Positions 1 to 51,337 of a DNA stretch of 51,337 bases are shown piece by piece. Positions within the stretch are counted from its first letter, which is position 1; the number at the start of each line of letters is the position of its first letter. This DNA is from Bacteroidales bacterium (GTDB lineage: Bacteria > Bacteroidota > Bacteroidia > Bacteroidales > UBA6680). The translations under genes and the position numbers were made by a program. Where the stretch lies: contig JAFGOQ010000062.1 of assembly GCA_016926405.1 (NCBI GenBank), positions 1 to 51,337 of the forward strand. Reading direction: 5' to 3'. The notes beneath the pieces were generated by a model, which saw only the letters and a list, made by a program, of their open reading frames with translations, made no database searches and was not told where the DNA came from.

Positions 1-38
1 AGATAAATATTAAAGTCAAATTAAAAAAAGTTTGAGAT

Positions 39-719
39 ATGGAAAAAAAATATCATGGGAAGAAGTCAAAAAAACTATTGAAGGATAATAGATATCAAAC
101 TGATGATTATATAACATTAATTAATAATGAGTTTAATCTAGGTTACAAGCAAGTTTATGAAGATGCGAACTGTATAATCATCCATTTGTATAACGATTCT
201 AACAAAAAAGCGGATATATCTGATATAAAAGATGAGGGTTGTCTTATAAATGCTATAGATTTTGAAAATGATTGGGAAATTGAAAAGGTCTTAATACCGA
301 CGCTAAGTAATCTAATGGAAAAAGGGTATGGAGATAAAACTGCAGCGGCTATTAGTATTTTACGTACAAAAATCAAACTGTCGAAAGGTAATTTTTTTAC
401 AGTTTATCTAACAAGTACAAGTTTGAACAGACATGCTACTGAAACAAAGAAAGACAAACTTGGACAAATTCATGCAGAATACATAACCACTGCTCAGATA
501 GCTGATAACTTAAGCATAATATCAGATTTTGTAAAAAAACTTAAAGGAACTGATTTTGAAACTAAAATGACAATTTATTGTGTAAAGCAAAATACAAAAA
601 GTAAAACATCAAAGATTCAAAGTTTTGGACCTTGTGATTCATGCTTGAAAACGGTGCCGGAAATTATTGAATTTATTAAAACAAAAACTCAATTAACCGA
701 TCTTAAGTGGATTAAATAA
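39..719 (+). CDS. hypothetical protein with a nucleotide/nucleic-acid deaminase-like zinc motif (HAE ... PCxxC)
   Basis: 226-aa ATG ORF. His145-Ala-Glu147 (nt 471-479, cat gca gaa) and Pro198-Cys-Asp-Ser-Cys202 (nt 630-644) give the H[AC]E...PCxxC signature of the cytidine-deaminase fold. A hydrophobic strand, MTIYCV, sits before the PCxxC. No signal peptide. A hairpin follows downstream. Confidence 0.5.
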   Translation: MEKKYHGKKSKKLLKDNRYQTDDYITLINNEFNLGYKQVYEDANCIIIHLYNDSNKKADISDIKDEGCLINAIDFENDWEIEKVLIPTLSNLMEKGYGDKTAAAISILRTKIKLSKGNFFTVYLTSTSLNRHATETKKDKLGQIHAEYITTAQIADNLSIISDFVKKLKGTDFETKMTIYCVKQNTKSKTSKIQSFGPCDSCLKTVPEIIEFIKTKTQLTDLKWIK

Positions 720-769
720 CACAATTGAGGTTTTTAATGTAATGAGCCTATGATAAAAAACAAACATTA

Positions 770-798
770 AATGGCACGGACTTATAGTCCGTGCCATT
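770..798. terminator. stem-loop after the deaminase-like ORF (12-13 bp perfect stem, 3-nt loop)
   Basis: ATGGCACGGACT (771-782), TAT loop, AGTCCGTGCCAT (786-797). There is no clean T-run on the + side; an A-rich tract upstream would give a T-run on the - strand. Confidence 0.45.
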
Positions 799-900
799 AA
801 TCAAAACATTAGAGTTAATAACGTGTTACACAATTTATAACATCTCTTCTTTTTACTATCCGTAATGCTTCATCTACGTTAATTCCAGTATAAAACACAG

Positions 901-1419
901 ATGCTAATCAAAAATAAAGTATCCATAATTCCCTTAGATACAACTCATGTTGATTCAATACATAAGCATTTGAATAACGAGAAACTTGTAGAAACTTATC
1001 CTGTTACTCTTCCTTATTCAAAAGAAGATGCTTATATGTACATAGAGAATGAAATAATAAAACGAAAAACAGGTATTCGTTATGCTTTTGCAATACAATT
1101 TAACAATCAATTTGCAGGAGTTTGTGCACTATATAATGTTGATAAAAACAAACAGGAAGCCGGTTTATATTATTGGGTTGTAGTTGATTTCTGGAATAAA
1201 GGTGTTGCAAGCATGGCCGTAAATAAAATTATTAATTACGCCCATAGTACACTTCAGTTAAAAAAAATAATAACAGGAGTGTTAAAAAGAAATTTTGCTT
1301 CAATAAGGGTTTTACAAAAGAATGGTTTTATAACAATAGGTATAGCTTATAATCCATCTTCGTATCATTATAAATTTGCAAAAGAGGAAGTGTTAGAGAT
1401 GGTTTTGGAGCCGTTGTAA
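901..1419 (+). CDS. GNAT family N-acetyltransferase (RimJ/RimL-like)
   Basis: 172 aa. The core ...FAGVCALYNVDKNKQEAGLYYWVVVDFWNKGVASMAVNKIINYAH...VLKRNFASIRVLQKNGF matches the typical GNAT motif A/B layout. Confidence 0.8.
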   Translation: MLIKNKVSIIPLDTTHVDSIHKHLNNEKLVETYPVTLPYSKEDAYMYIENEIIKRKTGIRYAFAIQFNNQFAGVCALYNVDKNKQEAGLYYWVVVDFWNKGVASMAVNKIINYAHSTLQLKKIITGVLKRNFASIRVLQKNGFITIGIAYNPSSYHYKFAKEEVLEMVLEPL

Positions 1420-1581
1420 ATATTAAGGCTTAGTTCAATATTATATCTAATTCAAATCAGTATGTATTTCAATTATAGAAATTTATAATAAAAGATGAAT
1501 CTAGCATTACTTTTTTCTCACATAGTGAGATGATTATAATTGTGAGTTATTCATAGTAAACAAAACACAGATTACTATCAA

Positions 1582-3792
1582 ATGAAACTAAAGACAAATA
1601 AGATAAGTGGTAAATCTCTATTAAAAATAAGTATACTATTTGGGTTTATTCTGTTGATATTTTTAAGTGCGGCATTTTTTAGAAATCAGATGGCACAAAA
1701 AGATTTGATGGTTTATTCTGATAGTTTTGCCGATTTTGTTGTTAAAGAGTTAGAGAAGGAATTTCTGTGTGTACAATCAAATATTGATTCACTGGCTCAG
1801 ATAATTATAGAAAATGTAGAGGAAGAAAATATTGACGAAATATTAAAAGAGCAAGAGAATGCTCTAAAGAGATGCATTCATTTAGATGGTTTGGCAATAG
1901 CTTTTAAAAAAAATTACTTAATAAAATACCCAGGTTTATATTCACCCTATTTACGTAGGGAAGAAGGTAAGTATGTTATGTTGCAAATTTCTGATATTTA
2001 CGATTATACCTCTGATAAAGCAGGCGTAGACTGGTATCAGCGCCCAGTGAAACAAAGAAAATCTGAGTGGCTTGGACCTATTTATGGTAAAGCTGGTGGT
2101 AGAAAATTATTTATGTATAGTGTTCCTTTGCAGATTAATGGGGAAATAATTGGAGTTATTGCTGCTTGCTATAACCTAATGGAAATTTATGATATACTTC
2201 AAAACACAGGTGCTGGTCGTATAGGCTTCCCTTATATAGTAAATAAAGAGGGAGAGTTTATTGCACATCCGTATAATCAAAATTTGAACTTAAAAGAGGT
2301 AGCAATTGAATCGAATGACAATGTTTTAATAGAATTATCAAATGATATTTATAGTAATACTTTTAATGACGATAGATATTATCATCAAAATACTGTAACT
2401 AAACAATATTGTTGGGAGTTAATTAAGAACATTGATACTTCATCACTTTATATGGGTATTTCTGTTAACGATAACCAGATTTACGGAAATCCAATTTATA
2501 GAAATCAGAAGCGTAAAGACATCTTTGTTTATTCTCTAGTTATTTATGTATTATTATTATGTCTACTCTATTTAATAATTTTTCAAGCAGAACTTTTTAG
2601 AAACAAACTGTCGGTTTTTGTCTCATTTTTCTCACTTATTTCTATTTTGGAAATTATGGTAATCACTACTTTTAGTGTTTACTATCCTGTAATAAATATC
2701 AGTGATGAAGAAACACAAAATATTGAATTCAAGAAGATAAAGATTATTGATAAATACAAAGAGCAATCAAAAGATAGTATCTCGTCTATTGTAAATCGCT
2801 GGAATTTCTCAATGATACTTGATAAGCATGGTCTTGTTGACTACTTAACAAGTTATAAAGAAGATATTACAGGTAAGACAAAAGAAATAGTTAAAGAAGT
2901 GCCAACTGGTGTATACCTTCAAACAATAAAGTTCAAAGATTCGCATAGCACTGATATAACAGGTTATGTTTGGCAAAATTATCCTTTGGATTGGACAGAT
3001 GGCAGAGGTATTATTTTTCCTGATGCAGAGAAAAGCATCATTGTATTGGATGATTCCACAACAATCTTTAATGAAAATGGAGATGTTGTTAATCTGTTTC
3101 GTTGGCGTTTTGAGGTGAGCATTCGCGAACCATTTAATTACATCCATTATCCATTAGATAGGAATGATTTGTGGCTTAGATTATGGCATAAGAACTTTGA
3201 CAAGGATATAATACTTGTGCCAGATTTTTCTTCTTATAGCTTAATTAATCCTGCTTTTACACCAGGGCTCGATGCTGAGATTGATTTACCAGGTTGGATT
3301 ATTGAAGGAAGCTTCTTTTCTTTTAAAGAGAAAGAATATAATTCAAGTTTTGGGAAAGAAATTTACGATATCAAGCATTTTTTTCCCGAACTACATTTCA
3401 ATATTATGCTTCATCGAGATTTTAGAGATCCCTTGATTTGTAAGGTGATTCCATTATTGGTGCTGCTATTTATGTTATATTCAATTCTTTTTATTGGGGG
3501 ACACACTGATGGATTAAATGTAGTTATTGGTTGTTCAGGTCTATTCTTTGTTGCTATTTTTGAGCATATACACCTTCGTCAGAGTTTAAATGCTTCAGGA
3601 ATTATCTTTTTGGAATATTTATATTTTATTACTTATCTCTTATTGCTTTTGGTTACTTACTGTGCTATGCGTAATGACATAATTATTAAAGTAGGTTCCA
3701 GGGATGTAAGCATAATTAATATTGCAAAATTATGTTTTTGGCCACTATTCTTTTTTCTCATCCTAATTGTATCTTGTTATACATTCTATTAG
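1582..3792 (+). CDS. Cache-domain sensor fused to a prokaryotic pentameric ligand-gated ion channel (pLGIC / Cys-loop family) module
   Basis: 736 aa. Layout: N-terminal TM (aa 14-33); Cache-like block (aa ~100-300, e.g. DWYQRP...LFMYSVPLQINGEIIGVIAACYNL...GFPYIVNKEGEFIAHPY); two TM helices (aa ~314-334 and 343-367). Then a pLGIC-like extracellular domain: VYLQTIKFKDSHSTDITGYVWQNYPLDW, IIFPDAE, and YPLDRNDLWLRLW at the position of the FPFDxQ Cys-loop motif. Then pre-M1 HRDFRDP and four C-terminal helices (M1 aa ~617-639, M2 ~644-664, M3 ~673-695, M4 ~713-735) with a very short M3-M4 loop. Confidence 0.6.
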   Translation: MKLKTNKISGKSLLKISILFGFILLIFLSAAFFRNQMAQKDLMVYSDSFADFVVKELEKEFLCVQSNIDSLAQIIIENVEEENIDEILKEQENALKRCIHLDGLAIAFKKNYLIKYPGLYSPYLRREEGKYVMLQISDIYDYTSDKAGVDWYQRPVKQRKSEWLGPIYGKAGGRKLFMYSVPLQINGEIIGVIAACYNLMEIYDILQNTGAGRIGFPYIVNKEGEFIAHPYNQNLNLKEVAIESNDNVLIELSNDIYSNTFNDDRYYHQNTVTKQYCWELIKNIDTSSLYMGISVNDNQIYGNPIYRNQKRKDIFVYSLVIYVLLLCLLYLIIFQAELFRNKLSVFVSFFSLISILEIMVITTFSVYYPVINISDEETQNIEFKKIKIIDKYKEQSKDSISSIVNRWNFSMILDKHGLVDYLTSYKEDITGKTKEIVKEVPTGVYLQTIKFKDSHSTDITGYVWQNYPLDWTDGRGIIFPDAEKSIIVLDDSTTIFNENGDVVNLFRWRFEVSIREPFNYIHYPLDRNDLWLRLWHKNFDKDIILVPDFSSYSLINPAFTPGLDAEIDLPGWIIEGSFFSFKEKEYNSSFGKEIYDIKHFFPELHFNIMLHRDFRDPLICKVIPLLVLLFMLYSILFIGGHTDGLNVVIGCSGLFFVAIFEHIHLRQSLNASGIIFLEYLYFITYLLLLLVTYCAMRNDIIIKVGSRDVSIINIAKLCFWPLFFFLILIVSCYTFY

Positions 3793-4035
3793 AATTCGGT
3801 TAAAAAGAGTTGGTGTAGTTATAGTATCAAGTAAAAGGCTTGAGAATTTTTTATAAGTGGTTTATTGATCATATTTAACTAATTGTATTACTAATAACAG
3901 TTAATAACTGTCTGAAATTTACTATAACAAGGGGTGATGAATATCTATTTTAGTTATGAAAATACGACTAAAAATCTGCTATTGTGATTAAAGTATAGGC
4001 GTAATTTTTATATAAACATTGACAGACCAATAGAT

Positions 4036-4671
4036 ATGCTTCGTGAAATTTTTAATGTGAAAAAAATTAAACATTGTTTTAATAAGGTGGTTAAACACTC
4101 TACTAATAACCAACTGTGTTATCTGAAAGAATTATTTGCTTATGCCCAAAATGCTGATCGTATTAGTTTTAATTTATTTGCAGCTTCTAGAGGGAACATC
4201 CCTGTTGGGGCGGTTGAGACAGGATACGAGGTTGATGGTACTGTTTTATACGCTGCAATAGCTAATTATAAAGATGAAATTTATCTTGGTAAAGTGAGTG
4301 CTGCAACTAAAGGCTTAAGTATTGGTTGGGGTGGGAAAGAATTGATTATTAGAGATTATTTTGTTTTAGCAGCTAAAGGAGAATGGGAAGAAGCTTATGG
4401 TGGTAATGTGCCTGTTGGAGCATTAAAAGTAACGGAACAATCTAATGGTTCGATTATTTATTTGGCTCGTGCCCATTATAAAGGCGGGTTATATCCCGCA
4501 AATATAATACGTGGTTCTTCTGGTGCTACTATTTCGTATTTAGGAAAAGAGGTTTGTTTATATGCTTATGAAGTATTTATAAATACAGACTCGTTTCTGA
4601 TAAAAAGACGCTCTAATAAATCTATTAAGAATGAAATATATGGAGTTGTTTCACCAACAATGCAACTCTAA
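4036..4671 (+). CDS. DM9 (DUF3421) repeat protein, two tandem DM9 repeats
   Basis: 211 aa. Repeat 1: GNIPVGAVETGYEVDGTVLYAAIANYKDEIYLGKVSAATKGLSIGWGGKELIIRDYFVL. Repeat 2: GNVPVGALKVTEQSNGSIIYLARAHYKGGLYPANIIRGSSGATISYLGKEVCLYAYEVF. Both fit the DM9 pattern (P.gAv.....g..lY.aRa.....pgk.......i...GkE.....yeVl). No signal peptide. The N-terminal ~50 aa are unassigned. Confidence 0.6.
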   Translation: MLREIFNVKKIKHCFNKVVKHSTNNQLCYLKELFAYAQNADRISFNLFAASRGNIPVGAVETGYEVDGTVLYAAIANYKDEIYLGKVSAATKGLSIGWGGKELIIRDYFVLAAKGEWEEAYGGNVPVGALKVTEQSNGSIIYLARAHYKGGLYPANIIRGSSGATISYLGKEVCLYAYEVFINTDSFLIKRRSNKSIKNEIYGVVSPTMQL

Positions 4672-4769
4672 TTAAATTGTTTTCCACGATGTCATAGTTG
4701 TATTGGATTTGTATATAATTTGCCAATACAATATCCTGTTATTTCCAGTTTAAATAAATTATATATTAC

Positions 4770-4804
4770 GGTCATAATACACTTTTGTATTGTGGCCTTT
4801 TTTT
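4770..4804 (+). terminator. rho-independent terminator of the DM9 gene
   Basis: GGTCATAATAC (4770-4780) pairs with GTATTGTGGCC (4787-4797), with two G-U wobbles in RNA. A T7 run follows (4798-4804). Confidence 0.6.
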
Positions 4805-5792
4805 GGTCTAAGATTACCAATCGTAATTGAAAATTTAAGTTCTTTTAAACATTATTTCGTTAGTGTCCGAAATTTACTATCAAAGGGCATTAATACCCAC
4901 TAATTTGGTTAATAAGTTAATACAGTTAGTATAAAATATCGATAATTATGATTAGAGCAGGTCCAAATGGTAAAAGTAAATGGTGATTGATCAATACCCC
5001 TCTTAGGTTTTAAAAGGTGCTTATTAATAACTAAATATAGAAAGTATCGACTGCGTGAACTAGTTGGTATGTTTTGAAAATTCAAGTAGCCCGTAGTAAT
5101 TAATAAAAGAATATAATAGGAATGAAAAATATACTAAGTATGCATTGTAATATGATAACTATTGACTCTTGTAATTAAATAATATGTATTTGATTTGGCA
5201 AGTTAGCATTATTTGTAAATACTGTATTTGTAACAGGTAATAACTGTTTTTTACATATATAGGTTAACTTTTATTAATAATATATTGCTTAAAAAAAGCT
5301 TTATGTTACTGCTGAGTTAAAGAGTGAAAAATATTGCAAATTGTTTGTGCTGTAATCTATTATGAGCCTTTTAGTTGGTGCAAATGCATTTTTTTTAGCG
5401 ATAGTACAATCAAGATTTTTACGATTTCTTATGTAAGTATATATTTCTTCCTATTTTTCTTTTAACTTCTCATGACGTTTTACTAGGATATTATTATCTC
5501 TGTCTCTCACCTTGTTTGCCTTATATACTCACATTATTGGTATGTTGCTTTGTTTTTTAGCATTATTTACGATGTTTAAAGCTTGATAACCATAGTAGTA
5601 TTTGAATAGTGTTTTATCTATAAATCATTTTTATGTAGTGTAAATAATAGCAGTGAGGCTAGGTCTTTATTTGTCTTCTCTTGTCTTCAATTAGTCCGAG
5701 TAATTGTGATAGTACTAGCAGTATGTTACAATTTTCTTATAGGCTTTTTTATGTGCCTTTCCCTCTATATGTCACCCGAATCTATTAATCCA

Positions 5793-6691
5793 ATGAAAAA
5801 ACTAAACATGCCAAATTTATATAGCGATTATATTGGGGCTATAGTATCTGAATCAATACAGCCCAAAAAAGACTTAGTTCCATTTATTAAAAAGTATCTT
5901 TTTTTTCAAAATAATAATGTTACAAACAAAGTGCAGTTAAAGCTGATTTCTAATGCGCAGTTAGAGATGCATATATGTTACGATACAAGTTGTTTTGTAA
6001 TTAATGAAGGCAAAAAAGAGTTTAAATATGATGCTTTTATCTCTGGAATCTTCGATTTACAGAAACCATTATATTATAAACCAATGGCTAATAGTGGCTC
6101 TTTTAAATGTGTTACAATAGCTTTTACGTTTAGTGGTGTTTATCAACTTCTTGGTTTAGATTTAAACTCATTAACTAACACCATGGTTGATGTTCAAACA
6201 ATTTTTGGTAGACATGCAACTGAATTGCTAAATAAAATGGAAGAAACCTCTTCTATAGACCAAAAAGTTGAATTGTTAAATGGGTTTTTTATGGACAGAT
6301 TGATTGAACAAAAAAAAAAGCTCCTCCTAAATATTTATTGCAGCTATATGATTCAATTATTAGAGATAAAGGATGTTGCTCGATTAATGGCTTAGCTTCA
6401 CAATTTAAAATTAATCCAAGAACTATTCATAGAATTTTTATAAACCATATTGGGATCTCTCCAAAAGCGTATTTAAAAATTATCAGATTTAATAATGCTT
6501 GTAAACTTATGGGTGATTATCCCGATATTGATTGGTTTGATATTATTGGTGATTGTGGATATTACGATCAGATGCACTTTATCCACGAGTTTAAGAAAAT
6601 AATTAATTATAATCCTCTACAACTTTTAAAAAAGAGTGAAGGTAATTTTTATTTCGAAAGACCTTTATTAATAATGAATTTCGAGGAGTAG
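5793..6691 (+). pseudogene. AraC/XylS-family transcriptional regulator interrupted by a frameshift in an A9 homopolymer
   Basis: ORF 5706..6395 carries the N-terminal sensor-like domain; the likely true start is ATG 5793 (MKKLNMPNLY). ORF 6338..6691, in another frame, carries the HTH_AraC part (INGLASQFKINPRTIHRIFINHIGISPKAYLKIIRFNNA...YYDQMHFIHEFKK). The second frame is open back to a TGA at 6302-6304. A 1-nt length change in the A-run 6311-6319 therefore joins ...DRLIEQKKK to APPKYLLQLYDSIIRDKG... Confidence 0.7.
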
Positions 6692-6869
6692 AATAAAATT
6701 ATTTGTGGATAACAAAGGATTAAATTTTTAATACATCAATAACATATAATAATTAGTAATATATAATCGAAACCAATGCTATTACTACTACTAATTATAG
6801 CTCTGCCTACATATAATACACATTAATCAATATTATCTATAGTGATCTAATCTTTTATTTTTAAAGACA

Positions 6870-6877
6870 TAAATTTG
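6870..6877 (+). promoter_or_regulatory. candidate Bacteroidota -7 promoter box (TAnnTTTG) for lrgAB
   Basis: TAAATTTG lies 24 nt upstream of the ATG at 6902. This is a motif match only. Confidence 0.35.
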
Positions 6878-6901
6878 CGTCATTCTTAAATTAGTATCTG
6901 A

Positions 6902-7288
6902 ATGAATAAAGCAAAAGAGATTACTCTACAGCTATCAAAAATTATTGTCGAAATAGCAATAATAATGATTGTTTGGGAAGTGGGTATGCTAATATCTAAA
7001 TACACACATTTGCCAATTCCTGGCAGTGTTGTAGGTATGGTTTTAATGTTTGCACTTCTTTATTTTAAGATAATAAAGCTGAGCCATATTACAGGGGTGT
7101 CTAATTTTGTGTTAAAGCACCTTGCTTTTTTCTTTATCCCTGCATCTGTTGGAATAATGGCATCGTTACATTATTTAGAGGGTTCTTATTTGAAAATTTT
7201 TTCCTTAATCTTTATCTCCAGTTTTATGGTTACTGCCATTACGGGGTATACAGTTCAGAAATATGTAAACAAAAAAGATAAGGAATGA
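6902..7288 (+). CDS. lrgA: CidA/LrgA family holin-like membrane protein
   Basis: 128 aa with four hydrophobic helices and the LPIPGSVVGMVLMFALL motif. Its stop overlaps the start of the LrgB-like gene (ATGA at 7285-7288). Confidence 0.8.
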   Translation: MNKAKEITLQLSKIIVEIAIIMIVWEVGMLISKYTHLPIPGSVVGMVLMFALLYFKIIKLSHITGVSNFVLKHLAFFFIPASVGIMASLHYLEGSYLKIFSLIFISSFMVTAITGYTVQKYVNKKDKE

Positions 7289-7965
7289 TAGGATATGTTT
7301 TTTTCTCTATTGCGCTATCTATTTGTGCGTGGATACTTGCATTATGGTTAAACAGAAAGTTTAAACACGAGGTTTTTAACCCTCTTGTTATTGCTACAAT
7401 TGTTATTATAGCAGTAATATATTCTCTTAAAATTGATTATAAAGATTATAAAGTGGGAGGCGATTTTATAGCTTTCTTCTTAGGACCATCAACAGTTGTG
7501 CTTGCTGTGCCTCTTTATAAGCAAGTAGGGTTAGTAAAGAAGTATTTTAAAGCTATAATAATAGGAATAGTTGCGGGTTCGTTAACAGCTATTTTAACAG
7601 TTATTGCTCTTTCAAAAATTATGTTTCTAAGCGAAACTCTTGAGATGTCAATAATTCCACGTTCTATAACCACACCTATAGGCATCGAGCTGTCAAAAAG
7701 TTTAAATGGTATACCATCAATAACAGTTGTGGCAATTATACTTTCTGGAATTATTGGAATGCTCTGTTGCGACGTTATTTTTAAATTGTTTGGGATTAAT
7801 AATCCAGTTGCTAAAGGTGTAGCAATAGGTACATCATCGCATGCTTTAGGCACTACAAAGGCATTAAAAAAAGGCGAGATTGAAGGGTCTATGAGTGGTC
7901 TCTCTATTGCCATTGCTGGTATTGTTACTTCAATTATTGTTGCTGTGGCTAGTTTTTTTATTTAA
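7285..7965 (+). CDS. lrgB: LrgB/CidB family membrane protein
   Basis: 226 aa, polytopic. Contains PRSITTPIGIELSKSLNGIPSITVVAIILSGIIG...VAKGVAIGTSSHALGTTKA, typical of LrgB. Translationally coupled to the LrgA-like gene. Confidence 0.85.
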   Translation: MIGYVFFSIALSICAWILALWLNRKFKHEVFNPLVIATIVIIAVIYSLKIDYKDYKVGGDFIAFFLGPSTVVLAVPLYKQVGLVKKYFKAIIIGIVAGSLTAILTVIALSKIMFLSETLEMSIIPRSITTPIGIELSKSLNGIPSITVVAIILSGIIGMLCCDVIFKLFGINNPVAKGVAIGTSSHALGTTKALKKGEIEGSMSGLSIAIAGIVTSIIVAVASFFI

Positions 7966-8007
7966 TGCATTTAGTATTATTAAAATAAAAATAAAGTTTC
8001 TGAAAAA

Positions 8008-8039
8008 TTTTTTAGTTCTGTATTTGCAGAACTAAAAAA
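8008..8039. promoter_or_regulatory. 13-bp perfect inverted repeat between lrgB and the GbsR/MarR regulator gene (terminator and/or operator)
   Basis: TTTTTTAGTTCTG (8008-8020), loop TATTTG, CAGAACTAAAAAA (8027-8039). It lies 43 nt after the lrgB stop and 40 nt before the regulator ATG, immediately upstream of a TAnnTTTG box. Confidence 0.35.
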
Positions 8040-8045
8040 CATTTG

Positions 8046-8053
8046 TACATTTG
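8046..8053 (+). promoter_or_regulatory. candidate -7 promoter box (TAnnTTTG) for the efflux regulator/operon
   Basis: TACATTTG lies 25 nt upstream of the ATG at 8079. Motif match only. Confidence 0.35.
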
Positions 8054-8078
8054 CCATCACAATATTAAATAATACGCA

Positions 8079-8540
8079 ATGCTTAGTAACGAACAATTAC
8101 ATTTAATAGAGGAGATGGGTGTTTATCACGAACGTAGAGGTATGTCACCTATTCCAGGACGTATATTGGGACTATTTGTAGTCTCTGATAAAGATGCATA
8201 TACTTTCGATGAGATTAAGGAAATTCTTAAGATCAGCAAAAGTGCAACTAGTTCGGCATTAAATTTTTTGGTTAGTACCGATCGTATTGAGTATACTACT
8301 TTGCCTGGCGATAGAAAACGTTATTTTAAATGGTCGCCATTTAAGGCTTTAGAAAACATAGAGCGTGAGACAAACAATATGTTTTCAATAGCTGAAATGT
8401 TTAGAAGAGCATACGAGTTAAAGAATAATAAGCAGAGCGAATCTGCCAATAATTTACTTATGGTAATGGACTTTTTCAATTATATGATTATGGAGCTTCC
8501 TAATTTGTATAATAAGTGGAAGAGAAGCTACTATAAATAG
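8079..8540 (+). CDS. GbsR/MarR-family winged-helix transcriptional regulator
   Basis: 153 aa. HLIEEMGVYHERRGMSPIPGRILGLFVVSDKDAYTFDEIKEILKISKSATSSALNFLVSTDRIEYTTLPGDRKRYFKW is the pattern usually found upstream of Bacteroidota TolC-MFP-RND operons. Confidence 0.75.
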   Translation: MLSNEQLHLIEEMGVYHERRGMSPIPGRILGLFVVSDKDAYTFDEIKEILKISKSATSSALNFLVSTDRIEYTTLPGDRKRYFKWSPFKALENIERETNNMFSIAEMFRRAYELKNNKQSESANNLLMVMDFFNYMIMELPNLYNKWKRSYYK

Positions 8541-8727
8541 ATATATACTGCTTAAATAAATCAATTTATATACAATAAATAAATGCTAATAGGGCAAAAA
8601 GGCCTGTTAGGTCTGCTATAGTTATGTTTAATTGGTTCTTTAATTACAGAACAAAACAGTCTTGACAGAATTATTAGTATTAAGTGTACTGTGACGAAAT
8701 AATATAAATAGCTAAATACAATTTACG

Positions 8728-10080
8728 ATGACAAAAAAACGAGTGTTGATTATTTTATTATTGTTTTCATTGGGTGGTGTCGGTAACTATATGTGTGCTC
8801 AAGGGTTAACGCTGAGTAGCTGTATCGATTCGGCCTTGATAAATAATAATAAGCTGCAAAAAGCCAAATTGGATGTCGATATTTACAACTATTCCAAAAA
8901 AGAGGCTTTATCGGCAGGGTTGCCTCAGATTAGTGCAACAGGAAATCTGAAATACAATATTGATAATATGACTATGGTATTACCTGGTGAGATTATGGGT
9001 AAGCCTGGTGAGACTTTGGTGGTGCAGTCTGGAACAAAATATAATTCCGATGCCAATTTATCGGTGTCGCAATTGCTATATAGTGGTTCGTATTTTGTTG
9101 GGGTTAAGGCTGCTAAGGTTGCTTGCGAATTGTCTGAACAGTTGGTGCAAAAAACAGAAGAAGATGTTATTTACAATGTCTCGGTTACTTATTATAATCT
9201 GTTGCAACTTAATCAGCAGATGAAGGCTTTACAGTCTAACTTAACTATGATTAATAAGTTGTTAGAAATATCGAAACTTCAGTACGATAACGATATTATT
9301 AAGAAAGTAGAGCTCGATAGGATAACTGTAACAAAGACTAATCTGGAGACTAATGTCGATAATTTGAGTGCTGCAATTGTACAGCTTAACAATGTTCTTA
9401 AATATCACATGGGTATCTCTACAAAAGAGCCTTTTCAAATAAACTTTAACGACACTATTGATATTCCCGACAATTTGTTGGCATTAGATTTTAACTTAAA
9501 TCATAGCAACCGCTCCGATATTCAGATATTAAACACGCAGCAAAAAATATTAGCTCTTAAATTAAAGGGTGCTAAAACTGCTTATCAGCCTTCGTTATCG
9601 GCATACGGACAGTTTTCGTATCAGGCAATGCGTAACGAGTTTAATTTTTTCGACGGTAGCAAAGATTGGTATAAGATGAGTTTTGTTGGACTTAAACTTA
9701 ATGTGCCAATTTTTACAGGATTTAATACTCGTTCGAAGGTTCAAAAAGCGAAGATTGCTTTAAGACAGAGCGAGATTAATTTAAACGATGTAAATAACTG
9801 GGTTGATGTGGAGTTTCTGAATGCTAAGAACAAATTAGCTAATAGCTTAAAGTCGGTTAAGGCACAAGATAAGAACAGAAAACTTGCTATGGATGTCTAT
9901 TCGCAAACTCAACTGGCTTATCAGGAGGGTACAACATCTTTAATAAGTCTGTTAGATGCCGAAACAGCTTTACGTCAAGCAAAAACAGGTTATAATAACG
10001 AGGTGCTTAATTTTAAAATTGCTGAGCTCGATTTACTTAAGGCCAAAGGCGATCTTAAAAGTTTGTTAAATAATAAATAA
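8728..10080 (+). CDS. TolC-family outer membrane efflux protein
   Basis: 450 aa with a signal peptide and two OEP-type repeats. The N-terminus (LTLSSCIDSALINNNKLQKAKLD) and C-terminus (LLDAETALRQAKTGYNNEVLNFKIAELDLLKAKG) are typical. Confidence 0.85.
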   Translation: MTKKRVLIILLLFSLGGVGNYMCAQGLTLSSCIDSALINNNKLQKAKLDVDIYNYSKKEALSAGLPQISATGNLKYNIDNMTMVLPGEIMGKPGETLVVQSGTKYNSDANLSVSQLLYSGSYFVGVKAAKVACELSEQLVQKTEEDVIYNVSVTYYNLLQLNQQMKALQSNLTMINKLLEISKLQYDNDIIKKVELDRITVTKTNLETNVDNLSAAIVQLNNVLKYHMGISTKEPFQINFNDTIDIPDNLLALDFNLNHSNRSDIQILNTQQKILALKLKGAKTAYQPSLSAYGQFSYQAMRNEFNFFDGSKDWYKMSFVGLKLNVPIFTGFNTRSKVQKAKIALRQSEINLNDVNNWVDVEFLNAKNKLANSLKSVKAQDKNRKLAMDVYSQTQLAYQEGTTSLISLLDAETALRQAKTGYNNEVLNFKIAELDLLKAKGDLKSLLNNK

Positions 10081-10227
10081 TTGCAAAGCAGATAAGCTGC
10101 TCTTTGTAATAGAGAAATAATAATTAATAGAGATAAAAAGAATACTGCAAAGAATCAAAGTAGAATTAAAAAGTAAAAAAACTTGTCGCTTGGTGCTTTG
10201 GAGGTAAACAATTTAAAATATAAACAG

Positions 10228-11283
10228 ATGAAGACTAAATTAATATCGTTTGCAATAGTAATTCTATTGATAGTTGGAATAGTGTGGAAACTAAAAGCTA
10301 ATAAGAGCGAGATTCAAGAAGAGGCAAAACTGTCGCAATTAACATCTACTTCAATTCCTGTTGTAGCAGCAAAATTATCAATTCACGATATAAATAACCA
10401 GATTATTGTTCCTGGTAAGCTTGAGCCTTTTCATCAGATAGATGTTGTGGCCGAGGCCGAAGGGAAAATTGTTAAGGTGTATAAGGAAAAAGGCGACAAA
10501 GTTGTTAAAGGCGAGCTGCTTGTTAAAATTGACGACGAAGTTTTAAGCGCCAACCTGCTTACTGCCGAAGCTAATTTTACTAAGGCCGAAAAAGATTTAG
10601 TACGATTTAACTCTCTTGCCAGCGGAAATGCTATTACCGAGCGTCAGCTTGAAGATGCTAAACTAATGTACAATAATGCAAAGGCAAAGCTAATTACTGC
10701 ACGCAAAAATTTAAATAATACAAATGTTGAAGCTCCAATTTCGGGAATTATTAACAACGACTTTGTTGATCAGGGACAGTTTTTGCGCCGCAATAGTGTG
10801 GTTTACGATTTAGTTGATATAAATAAATTTAAGCTTAATGTAAAAGTGTCGGAGTTTGATGTTTTGCAACTTAACAGCGGACAACAAATTGAGATTACTA
10901 CCGATGTATATCCAGGCCAAATATTTACTGGTACAATAAGTTCTATTGCTGTTAGTGCCGACCAATCGTTAAAGTACAATGTTGAGGTGGTAATGGAGAA
11001 CTCAGATACTAATCCGCTTCGTGCAGGTATGTACGCAAATGTATCTTTTAATAAAGGCGAAATACGCCAGGGATATCTGTTAGATCGAAACGCCATTGTT
11101 AACTCTGTTAAAAACCCTTCGGTGTTTGTTATCGAAAATGGTGTAGCAAAACTTAAAAGCATAAAAATTGGTATCACCATTGGCGATAAAGTTGAGGTAA
11201 TATCGGGTATCGATGCTAATACAACTGTTATTCTTTCGGGACAAATAAATCTTAAAGAGGGAACAAAGGTTACTGTTATTTAA
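10228..11283 (+). CDS. efflux RND transporter periplasmic adaptor subunit (MFP/HlyD family)
   Basis: The track ORF starts at TTG 10183. ATG 10228 (MKTKLISFAIVILL) gives a normal signal anchor. Lipoyl/hairpin/beta-barrel pattern is present (GKIVKVYKEKGDKVVKGELLVKIDD ... APISGIINN ... VSADQSLKYNVEV). Confidence 0.85.
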   Translation: MKTKLISFAIVILLIVGIVWKLKANKSEIQEEAKLSQLTSTSIPVVAAKLSIHDINNQIIVPGKLEPFHQIDVVAEAEGKIVKVYKEKGDKVVKGELLVKIDDEVLSANLLTAEANFTKAEKDLVRFNSLASGNAITERQLEDAKLMYNNAKAKLITARKNLNNTNVEAPISGIINNDFVDQGQFLRRNSVVYDLVDINKFKLNVKVSEFDVLQLNSGQQIEITTDVYPGQIFTGTISSIAVSADQSLKYNVEVVMENSDTNPLRAGMYANVSFNKGEIRQGYLLDRNAIVNSVKNPSVFVIENGVAKLKSIKIGITIGDKVEVISGIDANTTVILSGQINLKEGTKVTVI

Positions 11284-11299
11284 TATAAAATATATTCAG

Positions 11300-14200
11300 A
11301 TGAAAATAAGTGAGATATCGATAAAACGTAGCAGTATAGTAGTAGTGGTATTTACCCTGCTAGTGTCGTTGGGTATATTTAGTTACTCTAAATTAAACTA
11401 CGAGCTAATTCCCGATATGTCGATGGGAGTTATTACCGTAGCAACAGTATATCCGGGTGCTTCGCCTACCGAAGTGGAGTACTCTGTAACCAAAAAGGTT
11501 GAAGATGCTGTTTCTTCTATTGAGAATATTAAGAAAATCTCGTCGCAGTCGTTCGAAAATTATTCTGTTGTTGTTATCGAATTAATTTATGGTTCGGATG
11601 TTAAAACTGCATTAGACGATGCTCAGCGTAAGGTTGACCAGATAGTTAAAGATTTGCCCGACGATTGCGATCCTCCGGCTCTCTCGAAGTTTGCTATCTC
11701 TGATTTCCCTATTATTAACGCTGGTGTTAGTGCCGATATGCCCGCTACAGAGTTTTACGATTTAATAAAGAATCGTGTTAAACCTGAGCTTAGTCAAATA
11801 CCTGGTATGGCGCAGGTGAAAATGTTGGGTGGCGACGAGCGCGAAATATCTGTTAATATTGATGCCGAGAAGCTAGAGGTATATAATTTGTCTATTTCGC
11901 AAGTGGTTCAGATTATTAATTCGTCGAACCTCGATTTTCCTACTGGTAAAGTAAAGAGCGAACAAGGTCAAACATTAATACGCCTAGCGGGTAAGTTTAA
12001 AAATATCGACGAGTTAAATAATCTTGTAATTATTAACTCGCCAAACGGAGCCCCTGTTAAGCTTAAGGATATAGGCGAGGTGGTCGATTCGCACAAAGAG
12101 ACTCAGGTTTTGGTTCGTGCAAACTCTAAAAACTCTATTGGTTTACTAATGATTAAGCAAACCGATGCCAATGCGGTAGAGGTTAGTGCAAAGGCTAAAG
12201 AGGTTATATCAAAGCTCGAGAAGCAATTTGCCGATGTTAATTTAAGCTTTAACATAACTAAAGACACCTCCATTTTTACTATGGACGCTGCCGATGCTGT
12301 TATGCACGATCTTATTTTGGCTATTATTTTGGTAGCATTAGTTATGATGCTCTTTTTGCACAGTTTGCGTAACGCTGTAATTGTTATGATATCGATACCA
12401 GCTTCGCTTATTGCAACATTTACTATTATGTATTTGGCAGGCTTTAGTTTAAACTTACTTACCCTGCTTGGACTGTCGCTTGTGGTGGGTATACTGGTTG
12501 ACGATGCCATTGTGGTTATCGAAAATATTCACTCGCATTTAGAGAAAGGTAAAAATGCCATTAACGCCACTTACGACGCTATTAAGGAAATTGGTACTAC
12601 AGTAATATCTATTACTCTTGTAATTGTTGTTGTGTTTGTTCCTATTGCAATGACTTCAGGTGTGGTGTCTGATATGCTTCGTCAGTTTTCTATAACAGTG
12701 GCTTTTGCTACTCTTATGAGTCTTTTTGTATCGTTTACTCTTGTTGGTTTGTTGTCGTCGCGCTTCACTAAGCTAGAGCATTTAAACACAAAATCGTTTG
12801 TTGGTAAGTTTATTAAGGCTTTCGAGGGGTATATAAACAAATTTCAGAATTGGATTATAGGTATTCTTAAGTGGTCGCTAAACCATAAAATAGTAACTCT
12901 TTCGCTTACTGTTGCTCTTTTTGTTATATCGGTTGCTTTGTTACCTATGGGTTACATTGGTGCCGAGTTTGTAAATGGTGGCGACAACGGCGAGTTTACT
13001 CTAGAATTTGAATTGCCTAAAAATGCTACTGTTGAGCAAACTAATATGGCAACTCGTCAAGCCGAAGATTATTTATTGTCGATGCCCGAGGTGGTTAATG
13101 TTTTCTCTATTGTTGGTACCACTAGTAAGGCTAAAGAGGGACAAACAACAGCTTACAAATCGGAAATATCGGTTAAGTTAGTCGATGCAAAAAAACGCGA
13201 TCTTAGCTCCGAGATAATATCGCAACAGGTTAAGGTTGCTTTAGAGGAGAAAGTTTCGGGAATAAAAATACGAGCTGGTGCTGGTAAACTTGTTGGTGGT
13301 GGTATATCGCCGCAAATAAAGATGGTATTGCAAGGTAACGACTTTAATAAGCTTATGGAGCAGGCTAAGCTTGTTATTGCTGAGGTAGAGAAGGTGCCAG
13401 GTACAACACAGGTAAAAACATCGGTTGACGACGGAAACCCAGAGATTAGGGTAGAGGTGGATCGCGAAAAAATGGCTTCGCTAGGACTTAATCTTGGAAC
13501 TGTTGGATTAACACTTCAATCGGCTTTTAATGGTAACGACAATGCTAAGTTTCGTTTAGGATCGGAAGAGTACGATATAAAAATACGTTTCGATGCTTTC
13601 GATCGTCAAAATATTGATGATATCTCTAATGTGAATTTTATTAATAACAAAGGCAAGCTGATAAAACTTAAGCAGTTTGCTCGTATCTATCAGGCTACTG
13701 GACCTTCGCAGCTCGATCGTCGCGACCGTTTGGCTGCCGTTACTGTTGAGTGTTTTGTGGTAGGACGACCTACTGGTTCGGTGGGTAACGATATTAAAGA
13801 TCGTATTAATGCAGCCCCAAATCTTAAAGAGATAAACATATTGTACGAAGGTGATTTAGAGAATCAGGCCGACGCTTTTGGTACTCTTGGCTTTGCTCTT
13901 ATGGCATCAATATTCTTAGTATATCTTATTATGATTGCCTTATACAACTCGTATGTATATCCTTTTGTGGTGTTGTTTTCTATTCCGTTGGCAATAATTG
14001 GAGCACTGTTTGCTCTTGCCTTAACAAAGCAAACGCTTAATATATTCTCAATATTGGGTATAATAATGCTTATTGGTTTGGTGGCTAAAAATGCCATTCT
14101 GGTGGTTGACTTTACAAACCATCTTAAGGCCACTGGTATTAAAGTTAAACAGGCACTTATACAGGCTACCGCTTCGCGTTTTCGTCCTATACTTATGACC

Positions 14201-14494
14201 ACTTTAGCAATGGTGTTTGGTATGTTGCCTATTGCATTAGCTAGTGGTCCTGGTGCCGAGTGGAAAAACGGGTTGGCATGGGCTCTTATTGGTGGACTTA
14301 TTAGTAGTATGTTTTTAACGCTGGTTGTTGTTCCTGTTATATATTATATATTCGACAGAATATTGCATAAGCTTGGGCTAGGTAAGCAAAAACAAATAGT
14401 TATCGATGCTGTAGATAATGCTAATATAATTCCGCACACTACTCACGATATAATAAACGAGAGAGTTTTAGAAACAACCAATAATTTCAATTAA
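11300..14494 (+). CDS. RND efflux permease (AcrB/HAE1-type)
   Basis: 1064 aa with 12-TM RND architecture. Conserved blocks: LGLSLVVGILVDDAIVVIENI and GLVAKNAILVVDF. Confidence 0.9.
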   Translation: MKISEISIKRSSIVVVVFTLLVSLGIFSYSKLNYELIPDMSMGVITVATVYPGASPTEVEYSVTKKVEDAVSSIENIKKISSQSFENYSVVVIELIYGSDVKTALDDAQRKVDQIVKDLPDDCDPPALSKFAISDFPIINAGVSADMPATEFYDLIKNRVKPELSQIPGMAQVKMLGGDEREISVNIDAEKLEVYNLSISQVVQIINSSNLDFPTGKVKSEQGQTLIRLAGKFKNIDELNNLVIINSPNGAPVKLKDIGEVVDSHKETQVLVRANSKNSIGLLMIKQTDANAVEVSAKAKEVISKLEKQFADVNLSFNITKDTSIFTMDAADAVMHDLILAIILVALVMMLFLHSLRNAVIVMISIPASLIATFTIMYLAGFSLNLLTLLGLSLVVGILVDDAIVVIENIHSHLEKGKNAINATYDAIKEIGTTVISITLVIVVVFVPIAMTSGVVSDMLRQFSITVAFATLMSLFVSFTLVGLLSSRFTKLEHLNTKSFVGKFIKAFEGYINKFQNWIIGILKWSLNHKIVTLSLTVALFVISVALLPMGYIGAEFVNGGDNGEFTLEFELPKNATVEQTNMATRQAEDYLLSMPEVVNVFSIVGTTSKAKEGQTTAYKSEISVKLVDAKKRDLSSEIISQQVKVALEEKVSGIKIRAGAGKLVGGGISPQIKMVLQGNDFNKLMEQAKLVIAEVEKVPGTTQVKTSVDDGNPEIRVEVDREKMASLGLNLGTVGLTLQSAFNGNDNAKFRLGSEEYDIKIRFDAFDRQNIDDISNVNFINNKGKLIKLKQFARIYQATGPSQLDRRDRLAAVTVECFVVGRPTGSVGNDIKDRINAAPNLKEINILYEGDLENQADAFGTLGFALMASIFLVYLIMIALYNSYVYPFVVLFSIPLAIIGALFALALTKQTLNIFSILGIIMLIGLVAKNAILVVDFTNHLKATGIKVKQALIQATASRFRPILMTTLAMVFGMLPIALASGPGAEWKNGLAWALIGGLISSMFLTLVVVPVIYYIFDRILHKLGLGKQKQIVIDAVDNANIIPHTTHDIINERVLETTNNFN

Positions 14495-14502
14495 TATTAA
14501 TA

Positions 14503-14540
14503 AAAGGGCAGGGGTGTAGTAAATCTTTGCCCTTTTTTTT
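14503..14540 (+). terminator. rho-independent terminator of the efflux operon
   Basis: AAAGGGCA (14503-14510) pairs with TGCCCTTT (14528-14535), followed by a T-run to 14540. Confidence 0.7.
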
Positions 14541-14541
14541 G

Positions 14542-14574
14542 CACCACCACAAATAGTGGCTGGTGTTTTTTTTT
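14542..14574 (+). terminator. second, tandem terminator-like hairpin
   Basis: CACCACCAC / GTGGCTGGTG is an imperfect stem. A T9 run follows (14566-14574). Confidence 0.5.
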
Positions 14575-14829
14575 ATTGAAAGGCAGAATATATTACCGCA
14601 CAAACAGGCATTTGCCTATAGAATAAGAGCTTGTTTTTATAAGGTTAGGAGAGGTTAGACAAGCTTAGGCGATTTTAGACAAGGCGGTGCCTTGTCTCTA
14701 CAGGTGTATCGGTATAATATTATTTTTAATGCTTCGGCTTTAAATTATGGGCAAATAAACATCATGCAAAAATCGTTAATAAATTCTATTTAAGCTGTTT
14801 TTTTATGTCGACAAAACCCCTGCACTGCT

Positions 14830-14876
14830 AAACCTGACAGGTATAACACACGACGAAATAAATACCTGTCAGGTTT
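14830..14876. repeat. 47-nt palindromic element, copy 1 (14-bp stem AAACCTGACAGGTA / TACCTGTCAGGTTT, 19-nt loop)
   Basis: Read directly from the sequence. Identical in sequence to copy 2 (15195..15241). Confidence 0.85.
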
Positions 14877-15194
14877 CATGATTTTTACATCAACAAAAGC
14901 TTCGCTACGTTGTAGCGAACAATTTTACGTCGACAAAATTACGGCTACGAGATATTTCATGATTTTTACATCGACAAAAGCTTCGCTACGTTGTAGCGAA
15001 CAATTTTACGTCGACAAAATTGCCGCTACGAGATATCTCATGATTTTTACATCGACAAAAGCCTCGCTACGTTGTAGCGAACATTTTTACGTCGACAAAA
15101 TTGCGGCTACGAAATATTTGGTGATTTTTACGTCGACAAGAGCTTCGCTACGTTGTAGCGAACATTTTTACGTCGACAAAACCTTCGCTACGAT
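14877..15194. repeat. 81-bp tandem repeat, about 3.9 copies, each with an internal 8-bp-stem hairpin
   Basis: Units start at 14877, 14958, 15039 and 15120. The units differ by a few point changes. Each contains TTCGCTAC-GTT-GTAGCGAA. Each 81-mer is itself two diverged ~40-nt half-units. Confidence 0.85.
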
Positions 15195-15241
15195 AAACCT
15201 GACAGGTATAACACACGACGAAATAAATACCTGTCAGGTTT
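15195..15241. repeat. 47-nt palindromic element, copy 2
   Basis: Same sequence as 14830..14876. Again followed by CATGATTTTTACATCGACAAAA. Confidence 0.85.
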
Positions 15242-15276
15242 CATGATTTTTACATCGACAAAATGTTCGCTCTGAT

Positions 15277-15323
15277 AAACCTGACAGGTATAACGCACGA
15301 CGACATAAATACCTGTCAGGTTT
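15277..15323. repeat. 47-nt palindromic element, copy 3 (two loop substitutions)
   Basis: Same 14-bp arms. The loop is TAACGCACGACGACATAAA versus TAACACACGACGAAATAAA in copies 1 and 2. Confidence 0.85.
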
Positions 15324-15335
15324 CGTGCTTTGGTG

Positions 15336-15383
15336 TTGGCGAAAATGTAATTCCGCAAAAGTGTGGAATTACATTTTCGCCAA
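15336..15383. repeat. 19-bp perfect inverted repeat with a 10-nt loop
   Basis: TTGGCGAAAATGTAATTCC (15336-15354), loop GCAAAAGTGT, GGAATTACATTTTCGCCAA (15365-15383). Confidence 0.8.
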
Positions 15384-15581
15384 AAATTGATAGTCTGCAG
15401 ATCTGAGAAATGTCAAAGGATTTAGGCATTTACATCGGATTTTTTAGTTGTTAGTCTTTTGTTATTAGAATGGAGCATTATGGTTAAATGGGGTATGGTG
15501 AAATGGTCATATATGTTTTTATATCATACATCTAAGATTATACTTTTTTATTAGTAGGTAGTTATTAATACTATGCCATAT

Positions 15582-15620
15582 AAAAAAACACCTGACAGGT
15601 TTCTCAAACCTGTCAGGTGT
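15582..15620 (-). terminator. rho-independent terminator for the minus-strand gene 15640..16146
   Basis: 15-bp stem ACACCTGACAGGTTT (15588-15602) / AAACCTGTCAGGTGT (15606-15620). The A7 run on the + strand (15582-15588) is a T-run after the hairpin on the - strand. Confidence 0.75.
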
Positions 15621-15639
15621 TATAAATCTTCTAATAATA

Positions 15640-16146
15640 TTATATTCTTTTCATCATAGCTTCAACCTCTTTTATCTGGGCGTGAAGCATTTTATTTTTG
15701 TCGAGTTTTTTACACTCGGTAATATAATGCGTTGCTAATTTTTTGTTACGTTGACTTAAAGCCGAGGCTGCCAAATTTAGCTTGGCTAAAGCTTGATCGG
15801 TTTTTGTTCTTAAGCCTGTCGATAAAGCTTTCTTAAAATGCTTTTCGGCTTTTAATGGAGCAGTATGTACTGTCGACAATCCTAATAGGTAATAATAGTA
15901 AGCCTCCTGGCTTTTAATCATATTTTCGGGGTGCTTTACTTTGTTTAATACTTTTGTAGCAGCTTCGGATTTGTTTTTTCTAACCAAATAGAATGCTAAC
16001 AAGTTATTCTCATTCTTAAAATGTAGTAAAACAAAAATTCCGGATAGCAATATTACTAACACCCCTAACGATACTGATAACTTAATAATGGCAAATACCG
16101 AAAAGGTTAATAATATGCCTGCAATAATTAATCGGATAAATTTCAT
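15640..16146 (-). CDS. hypothetical membrane-anchored protein (two N-terminal TM helices, helical TPR-like C-terminal part)
   Basis: 168-aa ORF with hydrophobic segments at aa ~5-45. The remainder is predicted helical (YYYYLLGLS...AEKHFKKAL). It has its own terminator. No function recognised. Confidence 0.55.
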   Translation of the reverse strand: MKFIRLIIAGILLTFSVFAIIKLSVSLGVLVILLSGIFVLLHFKNENNLLAFYLVRKNKSEAATKVLNKVKHPENMIKSQEAYYYYLLGLSTVHTAPLKAEKHFKKALSTGLRTKTDQALAKLNLAASALSQRNKKLATHYITECKKLDKNKMLHAQIKEVEAMMKRI

Positions 16147-16336
16147 GTGGATATAATTTATATTAAACTTTTTTTTATTCTCATGTCTTTCATGTACAGG
16201 GGTTGTTTAATAACTCCCTTTTAATTATTAAAATTGAAATAACATTTCTGAAAGAGCCTCCAAAATTAACAAAAAGAAGCAAACGACTAAATAAATAAAG
16301 TAAAAGGTATAGTTGATTTTAGCCTTTAATAAAGAA

Positions 16337-16369
16337 ACACCTGACAGTTTTTAAAAACTTGTCAGGTGT
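16337..16369 (-). terminator. terminator-like hairpin downstream of mnmE
   Basis: ACACCTGACA (16337-16346) / TGTCAGGTGT (16360-16369), with an AT-rich inner stem and loop. It shares the ACCTGACAG core with the hairpins at 14.8-15.6 kb. Confidence 0.55.
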
Positions 16370-16412
16370 GATATTGTAAATTTGTATTTAGGAAATTACT
16401 TTTTTTTGATTT

Positions 16413-17810
16413 CTATTTACCTATGCAGAAGTTTTTAAAGATATGACCAAGTACATCGTCGGTTGATATTGTACCAGTAATCTCGCCAAGGTGGTGAAGG
16501 CACTGACGAATGTCTTGAGCCAAGAAATCGCCACTAATACCCATGGTTAAACCTTCTTTTACACGTGTAATATCTTCGAAAGCCGAACAAAGAACTTCGT
16601 AATGGCGTGCGTTGGTAACAATAATGTCGTTGCCTGTGGTTGCCTCTTTGCAGCTATCTAGCAGCACCCTACGAAGGGTCTCGATATTCTCGTGAGCCTT
16701 GGCCGAAATATAAACCATCTGTTCGTTGTGAGTTGGAACAATGGCTTTTTTAAAATCGGCAAGTTGCTCTTCTGTGGCTTTATCAATTTTATTAGCAATA
16801 ATAATAAGCTTTTGCTGATCGATGTGGTTACGTAGTCGTTCAAGGCTCTCGGCAGTACGACTAAGATCGCGAGTAACGTCAAGCAACAGCAGTACCACAT
16901 TTGCCTGATCAATTTTACCAAAGGTACGTTCAATACCAAGGCTCTCAATTTTATCTTGAGTGGTTCTAATACCAGCAGTATCGATAAAGCGGAAAGCAAC
17001 GCCTTCAATGTTTACAACATCTTCAATCACATCGCGTGTTGTTCCCTCTATTTCCGAAACAATAGCGCGCTCCTCGTTAAGCAGGGTATTAAGTAATGTC
17101 GATTTACCAACGTTGGTATCGCCAGCAATAGTAACAGGAATACCATTTTTAATTGCATTTCCCAGTCGGTACGAATCTTTCAGACGACCTATTACACCGC
17201 ATATTTTATCAATAAGTGTTGTAAGTTGTTTACGATCGGCAAACTCAACATCTTCCTCGCCAAAGTCAAGCTCCAGCTCAATAAGCGAAATAAAGTTAAG
17301 CAGTTCGTAACGCAGTGCCTCTATCTCTTTGCTAAAACCACCACGCACCTGTGTCATAGCCAGCTTATGCGCTGCCTGATTTGATGAGGCAATAAGATCG
17401 GCCACCGCTTCGGCTTGCGAAAGATCGAGCTTGCCATTCATAAAAGCGCGCTGAGTATATTCGCCTGGAGTAGCAATACGAGCACCGCTATGTGTAAGAA
17501 GCTGCATAATTTTTTGCTGTATATACGACGAACCATGGCACGAAATCTCAATAGAGTCTTCGCCAGTGTAGGAGTGAGGGGCACGGAATACCGATACCAG
17601 AACCTCGTCAACAATATCTTGTCCGTCTACAATAGTGCCAAAATGTATTGTGTTGGCAGCAACAGTTGCTAGTTTCTTCTCTTTGTTTGTCGATCTAAAA
17701 ATAGAATCGCAAATAGAAATTGATTCGCCACCACTAATTCTAATTACCGAAATAGCACCGCTACCTGAGCCAGTAGCTATTGCACATATTGTATCTTGGT
17801 TGTGTATCAT
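16413..17810 (-). CDS. mnmE: tRNA modification GTPase MnmE (TrmE)
   Basis: 465 aa. N-terminal DTICAIATGSGSGAISVIRISG. G-domain motifs GDTNVGKSTLLN and DTAGIR. C-terminal CIGK tetrapeptide. Confidence 0.95.
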   Translation of the reverse strand: MIHNQDTICAIATGSGSGAISVIRISGGESISICDSIFRSTNKEKKLATVAANTIHFGTIVDGQDIVDEVLVSVFRAPHSYTGEDSIEISCHGSSYIQQKIMQLLTHSGARIATPGEYTQRAFMNGKLDLSQAEAVADLIASSNQAAHKLAMTQVRGGFSKEIEALRYELLNFISLIELELDFGEEDVEFADRKQLTTLIDKICGVIGRLKDSYRLGNAIKNGIPVTIAGDTNVGKSTLLNTLLNEERAIVSEIEGTTRDVIEDVVNIEGVAFRFIDTAGIRTTQDKIESLGIERTFGKIDQANVVLLLLDVTRDLSRTAESLERLRNHIDQQKLIIIANKIDKATEEQLADFKKAIVPTHNEQMVYISAKAHENIETLRRVLLDSCKEATTGNDIIVTNARHYEVLCSAFEDITRVKEGLTMGISGDFLAQDIRQCLHHLGEITGTISTDDVLGHIFKNFCIGK

Positions 17811-17892
17811 ACAAAATTATTTTTTTGAGTAAACAAAGGTATAAAAGATTTAAGATTTATGAAGTATGAATTTATATGTATAGTGTCTGTAC

Positions 17893-18079
17893 CCAAAGTC
17901 GTATGAAGCCCTATTTATCAAAGCTGTCCTACCTTTACAGTCCGAATGACTGATTCTATGTCAAAGTAGAGTGAAGCCCTACTTCTTTAAAATAGCCGTA
18001 TCTCCTCAGTCCGAAGGACTGTGTCTTTACCAAAGTCGTATGAAGCCCTACTTGTATACTCAGTCCGAAGGACTGTGTC
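17893..18079. repeat. three tandem degenerate REP-like units upstream of the Y1 transposase gene
   Basis: Each unit has the TGAAGCCCT box (17904, 17972, 18041) followed by the hairpin CAGTCC-GAA-GGACTG (17938-17952 imperfect; 18007-18021 and 18061-18075 perfect). Units 1 and 3 also share CCAAAGTCGTATGAAGCCCTA. Confidence 0.6.
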
Positions 18080-18187
18080 ATCACAAATTAAAATGTAGCA
18101 ATATAACCCAAGTAATAAAACTATGCGCTAGCCTTGAAATTATCATCATAACTTAATAAATTCCGAAGCGAACAAAATAACATTACC

Positions 18188-18643
18188 ATGTCGCAGTCGT
18201 TATCACAGATATACATCCATCTAGTTTTTGGCACAAAAAACCGATTTCCTTTCTTGAATAACGCCATAAGAGAAAAGCTGCATATATACATTGACAATGG
18301 ATTGAAAGATTTAGATTCACCTGCCGTTACCATAAACTCGGTATTTGATCATATACACATTCTATTAAGACTATCAAAAACAGTAACCATTTCACAAATA
18401 GCCAAAGAGATTAAGGTATCATCGTCAAAATACATTAAACACCTTGATGGTGGAGTGCCAAACTTCCAGTGGCAAAAGGGTTATGGTGCTTTTTCGGTAA
18501 GTAGTTCAAAGGTTGACGTAGTAAAACGGTATATCCAAAATCAGAAAAAACACCATTTAGGAGCAAATTATAAAGAAGAGATGGAGACGTTTTTCGAGCA
18601 TTACAATATTAACGACTACGATTCTAAATATTTTTGGTCGTAA
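18188..18643 (+). CDS. IS200/IS605-like Y1 (HUH) transposase, possibly a REP-associated tyrosine transposase (RAYT)
   Basis: 151 aa. Contains IYIHLVFGTKNR, the HUH motif DHIHILL, and the catalytic-Tyr context RYIQNQKKHH. No TnpB/accessory ORF and no IS ends were recognised. Confidence 0.8.
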   Translation: MSQSLSQIYIHLVFGTKNRFPFLNNAIREKLHIYIDNGLKDLDSPAVTINSVFDHIHILLRLSKTVTISQIAKEIKVSSSKYIKHLDGGVPNFQWQKGYGAFSVSSSKVDVVKRYIQNQKKHHLGANYKEEMETFFEHYNINDYDSKYFWS

Positions 18644-18670
18644 AAGGCACACCTAAGTACCATACACAAA

Positions 18671-18699
18671 AAAACGCCCAACATAGAGTTGAGCGTTTT
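18671..18699. terminator. bidirectional terminator-like hairpin between convergent genes
   Basis: AAAACGC...GCGTTTT with an imperfect inner stem. Flanked by an A-run on one side and a T-run on the other. Lies between the + transposase gene and the - YfcC gene. Confidence 0.45.
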
Positions 18700-18723
18700 A
18701 AATATCATAAAAATTAATATTAA

Positions 18724-20319
18724 TTAAAATCCATTTAGTTGCATTGTAACTGTAGGAATTAATAATAAGAATCCAAGAATAATCATAGTAATCATTAGCG
18801 GACCAATCCATTTAACCCATTTGTCGTACGGAATACGAGCAACACCCAGAACACCAATAAGTACACCCGAAGTAGGAGTAATCATATTTGTAAAACCATC
18901 GCCAAATTGGAAAGCCATTACCGTTGCTTGACGCGATACACCAATAACATCGGAGAATGGAGCCATAATAGGCATTGTAAGAGCCGCCTTAGCCGATCCC
19001 GAAGGAATAATAATGTTAATGAAATTCTGAATTAAGTACATAATACCTACCGAGGCAATTTTACCAAAACCCTCCATGCTGCTAGCAAGGCTGTGAAGAA
19101 TAGGATCGATAATTTTACCCTCTTGCAGAACAATAATAATACCTCCAGCAAGTCCAACAATAAACGCTGCCGAAAGAATATCCTTTACCCCATCAAGAAA
19201 TAGTTTAGTAATCTTGTCGGCATGATAATTCATTGCTATACCCGAAGCCAAGCCCATTCCAAAGAACAGAGTAGCAATCTCCATTACATACCATCCGTAT
19301 CCCATTACACCAACAATAAGCAGAAGAATAGTGAACAGAAGAATGTTTAGAATAAAAAAGTGAACCGATTTGCGTAGACTAAGTCCGCCCATAATGGCAA
19401 ATAAACCAGCTAAAACAGGCATAACAGGTAAAATAGCCGCGTTATTACCAATCTCCATTTTTGTTTGTGGGAAGATAACTGCACATGTAACTAGAATAGA
19501 AAGAACAATTCCGTAAGTAATCCATGCCGAAATAGGAGTATAGTACTCAATATTTTCGGTGTCGCTATCGCCACGCTCGCGCCAATATTTATCTTCTTCA
19601 ACAACTAGCGATTTTTCTGGATTCTTTTTAACCTTGTTTGCATATCTAAGTATATATGCAATACCTACAACATTAATAACTAACCAGCAAAACAGACGAT
19701 ATTCGAAACCCGAGAATAGTTGCAAGTCGGAAAGACCTTGAGCAATACCAATAGTAAACGGATTTAAAATAGCTCCAGCAAAACCTAAACCAGCAGCCAC
19801 AAAAACAATAGCAGCTCCTGTTATAGAGTCGTAGCCCATAGATATTGCCAGCGGAACAAGAATAATAATAAAGGCAATAGTCTCTTCACTCATACCGAAA
19901 GTGGCTCCGAATGTGCTAAACATTATCATTATAAGAGTGAGCACAATGTTATTTACTCCAAGAGCTCTAACAAATTTTATCTTTTCTAGTTTCTTAGTGA
20001 ATTTTAAGAACGAGAAAATCCCCACATCAATAGCCTTGCTTTCGTTCATAATCCAGAAAGCTCCACCAATCATTAAAATAAAAACAATAATATCGGCTTT
20101 ATCGACAAAACCCTCGAAAAGAGCCGAAAATATTTGCCATGTCTGTGGCGAACTCTCAATTGAGTGGAACGAGTTGTCTACAATAATAGTGCGGTCAACA
20201 CCATTTACATTAACTGTTTGTCGTTCGTACTCACCACCAGGAATTACCCACGTTAGCATTCCTGCTAGAACAATAATAAAGAACACAATTACATATGTGT
20301 GCGGAATTTTCTTAAACAT
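18724..20319 (-). CDS. YfcC-family (DcuC/ArcD-like) membrane transporter
   Basis: 531 aa, polytopic. The N-terminus MFKKIPHTYVIVFFIIVLAGMLTWVIPGGEYER is characteristic of YfcC-family proteins. Confidence 0.8.
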   Translation of the reverse strand: MFKKIPHTYVIVFFIIVLAGMLTWVIPGGEYERQTVNVNGVDRTIIVDNSFHSIESSPQTWQIFSALFEGFVDKADIIVFILMIGGAFWIMNESKAIDVGIFSFLKFTKKLEKIKFVRALGVNNIVLTLIMIMFSTFGATFGMSEETIAFIIILVPLAISMGYDSITGAAIVFVAAGLGFAGAILNPFTIGIAQGLSDLQLFSGFEYRLFCWLVINVVGIAYILRYANKVKKNPEKSLVVEEDKYWRERGDSDTENIEYYTPISAWITYGIVLSILVTCAVIFPQTKMEIGNNAAILPVMPVLAGLFAIMGGLSLRKSVHFFILNILLFTILLLIVGVMGYGWYVMEIATLFFGMGLASGIAMNYHADKITKLFLDGVKDILSAAFIVGLAGGIIIVLQEGKIIDPILHSLASSMEGFGKIASVGIMYLIQNFINIIIPSGSAKAALTMPIMAPFSDVIGVSRQATVMAFQFGDGFTNMITPTSGVLIGVLGVARIPYDKWVKWIGPLMITMIILGFLLLIPTVTMQLNGF

Positions 20320-20542
20320 AAAAATTGATTTTTTTTTGAAATTTCACCAAAGTAAATAAAAATAGGTCATTAACTCTTTATGTTTTTCAATTTTGTAGAA
20401 ACAAGGTGCATTAACTTACATATTATAATCAATCTTATCATTTTGTAAACACTTATAATCAGGCGATTTGTGAATAACTGTTTTTTAATGATTATGTGGT
20501 ATGTTTTTTAATATCCTTTCTTTCTATAACCACAATTATTAG

Positions 20543-20550
20543 TAATTTTG
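20543..20550 (+). promoter_or_regulatory. candidate -7 promoter box (TAnnTTTG) for hutI
   Basis: TAATTTTG lies 24 nt upstream of the ATG at 20575. Motif match only. Confidence 0.35.
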
Positions 20551-20574
20551 GACACTTAAAACAAAACAACTATT

Positions 20575-21825
20575 ATGATACTTATTACAAATATCAAGAA
20601 GTTAGTTCAGGTTGAAGAGCAACCACGCAAATTGGTTGCTGGAGCCGATATGGCTAAACTTGATTGTATTGAAAATGCCTTTTTACTTATAAAAGACAAT
20701 CTAATTGAAGATTTTGGTTCGATGAATGAAATCGAAAGGATTGAAGATAAGCTTGATGATGATTGTCTTACAGAGTTAGACGCTACAGGCAGAATGGTTT
20801 TCCCTTCGTTCTGCGATTCGCACACACATCTTGTATATGCTGGAAGCCGCGAAATAGAGTATACCGATAAAATTAAAGGTTTGTCGTACGAAGAGATAGC
20901 TAAGCGTGGCGGTGGTATCCTTAATTCGGCTCAGCTTCTTCATAATACAAGCGAAGACGATTTGTATGAGCAGTCGTTAGAGCGTATTAAAGAAATTATT
21001 GAGCTAGGTACTGGAGCTGTTGAAATAAAGAGTGGATACGGATTAACAGTTGAAGACGAGGTTAAAATGCTTCGTGTAATTAAGCGATTAAGAGAGACAA
21101 CACCTATTATTATAAAATCGACATTCCTTGGTGCTCATGCTGTTCCTGCCGAATATAAAGGTCGTCAGACAGAGTATGTTGATTATATTATAAATGAGAT
21201 GATTCCTGCTGTGGCAGCCGAAGACCTTGCTGATTTTGTCGATGTTTTCTGCGATAAAGGATTCTTTACTGTTGAAGATACCGATCGTATTCTTATGGCA
21301 GGCATGAAACATGGTATGCGTCCTAAGATTCATGCTAACGAACTTGACTACTCTGGTGGTATTCAGGTAGGAGTTAAGTACGATGCTCTTTCTGTTGATC
21401 ACCTTGAGTTTACTGGCGATGCCGAAATAGAGTCGCTACTTGCTTCGGAAACAATGCCAACACTTCTTCCTGGTGCAGCTTTCTTCCTAGGAATGATTGA
21501 TCCACCTGCTCGTAAGATGATTGATGCTGGTTTACCACTTGCTTTAGCTTCTGATTTTAATCCAGGTTCGTCGCCATCGGGTGATATGAAATTTGTTATG
21601 TCGTTGGCTTGTGTTAAAATGCGTCTTCTTCCTGAGGAGGCTATTAATGCAACAACAATTAATTCGGCTTATGCAATGGGTGTTTCAGATATTGTTGGAT
21701 CGATTGCCAAAGGAAAGATTGCTAATGTGTTTATCACAAAAGAGATTCCTAGTATTGAATATATGCCATATGCCTACACAACTAAATTGGTTGATAAGGT
21801 GATTTTAAATGGAGAGATAATGTAA
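20575..21825 (+). CDS. hutI: imidazolonepropionase
   Basis: 416 aa. Amidohydrolase metal motif FCDSHTHLVYAGSR, plus GGGI, KSGYGL, HANE and ASDFNPGSSP blocks typical of HutI. Confidence 0.9.
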   Translation: MILITNIKKLVQVEEQPRKLVAGADMAKLDCIENAFLLIKDNLIEDFGSMNEIERIEDKLDDDCLTELDATGRMVFPSFCDSHTHLVYAGSREIEYTDKIKGLSYEEIAKRGGGILNSAQLLHNTSEDDLYEQSLERIKEIIELGTGAVEIKSGYGLTVEDEVKMLRVIKRLRETTPIIIKSTFLGAHAVPAEYKGRQTEYVDYIINEMIPAVAAEDLADFVDVFCDKGFFTVEDTDRILMAGMKHGMRPKIHANELDYSGGIQVGVKYDALSVDHLEFTGDAEIESLLASETMPTLLPGAAFFLGMIDPPARKMIDAGLPLALASDFNPGSSPSGDMKFVMSLACVKMRLLPEEAINATTINSAYAMGVSDIVGSIAKGKIANVFITKEIPSIEYMPYAYTTKLVDKVILNGEIM

Positions 21826-21869
21826 AGAAATCGAATTTGGATCTCTTCGTATCTGATACAAATTAAACT

Positions 21870-22325
21870 ATGAGGAAATATAACCTTGATAAAATATTTG
21901 GAACTGCTGGAACTGCTGCCGGAATGCTGTTGTTTATAGTGGGACTTTATGTTTTATTATCATCGTTTATCGGATTAGTTTTAGTTTTTATTGGAGCTTT
22001 TATTGGATTTACTTATACAAGCACTTTGCTAGATGCCGAACGAAAACGAATAAAATTATCGAATAACTTTTTTGGTATTATTCCTTATGGTAATTGGATA
22101 GAGATTCGACCCGAGATGAAAATTGGATTAAAAAGAAATCATAGAGGTTATAGAGTGTACAGTAAAAGTAACAGGTCAATTGATTCTCATAATATTGATG
22201 TAAGGATAATTCTTTACGGTGGAGATAATGAGGAGATTATACCTGTTTGTAAATTTAAATCTATTGAATCGGCAAGAGAAGAAATTGAAAAGTTGAGAGC
22301 ATTATTGAATTTAGAGATTAAATAA
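21870..22325 (+). CDS. hypothetical small membrane protein
   Basis: 151 aa with two N-terminal hydrophobic helices. Sits between hutI and ftcD on the same strand. No family recognised. Confidence 0.5.
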   Translation: MRKYNLDKIFGTAGTAAGMLLFIVGLYVLLSSFIGLVLVFIGAFIGFTYTSTLLDAERKRIKLSNNFFGIIPYGNWIEIRPEMKIGLKRNHRGYRVYSKSNRSIDSHNIDVRIILYGGDNEEIIPVCKFKSIESAREEIEKLRALLNLEIK

Positions 22326-22395
22326 AGTGTAGAATGCTCTATTTGAGCATCTCTACTGTAAAAAAAATAACAAAACAAAACATATAATAAATACG

Positions 22396-24093
22396 ATGAA
22401 AAAATTAATTGAATGCGTACCTAATTTCAGTGAAGGTGTTGATATGACTATTATCGACAAAATTACTGATGAGATTAAAAAAGTTGATGGAGTAAGTCTT
22501 ATAGACGTTGATCCAGGAAAAGCAACCAATCGTACTGTAGTAACAATTGTTGGTACTCCCGACGAAGTAATTGAAGCTGCTTTCCAGGCTGTTAAGAAGG
22601 CTCAAGAACTTATCGATATGCGCAATCATAAAGGTGCTCACCCACGTTTTGGTGCTACTGACGTTTGTCCATTGGTTCCTGTTTCAAACATTACTATGGA
22701 AGAGACTGTTGTTTATGCTCACAAACTAGCAAAGCGTATTGGTGAAGAGCTTAATATTCCTGTTTATTGCTATGAAGCAGCTGCTCGCGAAGCTAAGCGT
22801 AAGAACCTTGCTGTTTGTCGCGAGGGTGAGTACGAGGCTGTATCGCGTCGTATTGGTACTCCAGAGTGGAAGCCAGATTTTGGTCCTGCAGAGTGGAACG
22901 AGAGCGTAGCAAAATCGGGTGTTACTGCAGTTGGTGCACGTAACTTCCTTGTTGCTTATAATGTAAACTTAAATACAACATCTACACGTCGTGCTAACGC
23001 TGTTGCTTACGATGTTCGCGAGCGTGGTCGTGTTAAAACTGTTGATGGAACACCTAATGGTAAGCCTGTATTAGATGAGAATGGCGAGAAAGTTTGGGCT
23101 CCAGGAATGCTTAAATCAGTTAAAGCTATTGGTTGGTTTATCGAAGAGTTTGGTATTGCTCAAATCTCTATGAACCTTACAGATATCTCTATTACATCTA
23201 TGCACGAGGCTTACGAAGCTGTTTACGAGCGTTGTAATGCACGTGGATTACGTGTTACAGGATCGGAAATGGTTGGTGTTGTGCCATTAAATGCAATGCT
23301 TGAGGCTGGTAAATATTTCCTACGTAAACAAAATCGTTCGTTAGGTATTTCTGACCGCGAGATTATTAAGATTGCTGTTAAGTCGTTAGGCTTAGACGAA
23401 CTTTATCCTTTCGATCCAGATAAAAAGATTATTGAGTATATTCTTGAGAACGAAGAGAAAAAAGGTAAAAAGCTTATCGATATGAATCTTACTGAATTTG
23501 TTCACGAAACAGGTTCTGAGTCGCCAGCTCCAGGTGGTGGATCGATTGCTGCTTATATGGGTTCTATGGGATCGGCACTTGCCACAATGGTTGCTAACTT
23601 ATCGTCGCACAAAGCAGGTTGGGATGCTCGTTGGGAAGAGTTCTCAAACTGGGCAGAGAAAGGTAAATTCTACCACGATGCACTTCTTAATCTTGTTGAT
23701 GCCGATACAAACGCATTTAACAAAATTATGGATGCTCTTAGCTTGCCAAAATCTAATCCAACAGAGGTTGCTGCACGTAAAGAAGCTCTTCAGGCAGCAA
23801 CTAAATTTGCTATTGAAGTTCCATTTAAGACAATGACATTATGTTACGAGTCGATGGAAGTTATTAAAGCAATGGCTGAGATTGGTAATCCAAACTCAGT
23901 AACTGATGCTGGTGTTGGTGCTCTTGCTGCTCGTAGTGGTGTTATTGGTGCTTATTACAACGTTAAGATTAATACAGGAGGTTTAGATGATAAAGCTTAT
24001 GTTGAAGATATTCTTGCTCGTTGTAAAGATATAGTAAGCAAAGCTATTGCTCTTGAAGCTGAAATTATGGCTATTGTAGAAAGCAAAATATAA
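22396..24093 (+). CDS. ftcD: bifunctional glutamate formimidoyltransferase / formimidoyltetrahydrofolate cyclodeaminase
   Basis: 565 aa. N-terminal IECVPNFSEG and HPRFGATDVCP (formiminotransferase). C-terminal ~210 aa with SESPAPGGGS (cyclodeaminase). Confidence 0.9.
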   Translation: MKKLIECVPNFSEGVDMTIIDKITDEIKKVDGVSLIDVDPGKATNRTVVTIVGTPDEVIEAAFQAVKKAQELIDMRNHKGAHPRFGATDVCPLVPVSNITMEETVVYAHKLAKRIGEELNIPVYCYEAAAREAKRKNLAVCREGEYEAVSRRIGTPEWKPDFGPAEWNESVAKSGVTAVGARNFLVAYNVNLNTTSTRRANAVAYDVRERGRVKTVDGTPNGKPVLDENGEKVWAPGMLKSVKAIGWFIEEFGIAQISMNLTDISITSMHEAYEAVYERCNARGLRVTGSEMVGVVPLNAMLEAGKYFLRKQNRSLGISDREIIKIAVKSLGLDELYPFDPDKKIIEYILENEEKKGKKLIDMNLTEFVHETGSESPAPGGGSIAAYMGSMGSALATMVANLSSHKAGWDARWEEFSNWAEKGKFYHDALLNLVDADTNAFNKIMDALSLPKSNPTEVAARKEALQAATKFAIEVPFKTMTLCYESMEVIKAMAEIGNPNSVTDAGVGALAARSGVIGAYYNVKINTGGLDDKAYVEDILARCKDIVSKAIALEAEIMAIVESKI

Positions 24094-24127
24094 TATATAG
24101 ATACCTTATTTATATGGTATAACTTGA

Positions 24128-24156
24128 AAGCCGCTCCATTTTGGAGCGGCTTTTTT
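24128..24156 (+). terminator. rho-independent terminator of ftcD
   Basis: GCCGCTCC (24130-24137) / GGAGCGGC (24143-24150), followed by T6. Confidence 0.8.
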
Positions 24157-24278
24157 ATTGTAGCAGATTTATTGTTACATGTATGTGTCGGATTCTTGTT
24201 GTTGTGTAGGCTTATATTAGTGTGAGTAATTATTAAAGCTTAATTGAAAGAGTAATTGGCCAAATTTGTGTTGTGCTA

Positions 24279-24314
24279 TAAAAAAATCACCCTGCCAAAG
24301 TTGACAGGGTGATT
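24279..24314 (-). terminator. rho-independent terminator of the C1 peptidase gene
   Basis: AATCACCCTG (24285-24294) / CAGGGTGATT (24305-24314). The A-run on + (24279-24286) is a T-run on the - strand after the hairpin. Confidence 0.75.
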
Positions 24315-24338
24315 TTATACATTATATATAGGTGTAAA

Positions 24339-25532
24339 TTATAGACCTAATTTCTTTCTGATGTTTTTTGGAATGCTATTCTTGTTTACAAGTATAGACA
24401 TTGTTTTAAACTGCACAAATGATTTTGATGCATAGAAATATCCATCGTATACGTTTGACTCTCCCCACGAGTTTTTAATTATGTAAAACTGGTTGCCTTT
24501 TTGGTCAAGAGCAATTCCTTCGATAACCATTCCGTGGTCGTCAGTAGTTGTGTAATTGTCAAACTCTTCTTGACGAAGTTCTTGAGTAATCACTTTCTCT
24601 GTAGTAGGACCAGTGATATCGTAAAGTTGCTTTGCTTTTTCTTTTGCAGATAGTCCTTCCCACTTAGATTTTTCAGAATCTGTAAGGTCGTCTAATTTCT
24701 TTTCTGGAACAAGAGCAACACCTTTGTTATATTTAAAGCCCTTTTCGCTCACATCGGCAGCCCATGCAACAGCATATTCGTTTTGAATAGCGTTATCAAT
24801 AACTTCCATCATTTCGTTAAGCGGAAGATTGTAAACCGATCCGTACGACCAGTTGTCTGGTACCTCAATGATAAAAGGCTTATAAAATGGGTGATGAGTG
24901 TACGACGAAATCATTACGTAATCGTCGGCATTAATACCAAGTTCTTTAGAGAAAGATTTTGGAGTGTACTCTTTACCATTATATGAGAAAGTATTTGGGT
25001 ATTCGCCAAGATAAGCGTCAAGAATACCATTCATTCCTTTTACCCATGCGGTAGATAGTTTTTTGTTTTTGTTTTTTAAAACAGCGTCAACATATCCTTT
25101 AAGTACTGCGTCCATTTCGCCATGTACGTGTCCATCTTCACCGTATTGTAATCCTTTGTATGCTGATTCAGGAACAATACCATATTTAGCAATAGTGTTA
25201 ACTACATCCTGAAAAGAACCACCACCACCAAAGTTAAGGCTACCATGAAATCTAACATATTTTTCTCCTTTATCTGCGTATGAGTTTCTTACAACAAACA
25301 TCTCCGAAAGGTCAAATTCTCCTTTACCCATGCGAAGTAATTCGTCTTCGAAAAAGCTAAGCCCCGAAAAGCTCCAGCAAGTACCCGAACGATGTTGATT
25401 TTTTACTGGAGTTGATTTAACTTGCTTTACAACTTTAAACTCGAATCCTTCTTCTTTTTTCTCCTCTTGTGCATTTGCTGCATTTGGAAGTAAAAGGGCA
25501 ATCATGCCAAGTCCTAGAATTAATTTTTTCAT
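24339..25532 (-). CDS. secreted C1-family cysteine peptidase (aminopeptidase C / bleomycin-hydrolase-like)
   Basis: 397 aa with a signal peptide (MKKLILGLGMIALLLPNAANA). Catalytic Cys context NQHRSGTCWSFS. C-terminal DHGMVIEG...IKNSWG (His/Asn region). Confidence 0.85.
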   Translation of the reverse strand: MKKLILGLGMIALLLPNAANAQEEKKEEGFEFKVVKQVKSTPVKNQHRSGTCWSFSGLSFFEDELLRMGKGEFDLSEMFVVRNSYADKGEKYVRFHGSLNFGGGGSFQDVVNTIAKYGIVPESAYKGLQYGEDGHVHGEMDAVLKGYVDAVLKNKNKKLSTAWVKGMNGILDAYLGEYPNTFSYNGKEYTPKSFSKELGINADDYVMISSYTHHPFYKPFIIEVPDNWSYGSVYNLPLNEMMEVIDNAIQNEYAVAWAADVSEKGFKYNKGVALVPEKKLDDLTDSEKSKWEGLSAKEKAKQLYDITGPTTEKVITQELRQEEFDNYTTTDDHGMVIEGIALDQKGNQFYIIKNSWGESNVYDGYFYASKSFVQFKTMSILVNKNSIPKNIRKKLGL

Positions 25533-25845
25533 TTTTTATTATTGTTTTGTTGATATTCTAGTTGCAAAGAAAATAAACTTCTTAATAAATAGTTGTTTTT
25601 TGAATAGATTTAAACTTTTTTTTGACTTTTTGTGCTAACATTATGAAATGTGTATTTCATAGGGGTGTGTTTTGTGTTAAGAAAATCTTATTAACATCAA
25701 GAAAATTAAATTGTTGATAAGATGTTTATATCTACATGAGTAAAACAACCTTCGTAACAATGACTTTGTGATTAACTTGATATTATGGTTGATAAACTGT
25801 TGAATTTAATTGACAAGTAAACGGTGATTTATATCATTATTTTTC

Positions 25846-25853
25846 TAAGTTTG
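25846..25853 (+). promoter_or_regulatory. candidate -7 promoter box (TAnnTTTG) for the TPR gene
   Basis: TAAGTTTG lies 24 nt upstream of ATG 25878. It falls inside the longer track ORF that starts at 25824, which argues for the 25878 start. Confidence 0.35.
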
Positions 25854-25877
25854 TATAAAGCACAAAACAAAAAAACC

Positions 25878-27293
25878 ATGATTGATAGAGTAGAAGATAA
25901 TTTTGGAGATGATACTTTCTTTACTTCGGTAAGAAAATATGAAAAAATGGTTGAGGATAAGACACCTTGTTTTTTTGATGTTTTTGAGTTTGAAGATATC
26001 TTAGGGTATTATTTAAACGGAGAGGAAACAGATAAGGCAAAAGAAGTTTTAGATTTGGCTAATAGTATTCATCCGCAAGCTTTGTCGTTACGTATCAGAG
26101 AAGCTCAGTTGTTGTTAAAAAACAACGAAGCCGAGCAAGCAACGGAATTACTTAAGCTTGTAGAGTCTATTGATTCAACTAATCCTGATGTGTTTTTATT
26201 AAAAGGATGTGCTTTGGCACAAATGCAGCAATATGCAGATGCTCAAATAGCCTTTGATTCGGCAATTGCTTTGGCCGAGGATGATATTTCGAGTGTAGCT
26301 TGTACTATAGCCGAAGTTTTTGAGAGTGAAGGCAAATATAAACGCGCCTTAAAATACTTTTTAATGGCTCTTCATGCTGATCCTACTGAATATTCTTTTC
26401 ATAACGATATAGCATTTTGTTGCGATAGAATAGGAAACTATGAGAAGGCTATTTTTCATTATAAAGCATTTATCGATGAAGAAACATTTTCTGACAATAC
26501 ATGGTTTAATCTTGGGTTTGTTTACAGTAAATCAAATGATGTTGAAAATGCTTTGGAGGCCTATAATTATTGTTTAGCAATAAATGAAAATCATCCATCG
26601 GCTCTATTTAATAAAGCAAATATTCTGATGTCTAAAGATCAGTATGATGAGGCAATAGAGATTTTTAATCAGTTTTTAGAGCTAGATTCGGCTAGTGCTC
26701 CTGCTTTATGTTACATAGGCGAGTGTTACGAAAAACTTGGTCAAACAGATTTGGCTATGCAGAATTATCGTAAATCTCTTAGAATTGATGAAGAGTTTTC
26801 AGATGCATGGCATGGTTTGGCTAAGATAATGTTCTCAAAAGAGATGTACGAAGAGGCTATTCATTATACTGAAAATGCGATTGGTTTAGATCAAGATCAA
26901 GTTTCTTATTGGGCTTTACTTGGTGATATTAGTGTGTCTAAAAGAGATATGGATAAAGCCATTAATTCATATAAAAATGGATTAATGTGTGATTCTAAAT
27001 GTGTCGATTTGTATGTTAAAATTGCAGAAATAAGCTTGCAAGAAGATAAATTTTCTGATGCTTATAACTATCTAAAAGATAATTATAGTAACCTTAATGA
27101 TAGTGCTGACGCAAATTATATTTTGGCAGCTTGTTCGTATAAAATTGATGATATTCAAAACTCATTAGTATATTTGGAAAATGGTTTATCCTCTGACTTT
27201 ACAGGAAGTAGTAGGTTTTTTAATGTTGTTCCTGAGTCGAGATTAAATAGTAAGGTTACTGATTTATACGAGATATATAAAAATAGAAATTAA
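25878..27293 (+). CDS. tetratricopeptide (TPR) repeat protein
   Basis: About 471 aa from ATG 25878. Multiple 34-aa TPR-like units (e.g. AWHGLAKIMFSKEMYEEAIHYTENAIGLD, YWALLGDISVSKRDMDKAINSYKNGL). Confidence 0.75.
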   Translation: MIDRVEDNFGDDTFFTSVRKYEKMVEDKTPCFFDVFEFEDILGYYLNGEETDKAKEVLDLANSIHPQALSLRIREAQLLLKNNEAEQATELLKLVESIDSTNPDVFLLKGCALAQMQQYADAQIAFDSAIALAEDDISSVACTIAEVFESEGKYKRALKYFLMALHADPTEYSFHNDIAFCCDRIGNYEKAIFHYKAFIDEETFSDNTWFNLGFVYSKSNDVENALEAYNYCLAINENHPSALFNKANILMSKDQYDEAIEIFNQFLELDSASAPALCYIGECYEKLGQTDLAMQNYRKSLRIDEEFSDAWHGLAKIMFSKEMYEEAIHYTENAIGLDQDQVSYWALLGDISVSKRDMDKAINSYKNGLMCDSKCVDLYVKIAEISLQEDKFSDAYNYLKDNYSNLNDSADANYILAACSYKIDDIQNSLVYLENGLSSDFTGSSRFFNVVPESRLNSKVTDLYEIYKNRN

Positions 27294-27296
27294 ACA

Positions 27297-27392
27297 ATGA
27301 TTTTAGAGTTGCCATTTTTACTTAAGCGAGATAGCAAAACTCGTGATAGTGGTTTAACAATGGTAATAGACAAAGGCTTGGGCTTTATATAG
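27297..27392 (+). pseudogene. 31-codon remnant resembling the N-terminus of phosphosulfolactate synthase (ComA/YitD family)
   Basis: MILELPFLLKRDSKTRDSGLTMVIDKGLGFI* resembles the family N-terminus as I remember it (LxLPxR..KPR..GxT.v.DkG.). The reading frame ends inside a 13-bp palindrome. Confidence 0.35.
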
Positions 27393-27587
27393 GCCCAAGC
27401 CTTTGTTAAATTATAGTTGAGTATATTTAAGATAAAATTTTAAGTTAGACTATATATAAGATTTAACAGGTCTGTATATTTAATTTGGTTGGTGCAAAAT
27501 TAATTATTGACCTTAGCAAACAATTTTTGATTTAAAGTTTACGTTTGAGTGAAGATGCATTTTTTACAATATATCTAATTAATAAAT

Positions 27588-28523
27588 ATGTTAAAACAAA
27601 GAATTATACTTTTTCTTAAGGGAATGGCTATGGGAGCAGCAGATATTGTTCCTGGAGTTTCGGGTGGTACAATAGCTTTTATATCTGGTATTTACGAAGA
27701 GCTGATAGATTCTATCCGCTCTTTTAATTTGGTTAATATTAAGTTGTTGTTTAAAAAAGGAGGAATATCAGAGTTTTGGAAAGCTGTTAATGGTGCTTTT
27801 TTGCTTACTCTGTTTTTGGGTATCCTTACAAGTGTTTTAAGTGTTGCGCGTGTTCTTAAATATACATTAGATACATATCCTGTTTTGTTATGGAGTTTCT
27901 TTTTTGGTTTGATAATTGCTTCGGCAATAATGGTTGCTAGAAAAATTCATAACTGGAATATTTATAAAGTAATTGTTACTGTTATTGCTGCAGCTGTTGC
28001 TGTTTGGGTTACATCTGTAAGCCCAACAAATACTTCCGATTCATACTTTTTTCTTTTTATTACTGGTGCAATAGCTATTTGTGCAATGATTTTACCAGGA
28101 ATATCGGGAGCATTTATACTCCTTTTGCTAGGTAAATATCAAACTGTACTCGAAGCTATTAACCCTAATAATCCTAACATTTCAGTTATTCTCCTTATTG
28201 GTGCAGGTGCAGTTGTGGGTTTGTTGTCATTTTCCAATATTTTAGGATGGCTTTTGAAAAAGTATCACGACATTACTATTGCTGCTCTTTTTGGTTTTAT
28301 GATCGGATCTTTGAATAAAATATGGCCTTGGAAAGAGACTCTTGAATGGATTACAGGATCGCATGGAAAGCAAATACCCTATATTGAGAATAATATTCTT
28401 CCAAACCATTGGGAAGTAGTAAATAATCAGCCATCGCAGGTTGGGTATGCTGTAATGTTTATGGTTGTTGGCTTTCTTGTTATTTTTGTGATCGAATATA
28501 TTGCAAAAAAAATAGCTAAATGA
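27588..28523 (+). CDS. DUF368 family membrane protein (family implicated in undecaprenyl-phosphate recycling)
   Basis: 311 aa. GAADIVPGVSGGTIAFISGIYEELI and the second PGISGAFILLLLGKY repeat are the DUF368 hallmarks. Confidence 0.85.
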   Translation: MLKQRIILFLKGMAMGAADIVPGVSGGTIAFISGIYEELIDSIRSFNLVNIKLLFKKGGISEFWKAVNGAFLLTLFLGILTSVLSVARVLKYTLDTYPVLLWSFFFGLIIASAIMVARKIHNWNIYKVIVTVIAAAVAVWVTSVSPTNTSDSYFFLFITGAIAICAMILPGISGAFILLLLGKYQTVLEAINPNNPNISVILLIGAGAVVGLLSFSNILGWLLKKYHDITIAALFGFMIGSLNKIWPWKETLEWITGSHGKQIPYIENNILPNHWEVVNNQPSQVGYAVMFMVVGFLVIFVIEYIAKKIAK

Positions 28524-29260
28524 TGAAGCATTTTGGTCTTGTAGGATTTCCTTTAGGTCATTCTTTCTCGAAGAGATATTTCGATAGTAAATTTCGGAAA
28601 GAGGGATTTTTCGATTGTGACTTTTTTCCTTTTGAGTTACAGTGTATTTCAGAGATAAGAGATTTAGTTAATACTAAAAATCTTAAAGGTTTTAGTGTTA
28701 CTATTCCTCATAAAGAGTCTATTATTCCTTATCTGGATTTAATAGATCCTGTTGCTTTAGAAATAGGGGCCGTAAATAGTGTTAAAGTAGAGCGAACTGA
28801 TGATGAGTTGTGCTTAGTTGGTTATAATACTGATTGGATAGGCTTTAAAAAAGCTTTAGAACCTAAATTAACAAATAGTCATAAAAAGGCTTTGATATTA
28901 GGAACAGGCGGAGCGGCAAAGGCTGTTGCTTATGCACTTAAGAGTCTTAAAATAGAATATCATTTTGTTTCTCGCGATATTAATAAAGGATTGGCATATT
29001 GCGATATTGATAAGAGAATTGTTGAAGATAATTTAATTATAGTTAATACAACTCCTCTTGGTACATTTCCTAATGTTAACGAAAAAGCTGACTTCCCTAC
29101 TAATCTTTTAACAGAAAATCATATTGTTTATGATTTAATATATAATCCCGTTGAGACATTATTATTAAAAGAGGCTCGATTGCTAGGGGCAAAAACCATT
29201 AATGGTCAAAGAATGCTTGAGGAGCAAGCCGAAGTGTCGTGGATTAAATGGAATGGCTAA
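28520..29260 (+). CDS. aroE: shikimate dehydrogenase
   Basis: 246 aa. GLVGFPLGHSFSKRYF, SVTIPHK, NTDWIGF, GTGGAAKAV. Its start overlaps the DUF368 stop (ATGA). Confidence 0.85.
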   Translation: MMKHFGLVGFPLGHSFSKRYFDSKFRKEGFFDCDFFPFELQCISEIRDLVNTKNLKGFSVTIPHKESIIPYLDLIDPVALEIGAVNSVKVERTDDELCLVGYNTDWIGFKKALEPKLTNSHKKALILGTGGAAKAVAYALKSLKIEYHFVSRDINKGLAYCDIDKRIVEDNLIIVNTTPLGTFPNVNEKADFPTNLLTENHIVYDLIYNPVETLLLKEARLLGAKTINGQRMLEEQAEVSWIKWNG

Positions 29261-29315
29261 TTATTAAAATTGGTTAAAAAACTATATTTTTGGAAAACTT
29301 AAAAACAGAATTATT

Positions 29316-29969
29316 ATGAGAAAAGTAATTATTGCTCTTTTGTTGCTTTCAATTGGTGTTGCTAAGGCACAAAATGTACAAACTCATTACGATATGGGTA
29401 AAGGTAGAGGTTTTTTAACAACTACAGTTGAAATGTTTAAGCCCGACAATTATGGCTCTACTTTCTTTTTTATCGATATGGATTATAACGGTAATAAAAA
29501 TGGTATTTCGTTAGCTTATTGGGAGATATCTCGTAACCTAAAGTTAGGGAAATTACCTGTTCAGCTTCACCTTGAGTATAATGGTGGTTTAGTGATTGGT
29601 CAATCATTTAGAAATGCTTATCTAACAGGTGTATCATATCCTCTGCCTATTAAAGGTGGTTCGTTTGAAGTTTCGGCATTGTATAAGTATATTGATGGGA
29701 TAACAAATGCTGCTGATATTCAATTTACAGGAGTTTGGTTTGTGCCTCTATTTAAAGGAAAAGTGTCATTTACAGGTTTTGTTGATTTCTGGTCGCAAGG
29801 ACTAGGTAATGATAACTCAAATTGGGTTTTCTTGACAGAACCACAGTTATGGTATAATGCAACAAAGCATCTTTCTCTTGGAAGTGAGGTAGAGATTAGT
29901 AATAATTTTATTATTGGTTCAGATGGTATGCAAGTAATGCCAACTCTTGCTGCTAAATGGAGTTTTTAA
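29316..29969 (+). CDS. DUF5020-like outer-membrane beta-barrel protein (Tsx-like)
   Basis: 217 aa with a signal peptide ending AKAQN. Alternating beta-strand pattern, ending ...AAKWSF (aromatic terminal residue). The N-terminal QTHYDMGKGRGFLTTTVEMFKPDNYGSTFFFIDMDY resembles DUF5020 proteins. Confidence 0.5.
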   Translation: MRKVIIALLLLSIGVAKAQNVQTHYDMGKGRGFLTTTVEMFKPDNYGSTFFFIDMDYNGNKNGISLAYWEISRNLKLGKLPVQLHLEYNGGLVIGQSFRNAYLTGVSYPLPIKGGSFEVSALYKYIDGITNAADIQFTGVWFVPLFKGKVSFTGFVDFWSQGLGNDNSNWVFLTEPQLWYNATKHLSLGSEVEISNNFIIGSDGMQVMPTLAAKWSF

Positions 29970-29991
29970 TTATTAAACTCAAATAAAAATC

Positions 29992-30022
29992 AAAACCATC
30001 GTATTAATTGCGATGGTTTTTT
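29992..30022 (+). terminator. rho-independent terminator after the DUF5020-like gene
   Basis: AAAACCATCG (29992-30001) / CGATGGTTTT (30011-30020), with the T-run continuing to 30022. Confidence 0.75.
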
Positions 30023-30034
30023 ATTTTTGACCAT

Positions 30035-30802
30035 ATGAATGTGAGCTATAGATTATTTCTTTTGTTTTTTGCTTTTGTAATGTCATTGCCTGTTTTTACT
30101 ACTGTTCAGAAACTTCCGAATAATGTTTTTGAAGTGGGCGAGAAATTGGTTTATGATGCATATTATAATTGGAGTTTTCTATGGATCAAAGCTGGAATTG
30201 CCGAATTTTCGGTTGAGAAAGAGAATGATGATAGAATTCTTTTAAAAGCAACTGGAAGCTCTTTACCTCAATACGATTGGATTTTTAGAATACGTGATTC
30301 TTTTGTTAGTGAGATTGATTCAAAAACTTTAAAGCCTCTGTATTTTAAACGTAGTACATCTGAGGGAAGGTATTGGGTAAAGAATCAGTTTTTTTTCGAT
30401 TACAATACGAATAATGTAAATTGTGTACTTCTAAATAAAGATCGCAAAGCTAATACCTCTGTTAAGAGTCTCGACGATTTACGAGATGTTCTTTCGGCTG
30501 TTTATTATTGTCGTTCAATTGATTTTTCTGCATATGAAATAGGTGATAAAATACCAATTCAGCTGTTAATAGAAGGTGATACTTATCCTGTTTATCTTCG
30601 ATTATTAGGATATCAAAACCTAGTATTAAAAAATGGGAAGACATATAACACTATTAAATTTTCGGTTAAACTTGTTGAAGGTACTATTTTTAATGGAGGC
30701 GAAAAACTTACAGTATTTGTTACTAATGATTTAAGTCGAAAGCCTGTATATGTTGAGGGTGAAATTTTAGTAGGAAGTGTAAAGGCTATAATTAGAGAAT
30801 AA
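30035..30802 (+). CDS. DUF3108 domain protein
   Basis: The track ORF starts at TTG 30008, inside the upstream terminator. ATG 30035 (MNVSYRLFLLFFAFVMSLPV) gives a signal peptide. GEKLVYDAYYNWSFLWIKAGIAEFSV is DUF3108-like. Confidence 0.7.
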   Translation: MNVSYRLFLLFFAFVMSLPVFTTVQKLPNNVFEVGEKLVYDAYYNWSFLWIKAGIAEFSVEKENDDRILLKATGSSLPQYDWIFRIRDSFVSEIDSKTLKPLYFKRSTSEGRYWVKNQFFFDYNTNNVNCVLLNKDRKANTSVKSLDDLRDVLSAVYYCRSIDFSAYEIGDKIPIQLLIEGDTYPVYLRLLGYQNLVLKNGKTYNTIKFSVKLVEGTIFNGGEKLTVFVTNDLSRKPVYVEGEILVGSVKAIIRE

Positions 30803-30806
30803 TAAA

Positions 30807-31160
30807 ATGGAAAAAACAGTATATTTTCTTTCTACATGCGATACATGTAAAAGAATAATGAAGGAGGTTAGTGTTAATGATGAATTTAAAGTAATTGATC
30901 TGAAAGAAAATCGGTTATCAGAAGATGAAATTGCTTTTTTTGTTAGCAAAGTAGATAGTATTTCGGATTTAATTAATAAACATGCCGTAATATATAAGGA
31001 GCAAGATCTTAAGAATAAACAGTTGAGTGACGATGAAATAGAAAGCCTGTTAATTAAGCATTATACTCTTATAAAAAGGCCTATTTTTATTATAGGTGAA
31101 GATACTTTTATTGGGAATAGTAGAGCGGTAATAGAAAAAGTTAAATCAAAGTTATTGTAA
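30807..31160 (+). CDS. ArsC/Spx/YffB-family thioredoxin-fold protein
   Basis: 117 aa. N-terminal VYFLSTCDTCKR and C-terminal LIKRPIFI, typical of the ArsC-like family. Confidence 0.75.
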   Translation: MEKTVYFLSTCDTCKRIMKEVSVNDEFKVIDLKENRLSEDEIAFFVSKVDSISDLINKHAVIYKEQDLKNKQLSDDEIESLLIKHYTLIKRPIFIIGEDTFIGNSRAVIEKVKSKLL

Positions 31161-31766
31161 ATGAAATTTTTTAAAATAAAAATAGAGGAATATAAAAAGA
31201 AGTCGAAACTAAGCAAGTTTTTTGACTTCTTGCTATTGGTTATCTTATTGATGGTGCTTATACCATCTACCAGAGTTAAAATTCAGCAATTATTGTTGAA
31301 TATTGGAATTACATCATCTGGTAAAATTGAAAACAGTAATATTTCTGTGCCTAATAGTTTTTATAACTGGCAATTAGTGTCGTCAAGAGGGGAAGTTTTT
31401 GATATGCAATTGTGCAAAAATAAAGTAGTGTTTATTAATTTCTGGGCAACTTGGTGTTCTCCATGTGTGGCAGAGCTTCCATATATTGATGATTTAAACC
31501 AGAAATTTAAGGACAATGCCAATGTTGTAATTGTTACTGTTGTGGATGAATCTTTCAAAAAAGTTAATCCTTTTATGAAAAAAAGAGGATTCTTTTTTAA
31601 TGTATTTCAAAGTAAAATAGGCTTGCCTTCGTTTCTAAATAAAGGTTCAATACCTAATACTTTCATAATTGATAAGGAGGGCAAATTAGTTCTAGAGAAA
31701 ACAGGTTCGTATAAATGGAACAGTAAACAAATAGTTGATTATATTGAGGAGTTATCGAAGAGATGA
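31161..31766 (+). CDS. TlpA-family thiol-disulfide oxidoreductase (membrane-anchored thioredoxin-like)
   Basis: 201 aa with an N-terminal TM and the FWATWCSPCVAELP active site (WCxxC). Its start is directly adjacent to the ArsC-like stop. Confidence 0.8.
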   Translation: MKFFKIKIEEYKKKSKLSKFFDFLLLVILLMVLIPSTRVKIQQLLLNIGITSSGKIENSNISVPNSFYNWQLVSSRGEVFDMQLCKNKVVFINFWATWCSPCVAELPYIDDLNQKFKDNANVVIVTVVDESFKKVNPFMKKRGFFFNVFQSKIGLPSFLNKGSIPNTFIIDKEGKLVLEKTGSYKWNSKQIVDYIEELSKR

Positions 31767-31984
31767 TCTTTCATTTTATAAATTTAACAGTTGTTGTTTT
31801 ACATAATATTTAACTTTGTTTTGTTTTATGCCCTTCTTTGCGATATATAAAGTGAATCCAGAGAGTTAAATATATTATTTTGAAAGAGGACTTATTGTTA
31901 TTTTTTGTTAGTCAAATTAGTGTGAAAAAAGATTGGTGTTGTTTTAATAATTAGCTTATATTGGAATGAGAAAAAATTTAAAAC

Positions 31985-32260
31985 ATGAAGATTAGAGATT
32001 TGAAAAAAGATGTGAATTCTGTTTTTGAGTTTGTTATACAAGAGTGTTATACTTGTCTATATTATTCGCCAGTTGTTAATTACGAATATGTTTATAGCAT
32101 ATTATCAGAGGCGGTTGAAAAAAGAGAAGAGATCTTAACATTAATAAATGATAATAAAAAACTTTCAAAAATAGATAAGTCAAAATATTTTTCAAATCTA
32201 ACTCACAATCTCTTCGAATCGTCTTCTGAAATGGTTGATAGATTATGTCAGCAAAATTAA
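31985..32260 (+). CDS. hypothetical protein
   Basis: 91-aa ATG ORF with no recognisable motif. Its 3' end overlaps the convergent S4 gene by 4 nt. Confidence 0.4.
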   Translation: MKIRDLKKDVNSVFEFVIQECYTCLYYSPVVNYEYVYSILSEAVEKREEILTLINDNKKLSKIDKSKYFSNLTHNLFESSSEMVDRLCQQN

Positions 32261-32469
32261 ACTACTTCAATAATTTTTCCTTCAACTTCTATTTTGTCGC
32301 CTTTAACTATTTTTGCGCGTATTCTTGTTTCTACTTCACCGTTTCTAATTACCGAACCTTCACTTATTAATATTTTAGCGTGTCCCCCAGTTTGCGCAAT
32401 TTGTGTTGTTTTTAATAATTTGTTTAATTCTAAATAATCTGCGTTTAGTTCAAATTTCATTATTTTCAA
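32257..32469 (-). CDS. RNA-binding S4 domain protein (YbcJ-like)
   Basis: 70 aa. DYLELNKLLKTTQIAQTGGHAKILISEGSVIRNGEVETRIRAKIVKGDKIEV fits the small S4-domain family. Confidence 0.7.
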   Translation of the reverse strand: MKIMKFELNADYLELNKLLKTTQIAQTGGHAKILISEGSVIRNGEVETRIRAKIVKGDKIEVEGKIIEVV

Positions 32470-33190
32470 TTTTTATGGTAGTTGAATACTTTTTTAATTC
32501 TTTATCGTAAATCTTCGATTTTTTTTCAAAAGAGCTTAGTTTGTCCCAGAATCTATTGCTGTGATTTTTTTCGATTGTATGAGTTAACTCATGCAAAATT
32601 ACGTAATCGATTAAATGATTAGGTAATTTCATTAAGAAAAGTGATAAGTTGATGTTATTTTTATATGAGCAAGATCCCCATCTGGTTTTAGCCGCTTTAA
32701 TACTTACATTATTATATGCTAAATTGTGTTTTTTAGATAACTCCTCTACTCTTTTGGGTAAGTATTGTTTAGCTTCAATTCTGAAAGTTTCAATAAAAGC
32801 TTTTTCAATAAAATTTTGAATCTCGTTTTTACTATAGTCATTAATTTTATCCGAAAGTACTATTTTAGTCTCTTGATTTTTAATGCTCACGAAACTTTCG
32901 TTTGAACTATGAGTAAGTATTTTTATCGAATGAAATTTAGTGTTATGTTGATTTCCTGGTAATAAAATCTCTTTTTGATATTTTTCTAATGAATTAATCT
33001 TTTCGATAGTTTGAGTAATCCACTCTTTTTTTGATTCTATGAACTTCACAGCTTTTTTTATGCTATAGTTTCGTGGAATAGTAAGTGAAATATCTCCATC
33101 TGGCTTCACTCTTAAGCTAAGTTTCGAGGATCTATGATGATCTCTAATAATAAGATTTCTATCTAAAAATTTAGATTTTAAAAGAATCAT
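32450..33190 (-). CDS. YgjP/DUF45-like (M48 superfamily) metal-dependent hydrolase
   Basis: 246 aa. RWGSCSYKNNINL... and the zinc motif VILHELTHTIEKNHSNRFW. Overlaps the start of the S4 gene by 20 nt. Confidence 0.75.
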   Translation of the reverse strand: MILLKSKFLDRNLIIRDHHRSSKLSLRVKPDGDISLTIPRNYSIKKAVKFIESKKEWITQTIEKINSLEKYQKEILLPGNQHNTKFHSIKILTHSSNESFVSIKNQETKIVLSDKINDYSKNEIQNFIEKAFIETFRIEAKQYLPKRVEELSKKHNLAYNNVSIKAAKTRWGSCSYKNNINLSLFLMKLPNHLIDYVILHELTHTIEKNHSNRFWDKLSSFEKKSKIYDKELKKYSTTIKIENNEI

Positions 33191-33238
33191 AAAAAAACCT
33201 CCTTTTAATAAGGAGGCGAATATACAAATAAAGGTTGT

Positions 33239-34219
33239 TTAATATCTATAAAGCCATAAATCTGTTTGGCGTTTTCTGTATACTAGTAAATTTGCTTTTG
33301 CTTCGGTGTATCCCCAATAACTAGCCTGTGAAACAGAGTAAATATTATTTTCTTTTAGAATAATTTTTCCTTCATAGCCAAGGTTCTTCATTTTTTTCGA
33401 GAATTTATCTGCATTACCTTTAATTCTAAAACTGCCAGCCATAATATAGTATCGCATGTATTCCCCTGTTTTTGGATTTATATCTTGCGGAATTTTTATC
33501 TTAGCTGTTTTTTTATTGTCAGTAATAACTTTGTATTCATCTTTTGTTATTACCTTTTTAACTTCTTTATTTACTGAAGTTTTATTTTTTTCTTTCGAAG
33601 AGCCAAAAATATTTACAACATTAGTTTGGTCAAGAATAACTAGAAGGAGAAAAATAAAGAGTAGGCTAGCAATAATCCCAATATATAAATTTCTTTTTTC
33701 CTTATAATGTATTGAATCCATAAATTTTTCCCAGAAATTATTATTTACATTATTTGTGATGGGAACGTTTGGTTTTGGTTTCTTATTTTCTGGATTATTA
33801 TTCCTTGATTCCTCTTTTTTTGAAGTTGTTTTTGATTCTTCAGTTTTAGGAATTATTGGAGGTGTATCTGTCGAAGATTTAGGAATAGAAATTTCGTCTT
33901 TCATTTCAAAATTCATATTCCCTTTATCGTCAATAGTAAATGTACCTAGATTAACAATATCGTATTTCTTTTTGGTGTTTAATTCAGATTTTAAATTAGT
34001 GACAAAATTATCCAGTTTAGTCTGAGCCAATTCTTTGGTGCAATTCTCTTTTTTTGCAATATGAGAAACTAAAAGGCCATCGTTGTATTTAAGAAAAGGG
34101 CTGAAAGTAATTATATAAGAACCTGATGATGTTCCCTCTCTCTTTATTAATGCCCCAAAGCCAGGGATAATAATTCTATTATTTGAATTTAGCAGGTCTG
34201 CTATGTATTGATCCATCAT
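33239..34219 (-). CDS. HU-like (HU-CCDC81) plus SPOR domain protein
   Basis: 326 aa. N-terminal NNRIIIPGFGALIKRE and second half-domain VNLGTFTIDDKGNMNF. A low-complexity linker and one TM follow. C-terminal SPOR-like YYIMAGSFRIKGNADKFSKKMKNLGYEGKII. Confidence 0.7.
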   Translation of the reverse strand: MMDQYIADLLNSNNRIIIPGFGALIKREGTSSGSYIITFSPFLKYNDGLLVSHIAKKENCTKELAQTKLDNFVTNLKSELNTKKKYDIVNLGTFTIDDKGNMNFEMKDEISIPKSSTDTPPIIPKTEESKTTSKKEESRNNNPENKKPKPNVPITNNVNNNFWEKFMDSIHYKEKRNLYIGIIASLLFIFLLLVILDQTNVVNIFGSSKEKNKTSVNKEVKKVITKDEYKVITDNKKTAKIKIPQDINPKTGEYMRYYIMAGSFRIKGNADKFSKKMKNLGYEGKIILKENNIYSVSQASYWGYTEAKANLLVYRKRQTDLWLYRY

Positions 34220-34307
34220 AATTGTGGTTTTCTTTGGTTATTATTAGTTTAAACCATTGCTTAAGCATCAGTGGTTTACAGAAGTTATGAAAAAAATATA
34301 GAAATAG

Positions 34308-34679
34308 CTATAAATATTTGGCTAATATTTTCTTGATTTTTTCAATCGAGTATGGTTTTATCATAATATCGTTGAAGCCTACTTTTGAATACATATGAAT
34401 GAAATTATTTGGATTGTGTGCAGTAATAGCTATTATTGGGATATCGCATTTTGGTTTTTTTAGTTTGTTTCTAATGTATTTTGTTGCTTCCAATCCATTC
34501 ATGACAGGCATTTCAATATCCATCAAGATAATATCAAAATTGGAGGTTTCAATTTTCTGTATTGCACTTTCGCCATTTTCGGCTTCCTTTATAGCAATAC
34601 CATTGAAAGTTTTTAAAATTTCTTTTAAAAGTATTCTGTTAACCAAAATATCATCAACTATTAGTATTTGCATAAACAA
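34308..34679 (-). CDS. single-domain response regulator (CheY-like receiver)
   Basis: 123 aa. ILIVDD, phospho-acceptor context DIILMDIEMPVMNG, AITAH, and conserved Lys in IMIKPY. Confidence 0.85.
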   Translation of the reverse strand: MFMQILIVDDILVNRILLKEILKTFNGIAIKEAENGESAIQKIETSNFDIILMDIEMPVMNGLEATKYIRNKLKKPKCDIPIIAITAHNPNNFIHMYSKVGFNDIMIKPYSIEKIKKILAKYL

Positions 34680-34686
34680 TATTTTT

Positions 34687-35346
34687 TTACCCTAATTTAC
34701 TAAGAGTTTTTACAATCTGTAAACTTTCAATTATAATGTTTCTTGAATCTATTGAAATAATTCTGTCGTTCTTAAACTCAGTTAATGTTCTAATAAAACT
34801 CTCTTTAGTTGTACCAGCAAGTTCTGCTAATTCTTGTCTTGAAAGGGGAAGAGTGAATGAGTTGTTTTTATATATCTCTTCAGAAAAATATAGAAGAACA
34901 TCTGCAATTCTACCAGGAAGCTGTTTGTGTGTTAAGCTAATTAATCTGTCTGTTGTAGCTATATCGGTATTCAATACATTTTTAATTATTTCTGTAAAGA
35001 AAACACCATTATTTTTTAATATTCTTAATAATACTTGAGCATTAATATATATGATTGAGCAATCATCAAGAGCTATAGCAGAATAGTTGTGGCTTTGATC
35101 GGCTAGTAAAGGTATGATTCCTAGTAATTCGCCTCTTGAAGACAGTCGCACAATATGGTTTTTGTTTAATCTGCCTTCTTTAAATATTTTAACTAAACCA
35201 GATTTTATAAGGGCTACTTCGTTTATTCGACTATTTTGTTTTGTTATTAGGTCTTTCTTTCTATATAATGCTTCATAACTATTTTTGTTAATAGCAATGA
35301 TTTCATCTTCGTTTAGACAGTCAAAAGTAGGAATTACACAATCCAT
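34687..35346 (-). CDS. Crp/Fnr-family transcriptional regulator
   Basis: 219 aa. cNMP-binding-like beta-roll (LIKSGLVKIFKEGRLNKNHIVRLSSRGELLG) and C-terminal HTH (SRQELAELAGTTKESFIRTLTEFKNDRII). Only 7 nt upstream of the receiver gene. Confidence 0.8.
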   Translation of the reverse strand: MDCVIPTFDCLNEDEIIAINKNSYEALYRKKDLITKQNSRINEVALIKSGLVKIFKEGRLNKNHIVRLSSRGELLGIIPLLADQSHNYSAIALDDCSIIYINAQVLLRILKNNGVFFTEIIKNVLNTDIATTDRLISLTHKQLPGRIADVLLYFSEEIYKNNSFTLPLSRQELAELAGTTKESFIRTLTEFKNDRIISIDSRNIIIESLQIVKTLSKLG

Positions 35347-35679
35347 ATTGTAATATTTTACGTTTTCGTTACTAAATATATAAAAAAAATATTAAAGGTG
35401 ATTTATGTCAGTGTCACTATTATTTTATCTCATCATATAACTTGTGATATTAGTGTAGTATTAGAGATATATTTGAGCATGAAATGAAGATTTTTATAAT
35501 CTAACAGAGAGTATAAAATGACTAATTAATGTAATTTATAATATATGTTAACAATTTACCTAAATAATATGCATACTAATTTTAATTATGGAGTGGTATA
35601 TTATATAAAGGTTATTAGCAAAACAGAAAAAATGAATTTTATTAGTATTAATAGTAAGAAAATCGTAAACCCTAAATAA

Positions 35680-36003
35680 ATGGAATCTATTAAAATTAAA
35701 CTGAAGCCAAAAATTAATCGAGGAATAAAAACAGCAATCATTTCATTTGATGGTGAGTTAAACACTATTTCTTCATCAGAAATTCAAAAATATTTTTTAA
35801 ATGATACTTTGTACTTCGATAAGTACATATTAGATTTTTCTGGGATAACAAATTTTAGCTTTAAATTTATTGATGTTATTGTTACTTTTAAAAAAATAGA
35901 AAAAAAGATAAATCGAAGCTTTAAATTCAAATTTGACATTTCTTGTAACTATAATAGTATTTTAGATAATACTAATTTTTATAATTATAACATTCAGAAT
36001 TAA
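35680..36003 (+). CDS. small STAS-like (anti-sigma-antagonist-fold) protein, tentative
   Basis: 107 aa. TAIISFDGELNTISSSEIQKYF...YILDFSGITNFSFKFIDVIVTFKK follows the STAS strand/helix pattern. It lacks the canonical DSSG phospho-serine context. Confidence 0.35.
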   Translation: MESIKIKLKPKINRGIKTAIISFDGELNTISSSEIQKYFLNDTLYFDKYILDFSGITNFSFKFIDVIVTFKKIEKKINRSFKFKFDISCNYNSILDNTNFYNYNIQN

Positions 36004-36005
36004 TA

Positions 36006-36191
36006 ATGAGTGGTAGCTTGCTCTGTACTTCTGATTCCTATAAAAATGATATCATAATCATTAATCTGTCTAGTGATTTATCAAAAAGAAATATTGAGAT
36101 TTTTTTTATGAATGTTATACACTGAATAATTTCTGATGTATCGGTCTGTTTATTCTCACTGAAGGAGTGGAATAGATTAATATCTTATTAA
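36006..36191 (+). pseudogene. degraded tandem copy of the STAS-like ORF (in-frame TGA, truncated)
   Basis: MSGSLLCTSDSYKNDIIIINLSSDLSKRNIEIFFMNVIH, then TGA (36123-36125), then in the same frame IISDVSVCLFSLKEWNRLISY. The two parts parallel the IISFDGEL... and ILDFSGITNFSF... segments of the upstream ORF. Confidence 0.25.
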
Positions 36192-36455
36192 TTTGTTGTT
36201 AAGTGTAAAAAAGGCAATTAAATGTCCTGATTATTAAAAGGAGTTAAGTTTAATTGTCGCACAAATTTATTATACCCATTGAAAAATTGTATAGCTATTT
36301 CTGAATTGACAGTTTAAACAATCTTTTATACCTTTTACTAATTGTTTGATTATTTGTTTTGACTGAACTCTTTATGCTTTATGCCAGCAACTAATTAATT
36401 CAATTATTAAATCATTTATTTTCCTGATTGATTAAAATAATAAAAACTTTATTAG

Positions 36456-38480
36456 ATGATTGAGGAATTTATAGATAAGTTTAAATCCGAAGCGCTTGAG
36501 TATGTTTCTGTATTAGAAGCTAATATGTTGCAATTAGAGCAAGATCCTAATGATGCAGTTCTTGTTGAAGAGATTTTTAGAGTAATGCACAATCTCAAAG
36601 GTAATAGCTCAATGTTTGGTTTTTTTAATATCGATAATATTGCACATTCACTTGAGAGTCTTTTCGATAAAGTTAGAAATGGTAAAATAACTATTGATTC
36701 ATATTTTGTTACGTCAATATTGGAAATAGGAGATTTCCTGAGGGTTCTTATTAATAGTAACGACGAAATTTCTCAGGAGAGTAAGCTTACAAAAAATAGG
36801 TTTATCTCTAAGATAGAAGAGATAATGTCTTCTGAAAATCATGATAATATTTCTGTAGATTCAAAGATGTTGTCAGAAATAGATAAGCAAAATTCATTGT
36901 ATTATATTTTTGTTGATTTCAAGAGCTTAATTCTTAGAGACGGGATTAATCCAATGTCTTTTATCGATGATGTTTGTTGTTTTGGGAATTCATGGGTTCA
37001 TCCTGTTACCCAAAGATTTCCTTCATTAATTGAGTTAAATACTAAATTAAATAATCAGTCTTGGGAAATTATTTTATTCACAAATAGGAGAAAGAGTGAA
37101 ATAGCCAATGTTTTTTTATCAATTGAAGACATGGTTAATGTTGAGATTATAAAAATCTCAGATGTTGATTTATTAAATGATAAGTCGATTTTGAATAAAT
37201 TAAATAACGAATGTAATGTTTCTTATAAGTTGGGTATATCGAAAATTTGCGATTTGCTTTCTTTAGAAGTGCCTTATGTTAATAAACGTGCAACTAATGA
37301 AATAGTTGATAGTCAGATAAATTCAATAAGAGTGGCTTCTTCAAAACTTGATGAGCTGATAAATATTGTTAGCGAGCAGGTTATTGTACAAGAACGTTTA
37401 AAAATGTTATCAAAGAATATACTTGATGATGAGTTGTCTAGAATAACTGATGGTATTGATAAGTTGACTAATAAATTAAGAAATGTTGCATTCGCTTTAA
37501 TATTAATTCCCATTAAAAGTCTGTTCCCAAGATACCAGCGTATGATTAGGGACGTAGCAAAAGAATTAGGTAAAGATATTGTTTTTGATATTAGCGATAA
37601 TAACACCGAACTTGATAAATATGTAGTAGAATGTTTATCTGACCCACTAATGCACTTAATTAGAAATTCGTTAGATCATGCCATAGAAAAAGCCTCAGAG
37701 CGTCTGTTAAAAAACAAGTCTGAGAAGGGTAAAATAACTATAAAATCGTATTATTCAGGTGCGCATGTTATTATAGAGGTGTCAGATGATGGAAGGGGTA
37801 TTGATGTAAACATGGTTAAAGAGAAGGCTATTAGAGAGGGTTTACTAAACAAAGACGATAATATTCCAGATAATCAGGTAATTAATTTTATTTTCAGTCC
37901 AGGTTTTTCTACTGCCACTAATGTAAGTGATATCTCTGGAAGAGGAGTAGGGCTAGATGTTGTTTTTAAAAACATCTTAAACTTACGAGGTACAATATCT
38001 GTGGATACTTGTCAAGATAAAGGAACAACTTTTACGATTAAATTGCCTATTACTCTTTCAATATTTGACGGATTGATAATTAAGGCAAATGGGAATAAGT
38101 ATATAGTCCCATTGTTTTCTGTACAGAAAATATTACCAATAGAATACATCGATATCATTAATAATACAACCAAGTTTGTTGTAATTAATAAAAAGCGAAT
38201 CCCCTTTGTTAATCTAATTGAAGTTTTTGAAGGGGAAAGAAATGATGATATAAATATGGCAAACATGCTTATTGTAGAAATAGATGGAAGGGAGTTTGGT
38301 ATTATTATAGATGAGGTTCTAGGAGAGTACCAAACTGTTTTAAAGTCTATTAATAGTTTTGTAAATGTTCAAGATATTTTTTTAGGAGCCTCTATTTTAG
38401 GTGATGGAAAAACTGTTTTAGTATTAGATATTAATAGTCTTGTAAAAGCTCGATTAGGTTTAGAAATGTTTATTAATTAA
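36456..38480 (+). CDS. cheA: chemotaxis-type histidine kinase CheA (no C-terminal receiver)
   Basis: 674 aa. Hpt site FRVMHNLKGNSSMFGF; dimerisation helix IRVASSKLDELINIV; HATPase blocks LMHLIRNSLDHA, DDGRGID, GRGVGLDVV; C-terminal CheW-like domain. Confidence 0.9.
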   Translation: MIEEFIDKFKSEALEYVSVLEANMLQLEQDPNDAVLVEEIFRVMHNLKGNSSMFGFFNIDNIAHSLESLFDKVRNGKITIDSYFVTSILEIGDFLRVLINSNDEISQESKLTKNRFISKIEEIMSSENHDNISVDSKMLSEIDKQNSLYYIFVDFKSLILRDGINPMSFIDDVCCFGNSWVHPVTQRFPSLIELNTKLNNQSWEIILFTNRRKSEIANVFLSIEDMVNVEIIKISDVDLLNDKSILNKLNNECNVSYKLGISKICDLLSLEVPYVNKRATNEIVDSQINSIRVASSKLDELINIVSEQVIVQERLKMLSKNILDDELSRITDGIDKLTNKLRNVAFALILIPIKSLFPRYQRMIRDVAKELGKDIVFDISDNNTELDKYVVECLSDPLMHLIRNSLDHAIEKASERLLKNKSEKGKITIKSYYSGAHVIIEVSDDGRGIDVNMVKEKAIREGLLNKDDNIPDNQVINFIFSPGFSTATNVSDISGRGVGLDVVFKNILNLRGTISVDTCQDKGTTFTIKLPITLSIFDGLIIKANGNKYIVPLFSVQKILPIEYIDIINNTTKFVVINKKRIPFVNLIEVFEGERNDDINMANMLIVEIDGREFGIIIDEVLGEYQTVLKSINSFVNVQDIFLGASILGDGKTVLVLDINSLVKARLGLEMFIN

Positions 38481-38494
38481 AGATATTATATGAT

Positions 38495-38956
38495 ATGGAA
38501 AGTGTATTGAATTCATTTCTAATTATTTCTTTGGGGAAAGATATTTTTGCTGTTAACATTAGTAACATTCTTTGTATAGTAGAGCCTTCTGAAATAACAG
38601 AAATACCAGATTCTCCAAATTTCATTAGAGGTATTACAAATTTTAGTGGAGTGATTTTACCTGTTTTAGATCTAAAAACAAAGATGAATTTGGGATCAAC
38701 CGAAATAGTGAAGAATGTTTGCATTGTGGTTTTTGAAAAAATTGGGGATAATAAGGAAGTTAAAGTTGGAGTTCTTGTTGATAGTGTCATTTCTGTTATA
38801 GAAATTAAGGAGGATGAAATAGATAGAACTCCTATTAATGGCATTTATTCCCAATATATTAATGGTACAACTTTTTTTGATAATCAGATAATTATGATTG
38901 TTGATATTAATGCTGTTTTTAGCAAAAGTGAATTATCAGTAGATCAGCTTGTTTAA
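38495..38956 (+). CDS. cheW: chemotaxis coupling protein CheW
   Basis: 153 aa. FLIISLGKDIFAVNISNILCIVEPSEITEIPDSPNFIRGITNFSGVILPVLDLK. Confidence 0.85.
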   Translation: MESVLNSFLIISLGKDIFAVNISNILCIVEPSEITEIPDSPNFIRGITNFSGVILPVLDLKTKMNLGSTEIVKNVCIVVFEKIGDNKEVKVGVLVDSVISVIEIKEDEIDRTPINGIYSQYINGTTFFDNQIIMIVDINAVFSKSELSVDQLV

Positions 38957-39032
38957 ATAAGATATTTGCGTTATGAAGCTTAATTAATTCTTAATATCAT
39001 TAAAATAATACAGAAATAAAACCAGTGGACTT

Positions 39033-41054
39033 ATGAAACTAGTAGATATAAAACTTAGAAGTAGAGTAATGTTAGGTTTTGGACTAATTATTCTTATAAT
39101 AATTGCAGCTGAAGGATTTATTTTTTTTAATATGATAAATATTAAAAAAGCTTCAAATGAATTTATTAATAAAGATTCAAATCAGATTGTTTTCGCAAAT
39201 ATAATTGAGGATAATTTTCGGTTGTCCATTCTTTCATTTAATAAATATGTAATCTCTTATGACAAAAAAGATTTAGAAGAATGTTATTATTACCATAATA
39301 AGGTCAAAGAAATTATACAGAGAGGTGAGCAAATCATAGCTCGTTTTGGTATAAACGAAGATCTAAATAAAGATTATCAAAAAACTGTTGGTTTTCATAA
39401 AGAATATGAAAAGGCCATTAATTCTACCTCATTGTTACTCAATCAAATCAACGATTCAAGAAATATATATCTTAATAGAATCGATAAATTAAAAGCAAAT
39501 TTTAATAATGAATTAAAAAATAGACTAAACAATAAAAGGGTAAATAATGAAAAAATATATCAGCTTTTTGCGGAGTCTATTAATAGCATTGATAATGTAT
39601 TATTGTTAACATATAAATCTCGAGTAAATGATTCTGTTATTGAATTCGATGAAATATTCAGCTTACTGAATAAGATAAAGGTTAATGTAGAAGCCATCGA
39701 TAATAATTCAAATAGCTTGTTTAAGCTAGAATCATTTGAAAATATAAAGGTTATTGAAGATGAAATATCTGAACTTAAATTAGATTTTGTTTTATTAAAA
39801 GAAAATAATATAAATAGATCAGAGTTATTTGATAATGTTATAGCTGTAAATTCAGGAGTGTATCAACGTGGAATTGAATCAACCATAAATAGAGCTACTC
39901 TTATAAATGACCTCTCAAATAAGTCGTATAAGACTATGATTCTTTTCGACATAATTGTTGTTGTTGCGATGTTAATAATTACTTATTTTTTTACATCCTC
40001 AATTTCTAAAGGTTTTGCTAATAGTGTATCAATTGCAGAACAAATTTCAAAGGGTGATTTAACGTGTAGTATTGATCAAGAGTATTTACAAAGAAAAGAT
40101 GAGGTAGGTAATTTATCTAGAGCCATGTATAAAATGCTTATAAATATGAAGCAAATGGTAGCTAGTATTACCGAAACAGCTAATCATATATCAGATGCAA
40201 GTATTGATTTTACAACTGCATCACATAGGCTCTCATCAGGAGCAAATGACCAAGCTTCTTCTACTGAAGAGATATCTTCATCTATGGAACAAATGGCAAG
40301 TAATATATTACAGAATACTGAAAATTCTCAACTAACAGAGAGTATAGCTATTGCAGCATCAGAGCAGATAAGGATTAGTAATAAAGGTGCTAATTTAGCT
40401 ACAAAATCTATGGAGGAGATAACCGAAAAAGTTGCAGTAATAGGTGATATTGCTTTTCAGACAAATATTTTGGCTTTAAATGCTGCTGTGGAAGCAGCTA
40501 GGGCTGGAGAACAAGGAAAAGGTTTTGCTGTAGTTGCTGCCGAAGTACGAAATCTTGCCGAGAGATGTAAAATGGCAGCTAACGAAATAAATGCAGTTTC
40601 TTTATCGGGAGCTAGTATAGTTAGTGAATCGGTAAATAAAATTGCATTGGTTGTTCCTGATATAGAAAAAACAGCTAAGCTGATACAGGAAATTACGGCA
40701 GCCTCTATTGAACAAAATTCAGGTGCAAACCAAATTAATATTGCTCTTCATCAACTTAATAAAGTAACTCAGCAAAACGCTGCTACATCTGAAGAATTAG
40801 CTGTTTCTGCCGAAGAATTATCTCGTCAGGCAGATCAATTAAAACATTTTGTGTCGTTTTTCAAGACAGATAAAAATTGGAGTGCTATACCTGAAAACAA
40901 AACTAGTGATGTGCTTAATAAAAATATTACGAATGAGAGAATAGGATCTTTTGAAGATGTAAACTTTGAAAACGATATTTTTAATTCTAAGTATAAAAGT
41001 GGAGTTGAGTATAATTTATACGAAAGGAATGATGACAAATTTGAAAATTACTAA
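39033..41054 (+). CDS. methyl-accepting chemotaxis protein (2 TM, helical periplasmic sensor, HAMP, MA domain)
   Basis: 673 aa. TM1 at aa ~12-32, a ~270-aa periplasmic region, TM2, then HAMP ([15 protein letters not shown]...[13 protein letters not shown]). Signalling hairpin tip [36 protein letters not shown]. Confidence 0.9.
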
Positions 41055-41181
41055 TGCAATTTTATTTTTAATAGAAGTTTAAATATTGAATTTTTTATTA
41101 GTTGAATAATTGTAAAATATTTTTTTTAAGTGACTCTATAAGAGTAGATTTTTTCAGTAAAGAGATATAAAAGAAGATTAA

Positions 41182-42000
41182 ATGACTGTATTAAAATCAA
41201 TTTTTAATGATAAATTAACAAAGTCTGATTATAATTTTCTCAGAGAGATTATATACAATCATTCTGGAATTTTTTTAGCAGATAATAAATACGTTATGGT
41301 GTCGGCAAGGTTGGTAAAACGTTTGAAAAATCTGCAGATTGATACTTTTAAAAAGTATGTAGAATTATTTAGAACAAAAAAAGGAGCAGATCAGGAAATT
41401 CCATATTTAATAAATTTAATTACAACAAATAAGACCGATTTTTTTCGAGAGAGTACTCATATTGATTTGCTATGCAAATTTGTTAAGGAAATATATAAAT
41501 GCCAACAAATAAAAATATGGAGTGCCGCTTGTTCAACGGGTGAAGAACCATATTCTTTATCGATTTCGTTGTATGAAATTGGGGCTAACTATTCAATACT
41601 AGCTACTGATATTGATACTAATGTTTTGGAAATAGCTTCTAAAGGAATTTACGATGAGACAAAAATAAATAATTTGTCGGACGATATTAAAAAGAAATAT
41701 TTTTTAAAAAGTAAAGATTCTAGTTCTAATCTTATAAAAGTAGCTCCATTTTTAAATGATAAGGTAATATTTAAGTATCACAACCTTGTTTGTAAATTAG
41801 ATACGCAATATAAATTCGACATTATTTTTCTTCGTAATGCGTTAATTTATTTTGATCAAGAATCTCAAAATACTGTAATAAACAATGTTCTAGCAAATTT
41901 AAAAAAGGGTGGATTCATTTTTTTAGGCCATTCTGAGTCCATTGCATATAGATTTCCAAATTTACATTTTGTAGCAAACTCTGTTTATCAATATTTATAA
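41182..42000 (+). CDS. cheR: chemotaxis protein methyltransferase CheR
   Basis: 272 aa. TNKTDFFRE, IWSAACSTGEEPYSLS, FLRNALIYFD. Confidence 0.9.
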   Translation: MTVLKSIFNDKLTKSDYNFLREIIYNHSGIFLADNKYVMVSARLVKRLKNLQIDTFKKYVELFRTKKGADQEIPYLINLITTNKTDFFRESTHIDLLCKFVKEIYKCQQIKIWSAACSTGEEPYSLSISLYEIGANYSILATDIDTNVLEIASKGIYDETKINNLSDDIKKKYFLKSKDSSSNLIKVAPFLNDKVIFKYHNLVCKLDTQYKFDIIFLRNALIYFDQESQNTVINNVLANLKKGGFIFLGHSESIAYRFPNLHFVANSVYQYL

Positions 42001-42130
42001 CCCATTATTATGCAAAGAATGATTAATGAAGAACTTGTAAAACCACCAGAGCAGAGGTTTATAGAAAAAGATAAATCAATAATGTTATTAGCCTATTTTC
42101 TTATGATCTCATTTTAAAAGAACTAAAGTA

Positions 42131-42613
42131 TTGAATATGATGGGATATACTAATGATATAAAAGTTAATAAGAACATTTTTTTAATGCCCGAAAGAATCT
42201 GTATTTCAAATTCAGGAGCTGTGTTTCATACAATTTTAGGTTCGTGTGTTTCGGTATGTTTGTGGGATAAGGTTACAAGAACAGGTGGGATAAACCATTT
42301 TTTATTACCTCGTTGGGATGGAGTAGGTGTAGCGTCATCTAAGTATGGTAATATTGCTATCGACCAATTAATTAATAAAATGGAAGCAGAGGGTTGTGAA
42401 CGCGAAAATATAAAGGCTAAAATTTTTGGTGGTAGTTTTATGATGTCTACTAGCAATGATTTATTTGAAATAGGTAAGCAAAATATTGATATAGCATTAA
42501 AAATGCTGAACGAGTATAAAATAGAAGTTATAGCTAAACATGTTTTAGGTAATAGAGGAAGACGAATTATTTTCGATACCTCTAATGGTGTAGTCAGTAT
42601 GAAGTTAATTTAA
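42131..42613 (+). CDS. cheD: chemoreceptor glutamine deamidase CheD
   Basis: 160 aa from TTG 42131; ATG alternatives at 42137 and 42140. LGSCVSVCLWD...GGINHFLLP...KIFGG, typical of CheD. Confidence 0.85.
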   Translation: MNMMGYTNDIKVNKNIFLMPERICISNSGAVFHTILGSCVSVCLWDKVTRTGGINHFLLPRWDGVGVASSKYGNIAIDQLINKMEAEGCERENIKAKIFGGSFMMSTSNDLFEIGKQNIDIALKMLNEYKIEVIAKHVLGNRGRRIIFDTSNGVVSMKLI

Positions 42614-42622
42614 TATTAAATA

Positions 42623-43699
42623 ATGAATAGAAAGACCAAAATACTTATTGTAGATGATTCCAAGGTAACTAGAGAGATTCTAAGGTTTCTTATTCAGGAA
42701 GATGGTTCAATGGAGGTTATTGGTCTTGCTCAGTCGGCATTTGAGGCAGTAGATATTATGAAAACAAATGTTCCTGATGTTATGCTTTTAGATATTCAGA
42801 TGCCAATTATGGATGGATTAACTTTTTTGCAAAAAATAATGAGTCAACATCCTTTAAAGGTTTTAATTGTATCCTCTATTATAGATTCAAATAATTCAGT
42901 TGTAGCAAAAGCTCTTAAGTTGGGTGCAATTGGAGTAATACGAAAGCCGTTTATTAAAACAAAAAACGATTTGGATAAATTTGGTAATAGCATTCGTCAG
43001 AAGATTATTGAATCATTAGAAATCCAACAAAAAAATGAATCTGATAATAATTCCCAAATATCTTGTAGCTTAAGTGTTAATGATATTTACCCTTTGTATA
43101 AAAGAATAACCAACAAAAAATTACATCCAGTAATTTGTATTGGAGCCTCCACTGGGGGGATTTATTTTCTTGAATTGATTTTTGCAGTCTTAACACATAA
43201 ATCGCCTCCTGTAGTTGTAGTTCAACATATTTCATACGATTTTGTGTCATCCTTAGTTCAACGTTTAAATAATACTTATTTGGTAAATATTGTAGAAGCG
43301 TATGATGGGTGTTTGATAGAGAATGGTAATGTTTATTTTGCTAAGGGAGGCAGTCATACTATTGTTAAGCGAATTGGTGACTCATATTATTTGAAAATTC
43401 TAAATAAAGAGCCAGTAAATCGACATAAACCATCAATTGATGTGTTATTCAGATCTGCTGCTCTTGAATGTCAATCAGATTGTACTGGTATTTTGCTTAC
43501 TGGAATGGGGAGCGATGGAGCTGTTGGGTTACTCGATATATTAAATAATGGAGGACTTACAATTGCTCAAGATGAAGAAACATCTATAGTTTTCGGTATG
43601 CCAAAAAAAGCTATTGAACTTGGAGCAGCAAAAAAAGTTTATTCTATTGATACCATAGTAGATTTTATTAAGTTTATGAAGCATCCATTGTCTTTCTAA
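42623..43699 (+). CDS. cheB: chemotaxis response regulator protein-glutamate methylesterase CheB
   Basis: 358 aa. REC domain (ILIVDDS, DVMLLDIQMPIMDG). Esterase domain with GASTGG, VVQH and GMGSDGA. Confidence 0.9.
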   Translation: MNRKTKILIVDDSKVTREILRFLIQEDGSMEVIGLAQSAFEAVDIMKTNVPDVMLLDIQMPIMDGLTFLQKIMSQHPLKVLIVSSIIDSNNSVVAKALKLGAIGVIRKPFIKTKNDLDKFGNSIRQKIIESLEIQQKNESDNNSQISCSLSVNDIYPLYKRITNKKLHPVICIGASTGGIYFLELIFAVLTHKSPPVVVVQHISYDFVSSLVQRLNNTYLVNIVEAYDGCLIENGNVYFAKGGSHTIVKRIGDSYYLKILNKEPVNRHKPSIDVLFRSAALECQSDCTGILLTGMGSDGAVGLLDILNNGGLTIAQDEETSIVFGMPKKAIELGAAKKVYSIDTIVDFIKFMKHPLSF

Positions 43700-43861
43700 T
43701 TAAACTTATCTGTGTGTAAATAATATAATTTCTACTATAGATTTTTTATTGTCTATAACATTCCTTGATTAAAAAAAATAATACTATTTTAGACCATCAT
43801 TTTTGCAGGTGCTTTTTGTTACCTGTATTTTATTGTTTGTTCACTTTTTTGATATAAATAT

Positions 43862-46129
43862 ATGAGTAAGATTAAGGGTAATAATGGGCTTTTAAATAGG
43901 TTAACGTTAATGGGGTTTTGTATAGGATTTATTTTTCCTCTAATAGCCTATTTGTTTGATTTTTATTTTAAAGGAATAGATGTTTCCTTTTCTAATGTTT
44001 GGTATTTACATACTAAAAATTATTTTCTATTTGTAGTCGATTTAGTCCCAATTTTTGCTGCTCTAATAATAAGAAAGTATGGCGGAAAATATCTGTTAAT
44101 TAAGCGCGAATATTCTCAAGCAATAGAAAAAAATGATCAGAATAACGACCGTCTTAATAGATATATAGTCAATTTATCTAACGGAAACTTAAATGAAGTG
44201 GATATAGATGGTGAGGATTCTCTTTCTTCGGCACTATTAAGTTTAAAGAATAGTATACTAGATAAAGAAAAAGAAGAAAAAATTCAGAAAGAAAAGGACG
44301 ATCAGCGTAGATGGGAAGTTCAGGGGTTTGCCGACTTTTCTGAAGTAATAAGAAATAATAGTAACGATATTTCGACCCTTTTATCTACTTTAATTAGCAA
44401 TCTGGTGAAGTATGTTGACTGTAATCAGGGAGGTATTTATCTTTTAAATGATGAGGGTGATAAATACTTTGAGTTAAAAGGATCATACGCTTTCGGAAGA
44501 AATAAATTCTGTAATAAAACTACTCCTTGGGGCGAAGGTCTTATAGGTTCGTGTGCTATAGAGAAGAAAAAGATATATATTAAAAAAGTGCCCGATTCGT
44601 ATATCGAAATTACTTCTGGACTTGGACAAGCTAATCCTAAAGTTCTATTGTTAATGCCTATGATTGCCAACGATAAAGTTGTGGGTGTTATTGAAATAGC
44701 TTCGTTTAATGAAATGGCTGATTACCAAATTGAATTTGTTTCTAAAATTGCTGAAATTCTTGCTACATCAATAGCAAATGTTAAGATTAATGGAATAACA
44801 TCTACTCTTCTTGAAGAATCGAGACAGCAGCACGAAGTAATGTTGGCACAAGAGGAAGAGATGCGTCAGAACCTTGAAGAGTTACAAGCTACTCAAGAAG
44901 AAATGGCTCGTCAAAGTGAAAACTTTATTAGTTTTACTAATTCGGTAAATCATACATTGATTCGTGCCGATTTCTCAAGATCTGGGCATCTTATTTATGG
45001 TAACACAAAGTTCATAACAAAGTTAGGATACGAAGATAGTTTCGAGTTGGAAGATAAACATATATCGACCTTTTTAAATAAAAACGATAGGGAGTGGTTC
45101 GAAACTGTTTGGGATGGTCTTAGCCGAGGAGGTAAACACTTCGAAGGTTACATGAAGCTTCAGACAAAGCAGGGCGAAGATTTATGGACTATCTCAACAT
45201 ACACATGTGTTAGAAATAACGATGGTTCTATTGATAAAATTTTGTTTTTAGGAATCGATAATACCGAACAGAAAAATCAAAGTATCGATTTTGAAGGTAA
45301 AATGAAAGCTGTTTCTAAGGTTAACCTTTTGGCCGAATTTACTGCAGCAGGTGAGACAATAACTGCTAACGATAAATTTCTAACAAGCTTTAATCAAAGC
45401 AACGATTCGTTTGCCGAGTCTACCGTTTTTAAATTATTCCCAGATAATACAGGCATTAATATTGATAAAGCTTGGGACGATGTTATTAATGAAATGTCGG
45501 TTGAAGGAATGATAAATACTCACGATGCCGATAATAATGAGCATTGGATTCATGGCTTTTTTACTTATGTAAAAGATCTTAATAATACTATATCTAAAAT
45601 TGTTTTTGTTGGTATTGATGTTACAAAAGAAAAGCAGATGGAGATTGCTGCCGATGAACAAAACAAGTTGCTAGCAGTACAACAACAAAAGTTAATGAAT
45701 TCGGAAGAGGAGCTGAAAAGACGTCTGAAGATTGCTAAACAAGAAATAAAGAATCAGTATCAAGAGATGGAGGTTAAGAGTCTTAGATACATGAAGCTTA
45801 CCGAGAATACACTCGATTCAATAGTTGTTTTTAATGTCGAAAAAGGAGTTATTGAGCATTGCAATAGTAATTTCTGTAAACTATCGGGATACGAAAAAGA
45901 GGCTATTGAAGGTAAGAATGTAAGCTCGTTGTTTTTCGATACCGAAGTAGATAAAAATAACTTTTTACAAGACTTGATTGATAATAAGAAAAGAAAGACT
46001 GTTGGTAAGTATCACCAATTTGGATTGAAAAAAGTTGACGGATCGAGCTTTGAAGTAAAAGCATACGCTACCGAAATGAAAATTGCTAAAGAAATTTCGT
46101 GTACTCTTTTTATTCAGTCGGTTCAGTAA
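43862..46129 (+). CDS. membrane-anchored GAF plus multi-PAS sensor protein with no recognisable output domain
   Basis: 755 aa. Two N-terminal TM helices. GAF (GGIYLLNDEGDKYFELKGSYAFGR...GEGLIGSCAIEKKKIYIK...VVGVIEIASF). A coiled coil (EEMRQNLEELQATQEEMARQ). About three PAS-like modules, the last being LDSIVVFNVEKGVIEHCNSNFCKLSGYEKEAIEGKNVSSLF. The protein ends right after the last PAS. Confidence 0.75.
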   Translation: MSKIKGNNGLLNRLTLMGFCIGFIFPLIAYLFDFYFKGIDVSFSNVWYLHTKNYFLFVVDLVPIFAALIIRKYGGKYLLIKREYSQAIEKNDQNNDRLNRYIVNLSNGNLNEVDIDGEDSLSSALLSLKNSILDKEKEEKIQKEKDDQRRWEVQGFADFSEVIRNNSNDISTLLSTLISNLVKYVDCNQGGIYLLNDEGDKYFELKGSYAFGRNKFCNKTTPWGEGLIGSCAIEKKKIYIKKVPDSYIEITSGLGQANPKVLLLMPMIANDKVVGVIEIASFNEMADYQIEFVSKIAEILATSIANVKINGITSTLLEESRQQHEVMLAQEEEMRQNLEELQATQEEMARQSENFISFTNSVNHTLIRADFSRSGHLIYGNTKFITKLGYEDSFELEDKHISTFLNKNDREWFETVWDGLSRGGKHFEGYMKLQTKQGEDLWTISTYTCVRNNDGSIDKILFLGIDNTEQKNQSIDFEGKMKAVSKVNLLAEFTAAGETITANDKFLTSFNQSNDSFAESTVFKLFPDNTGINIDKAWDDVINEMSVEGMINTHDADNNEHWIHGFFTYVKDLNNTISKIVFVGIDVTKEKQMEIAADEQNKLLAVQQQKLMNSEEELKRRLKIAKQEIKNQYQEMEVKSLRYMKLTENTLDSIVVFNVEKGVIEHCNSNFCKLSGYEKEAIEGKNVSSLFFDTEVDKNNFLQDLIDNKKRKTVGKYHQFGLKKVDGSSFEVKAYATEMKIAKEISCTLFIQSVQ

Positions 46130-46147
46130 AAAATATGAATAACTATT

Positions 46148-46177
46148 AAAGGTTGCTTTTATTGGCAACCTTTTTTT
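46148..46177 (+). terminator. rho-independent terminator at the end of the che/GAF-PAS gene string
   Basis: AAAGGTTGC (46148-46156) / GCAACCTTT (46166-46174), with the T-run continuing to 46177. Confidence 0.75.
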
Positions 46178-46220
46178 ATTTAAACAATATTTCTTAATTA
46201 CATGTGTTTATAATGTTGTA

Positions 46221-48683
46221 ATGATAAAATTGAAAACTCTTCTTACCGTTGTTATTTTTTGTTTGTCGGCAATTGTCTGTCTGGCGCAATCTTATGTTAT
46301 AAAAGGAATTGTACTCGATTCAAGTAACCAACCACTTGATGTTGTTAATGTAATTAGGGCTGGTAATGGCAAAGGGGTAATAACAAATTCTAAAGGTGAG
46401 TTCGAAATTAATATCGAAAATAAAAAGAGAAGTGTTGAGCTAATATTTAGTTTATTAGGTTTCCAGACACAGAATTTAGTTGTTAAGGCTAATAAGAATG
46501 GTGTTTTTCCTTTGGTGAAAGTTACTCTTGCAGAGTCTAGCACTTTAATTAAGCAAGTTAAAGTTGTTTCCGATAAAGGTTTTACCTCAACAAAAATTGT
46601 AAAAATTAATGGTTTAGATCTTTCACCTATCTCGGTAGGAGGTGTTGAGACTATTATAAAAACATTTCCGGGTGTTGTTTCTAATAACGAAATGAGTTCG
46701 CAATACTCGGTTCGTGGAGGAAACTTCGACGAAAATCTGGTTTATATTAATGGGGTAGAGGTTTATAAGCCTTTTCTTATTAAATCGGGGCAACAAGAGG
46801 GACTTAGTGCTGTAAACCCCGATTTAGTGGGTAATGTTAAGTTTTCGGCTGGCGGTTTTAACTCAAATTATGGCGATAAATTATCGTCGGTACTCGACAT
46901 TCAGTATCGACGTCCTACTCAGTTCGAGGCTAGTGCTAAGGCATCTTTGCTTGGCGGATCGTTCCATTTTGGAGGTGTGTCGAAAGATAAGAAGCTTAGT
47001 GTAATGAGTGGTGCTCGTTATAAAACAAACAGTTTCTTTCTTGGTACTCTTCAGACAGAGGGTGAATATACACCTTCGTTTTTCGATTTTCAGCTTTTTT
47101 CTAACTATAAGCTTTCGCAGAAAACCGAGGTTTCTGTTTTGGCAAATGTTGCTTTAAACAGATACAATTTTATTCCTAAAAATAGAGAAACCACATTCGG
47201 GTCGCTTGCCAATATTCAAACATTACGAATTTATTATGAAGGCCGAGAGGTTGATAAATTTAACACTAGTCAGGTGTCGGTTAATGTTAATAATAAACTA
47301 TCGGATAAAGTTTTTTCTAAAACATCGGTTTCTGGTTATATCTCGAACGAGAAAGAGACTTACGATATTTTAGGGCAGTACTGGTTGCAGGATTTAGATA
47401 ACGATAGCAACCTTACTGGTGGCGCCGATGGCAAGTTAAACATAGGAGTGGGGTCGTATCTCGATCATGCCCGAAATTATCTCGATACAAAGGTTTTGGC
47501 TGTGTCAAATAAAGGTATTGTTGACTTCGACGATTTAGAGCTTACATGGAAGGTGGGTTGCGATATTCAGGATTTTGACTTTAGTACTAACGAATGGAAA
47601 ATGCTTGATTCTGCTGGTTATTCGGTTCCTTACTCTAATAACTCAATTGAATTTGAGTTCTTTAAAAAGAATAACAAACATATAACTAATTATATATACT
47701 CGGGAAATTTAAATGGTCAATATATTTGGCGTCAGTTAGGCGGTTCGTCGTTTTCGTTAGATGCGGGTGTTCGATTTAACTATTCAAATATTAATAACGA
47801 GTTTTTCTTAAGCCCACGAGCACGATTGGTTTTTAAACCTGTTTCTGATCAATATCTTTCGTTTAACTTATCGGTGGGATCGTATAATCAGCCAGTATTT
47901 TTTAAAGAGATGGTTGACGAGTTTGGTCAGTTTCACAACGATGTTTTGTCGCAAAAATCGTGGCATTTTGTTTTAGGAAATACTTTTGAATTTAAGTGGT
48001 GGGGGCGTCCTTTTAAGTTCGATACCGAAGTGTATTATAAGTATATGTACGATTTAAATCCGTATAAGATGAAAAACGTACAGATTGTTTATGCTGCCAA
48101 TAATAGTGCTACGGGCTATGCTTATGGTGCCGATGTAAAGTTAAATGGCGAGTTTGTTGAAGGTGTTGAATCGTGGGTTAGTATTTCGGTATTACGTACA
48201 AAAGAAGATATTGATGGCGACTTTTATTTAAATAAAAATGACGAGAAAACCGATATTGGATATTACCCTCGTCCAACCGATAGGCTTTTTAACTTCAGTC
48301 TGTTTTTTCAGGATTATCTGCCGGTTTTTCCTTCGTGGAAAGTTAATCTTACCGCCTTTTTTGGGACAGGAATGCCTCAGCAAATGCCATTTTCCGACAA
48401 TCCTAATAATTTTTTCCGTATTCCCGATTATAAACGAATTGATATAGGATTCTCTAAAGTGTTTAAAAAAGAGGGGCTTATTAAAAACGACTCTCGAATA
48501 CTTAAACCATTTAAAGGTTTTTGGGTTGGGTTAGAAGTTTTTAATTTGTTAGATACAAAAAACACAATCTCGCATATGTGGGTAAAATCGGTAAACGGAT
48601 CTACTGGCGAACAGGGGCAATATGCTGTGCCAAACTATTTAACTGGCCGAGTTATTAATGTTAAGATTAGTGCCGAGTTTTAA
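46221..48683 (+). CDS. TonB-dependent receptor with an N-terminal CarboxypepD_reg-like domain
   Basis: 820 aa with a signal peptide. YVIKGIVLDSSNQPLDVVNVI...GEFEI (carboxypeptidase-regulatory-like). Plug (SQYSVRGGNFDENLVYINGVEVY). Long beta-barrel ending ...KISAEF. Confidence 0.85.
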   Translation: MIKLKTLLTVVIFCLSAIVCLAQSYVIKGIVLDSSNQPLDVVNVIRAGNGKGVITNSKGEFEINIENKKRSVELIFSLLGFQTQNLVVKANKNGVFPLVKVTLAESSTLIKQVKVVSDKGFTSTKIVKINGLDLSPISVGGVETIIKTFPGVVSNNEMSSQYSVRGGNFDENLVYINGVEVYKPFLIKSGQQEGLSAVNPDLVGNVKFSAGGFNSNYGDKLSSVLDIQYRRPTQFEASAKASLLGGSFHFGGVSKDKKLSVMSGARYKTNSFFLGTLQTEGEYTPSFFDFQLFSNYKLSQKTEVSVLANVALNRYNFIPKNRETTFGSLANIQTLRIYYEGREVDKFNTSQVSVNVNNKLSDKVFSKTSVSGYISNEKETYDILGQYWLQDLDNDSNLTGGADGKLNIGVGSYLDHARNYLDTKVLAVSNKGIVDFDDLELTWKVGCDIQDFDFSTNEWKMLDSAGYSVPYSNNSIEFEFFKKNNKHITNYIYSGNLNGQYIWRQLGGSSFSLDAGVRFNYSNINNEFFLSPRARLVFKPVSDQYLSFNLSVGSYNQPVFFKEMVDEFGQFHNDVLSQKSWHFVLGNTFEFKWWGRPFKFDTEVYYKYMYDLNPYKMKNVQIVYAANNSATGYAYGADVKLNGEFVEGVESWVSISVLRTKEDIDGDFYLNKNDEKTDIGYYPRPTDRLFNFSLFFQDYLPVFPSWKVNLTAFFGTGMPQQMPFSDNPNNFFRIPDYKRIDIGFSKVFKKEGLIKNDSRILKPFKGFWVGLEVFNLLDTKNTISHMWVKSVNGSTGEQGQYAVPNYLTGRVINVKISAEF

Positions 48684-48883
48684 TAGTTAAAAAGCTTAGG
48701 ATAATCGTTGTCGAACTTCTGTAAGACTTCCGAAATAATAGCCTCGCGCATAAATTTCGAGCGGTTGGTAATGTTGTACTTCTCGCAATATTTTTCAATA
48801 GCCTCTATTTCGGCATCGTTAAAAAGCATCGATATTTTGTGTTTACGTTTAAGCTTTTCGTTATTAAATCCGGGACGTTTCAT
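48680..48883 (-). CDS. small ribbon-helix-helix-like protein, tentative
   Basis: 67 aa. KHKISMLFNDAEIEAIEKYCEKYNITNRSKFMREAIISEV fits a strand-helix-helix (CopG/RHH) pattern. Its stop overlaps the receptor gene stop by 4 nt. Confidence 0.4.
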   Translation of the reverse strand: MKRPGFNNEKLKRKHKISMLFNDAEIEAIEKYCEKYNITNRSKFMREAIISEVLQKFDNDYPKLFNY

Positions 48884-49157
48884 ACTGTTTAATAATTAGA
48901 CGGGATTAACACGAATGTATAATTGTGTTATTTTTTTTAACCATAATTCTTATTGCTAATCTCACTATTATTTGAGTTTTATTTACTCTTTTTTACTCAA
49001 TTTTTATTGAAGGGCTCAAAATACAACCTTTTTTTTATTTACTGGTAGCCTATTATCTTTTTTCTGATATTTAATTCTATTCCCTTCTCATTTACTATAT
49101 TGTAACTGCTTTATTTTAACCAATAAATTCAATAATAACCTATAATAAATATATTCT

Positions 49158-50024
49158 ATGAGCATTTTAATTAATAAAAATTCAAGAGTAATTATACAAG
49201 GCTTTACAGGCAGCGAAGGAGCTTTTCATGCCCAACAGATGATTGATTATGGAACAAACGTAGTTGGTGGAGTTACTCCAGGTAAGGGCGGAACAACGCA
49301 TTTAGGTAAGCCTGTTTTCGACACCGTTAGTCAGGCCGTTGATGCTGTTAAGGCTAATGTGTCGGTTGTTTTTGTTCCACCTGCTTTTGGTGCCGATGCC
49401 ATTATGGAGGCTGCCGATGCCGGAATAAAGGTTATTGTTGCCATTACCGAAGGAATACCTGTTGCCGATATGGTGAAGGCCAAAGCTTTTGTCGATAAAC
49501 ATGGCGTTACTCTTATTGGCCCAAACTGCCCTGGTATTATAACTGCCAACGAGTGTAAAGTTGGAATTATGCCAGGGTTTATTTTTAAAAAAGGATGTGT
49601 TGGTGTAATATCAAAATCGGGTACTCTTACCTACGAGGCCGTTGACCAGCTCTCAAGAGTAGGTCTTGGACAAACAACTGCTATTGGCATTGGTGGCGAT
49701 CCAATTATAGGCACATCAACCCTTGACGCCGTTAAGTTGTTTATGAGCGATCCGGAAACAAAAGGAATAGTTATGATTGGCGAAATTGGTGGCGAGATGG
49801 AGGCCGAAGCTGCTCGTTGGATTAAAGACAACGGAACAAAACCTGTTGTTGGTTTTATTGCTGGCCAAACTGCCCCAAAGGGTAAACGCATGGGACACGC
49901 TGGTGCCATTATAGGTGGTAAAGACGATACTGCTCAAGCCAAAATGAAAATTATGGCCGAGTGTGGTATACATGTGGTTAATTCGCCTGCTAATATAGGA
50001 GAGAAAATGAAAGAATTATTATAA
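49158..50024 (+). CDS. sucD: succinate--CoA ligase (ADP-forming) subunit alpha
   Basis: 288 aa. [45 protein letters not shown], and the phospho-histidine loop MGHAGAII. Confidence 0.95.
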
Positions 50025-50044
50025 ATTTTAAAACCCCAAAAATT

Positions 50045-51337
50045 ATGAAAAAAACAACTTTATTTTTTGTGCTTATTTCTTTTTGTTTGTGTCTATTCTC
50101 ACAAAAAGTAGTTACCGATCGTGATATTTATCTTCCAGGAGAGAATGTATCCTTTAGGATACTTACATATAACAAAACTCCCATTAAAGATTGGAAGGTA
50201 TCATGCTTTGATAACGAGGAAAAGATAATATTTTTTAAGGAAATTTTATTTCGTGATAATAGTCTTTCCTTTTCTTTTGAGTTACCTTGGGAAATTCAGC
50301 AAGGTGAGTATAGGTTGACTTTCGAGAATTCAGAAACAGAACAAGCTACATCTGCACATATTTTTGTTTTATTTCCCAAGGATAATAAAATTCAGCTTCA
50401 ATGTGAGATTGATTCTTTAATTTCATTGAAAAGTAGCTCACTTAAGTTTTCTTTATTGCTTAAATCCGACGTGAATGAAAATGTTAAAGTTACTTATAAG
50501 ATTATTAGAGATAATAAAGTTATCACAAAGGCAAAATCTAAAATAGTAATAAATAAACCTGCACAATTAACTATTTCTGGTGTAGAATTTCTAGATGGAG
50601 ACCTTTTAAGTTTCTCATATTCATTTCAAAAGAAAAAATACTCTAATGTAATCCCAATTAAATTTATTGATTCAAAATCAAATGTGACTTTTGCTGTTGA
50701 GGGAGAAACATTGATAGAAAATAAAATTAATAAAGTGGGATTTTTATCTGTAGGTTGTGATTTAAAACCTTTAAAAAGAAATTTTAAATTGATGAATTCT
50801 AATAATCAACAGTTAATGACTTTTGAAAATGTTGCAGCTGCTAATTTTGAATTTACACCTTTACCTAATACGTCCTATTTTTTAGTTGATCAGTATGGAA
50901 ATAAATATGATTTTAAACTAAGAAAATATAGAGCTTTTAAATCAGATGGAATTGATATAAGTATCTCGTATGACAATGCCAATAAGATAGTAAATATTAA
51001 TGGCGATTTTGGTAAAATTAAAGATAATAGTATTCTTGATATAGTTGATGGAGAAAGAGTATTGCCTTTTATTAAGTGGATTAATTACAATGCATTGTTT
51101 TTATTTAATGATTCAGTAATTGAACTCATAAATAATATTGATATTAACGGGAATTATTCGAAATTATATTTGACTTTAAATAAATATAATTGTGGAGATG
51201 AGCTTTTTATTTGTAATAAAGAGGATGATATTATTCGATTGTTTAATTATAAGAAGTTTTGTAACCTTCATTACAATAATGGGATGAATACTATGCCTAA
51301 AATAGAAATTAAAGAAGCATATAAAATTGCACTTGAA
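50045..51337 (+). CDS. secreted protein, 3'-partial (runs off the window), possible MG2/alpha-2-macroglobulin-like N-terminal domain
   Basis: ATG 50045 opens a frame with no stop for 431 codons to the window end; I translated it by hand and it is not in the ORF track. Signal peptide MKKTTLFFVLISFCLCLFS. DRDIYLPGENVSFRILTY resembles the start of bacterial MG2 domains. Confidence 0.5.
   Translation, partial: MKKTTLFFVLISFCLCLFSQKVVTDRDIYLPGENVSFRILTYNKTPIKDWKVSCFDNEEKIIFFKEILFRDNSLSFSFELPWEIQQGEYRLTFENSETEQATSAHIFVLFPKDNKIQLQCEIDSLISLKSSSLKFSLLLKSDVNENVKVTYKIIRDNKVITKAKSKIVINKPAQLTISGVEFLDGDLLSFSYSFQKKKYSNVIPIKFIDSKSNVTFAVEGETLIENKINKVGFLSVGCDLKPLKRNFKLMNSNNQQLMTFENVAAANFEFTPLPNTSYFLVDQYGNKYDFKLRKYRAFKSDGIDISISYDNANKIVNINGDFGKIKDNSILDIVDGERVLPFIKWINYNALFLFNDSVIELINNIDINGNYSKLYLTLNKYNCGDELFICNKEDDIIRLFNYKKFCNLHYNNGMNTMPKIEIKEAYKIALE

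Follow-up and report, generated by a model that had tools for sequence, protein, structure and literature searches.

Prokaryotic ligand-gated ion channels of the pentameric type (pLGICs) share a short list of residues with the rest of their superfamily. According to Jaiteh et al. 2016, the Pro of [F/Y]PxD, a motif at the beta6-beta7 loop tip, is the only residue that is 100% conserved in the superfamily, the pre-M1 Arg, which is the salt-bridge partner of the Pro-loop Asp, is conserved in 94%, the beta9 core Trp is W in 71%, the M1 kink Pro is present in 77% and the M2-M3 loop Pro in 88% (frequent, not universal), and the M2 9' position is Leu in 75% and Phe in 13%. A clade with an N-terminal Cache sensor was recognised by comparative genomics, and a manually curated alignment joined it to the animal receptors (Tasneem et al. 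2004, PMC549065); the text of that paper gives the architecture as 'signal peptide, additional domains, LBD, 4-TM' and does not mention two helices between Cache and LBD. In the literature that we found, the physiology and native ligands of prokaryotic pLGICs are not established, no experimental study of this clade appeared, and nothing on Cache-fused forms appeared after Jaiteh et al. 2016. DeCLIC, according to its own literature, is the only channel of this kind with a structurally characterised extra domain, which consists of periplasmic lobes structurally homologous to calcium-binding domains and modulates gating. The study of the dCache_1UR structure 9HVJ showed that Cache domains, in that case of gut bacteria, can be produced on their own and tested with libraries of metabolites.

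Gene layout, topology and the Cache half

We analysed a 51,337-nucleotide stretch of DNA from a Bacteroidales bacterium (contig JAFGOQ010000062.1; the whole stretch is called the window), in which an initial annotation had described a Cache sensor fused to a pLGIC module. The gene encodes a channel-fold subunit composed of an N-in TM1, a periplasmic dCache_1 domain, TM2 running down, a basic turn, TM3 running up, a linker, a beta-sandwich and M1-M4, with seven TM helices per subunit and both sensor-type domains in the periplasm. Its features are as follows.

1582..3792, + strand: whole gene, encoding a dCache_1 sensor, a TM hairpin and a channel subunit of pLGIC fold (ORF list)
1618..1680, + strand: TM1, N-in signal anchor, aa 13-33 (hydropathy peak 2.47)
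1699..2496, + strand: periplasmic dCache_1 (double PDC) sensor domain, aa ~40-305 (Pfam match)
2521..2583, + strand: TM2, aa 314-334, periplasm to cytoplasm (hydropathy peak 2.81; AlphaFold2 helix 304-340)
2584..2607, + strand: short cytoplasmic turn, aa 335-342, QAELFRNK
2608..2682, + strand: TM3, aa 343-367, cytoplasm to periplasm (hydropathy; AlphaFold2 helix 345-373)
2683..2892, + strand: periplasmic linker, helical, aa 368-437; contains an insertion specific to the subclade as well as pre-beta1 helix 415-430
2893..3417, + strand: pLGIC-type extracellular beta-sandwich, aa 438-612 (ten strands, pLDDT >90)
3148..3159, + strand: Pro-loop tip Y523-P524-L525-D526 ([F/Y]PxD), aligned to GLIC YPFD
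3415..3417, + strand: pre-M1 arginine R612, aligned to GLIC R192
3424..3498, + strand: M1, aa 615-639, with kink proline P624 (AlphaFold2 helix)
3511..3588, + strand: M2, presumed pore-lining helix, aa 644-669 (AlphaFold2 helix)
3607..3669, + strand: M3, aa 676-696, clade motif Y-L-E-Y (F676-L-E678-Y in the window protein; AlphaFold2 helix)
3670..3711, + strand: minimal M3-M4 connection, aa 697-710, short beta-hairpin (AlphaFold2)
3712..3786, + strand: M4, aa 711-735, clade motif W720-P721, C-terminus periplasmic (AlphaFold2 helix)

The ORF occupies exactly 1582..3792 (+), starts with ATG and encodes 736 aa. The motifs cited by the initial annotation were all located in the product, VYLQTIKFKD...ITGYVWQNYPLDW at aa 444-471, IIFPDAE at aa 477-483, the loop motif YPLDRNDLWLRLW at aa 523-535 (nt 3148-3186) and HRDFRDP at aa 611-617. 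An ortholog from a Bacteroidales MAG (L001) is 72% identical over 729 aa with zero gaps, and between the two genes synonymous sites are saturated (pS ~0.75) while pN is 0.10-0.22 in every part, a combination that supports a functional gene. The closest relatives in protein databases are 55% identical over the channel part. No fixed operon partner emerged: among ten flanking genes from four related loci, which were found with a five-sequence alignment, and the L001 neighbours there was no conserved partner. A sigma-70 promoter scan, with a model unsuited to Bacteroidota, was not above shuffles, and neither Rfam nor tRNA scans gave a match in the window.

Hydropathy gave seven hydrophobic helices (aa ~13-31, 314-332, 343-365, 618-636, 645-663, 673-691 and 714-732), grouped as one anchor, two between the extracytoplasmic parts and four at the C-terminus, and they were matched by the AlphaFold2 helices H304-340, H345-373, M1 615-639, M2 644-669, M3 676-696 and M4 711-735. 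Exactly two TM helices separate the Cache and channel parts by both measures, as had been proposed, and the accompanying argument that an even number of helices keeps both parts on the periplasmic side is consistent with the K/R-rich N-terminus, the Arg-rich TM2-TM3 turn and the net-acidic flanks after TM3, all of them family-wide. TM1, the sequence of which is poorly conserved in the clade, is preceded by the K-rich MKLKTNKISGKSLLK (four K/R, no D/E); positions 334, 337, 341 and 342 are mostly R/K in the relatives, and the TM2-TM3 loop has a clade median of 12 aa. Family net charge is basic at the N-terminus and the TM2-TM3 turn and acidic in the post-TM3 flank; the raw K+R count gives no topology signal (9.7 inside vs 9.8 outside), and the predicted topology is helped only by net charge and the Arg-rich hairpin turn. 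Among 69 long relatives, 53 have three upstream helices, of which TM2 is the second, 51 have four downstream helices, and the first loop has a median of 287 aa. The modal clade layout has three extra N-terminal helices and carries the Cache domain as an insert in the first periplasmic loop.

In the clade, TM3 carries the motif L-W-xx-S-xxx-S-xxxxx-G-I-xxx-W on one face, as would be expected for specific helix packing. Where this motif has W, G and W, the window protein has S344, E357 and T362; it belongs to a subclade in which TM3 has diverged and the M1-M2 loop is 9-10 residues shorter, and the loss of the motif there weakens the case for coupling via TM3 packing in the window protein. The linker contains AlphaFold2 helices 376-392, 397-407 and 415-430. 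In the family alignment, about 35 of its residues occur only in the window protein and one relative (P0001), and it is the least conserved part of the protein relative to the L001 ortholog (58% identity).

For the N-terminal half, Pfam dCache_1 (PF02743) matched aa 90-249 (E=5.3e-13, 49.5 bits vs a curated cut-off of 45), MCP-like_PDC_1 also matched (E=6e-13), and the best PDB match was 9HVJ (E=7e-9). The domain is bracketed by TM1 (13-31) and TM2 (314-332); with the score above cut-off and the TM1 anchor in front, the signal-anchored Cache-like domain of the initial annotation is borne out. Of 63 aligned sequences, comprising the window protein and 62 long relatives, 57 carry dCache_1. Pocket residues were compared with the amino-acid class (PctA Y121, R126, W128, Y129, Y144, D173) and the uracil class (A4 R116, F129, T145, W160, Y176, N178, N180, D205). 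PctA R126 and D173 are absent from the window protein, which has V149 and C196 at these positions, and so are A4 Y176, N178, N180 and D205, replaced by I167, G169, A171 and C196. In its distal pocket only the aromatic framework of these motifs is retained (Y142, W151, Y152), and none of the known amino-acid, amine-type or uracil pocket motifs occurs in its Cache domain. A homolog search with aa 1-369 against 5.8 billion sequences returned no match at E<=1e-5. The full-length AlphaFold2 model is poor in the Cache part (pLDDT <50), where the input alignment was shallow, and of only moderate quality over the TM2-TM3 hairpin.

Channel half and its clade

An AlphaFold2 monomer model of aa 370-736, made without templates, reached a pLDDT of 88.9 and a pTM of 0.82. 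Foldseek against the PDB gave 701 matches at E<=1e-3, the top 50 of which were all pLGIC subunits; GLIC (6zgk_A) matched at E=9.5e-14 with a TM-score of 0.77 over 329 columns, 4ila_E superposed with an rmsd of 3.1 A, and the matches spanned the full chains of GLIC and GABA-A subunits. The C-terminal pLGIC module with four helices and its minimal M3-M4 loop were thereby recovered, the loop (aa 697-710) as a short beta-hairpin with strands 701-704 and 707-710 in both AlphaFold2 models (aa 370-736 and full length). Like other prokaryotic pLGICs, the window protein has no large intracellular domain.

The profile search suggested in the initial annotation had a divided outcome, positive for dCache as given above and negative for the neurotransmitter-gated channel profiles. 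Neur_chan_LBD (PF02931) and Neur_chan_memb (PF02932) had no match in the window protein even at E<=10 and matched 0 of 63 clade members at E<=0.01, and no model in Pfam and NCBIfam scans of the window protein matched aa 370-736. Those Pfam alignments are cited by Tasneem et al. 2004 (PMC549065) as a source for metazoan members only; a match to them does not define the superfamily, and its absence shows the limits of the profiles. The family profile searched against PDB sequences placed a GLIC chimera first (E=0.012), followed mostly by GLIC and acetylcholine-receptor chains, with the alignments in register (Pro-loop on Pro-loop, pre-M1 on pre-M1). Because the structural match is decisive (TM-score 0.77, E ~1e-13), this is not the case of a C-terminal part with neither profile nor structural match that had been named as evidence against a channel. 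A channel identity is strongly supported by the predicted structure, and also by the family profile.

Of the seven hallmarks listed by Jaiteh et al. 2016, five are present as expected (Y523, P524, D526, R612, P624). P524 is invariant and D526 nearly invariant in three family alignments, R612 is invariant in two and R in 60 of 63 sequences in the third, column 624 is P in 60 of 63, and the spacing of 12 from R612 to P624 equals that from R192 to P204 in GLIC. The sixth, the beta-9 Trp, corresponds to the nearly invariant W572 through a weak alignment only (E ~0.1), in which it falls on the Trp of GLIC TGWD, identified by us as W160. The M2-M3 loop proline is missing: the window protein reads N670-A-S-G-I-I675, and column 672 is P in 7 of 63 relatives. 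Because this feature is frequent and not universal, its absence does not exclude superfamily membership. In M3, 61 of 63 sequences have Y in column 676, 59 have E in column 678 and all have Y685; W720 and P721 of M4 are nearly invariant or invariant in the family alignments.

M2 columns among the 63 sequences are L654 (L in 56, F in 6), C651 (C in 47, S in 7), V658 (V in 40) and R666 (63 of 63); D643 directly precedes M2 and R666 lies at its outer end. L654 is probably the 9' gate, and the P624-to-9' distance of 30, which we take to be that of the nicotinic alpha subunit, would put 9' at this residue. In the HMM and 2004 alignments, 9' falls three or six residues before L654, and the M2 register differs by <=3 residues among the HMM alignment, the 2004 alignment and the helix boundaries. 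Assignments of gate and selectivity are soft because of this uncertain register. With L654 at 9', the pattern of 9' Leu, 6' Cys/Ser and 13' Val would be typical of conducting pLGICs; the high hydrophobicity of M2 (L654-F655-F656) makes a non-conducting or tightly closed pore possible. D643 at about -2' would be a weak hint of cation selectivity. A cation-type E-E-K filter drawn from acidic and basic M1-M2 linker columns was rejected, the columns being 9-10 residues further from M2 in most members than in the window protein.

By its motifs, the window protein belongs to the 'MCP-N + Cache + ART-LGIC' clade first aligned by Tasneem et al. 2004 (PMC549065). Compared with Chut2789, MA1624, Meth2754 and Mdeg1480 (taken from Additional file 2 of that paper), the window protein and clade consensus have in common IPTGV..TGYVWQ, FDYxxYPFD..W.R.W and LVPDF, and further PELYFN, CxxLFFVxIxHxxLR, YLEYFY and YWP. 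The initial annotation rightly stated that sensor-domain pLGICs are known from comparative genomics, with the correction that this exact clade was aligned and described in 2004; the gene is not of a new kind, and the sequence itself is new. The clade comprises ~2,200 sequence clusters at 50% identity from Bacteroidales, Methanosarcinales/ANME, Desulfoluna, Chloroflexota, cyanobacteria and Streptomyces, and public records label its members 'Cache/PDC sensor domain-containing' or 'hypothetical' proteins. The clade layout, this survey of labels and the cluster count are additions of the present analysis. The channel half of these clusters escapes Pfam and NCBIfam, an annotation gap that a dedicated clade profile would fix.

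With a mean top-residue frequency of 0.59, the extracellular domain ranks with the best-conserved parts of the clade, M1-M4 are likewise highly conserved, and the Cache pocket positions vary. The proposal of a 'double sensor' (Cache plus orthosteric site) finds no support in this pattern, conservation across the clade being far higher in the extracellular domain than in the Cache pocket; the protein looks more like one variable sensor, the Cache domain, on a conserved transducer.

Proposed working and alternatives

The reading that we favour, with moderate confidence, is that the gene encodes a divergent pLGIC (Pro-loop receptor) subunit in which a Cache ligand would bias an M2-lined pentameric pore towards opening via the hairpin and linker. 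In the host, a Bacteroidales-like bacterium of sediment and microbial-mat habitats, five subunits would assemble around the M2-lined pore, with the hydrophobic gate probably at L654 (9'). A small molecule binding the Cache domain would shift TM2, as in dCache chemoreceptors and kinases, and the shift would travel along the TM2-TM3 hairpin and then the helical linker, reach the conserved extracellular/transmembrane interface (Y523-P524-x-D526, R612, R666 and E678) and bias the pore open. The resulting ion flux, possibly of cations because D643 sits at about -2', where GLIC has its acidic residue, would alter membrane potential or ion balance.

We also consider, tentatively and as an unlikely route, that the three extra helices of each subunit are more than passive tethers and form an outer ring of 15 helices round the 20-helix core and that the Cache signal passes within the membrane, TM2/TM3 against M4/M1, instead of or besides the extracellular domain. 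If true, this would be a built-in 'auxiliary subunit' mode of allosteric gating, undescribed for any pLGIC, and the native agonist of a prokaryotic pLGIC could be found by screening the isolated Cache domain. The practical handle is that any ligand found in a metabolite-library screen of a separately produced Cache domain can then be tested on the full channel.

The best surviving alternative, which is credible although we hold it to be improbable, is that gating takes place at the extracellular domain of the pLGIC itself, through an orthosteric ligand, protons or divalent ions, and that the role of Cache is limited to modulating kinetics, assembly or localisation, comparable to the N-terminal domain of DeCLIC, which is described as a gating modulator. 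Short forms without Cache, with ~18 aa in the corresponding loop, are common and keep the extracellular domain and the 3+4 helix frame; gating in these forms cannot depend on Cache, and the channel module can thus function in its absence; a clade-wide loop-C-like motif, Y586-N-[ST]-x-F590-G591, could also be a binding or coupling element. However, the extracellular domain is nearly uniform over ~2,200 clusters from archaea to actinobacteria, which argues against diverse orthosteric ligands, and specificity seems to evolve in the variable Cache pocket. Cache domains, moreover, act as primary sensors in other receptors.

We give little credence to the pLGIC-fold module being a non-conducting transducer or scaffold that signals by a change of conformation, instead of ion flux, to partners such as the Che pathway on the same contig. 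The bulky, clade-conserved M2 run L654-F655-F656, the missing M2-M3 proline, and the lack of a cytoplasmic output domain together with a cheA and an MCP gene on the contig would fit such a role, but the che genes are ~33 kb off with no conserved neighbourhood, the cytoplasmic loops of only ~5-20 residues leave little partner surface, and the presumed 9', 6' and 13' residues (Leu, Cys/Ser and Val) are typical of conducting pLGICs. To our knowledge, all characterised members of the fold are channels. That the resemblance is spurious, the C-terminal half being a membrane protein of four helices and a beta-rich loop, unrelated to channels, that AlphaFold2 forced into a familiar fold, could be argued from the absent Pfam and NCBIfam matches and weak profile-to-PDB E-values (best 0.012), but is close to refuted by the high-confidence template-free model, the full-length GLIC superposition (TM-score 0.77), five superfamily hallmarks at the right places and spacings with a sixth on a weaker alignment, and the independent curated 2004 alignment that already links the clade to animal receptors.

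Comparison with known systems

The nearest described proteins are Chut2789 (Cytophaga hutchinsonii), MA1624 (Methanosarcina acetivorans), Meth2754 (M. barkeri) and Mdeg1480 (Microbulbifer degradans), which share the clade motifs with the window protein through the extracellular domain and M1-M4 and, like it, have an N-terminal Cache-type sensor. Chut2789, MA1624 and Meth2754 are 696-709 aa long with the channel block from ~residue 375, compared with 736 aa for the window protein; Mdeg1480 is longer (966 aa).

GLIC (Gloeobacter violaceus, proton-gated) and the canonical prokaryotic pLGICs share the subunit fold (TM-score 0.77, rmsd 3-4.5 A). In both GLIC and the window protein, YPxD, the pre-M1 Arg and the M1 Pro are present and identically spaced, the M3-M4 loop is short and Cys-loop cysteines are absent, although the two are only 15-17% identical. 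Unlike GLIC, the window protein carries three extra N-terminal helices and the Cache domain, and instead of an M2-M3 proline it has the invariant R666/E678 pair.

Like the window protein, DeCLIC (Desulfofustis) is a prokaryotic pLGIC in which a large additional domain in the periplasm precedes the channel part, although that domain is not Cache; none of its chains was among the best 50 of the 701 Foldseek matches. The N-terminal domain of DeCLIC is joined directly to the extracellular domain, with no membrane helices known between the two. The dCache_1 chemoreceptor domains (PctA/B/C; A4 dCache_1UR, PDB 9HVJ) place a double PDC between two TM helices as the window protein does, and their framework is kept in it (Y140-D141-Y142, W151-Y152, W163, P166, G215, H229-P230); the output of the chemoreceptors is kinase control or enzymatic, whereas that of the window protein would be a channel.

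Helix layout and channel fold of the window protein

The gene was a forward-strand ORF whose product carried seven hydrophobic helices in a Kyte-Doolittle scan, all of which were matched by AlphaFold2 secondary structure:

1582..3792, + strand: ORF with ATG start, 736 aa
aa 13-31: N-terminal helix
aa 314-332, 343-365: middle helix pair
aa 618-636, 645-663, 673-691, 714-732: four C-terminal helices

The motifs quoted in the initial annotation were all located at their residues, including YPLDRNDLWLRLW at nt 3148-3186, and the two helices that it placed between the Cache and channel parts were seen as the middle pair by both hydropathy and AlphaFold2. The M3-M4 cytoplasmic connection (window 3670-3711, aa 697-710) was a small beta-hairpin, IIIK-VG-SRDVSII, in both models and not a plain loop.

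Pfam neurotransmitter-gated channel profiles, the check suggested earlier for the C-terminal half, gave no match to the window protein even at E<=10, and an NCBIfam scan returned nothing for this half. A database search with aa 370-736 yielded 34 relatives, all without Pfam domains; few had a source name, and those named were "hypothetical protein". The consensus of their alignment was ...VPTGV..QS.EF....NV..TGYVWQ...FDY..YPFDRQD.WLRLW...LVPDF...PELYFN..L.R.F.GPF... When the family profile was run against PDB sequences, a chimera of GLIC (the Gloeobacter violaceus proton-gated channel) came first with mostly pentameric channels beneath it, at weak scores (chimera 4x5t, E=0.012; GLIC, E about 1), and in these weak-scoring alignments FdYskYPlDrq and LyFnlvleRdf of the family were in register with LDFRRYPFDSQ and LDYQLRISRQY of GLIC. 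The AlphaFold2 model of aa 370-736, built from the relatives' alignment without templates (pLDDT 88.9, pTM 0.82), consisted of ten strands and, after them, four long helices. Foldseek returned 701 PDB matches at E<=1e-3, and the best 50 of the 701 were all pLGIC subunits, among them GABA-A rho1, alpha, beta and gamma subunits and the glycine receptor; GLIC 6zgk_A matched at E=9.5e-14 with a TM-score of 0.77 (normalised to GLIC) over 329 columns, and 4ila_E superposed on the model at an rmsd of 3.1 A. The proposed pLGIC module was thus borne out by predicted structure, though the Pfam channel profiles were silent.

As hallmarks we used the most conserved superfamily positions listed by Jaiteh et al. 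2016. The [F/Y]PxD motif at the beta6-beta7 tip (Y523-P524-L525-D526, P524 invariant), the pre-M1 Arg (R612), the beta-9 Trp (W572, by weak alignment to GLIC) and the M1 kink Pro (P624, 12 residues past the Arg, cf. GLIC R192 to P204) were present, and the M2-M3 loop Pro was absent; instead the clade had R666, invariant at M2's outer end, and Y676/E678 where M3 begins. By helix spacing, L654 (Leu in 56 of the 63 aligned sequences, Phe in 6) would be the likely 9' gate, in which case C651 would be 6' and V658 13'; this register differs by 3 residues from the HMM alignment and by 6 from the alignment of 2004 discussed below.

Cache sensor and architecture of the clade

The N-terminal half matched Pfam dCache_1 over aa 90-249 (E=5.3e-13, 49.5 bits, above the cut-off of 45) and MCP-like_PDC_1 (E=6e-13), which confirmed the Cache-like domain. 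"MCP-N + Cache" is, we take it, an older name for what Pfam now models as dCache_1. The closest solved relative of the N-terminal half was 9HVJ (E=7e-9), a dCache_1UR domain from a chemoreceptor of gut Clostridia that binds uracil distally and acetate proximally, followed by the chemoreceptors PctA, PctB and PctC (E 1e-3 to 5e-2). Published pocket residues, transferred through HMMER alignments, indicated that the aromatic framework was retained (Y142, W151, Y152), whereas the positions defining amino-acid sensors were V149 and C196 and those defining uracil sensors were I167, G169, A171 and C196. Because of these residues, and because pocket positions vary among relatives (e.g. D16/N15/S7/T6 at position 196), the ligand class cannot be assigned.

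A full family-profile HMMER scan of 1.84 billion representative proteins gave 2,217 matches with E<=1e-3, of which 1,244 reached E<=1e-30, and about 100 long forms of 640-800 aa were among the sequences collected. In an alignment of the window protein with 62 long relatives, dCache_1 was found in 57/63 sequences and neurotransmitter-channel profiles in 0/63. Three helices preceded the channel domain in 53 and four followed it in 51 of 69 long forms, whose first and second loops had medians of 287 and 12 aa; the same three upstream helices were present in 31/53 of the Cache-less short forms, which measure about 440-480 aa and whose first loop is just 18 aa or so. Therefore, the 3+4 helix frame is the modal layout of both forms, and the first periplasmic loop either holds the Cache domain or lacks it. 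Such short forms with three N-terminal helices included the database relatives P0003-P0029 and those of the Streptomyces/Kitasatospora loci L013, L020, L022-L024, L026 and L027. In addition, some relatives were much longer or matched the family profile in more than one stretch, namely P0125 (1282 aa), P0143 (945 aa), P0154 (1022 aa, 2 stretches) and P0076 (974 aa, 3 matched stretches), which suggests extra N-terminal domains or partial duplication of the channel module.

Net charge was +1.8 at the N-terminus, +1.0 in the Arg-rich TM2-TM3 turn, +0.9 in the M3-M4 loop and -0.95 after TM3, a pattern that fits an N-in, Cache-out, extracellular-domain-out topology. TM3 carried a one-face motif, L-W-xx-S-xxx-S-xxxxx-G-I-xxx-W. 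By mean top-residue frequency, the most conserved parts were M3 (0.63), the extracellular domain (0.59), M4 (0.58), M2 (0.56) and M1 (0.55); TM3 (0.42) was intermediate, and Cache (0.36), TM2 (0.35) and TM1 (0.27) scored lower.

Distribution and neighbouring genes

The Bacteroidales MAG ortholog at locus L001 was 72% identical over 729 aa with zero gaps and shared with the window an upstream unknown gene and a GNAT gene. Synonymous sites were saturated between the two and pN was 0.10-0.22 in each segment, hairpin included; the channel gene is under purifying selection. The M1-M2 loop was 9-10 residues shorter in the window protein, L001, P0001 and P0066, and the TM3 motif residues were replaced (S344, E357, T362) in the window protein, L001 and P0001, so coupling through TM3 packing may differ in this subclade. 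On one-genome-per-species contigs, relatives occurred in Bacteroidales MAGs, where the best match reached 81% over the channel part, in many Methanosarcinaceae, ANME-related and other Methanosarcinales archaea, and in Desulfoluna, Chloroflexota, Dehalococcoidia, Geitlerinema, Baaleninema, Haliangium, Streptomyces and Kitasatospora, and the window sequence was present in sediment, microbial-mat, freshwater and anchialine metagenomes.

No neighbour gene was conserved across phyla among the related loci compared. The following were recorded in the window:

4036-4671: 211-aa DM9-repeat protein (PF11901, E=1.8e-29), directly downstream of the channel gene
5706-6395 (DUF6597) and 6338-6691 (HTH_18/HTH_AraC): overlapping ORFs in different frames, apparently a split AraC-type regulator, perhaps a pseudogene with a frameshift, perhaps the result of misassembly
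6902-7965: LrgA/LrgB pair, then a weak MarR-like ORF
8728-10080: outer-membrane factor OEP
10183-11283: HlyD-type adaptor, then a 1064-aa ORF; the stretch is probably a tripartite efflux system
36456-38480: CheA (Hpt, H-kinase_dim, HATPase_c, CheW domains)
39033-41054: MCP, then ORFs of 272 and 358 aa

G+C climbed from about 0.29 to 0.36-0.39 along 6902-14494. A role in chemotaxis was proposed for bacterial LGICs by Tasneem et al. (PMC549065). Because the chemotaxis-type cluster (36456-43699) lies about 33 kb from the channel gene, its presence indicates no more than that the organism possesses such a pathway.

Elsewhere, sensor-fused channels and transporters are clustered at the Desulfoluna spongiiphila locus (L003 4828-11738), where the clade member overlaps by 4 bases the gene for a 953-aa periplasmic binding protein domain fused to an MscS-type channel, followed by a transporter with a cyclic-nucleotide-binding domain (Na_sulph_symp/CitMHS). 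Peptidoglycan-related GH19 genes adjoined the clade member in two unrelated genomes, L001 (1883-2743, LysM+GH19; this contig ends about 0.8 kb past its channel gene) and Baaleninema L010 (7240-8967, Peptidase_C39_2 + PG_binding + GH19); none was seen in the window, and the adjacency may be coincidence. In a Methanosarcinaceae MAG (L006 2368-4446) the upstream gene encoded a 692-aa eCIS_core protein, related to contractile injection systems.

Proposed signalling and relation to the clade of 2004

Beyond the domain content, fold, helix count, conservation pattern and purifying selection shown above, we propose that the protein would assemble as a homopentamer with an M2-lined pore gated at L654, and that a Cache ligand would displace TM2. 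The signal would then travel by way of the hairpin and linker, reach the conserved interface (P524/D526, R612, R666, E678) and open the way to ion flux, possibly of cations since D643 lies at about -2'. The initial annotation had raised the idea of a double sensor, Cache plus the orthosteric site; judged from residue conservation, a variable sensor on a conserved transducer appears to fit better than two independent ligand sites. A serious rival is that Cache is only modulatory, because in the Cache-less forms the channel module must respond to something else.

The fusion of a Cache sensor to a pLGIC-type module is real and was correctly interpreted at the outset, but the window protein adds a new member to a clade that was already recognised in 2004. 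Members are mis-annotated in public databases as "PDC sensor domain-containing", "Cache domain-containing" or "hypothetical" protein. A literature search for pLGIC with Cache or dCache found no linking paper besides Tasneem et al. 2004, and within the searchable literature the clade is experimentally untouched; Jaiteh et al. 2016 trimmed N-terminal regions and described such domain associations as known "only at the genome level". In 2004, Tasneem, Iyer, Jakobsson and Aravind (PMC549065) reported bacterial and archaeal "ART-LGICs" fused to MCP-N + Cache in Methanosarcina, Cytophaga and Microbulbifer; the text of their paper gives the order signal peptide, additional domains, LBD and 4-TM, with helices between Cache and LBD unmentioned there. 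Both the layout with seven helices and the size of the clade deserve to be recorded. The motifs of the window protein recur block by block in four proteins of Additional file 2 (PMC549065): Chut2789 (709 aa, aligned from residue 375), MA1624 (696 aa), Mdeg1480 (966 aa, aligned from residue 633) and Meth2754 (698 aa), the last with RIPTGVFIQSIEFSTSNDITMTGYVWQNI, FDYSRYPFDEENIWIKFWNN, VLVPDFDS, ELYFNVAIKRDLKSPF, CASLFFVLIVSHASLR, YLEYFYLILY and LYWP.

What the first reader, a model, noticed from the sequence alone, without database searches (positions are those of the whole stretch)
34308..46129. Complete Che-like chemosensory operon in a Bacteroidota-type context, with no CheY and non-motility-looking neighbours
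Six contiguous same-strand genes encode the full core plus adaptation set: CheA, CheW, MCP, CheR, CheD and CheB.

What is missing matters as much. There is no single-domain CheY in the operon, no CheC/X/Z, and no flagellar or motor genes anywhere in 51 kb.

The string is instead bracketed by:
- a STAS-like ORF plus a decayed copy (35680-36191)
- a membrane GAF-PAS sensor with no output domain (43862-46129), which shares the only strong terminator (46148)
- a divergent Crp/Fnr regulator and stand-alone receiver pair (34308-35346)

The flanking genes are typical of a phylum that is generally non-flagellated. A Che pathway here is therefore more likely wired to an alternative output than to flagellar rotation. 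Candidates are transcription via Crp/REC, partner switching via STAS, or gliding/surface behaviour.

The block also looks visibly more AT-rich than the core genes in the window.
Basis: partly seen in the sequence, partly recalled or inferred. Interest (0 to 1): 0.75.

Follow-up and report, generated by a model that had tools for sequence, protein, structure and literature searches.

The report
CheY-less remnant of Bacteroidota chemosensory cluster
This uncultured Bacteroidales genome carries an intact, still-selected chemotaxis-type signalling operon that has lost its own CheY output protein and two partner genes, making it one stage in a natural step-by-step dismantling of a chemosensory system that is widespread but unstudied in a phylum generally regarded as non-flagellated.

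Summary
CheA, CheW, a 2-TM MCP, CheR, CheD and CheB lie in one same-strand string. They are flanked by a divergent Crp/Fnr-receiver pair, a STAS protein plus a STAS pseudogene, and a membrane GAF-PAS protein followed by a strong terminator. The window is a whole contig of an NCBI 'Bacteroidales bacterium' MAG.

The missing CheY is a lineage-specific deletion, not a design feature. At least 11 related Bacteroidota loci carry STAS-CheY-CheA-CheW-(MCP)-CheR-[His-less kinase-like ATPase]-CheD-CheB. Most also carry GAF-PAS and, in Bacteroidales-type loci, the Crp-receiver pair. The window lacks CheY, the kinase-like gene and the ancestral STAS. A sister species also lacks CheD and the CheA P2 domain. 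A syntenic related lineage lacks the whole che core but keeps the accessory genes.

The retained genes are under purifying selection (dN/dS 0.05-0.35) and their catalytic residues are intact. The CheY-less pathway has therefore been kept functional for a long time.

The ancestral gene order matches 'stage 1' F7 systems, which are not thought to drive flagella. The receptor is 34H with a C-terminal pentapeptide. The output is unresolved: the neighbouring receiver, an unlinked CheY, or CheB only.

This is a new variant of a known kind, of moderate interest.

The parts
34308..34679 (-). Stand-alone receiver (REC_div). The likely start is the ATG at 34673, giving 121 aa. It is co-transcribed downstream of Crp with a 7-bp gap.
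   Evidence: Response_reg E 3e-26. The DD, D53, T and K positions are present. It is 68% identical to L001, 80% to L089 and 91% to L004. Window vs L004 dN/dS is 0.085.
34687..35346 (-). Crp/Fnr-family regulator, divergent from the che operon.
   Evidence: cNMP_binding + HTH_Crp_2. dN/dS 0.07. Conserved next to REC_div in 8 related loci.
35347..35679 (.). Conserved divergent intergenic (regulatory) region.
   Evidence: 89% identical to L004, against 64-69% for the neutrally evolving pseudogene stretch. No Rfam match.
35680..36003 (+). STASa, a divergent STAS (anti-sigma-antagonist-like) protein. It is a lineage-specific paralogue of the cluster's ancestral STAS.
   Evidence: Pfam STAS E 0.0017. 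The family profile hits RsbV/SpoIIAA. dN/dS 0.07. Retained in che-less L089.
36006..36222 (+). STASb pseudogene: a remnant of the ancestral STAS gene that precedes cheY in relatives.
   Evidence: Profile hit at 8.5 bits in register, with a frameshifted continuation and a shuffle control. 64-69% identity and many gaps vs L004.
36291..36375 (+). Conserved block upstream of cheA, a probable promoter region. The cheY gene of relatives would lie between the STASb remnant and cheA.
   Evidence: 87% identical to L004, while the flanks are 49-64%. tblastn with two CheY queries finds no remnant.
36456..38480 (+). CheA with P1(Hpt)-P2-P3-P4-P5.
   Evidence: Pfam. H45 and the N/G1/F/G2 boxes are intact and the P2 invariants are kept. 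PDB CheA E 7e-84. dN/dS 0.17.
38495..38956 (+). CheW.
   Evidence: Pfam E 8e-28. dN/dS 0.35.
39033..41054 (+). MCP with two TM segments, a ~260-aa periplasmic domain of unknown family, HAMP, a 34H signalling domain, methylation-type EE sites, and a linker ending in the C-terminal pentapeptide KFENY.
   Evidence: Pfam. Best PDB match is E. coli Tsr, with one symmetric 7-residue gap per arm. TM segments. The pentapeptide x-[FY]-E-x-[FY] is conserved in 8 cluster MCPs. dN/dS 0.14.
41182..42000 (+). CheR methyltransferase.
   Evidence: Pfam E 1e-53. dN/dS 0.11.
42001..42130 (.). 130-bp gap at the position where relatives carry the ~300-aa His-less kinase-like gene.
   Evidence: The gene is present between cheR and cheD in L001, L002, L006, L008, L086, L087, L088, L090 and L091. 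There is no tblastn remnant in the CheR-CheD gap; the only weak L002 HK-like hit falls inside cheA.
42131..42613 (+). CheD deamidase.
   Evidence: Pfam E 2e-28. 52% identical to L001. Absent in sister L004.
42623..43699 (+). CheB (REC + methylesterase).
   Evidence: Pfam. The receiver Asp and the Ser/His/Asp motifs are present. dN/dS 0.11.
43862..46129 (+). Membrane-anchored GAF-PAS-PAS-PAS protein with no output domain.
   Evidence: Pfam. TM-like segments at 10-36 and 51-74. Invariant QEEEMRQN.EELQATQEE motif. dN/dS 0.055.
46148..46173 (+). Intrinsic-terminator-like hairpin closing the string.
   Evidence: 10-bp stem, 4 GC pairs, T-run.

Best explanation
The region is a genuine, selectively maintained chemosensory pathway: a 2-TM 34H MCP, CheW and CheA forming the signalling complex, with CheR, CheB and CheD for methylation-based adaptation.

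It is a reduced derivative of a chemosensory cluster that is ancestral at this chromosomal locus in Bacteroidales and widespread in Bacteroidota. The ancestral order is STAS-CheY-CheA-CheW-(MCP)-CheR-[His-less kinase-like ATPase]-CheD-CheB-GAF/PAS, facing a divergent Crp-receiver operon.

In the lineage of this MAG three genes were lost before its split from a sister species: the dedicated CheY, the kinase-like gene and the ancestral STAS. The remainder has since been kept by purifying selection.

The ancestral system resembles, by gene order, the non-flagellar 'stage 1' F7 systems of Gammaproteobacteria. It is inferred not to control flagella.

In the window, CheA-P can still feed CheB for adaptation. 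My preferred output (inferred, not shown) is phosphotransfer from CheA P1, with P2 docking, to the neighbouring 121-aa receiver that is co-transcribed with the Crp/Fnr regulator. This would link receptor occupancy to gene regulation or another non-flagellar target.

Sub-probabilities:
- Functional reduced Che pathway derived by gene loss: about 0.85.
- Non-flagellar: about 0.9.
- Output through the neighbouring receiver: about 0.3.
For: - **Domains and catalytic residues are intact**.
- **Same synteny with the full gene set in L001**: YgjP-HU-REC-Crp / STAS.../ GAF-PAS-TonB receptor. L086 and L090 share the YgjP-(HU/SPOR)-REC-Crp flank and GAF-PAS.
- **The full cluster occurs widely**, including L002, L006, L008, L087, L088 and L091.
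- **No remnant of cheY or the kinase-like gene**, but a statistically supported STASb pseudogene.
- **The losses are shared with L004 and L005**.
- **dN/dS for window vs L004 is 0.055-0.35 for the retained genes**, like the flanking housekeeping genes (0.055-0.32). The STASb remnant has drifted to 64-69% identity with indels.
- **The P2 domain keeps all family-invariant residues in the window**.
- **The receiver is tied to the cluster.** It lies inside the che operon in L006 and next to the cluster in 8 further loci, two of them fetched with the receiver itself as query.
- **Gene order equals F7 stage 1**, whose function is reported as unclear.
- **Most of the best non-Bacteroidota CheA hits lie in clusters with the order (MCP)-CheY-CheA-(MCP)-CheW-CheR-CheD-CheB.** This is the P. 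aeruginosa Che2 / F7 stage 2 order as I recall it. Some are preceded by STAS.
Against: - Only this 51-kb contig of the MAG can be seen, so an unlinked cheY or other che genes cannot be excluded.
- The receiver, Crp, STASa and GAF-PAS persist almost unchanged in L089, which has no che core at the locus. The C-terminal 44 residues of the receiver are identical. The receiver is therefore not strictly CheA-dependent.
- The receiver shows no accelerated change after CheY loss.
- The clade shows continuing erosion. L004 lost CheD and CheA P2, and L089 lost everything, so the system may be on its way out.
- Che core proteins of the window lineage are 2-10 identity points more diverged from an outgroup than those of L001.
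- Class assignment is unresolved. In an NJ tree the Bacteroidota CheAs form their own clade, not nested in the Pseudomonas/Klebsiella F7 clade. The receptor is 34H, as reported for F8, not 36H.
Confidence: 0.5

Rival explanations
1. The pathway is complete, and its cognate CheY has simply moved or is encoded elsewhere in the genome. The operon-level absence would then say nothing about the output.
For: The window is one 51-kb contig of a MAG. The window CheA keeps an intact P2 (CheY-docking) domain. Related genomes often carry several single-domain receivers around the cluster.
Against: - The sister species L004 has deleted the P2 domain in frame, as expected if no CheY needs docking.
- A search with the closest available CheY gives 98% and 96% hits and then drops to 69% or less. 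No hit is attributable to this MAG.
- Ten NCBI-sourced clusters were checked. None carried an accession in the MBN111xxxx range, but half showed no accession at all. This is inconclusive.
Confidence: 0.25
2. The cluster is a non-functional relic in the course of deletion. After CheY loss nothing useful is signalled, and the intact ORFs merely have not decayed yet.
For: There is stepwise loss across the clade: window, then L004 (minus CheD and minus P2), and L089 (minus the whole che core). The Che proteins evolve somewhat faster in this lineage.
Against: - At dS of about 0.3-0.6 between window and L004, all seven retained che-string genes stay open, with dN/dS 0.055-0.35.
- The adjacent true pseudogene has drifted to 64-69% identity with 55 gap columns.
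- Catalytic residues, methylation sites and the MCP pentapeptide are conserved.
Confidence: 0.12
3. This is ordinary flagellar chemotaxis in an unusual flagellated Bacteroidales.
For: The CheA of a relative is not filed under ACF in a published table. The components are canonical.
Against: - No flagellar or motor gene was found in 51 kb.
- Host taxa of the cluster (Bacteroidales, Tenuifilaceae, Anaerophaga, Reichenbachiella, Ekhidna) belong to lineages known, from general knowledge, as non-flagellated or gliding.
- The most similar gene order (F7 stage 1) is reported not to drive the motor.
Confidence: 0.02
4. The block is a recently acquired AT-rich island.
For: The block is 29.0% GC against 33.4% for the rest of the window.
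Against: - The same flanks (YgjP, HU, Crp-REC on one side; GAF-PAS and the TonB-dependent receptor on the other) bracket the cluster in L001, and partly in L086 and L090, at 38-68% protein identity.
- Neighbouring non-che genes are equally AT-rich.
- No mobile-element genes are present.
Confidence: 0.03

Closest known systems
'Stage 1/2' F7 chemosensory systems of Gammaproteobacteria (V. cholerae cluster III, P. aeruginosa Che2), Ortega et al. 2020, PMC7184735
   Same: The ancestral Bacteroidota order STAS-cheY-cheA-cheW(-cheW)-mcp-cheR-cheD-cheB matches the described stage 1 order. CheD is present and CheZ/CheC are absent. The system is not thought to drive the flagellar motor, and its function is unknown. 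Most of the best non-Bacteroidota CheA hits lie in clusters with this gene order.
   Different: - The receptor is a 2-TM 34H MCP with a C-terminal pentapeptide, not a cytoplasmic poly-PAS/HAMP 36H Aer2.
- An extra His-less kinase-like gene sits between cheR and cheD in the Bacteroidota family.
- A GAF-PAS protein replaces the downstream mcpA/STAS/PP2C genes.
- The CheAs form a separate clade.
- The window lacks CheY altogether.
F8 chemosensory class
   Same: [quoted passage not shown]
   Different: No other defining feature of F8 could be checked. The class HMMs are not available here.
Myxococcus xanthus Che3 (CheY-less Che cluster signalling to the CrdS/CrdA transcription system), PMC3147164
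   Same: [quoted passage not shown] The output is a transcription regulator, and an accessory kinase is associated with it (abstract seen).
   Different: Che3 is an ACF-type system with an NtrC-type output. Here the neighbour is a Crp/Fnr regulator plus a stand-alone receiver. CheY absence is a recent loss, and the accessory kinase-like gene has also been lost.
RsbV/RsbW and SpoIIAA/SpoIIAB partner-switching modules
   Same: The small ORFs are STAS proteins whose profile matches RsbV/SpoIIAA. The family's kinase-like protein has a GHKL ATPase domain that also hits HATPase_c_2, the RsbW-type model.
   Different: The window has no kinase and no PP2C phosphatase. The aligned phospho-Ser position of STASa is Lys. 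No sigma factor is nearby.

Membership tests
Chemosensory (Che) pathway | MCP with the conserved signalling hairpin and methylation sites | tested here: met
   MCPsignal E 4e-30. Aligns to Tsr residues 186-519, including the EE methylation motifs.
Chemosensory (Che) pathway | CheA with Hpt phospho-His, dimerisation, ATPase and CheW-like domains, plus a separate CheW | tested here: met
Chemosensory (Che) pathway | Adaptation enzymes CheR and CheB | tested here: met
   CheR E 1e-53 and CheB_methylest E 1e-53, with an intact REC.
Chemosensory (Che) pathway | Dedicated single-domain CheY in the cluster | tested here: not met
   No ORF and no tblastn remnant between STASa and cheA. Relatives have one.
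F7 class (stage 1 type) | Gene order anti-sigma antagonist-cheY-cheA-cheW-cheW-mcp-cheR-cheD-cheB | tested here: inconclusive
   Met by the relatives. The window keeps the order but lacks cheY and the ancestral STAS.
F7 class (stage 1 type) | 36H Aer2-like (cytoplasmic PAS-HAMP) receptor in the cluster | tested here: not met
   The receptor is 2-TM and 34H, with one heptad missing per arm relative to Tsr.
F7 class (stage 1 type) | CheA assigned to F7 by class-specific HMMs or phylogeny | tested here: inconclusive
   The class HMMs are not available. In an NJ tree of 87 CheA cores the Bacteroidota sequences form their own clade, outside the Pseudomonas/Klebsiella clade.
F8 class | 34H receptor with two transmembrane regions | tested here: met
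   The definition is taken from PMC7184735.
F8 class | CheA/CheW/CheB/CheR assigned to F8 by class HMMs | not testable with these tools
   No class HMM library is available.
ACF class | CheA classified ACF (often with a C-terminal receiver) | tested here: not met
   The window CheA has no REC domain. The 683-aa orthologue of Reichenbachiella sp. 5M10 is absent from the ACF rows of Berry et al. Table S2. This is indirect, and the table is truncated after part of the F1 rows.
Partner-switching module | STAS antagonist, plus a cognate Ser kinase (RsbW-like), plus a PP2C phosphatase | tested here: not met
   Only STASa is present. The kinase-like gene is deleted. No PP2C was found in the window.
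Flagellar chemotaxis | Flagellar motor/switch genes in the genome | not testable with these tools
   None in the 51-kb contig.

The most novel reading that the evidence does not exclude
Bacteroidota possess a phylum-wide, non-flagellar chemosensory system built from a STAS protein, CheY, a histidine-less kinase-like ATPase, CheD and a membrane GAF-PAS protein. This MAG is a natural minimal mutant showing that the MCP-CheA-CheW-CheR-CheB core can be kept under selection for a long time without any dedicated CheY. That would imply a CheY-independent output, either through the conserved Crp-linked receiver or through CheB/CheR-dependent modification only.
Probability: 0.3. Interest if true: 0.7.

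Novelty: new variant of a known kind. Interest (0 to 1): 0.5.

Why it matters
Chemosensory pathways are understood almost entirely through flagellar or pilus outputs. A conserved Che cluster in gliding or non-motile Bacteroidota has no known output.

The loci assembled here form a natural deletion series:
- full set;
- minus CheY, kinase-like gene and STAS;
- minus CheD and CheA P2 as well;
- minus the whole core.

The series shows which parts travel together. STAS, CheY and the His-less kinase-like gene are absent together. It also shows which parts are independent of CheA: the Crp-receiver pair, STASa and GAF-PAS.

This gives concrete, testable hypotheses for cultured carriers such as Tenuifilum, Anaerophaga and Reichenbachiella. 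It could also shed light on the still-unknown function of the related 'ancestral F7' systems of Vibrio and Pseudomonas.

Tried and rejected
- **Class assignment.** No class HMMs are available. The NJ tree of CheA cores did not nest the clade in any recognisable class. Berry et al. Table S2 is truncated after ACF and part of F1, so it only excludes ACF, and probably F1, for an orthologue.
- **Genome-contig scan.** Only 6 Bacteroidota or Ignavibacteriales loci came back.
- **Literature.** Nine searches (one rejected for a too-short term) found no functional study of a Bacteroidota Che system. Wuichet & Zhulin 2010 is not held.
- **Conserved intergenic regions.** No Rfam family matched in the window or in 35300-36500. 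A sigma-70 promoter scan was uninformative: 90 sites against 87 expected, and Bacteroidota promoters differ anyway.
- **Relocated CheY.** No hit was attributable to this MAG. The accession check of 10 clusters was inconclusive.
- **GAF-PAS as a CheR/CheB substrate.** Its invariant EE-x-x-A-T-x-EE motif suggested this. However, the motif is unchanged in L089, which has no CheR or CheB at the locus, so the idea is not supported.
- **Tails as NWETF-type tethers.** The C-terminal tails of the kinase-like protein ((D/E)E(I/V)F) and of GAF-PAS (SV(D/E)LF) lack the aromatic residue at position -4. Rejected.
- **HGT island.** Rejected on synteny.

Full report
**What is there**

ORF listing and Pfam scans confirm the gene string as described. 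A stand-alone receiver (34308-34679, minus strand) lies downstream of a Crp/Fnr regulator (34687-35346, minus strand). On the plus strand follow:
- a 107-aa weak STAS protein (35680-36003);
- a 452-bp ORF-free gap;
- CheA (36456-38480);
- CheW (38495-38956);
- an MCP (39033-41054);
- CheR (41182-42000);
- CheD (42131-42613);
- CheB (42623-43699);
- a 755-aa GAF-PAS protein (43862-46129).

A 10-bp-stem terminator follows at 46148-46173.

Catalytic and phospho-acceptor motifs are intact in CheA, CheB, CheD and the receiver.

The MCP has several recognisable features:
- two TM segments and a HAMP domain;
- a signalling domain that aligns best to E. coli Tsr, with exactly one 7-residue gap in each arm, which makes it a 34H receptor;
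- Tsr-like EE methylation motifs;
- a low-complexity linker ending in KFENY, a pentapeptide of the NWETF type that is conserved in all eight cluster MCPs examined.

None of the other 32 ORFs scanned (42 in all with the ten cluster genes) hits a flagellar, motor, CheC/X/Z or CheY family. The neighbours are Bacteroidota-typical.

The window is the complete 51,337-bp contig of an NCBI MAG labelled Bacteroidales bacterium.

The AT-richness is real but not specific. The block is 29.0% GC against 33.4% for the rest, and adjacent non-che genes are equally AT-rich.

**The family it belongs to**

CheA homologues at 35-44% identity are abundant in Bacteroidales, Tenuifilaceae, Anaerophaga, Ekhidna, Reichenbachiella and Chlorobi/Ignavibacteria-type MAGs.

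Gene neighbourhoods of eleven such loci show one conserved architecture. In order, it runs:
- a small STAS protein;
- a 121-127-aa CheY, 51-80% identical among five of the loci;
- CheA;
- one or two CheW, and often an MCP;
- CheR;
- a ~300-aa soluble kinase-like protein;
- CheD;
- CheB;
- usually a 630-760-aa GAF-PAS protein.

In Bacteroidales-type loci a Crp-receiver pair is divergent from the operon. The whole unit sits between YgjP/HU-like genes and, in the closest relatives, a TonB-dependent receptor. This is the same chromosomal position as in the window.

The reverse test used the receiver as query and inspected three arbitrary hits. All three recovered the Crp-receiver pair, two of them facing a full che cluster. 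In L006 the receiver orthologue lies inside the che operon.

The STAS assignment rests on a family profile that matches RsbV and SpoIIAA over the full length.

In all seven kinase-like proteins aligned, the H-box histidine is replaced by an invariant Asn, while the ATPase motifs are intact.

**What the window has lost**

tblastn with the CheY and kinase-like proteins of two relatives finds no remnant in the window. The only receiver matches are CheB and the divergent receiver. The CheR-CheD gap is 130 bp.

The gap after STASa holds a frameshifted remnant of a second STAS gene:
- A profile built without the STASa rows scores 8.5 bits in register. In 200 shuffles the 95th percentile is 3.9 bits and the maximum 9.3.
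- A second frame continues the match collinearly.
- Against the sister species this stretch is only 64-69% identical and has many indels.
- By contrast, the Crp-STASa intergenic region is 89% identical and an 85-bp block upstream of cheA is 87% identical.

L001 has two STAS genes. The one next to cheY groups with the single STAS of other lineages. I therefore read the pseudogene as the ancestral STAS and STASa as a lineage-specific paralogue.

**A natural deletion series**

| Locus | Relation to window | State of the cluster |
|---|---|---|
| L005 | CheA 97% | Same reduced set |
| L004 | CheA 83% | Same reduced set, and also lacks CheD; its CheA has an in-frame deletion of residues 139-275, the P2 docking domain |
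| L089 | Syntenic across window 24-50 kb at 47-90% protein identity; receiver 80-81% | No CheA-CheB block at all; STASa is 500 bp from GAF-PAS; Crp, receiver, STASa and GAF-PAS retained |
| L001 | The outgroup | Full set |

**Is the remainder functional?**

Between the window and L004, dS is about 0.3-0.6. dN/dS values are:
- CheA 0.17
- CheW 0.35
- MCP 0.14
- CheR 0.11
- CheB 0.11
- GAF-PAS 0.055
- receiver 0.085
- Crp 0.07
- STASa 0.07

Flanking genes give 0.055-0.32. The CheY-less core has therefore been under purifying selection since before the two species split. The window CheA also keeps all invariant P2 residues.

There are signs of loosening. Che core proteins of this lineage are 2-10 identity points further from an outgroup than those of L001. 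The receiver, Crp and YgjP are not.

**Comparison with known systems**

Ortega et al. describe 'stage 1' F7 clusters with this order: anti-sigma antagonist, cheY, cheA, two cheW, an aer2-like receptor, cheR, cheD, cheB, mcpA, a second antagonist and a serine phosphatase. They report that the function of stages 1-2 remains unclear and that the motor is run by another system. They also state that F8 uses a 34H receptor with two TM regions.

The ancestral Bacteroidota order matches F7 stage 1, while the receptor matches the F8 description.

Most of the best non-Bacteroidota CheA hits sit in clusters ordered (MCP)-CheY-CheA-(MCP)-CheW-CheR-CheD-CheB. I recognise this, from memory, as the P. aeruginosa Che2 / F7 stage 2 order. 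Some are preceded by STAS.

An NJ tree nevertheless places the Bacteroidota CheAs in their own clade. A published CheA table does not list the Reichenbachiella orthologue among ACF rows.

I therefore treat the system as F7/F8-like, with class unresolved. I found no functional study of any Bacteroidota Che system.

**Mechanism**

Shown:
- an intact receptor-kinase-adaptation core under selection;
- loss of the dedicated CheY, the kinase-like gene and the ancestral STAS;
- conserved linkage of the Crp-receiver pair, STAS and GAF-PAS to the cluster;
- persistence of those accessory genes without CheA in one lineage.

Inferred:
- the system is non-flagellar;
- CheA-P still serves CheB;
- the remaining cis-encoded candidate output is the 121-aa receiver co-transcribed with Crp.

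The receiver's survival and near-identity in che-less L089 argue that it has another phosphodonor as well. I give this route about 0.3, an unlinked CheY about 0.25-0.3, and a pathway with no phospho-output beyond CheB, or one in terminal decline, the rest.

**Verdict**

An alternative, non-flagellar wiring is likely, and the accessory genes are truly linked to the cluster. However, the 'no CheY' feature is a derived loss within an eroding clade. The partner-switch parts are largely gone. The accessory genes are not dependent on the Che core.

This is a new variant of a known kind. Its interest is moderate, mainly because of the deletion series and the unstudied, phylum-wide parent system.

Noticed in passing
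window 1582-3792 (+): A 736-aa membrane protein. It has an N-terminal dCache_1/MCP-like PDC sensor (aa 90-249). Its C-terminal half contains a YP.D 'Cys-loop-like' stretch (HYPLDRNDLWLRLW) followed by several TM helices. It looks like a Cache-fused pentameric ligand-gated-channel-like protein.
   Followed up: partly
L001 15558-16448; L002 14051-14950; L006 13493-14470; L008 15398-16315; L086 13494-14396; L087 16022-16915; L088 15697-16575: The ~300-aa kinase-like gene between cheR and cheD (absent from the window) has a HisKA-like helix in which the phospho-accepting His is an invariant Asn (SNI.NEI.NPF). Its ATPase motifs are intact, and its conserved C-terminus ends in (D/E)E(I/V)F. It is possibly a STAS kinase.
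   Followed up: partly
window 44843-44905 (GAF-PAS aa 328-348) and orthologues in L001, L004, L006, L008, L086, L089: The motif QEEEMRQN.EELQATQEE is nearly invariant across orthologues and is the most conserved stretch of the protein. It has the heptad pattern of an MCP methylation site. It is unchanged in L089, which lacks CheR and CheB at the locus.
   Followed up: partly
window 46100-46129 (GAF-PAS C-terminus): Relatives with the full cluster end in SV(D/E)(L/F)F. The window, L004 and L089 all lack these last residues. These are the same loci that lack CheY, the kinase-like gene and the ancestral STAS.
   Followed up: no
window 41037-41054 (MCP C-terminus): The C-terminal pentapeptide KFENY follows a ~55-aa low-complexity linker. 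The pattern x-[FY]-E-x-[FY] is conserved in all 8 cluster MCPs examined, suggesting a CheR/CheB tether of the NWETF type.
   Followed up: partly
window 35347-35679: The Crp-STASa intergenic region is 89% identical to L004, more conserved than neutral sequence nearby (64-69%). Gene callers place a 44-aa ORF at 35545-35679 in relatives. There is no Rfam match.
   Followed up: partly
L089 5903-10366: A syntenic relative in which the entire CheA-CheB block is missing. STASa, GAF-PAS, Crp and the receiver remain, and the receiver's C-terminal 44 residues are identical to the window's.
   Followed up: yes
L002 18939-21396; L088 19510-22040: Extra CheR gene(s) plus a receiver-less CheB methylesterase lie next to GAF or GAF-PAS proteins downstream of the main cluster. 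In L088 this includes a GAF-PAS-SpoIIE (PP2C) protein, reminiscent of the serine phosphatase of F7 stage 1 clusters.
   Followed up: no
L086 7535-9286; L088 7412-9184; L090 7031-8749: A 570-590-aa protein with no Pfam hit sits between an extra receiver and the STAS gene at the head of the full clusters. L091 has a 365-aa no-Pfam protein in the same position. At that position Anaerophaga has a 586-aa MCP.
   Followed up: no
L016 1-5067: A Bacteroidales contig with two tandem CheY-CheA(-CheW) units separated by a Crp-family gene on the opposite strand.
   Followed up: no
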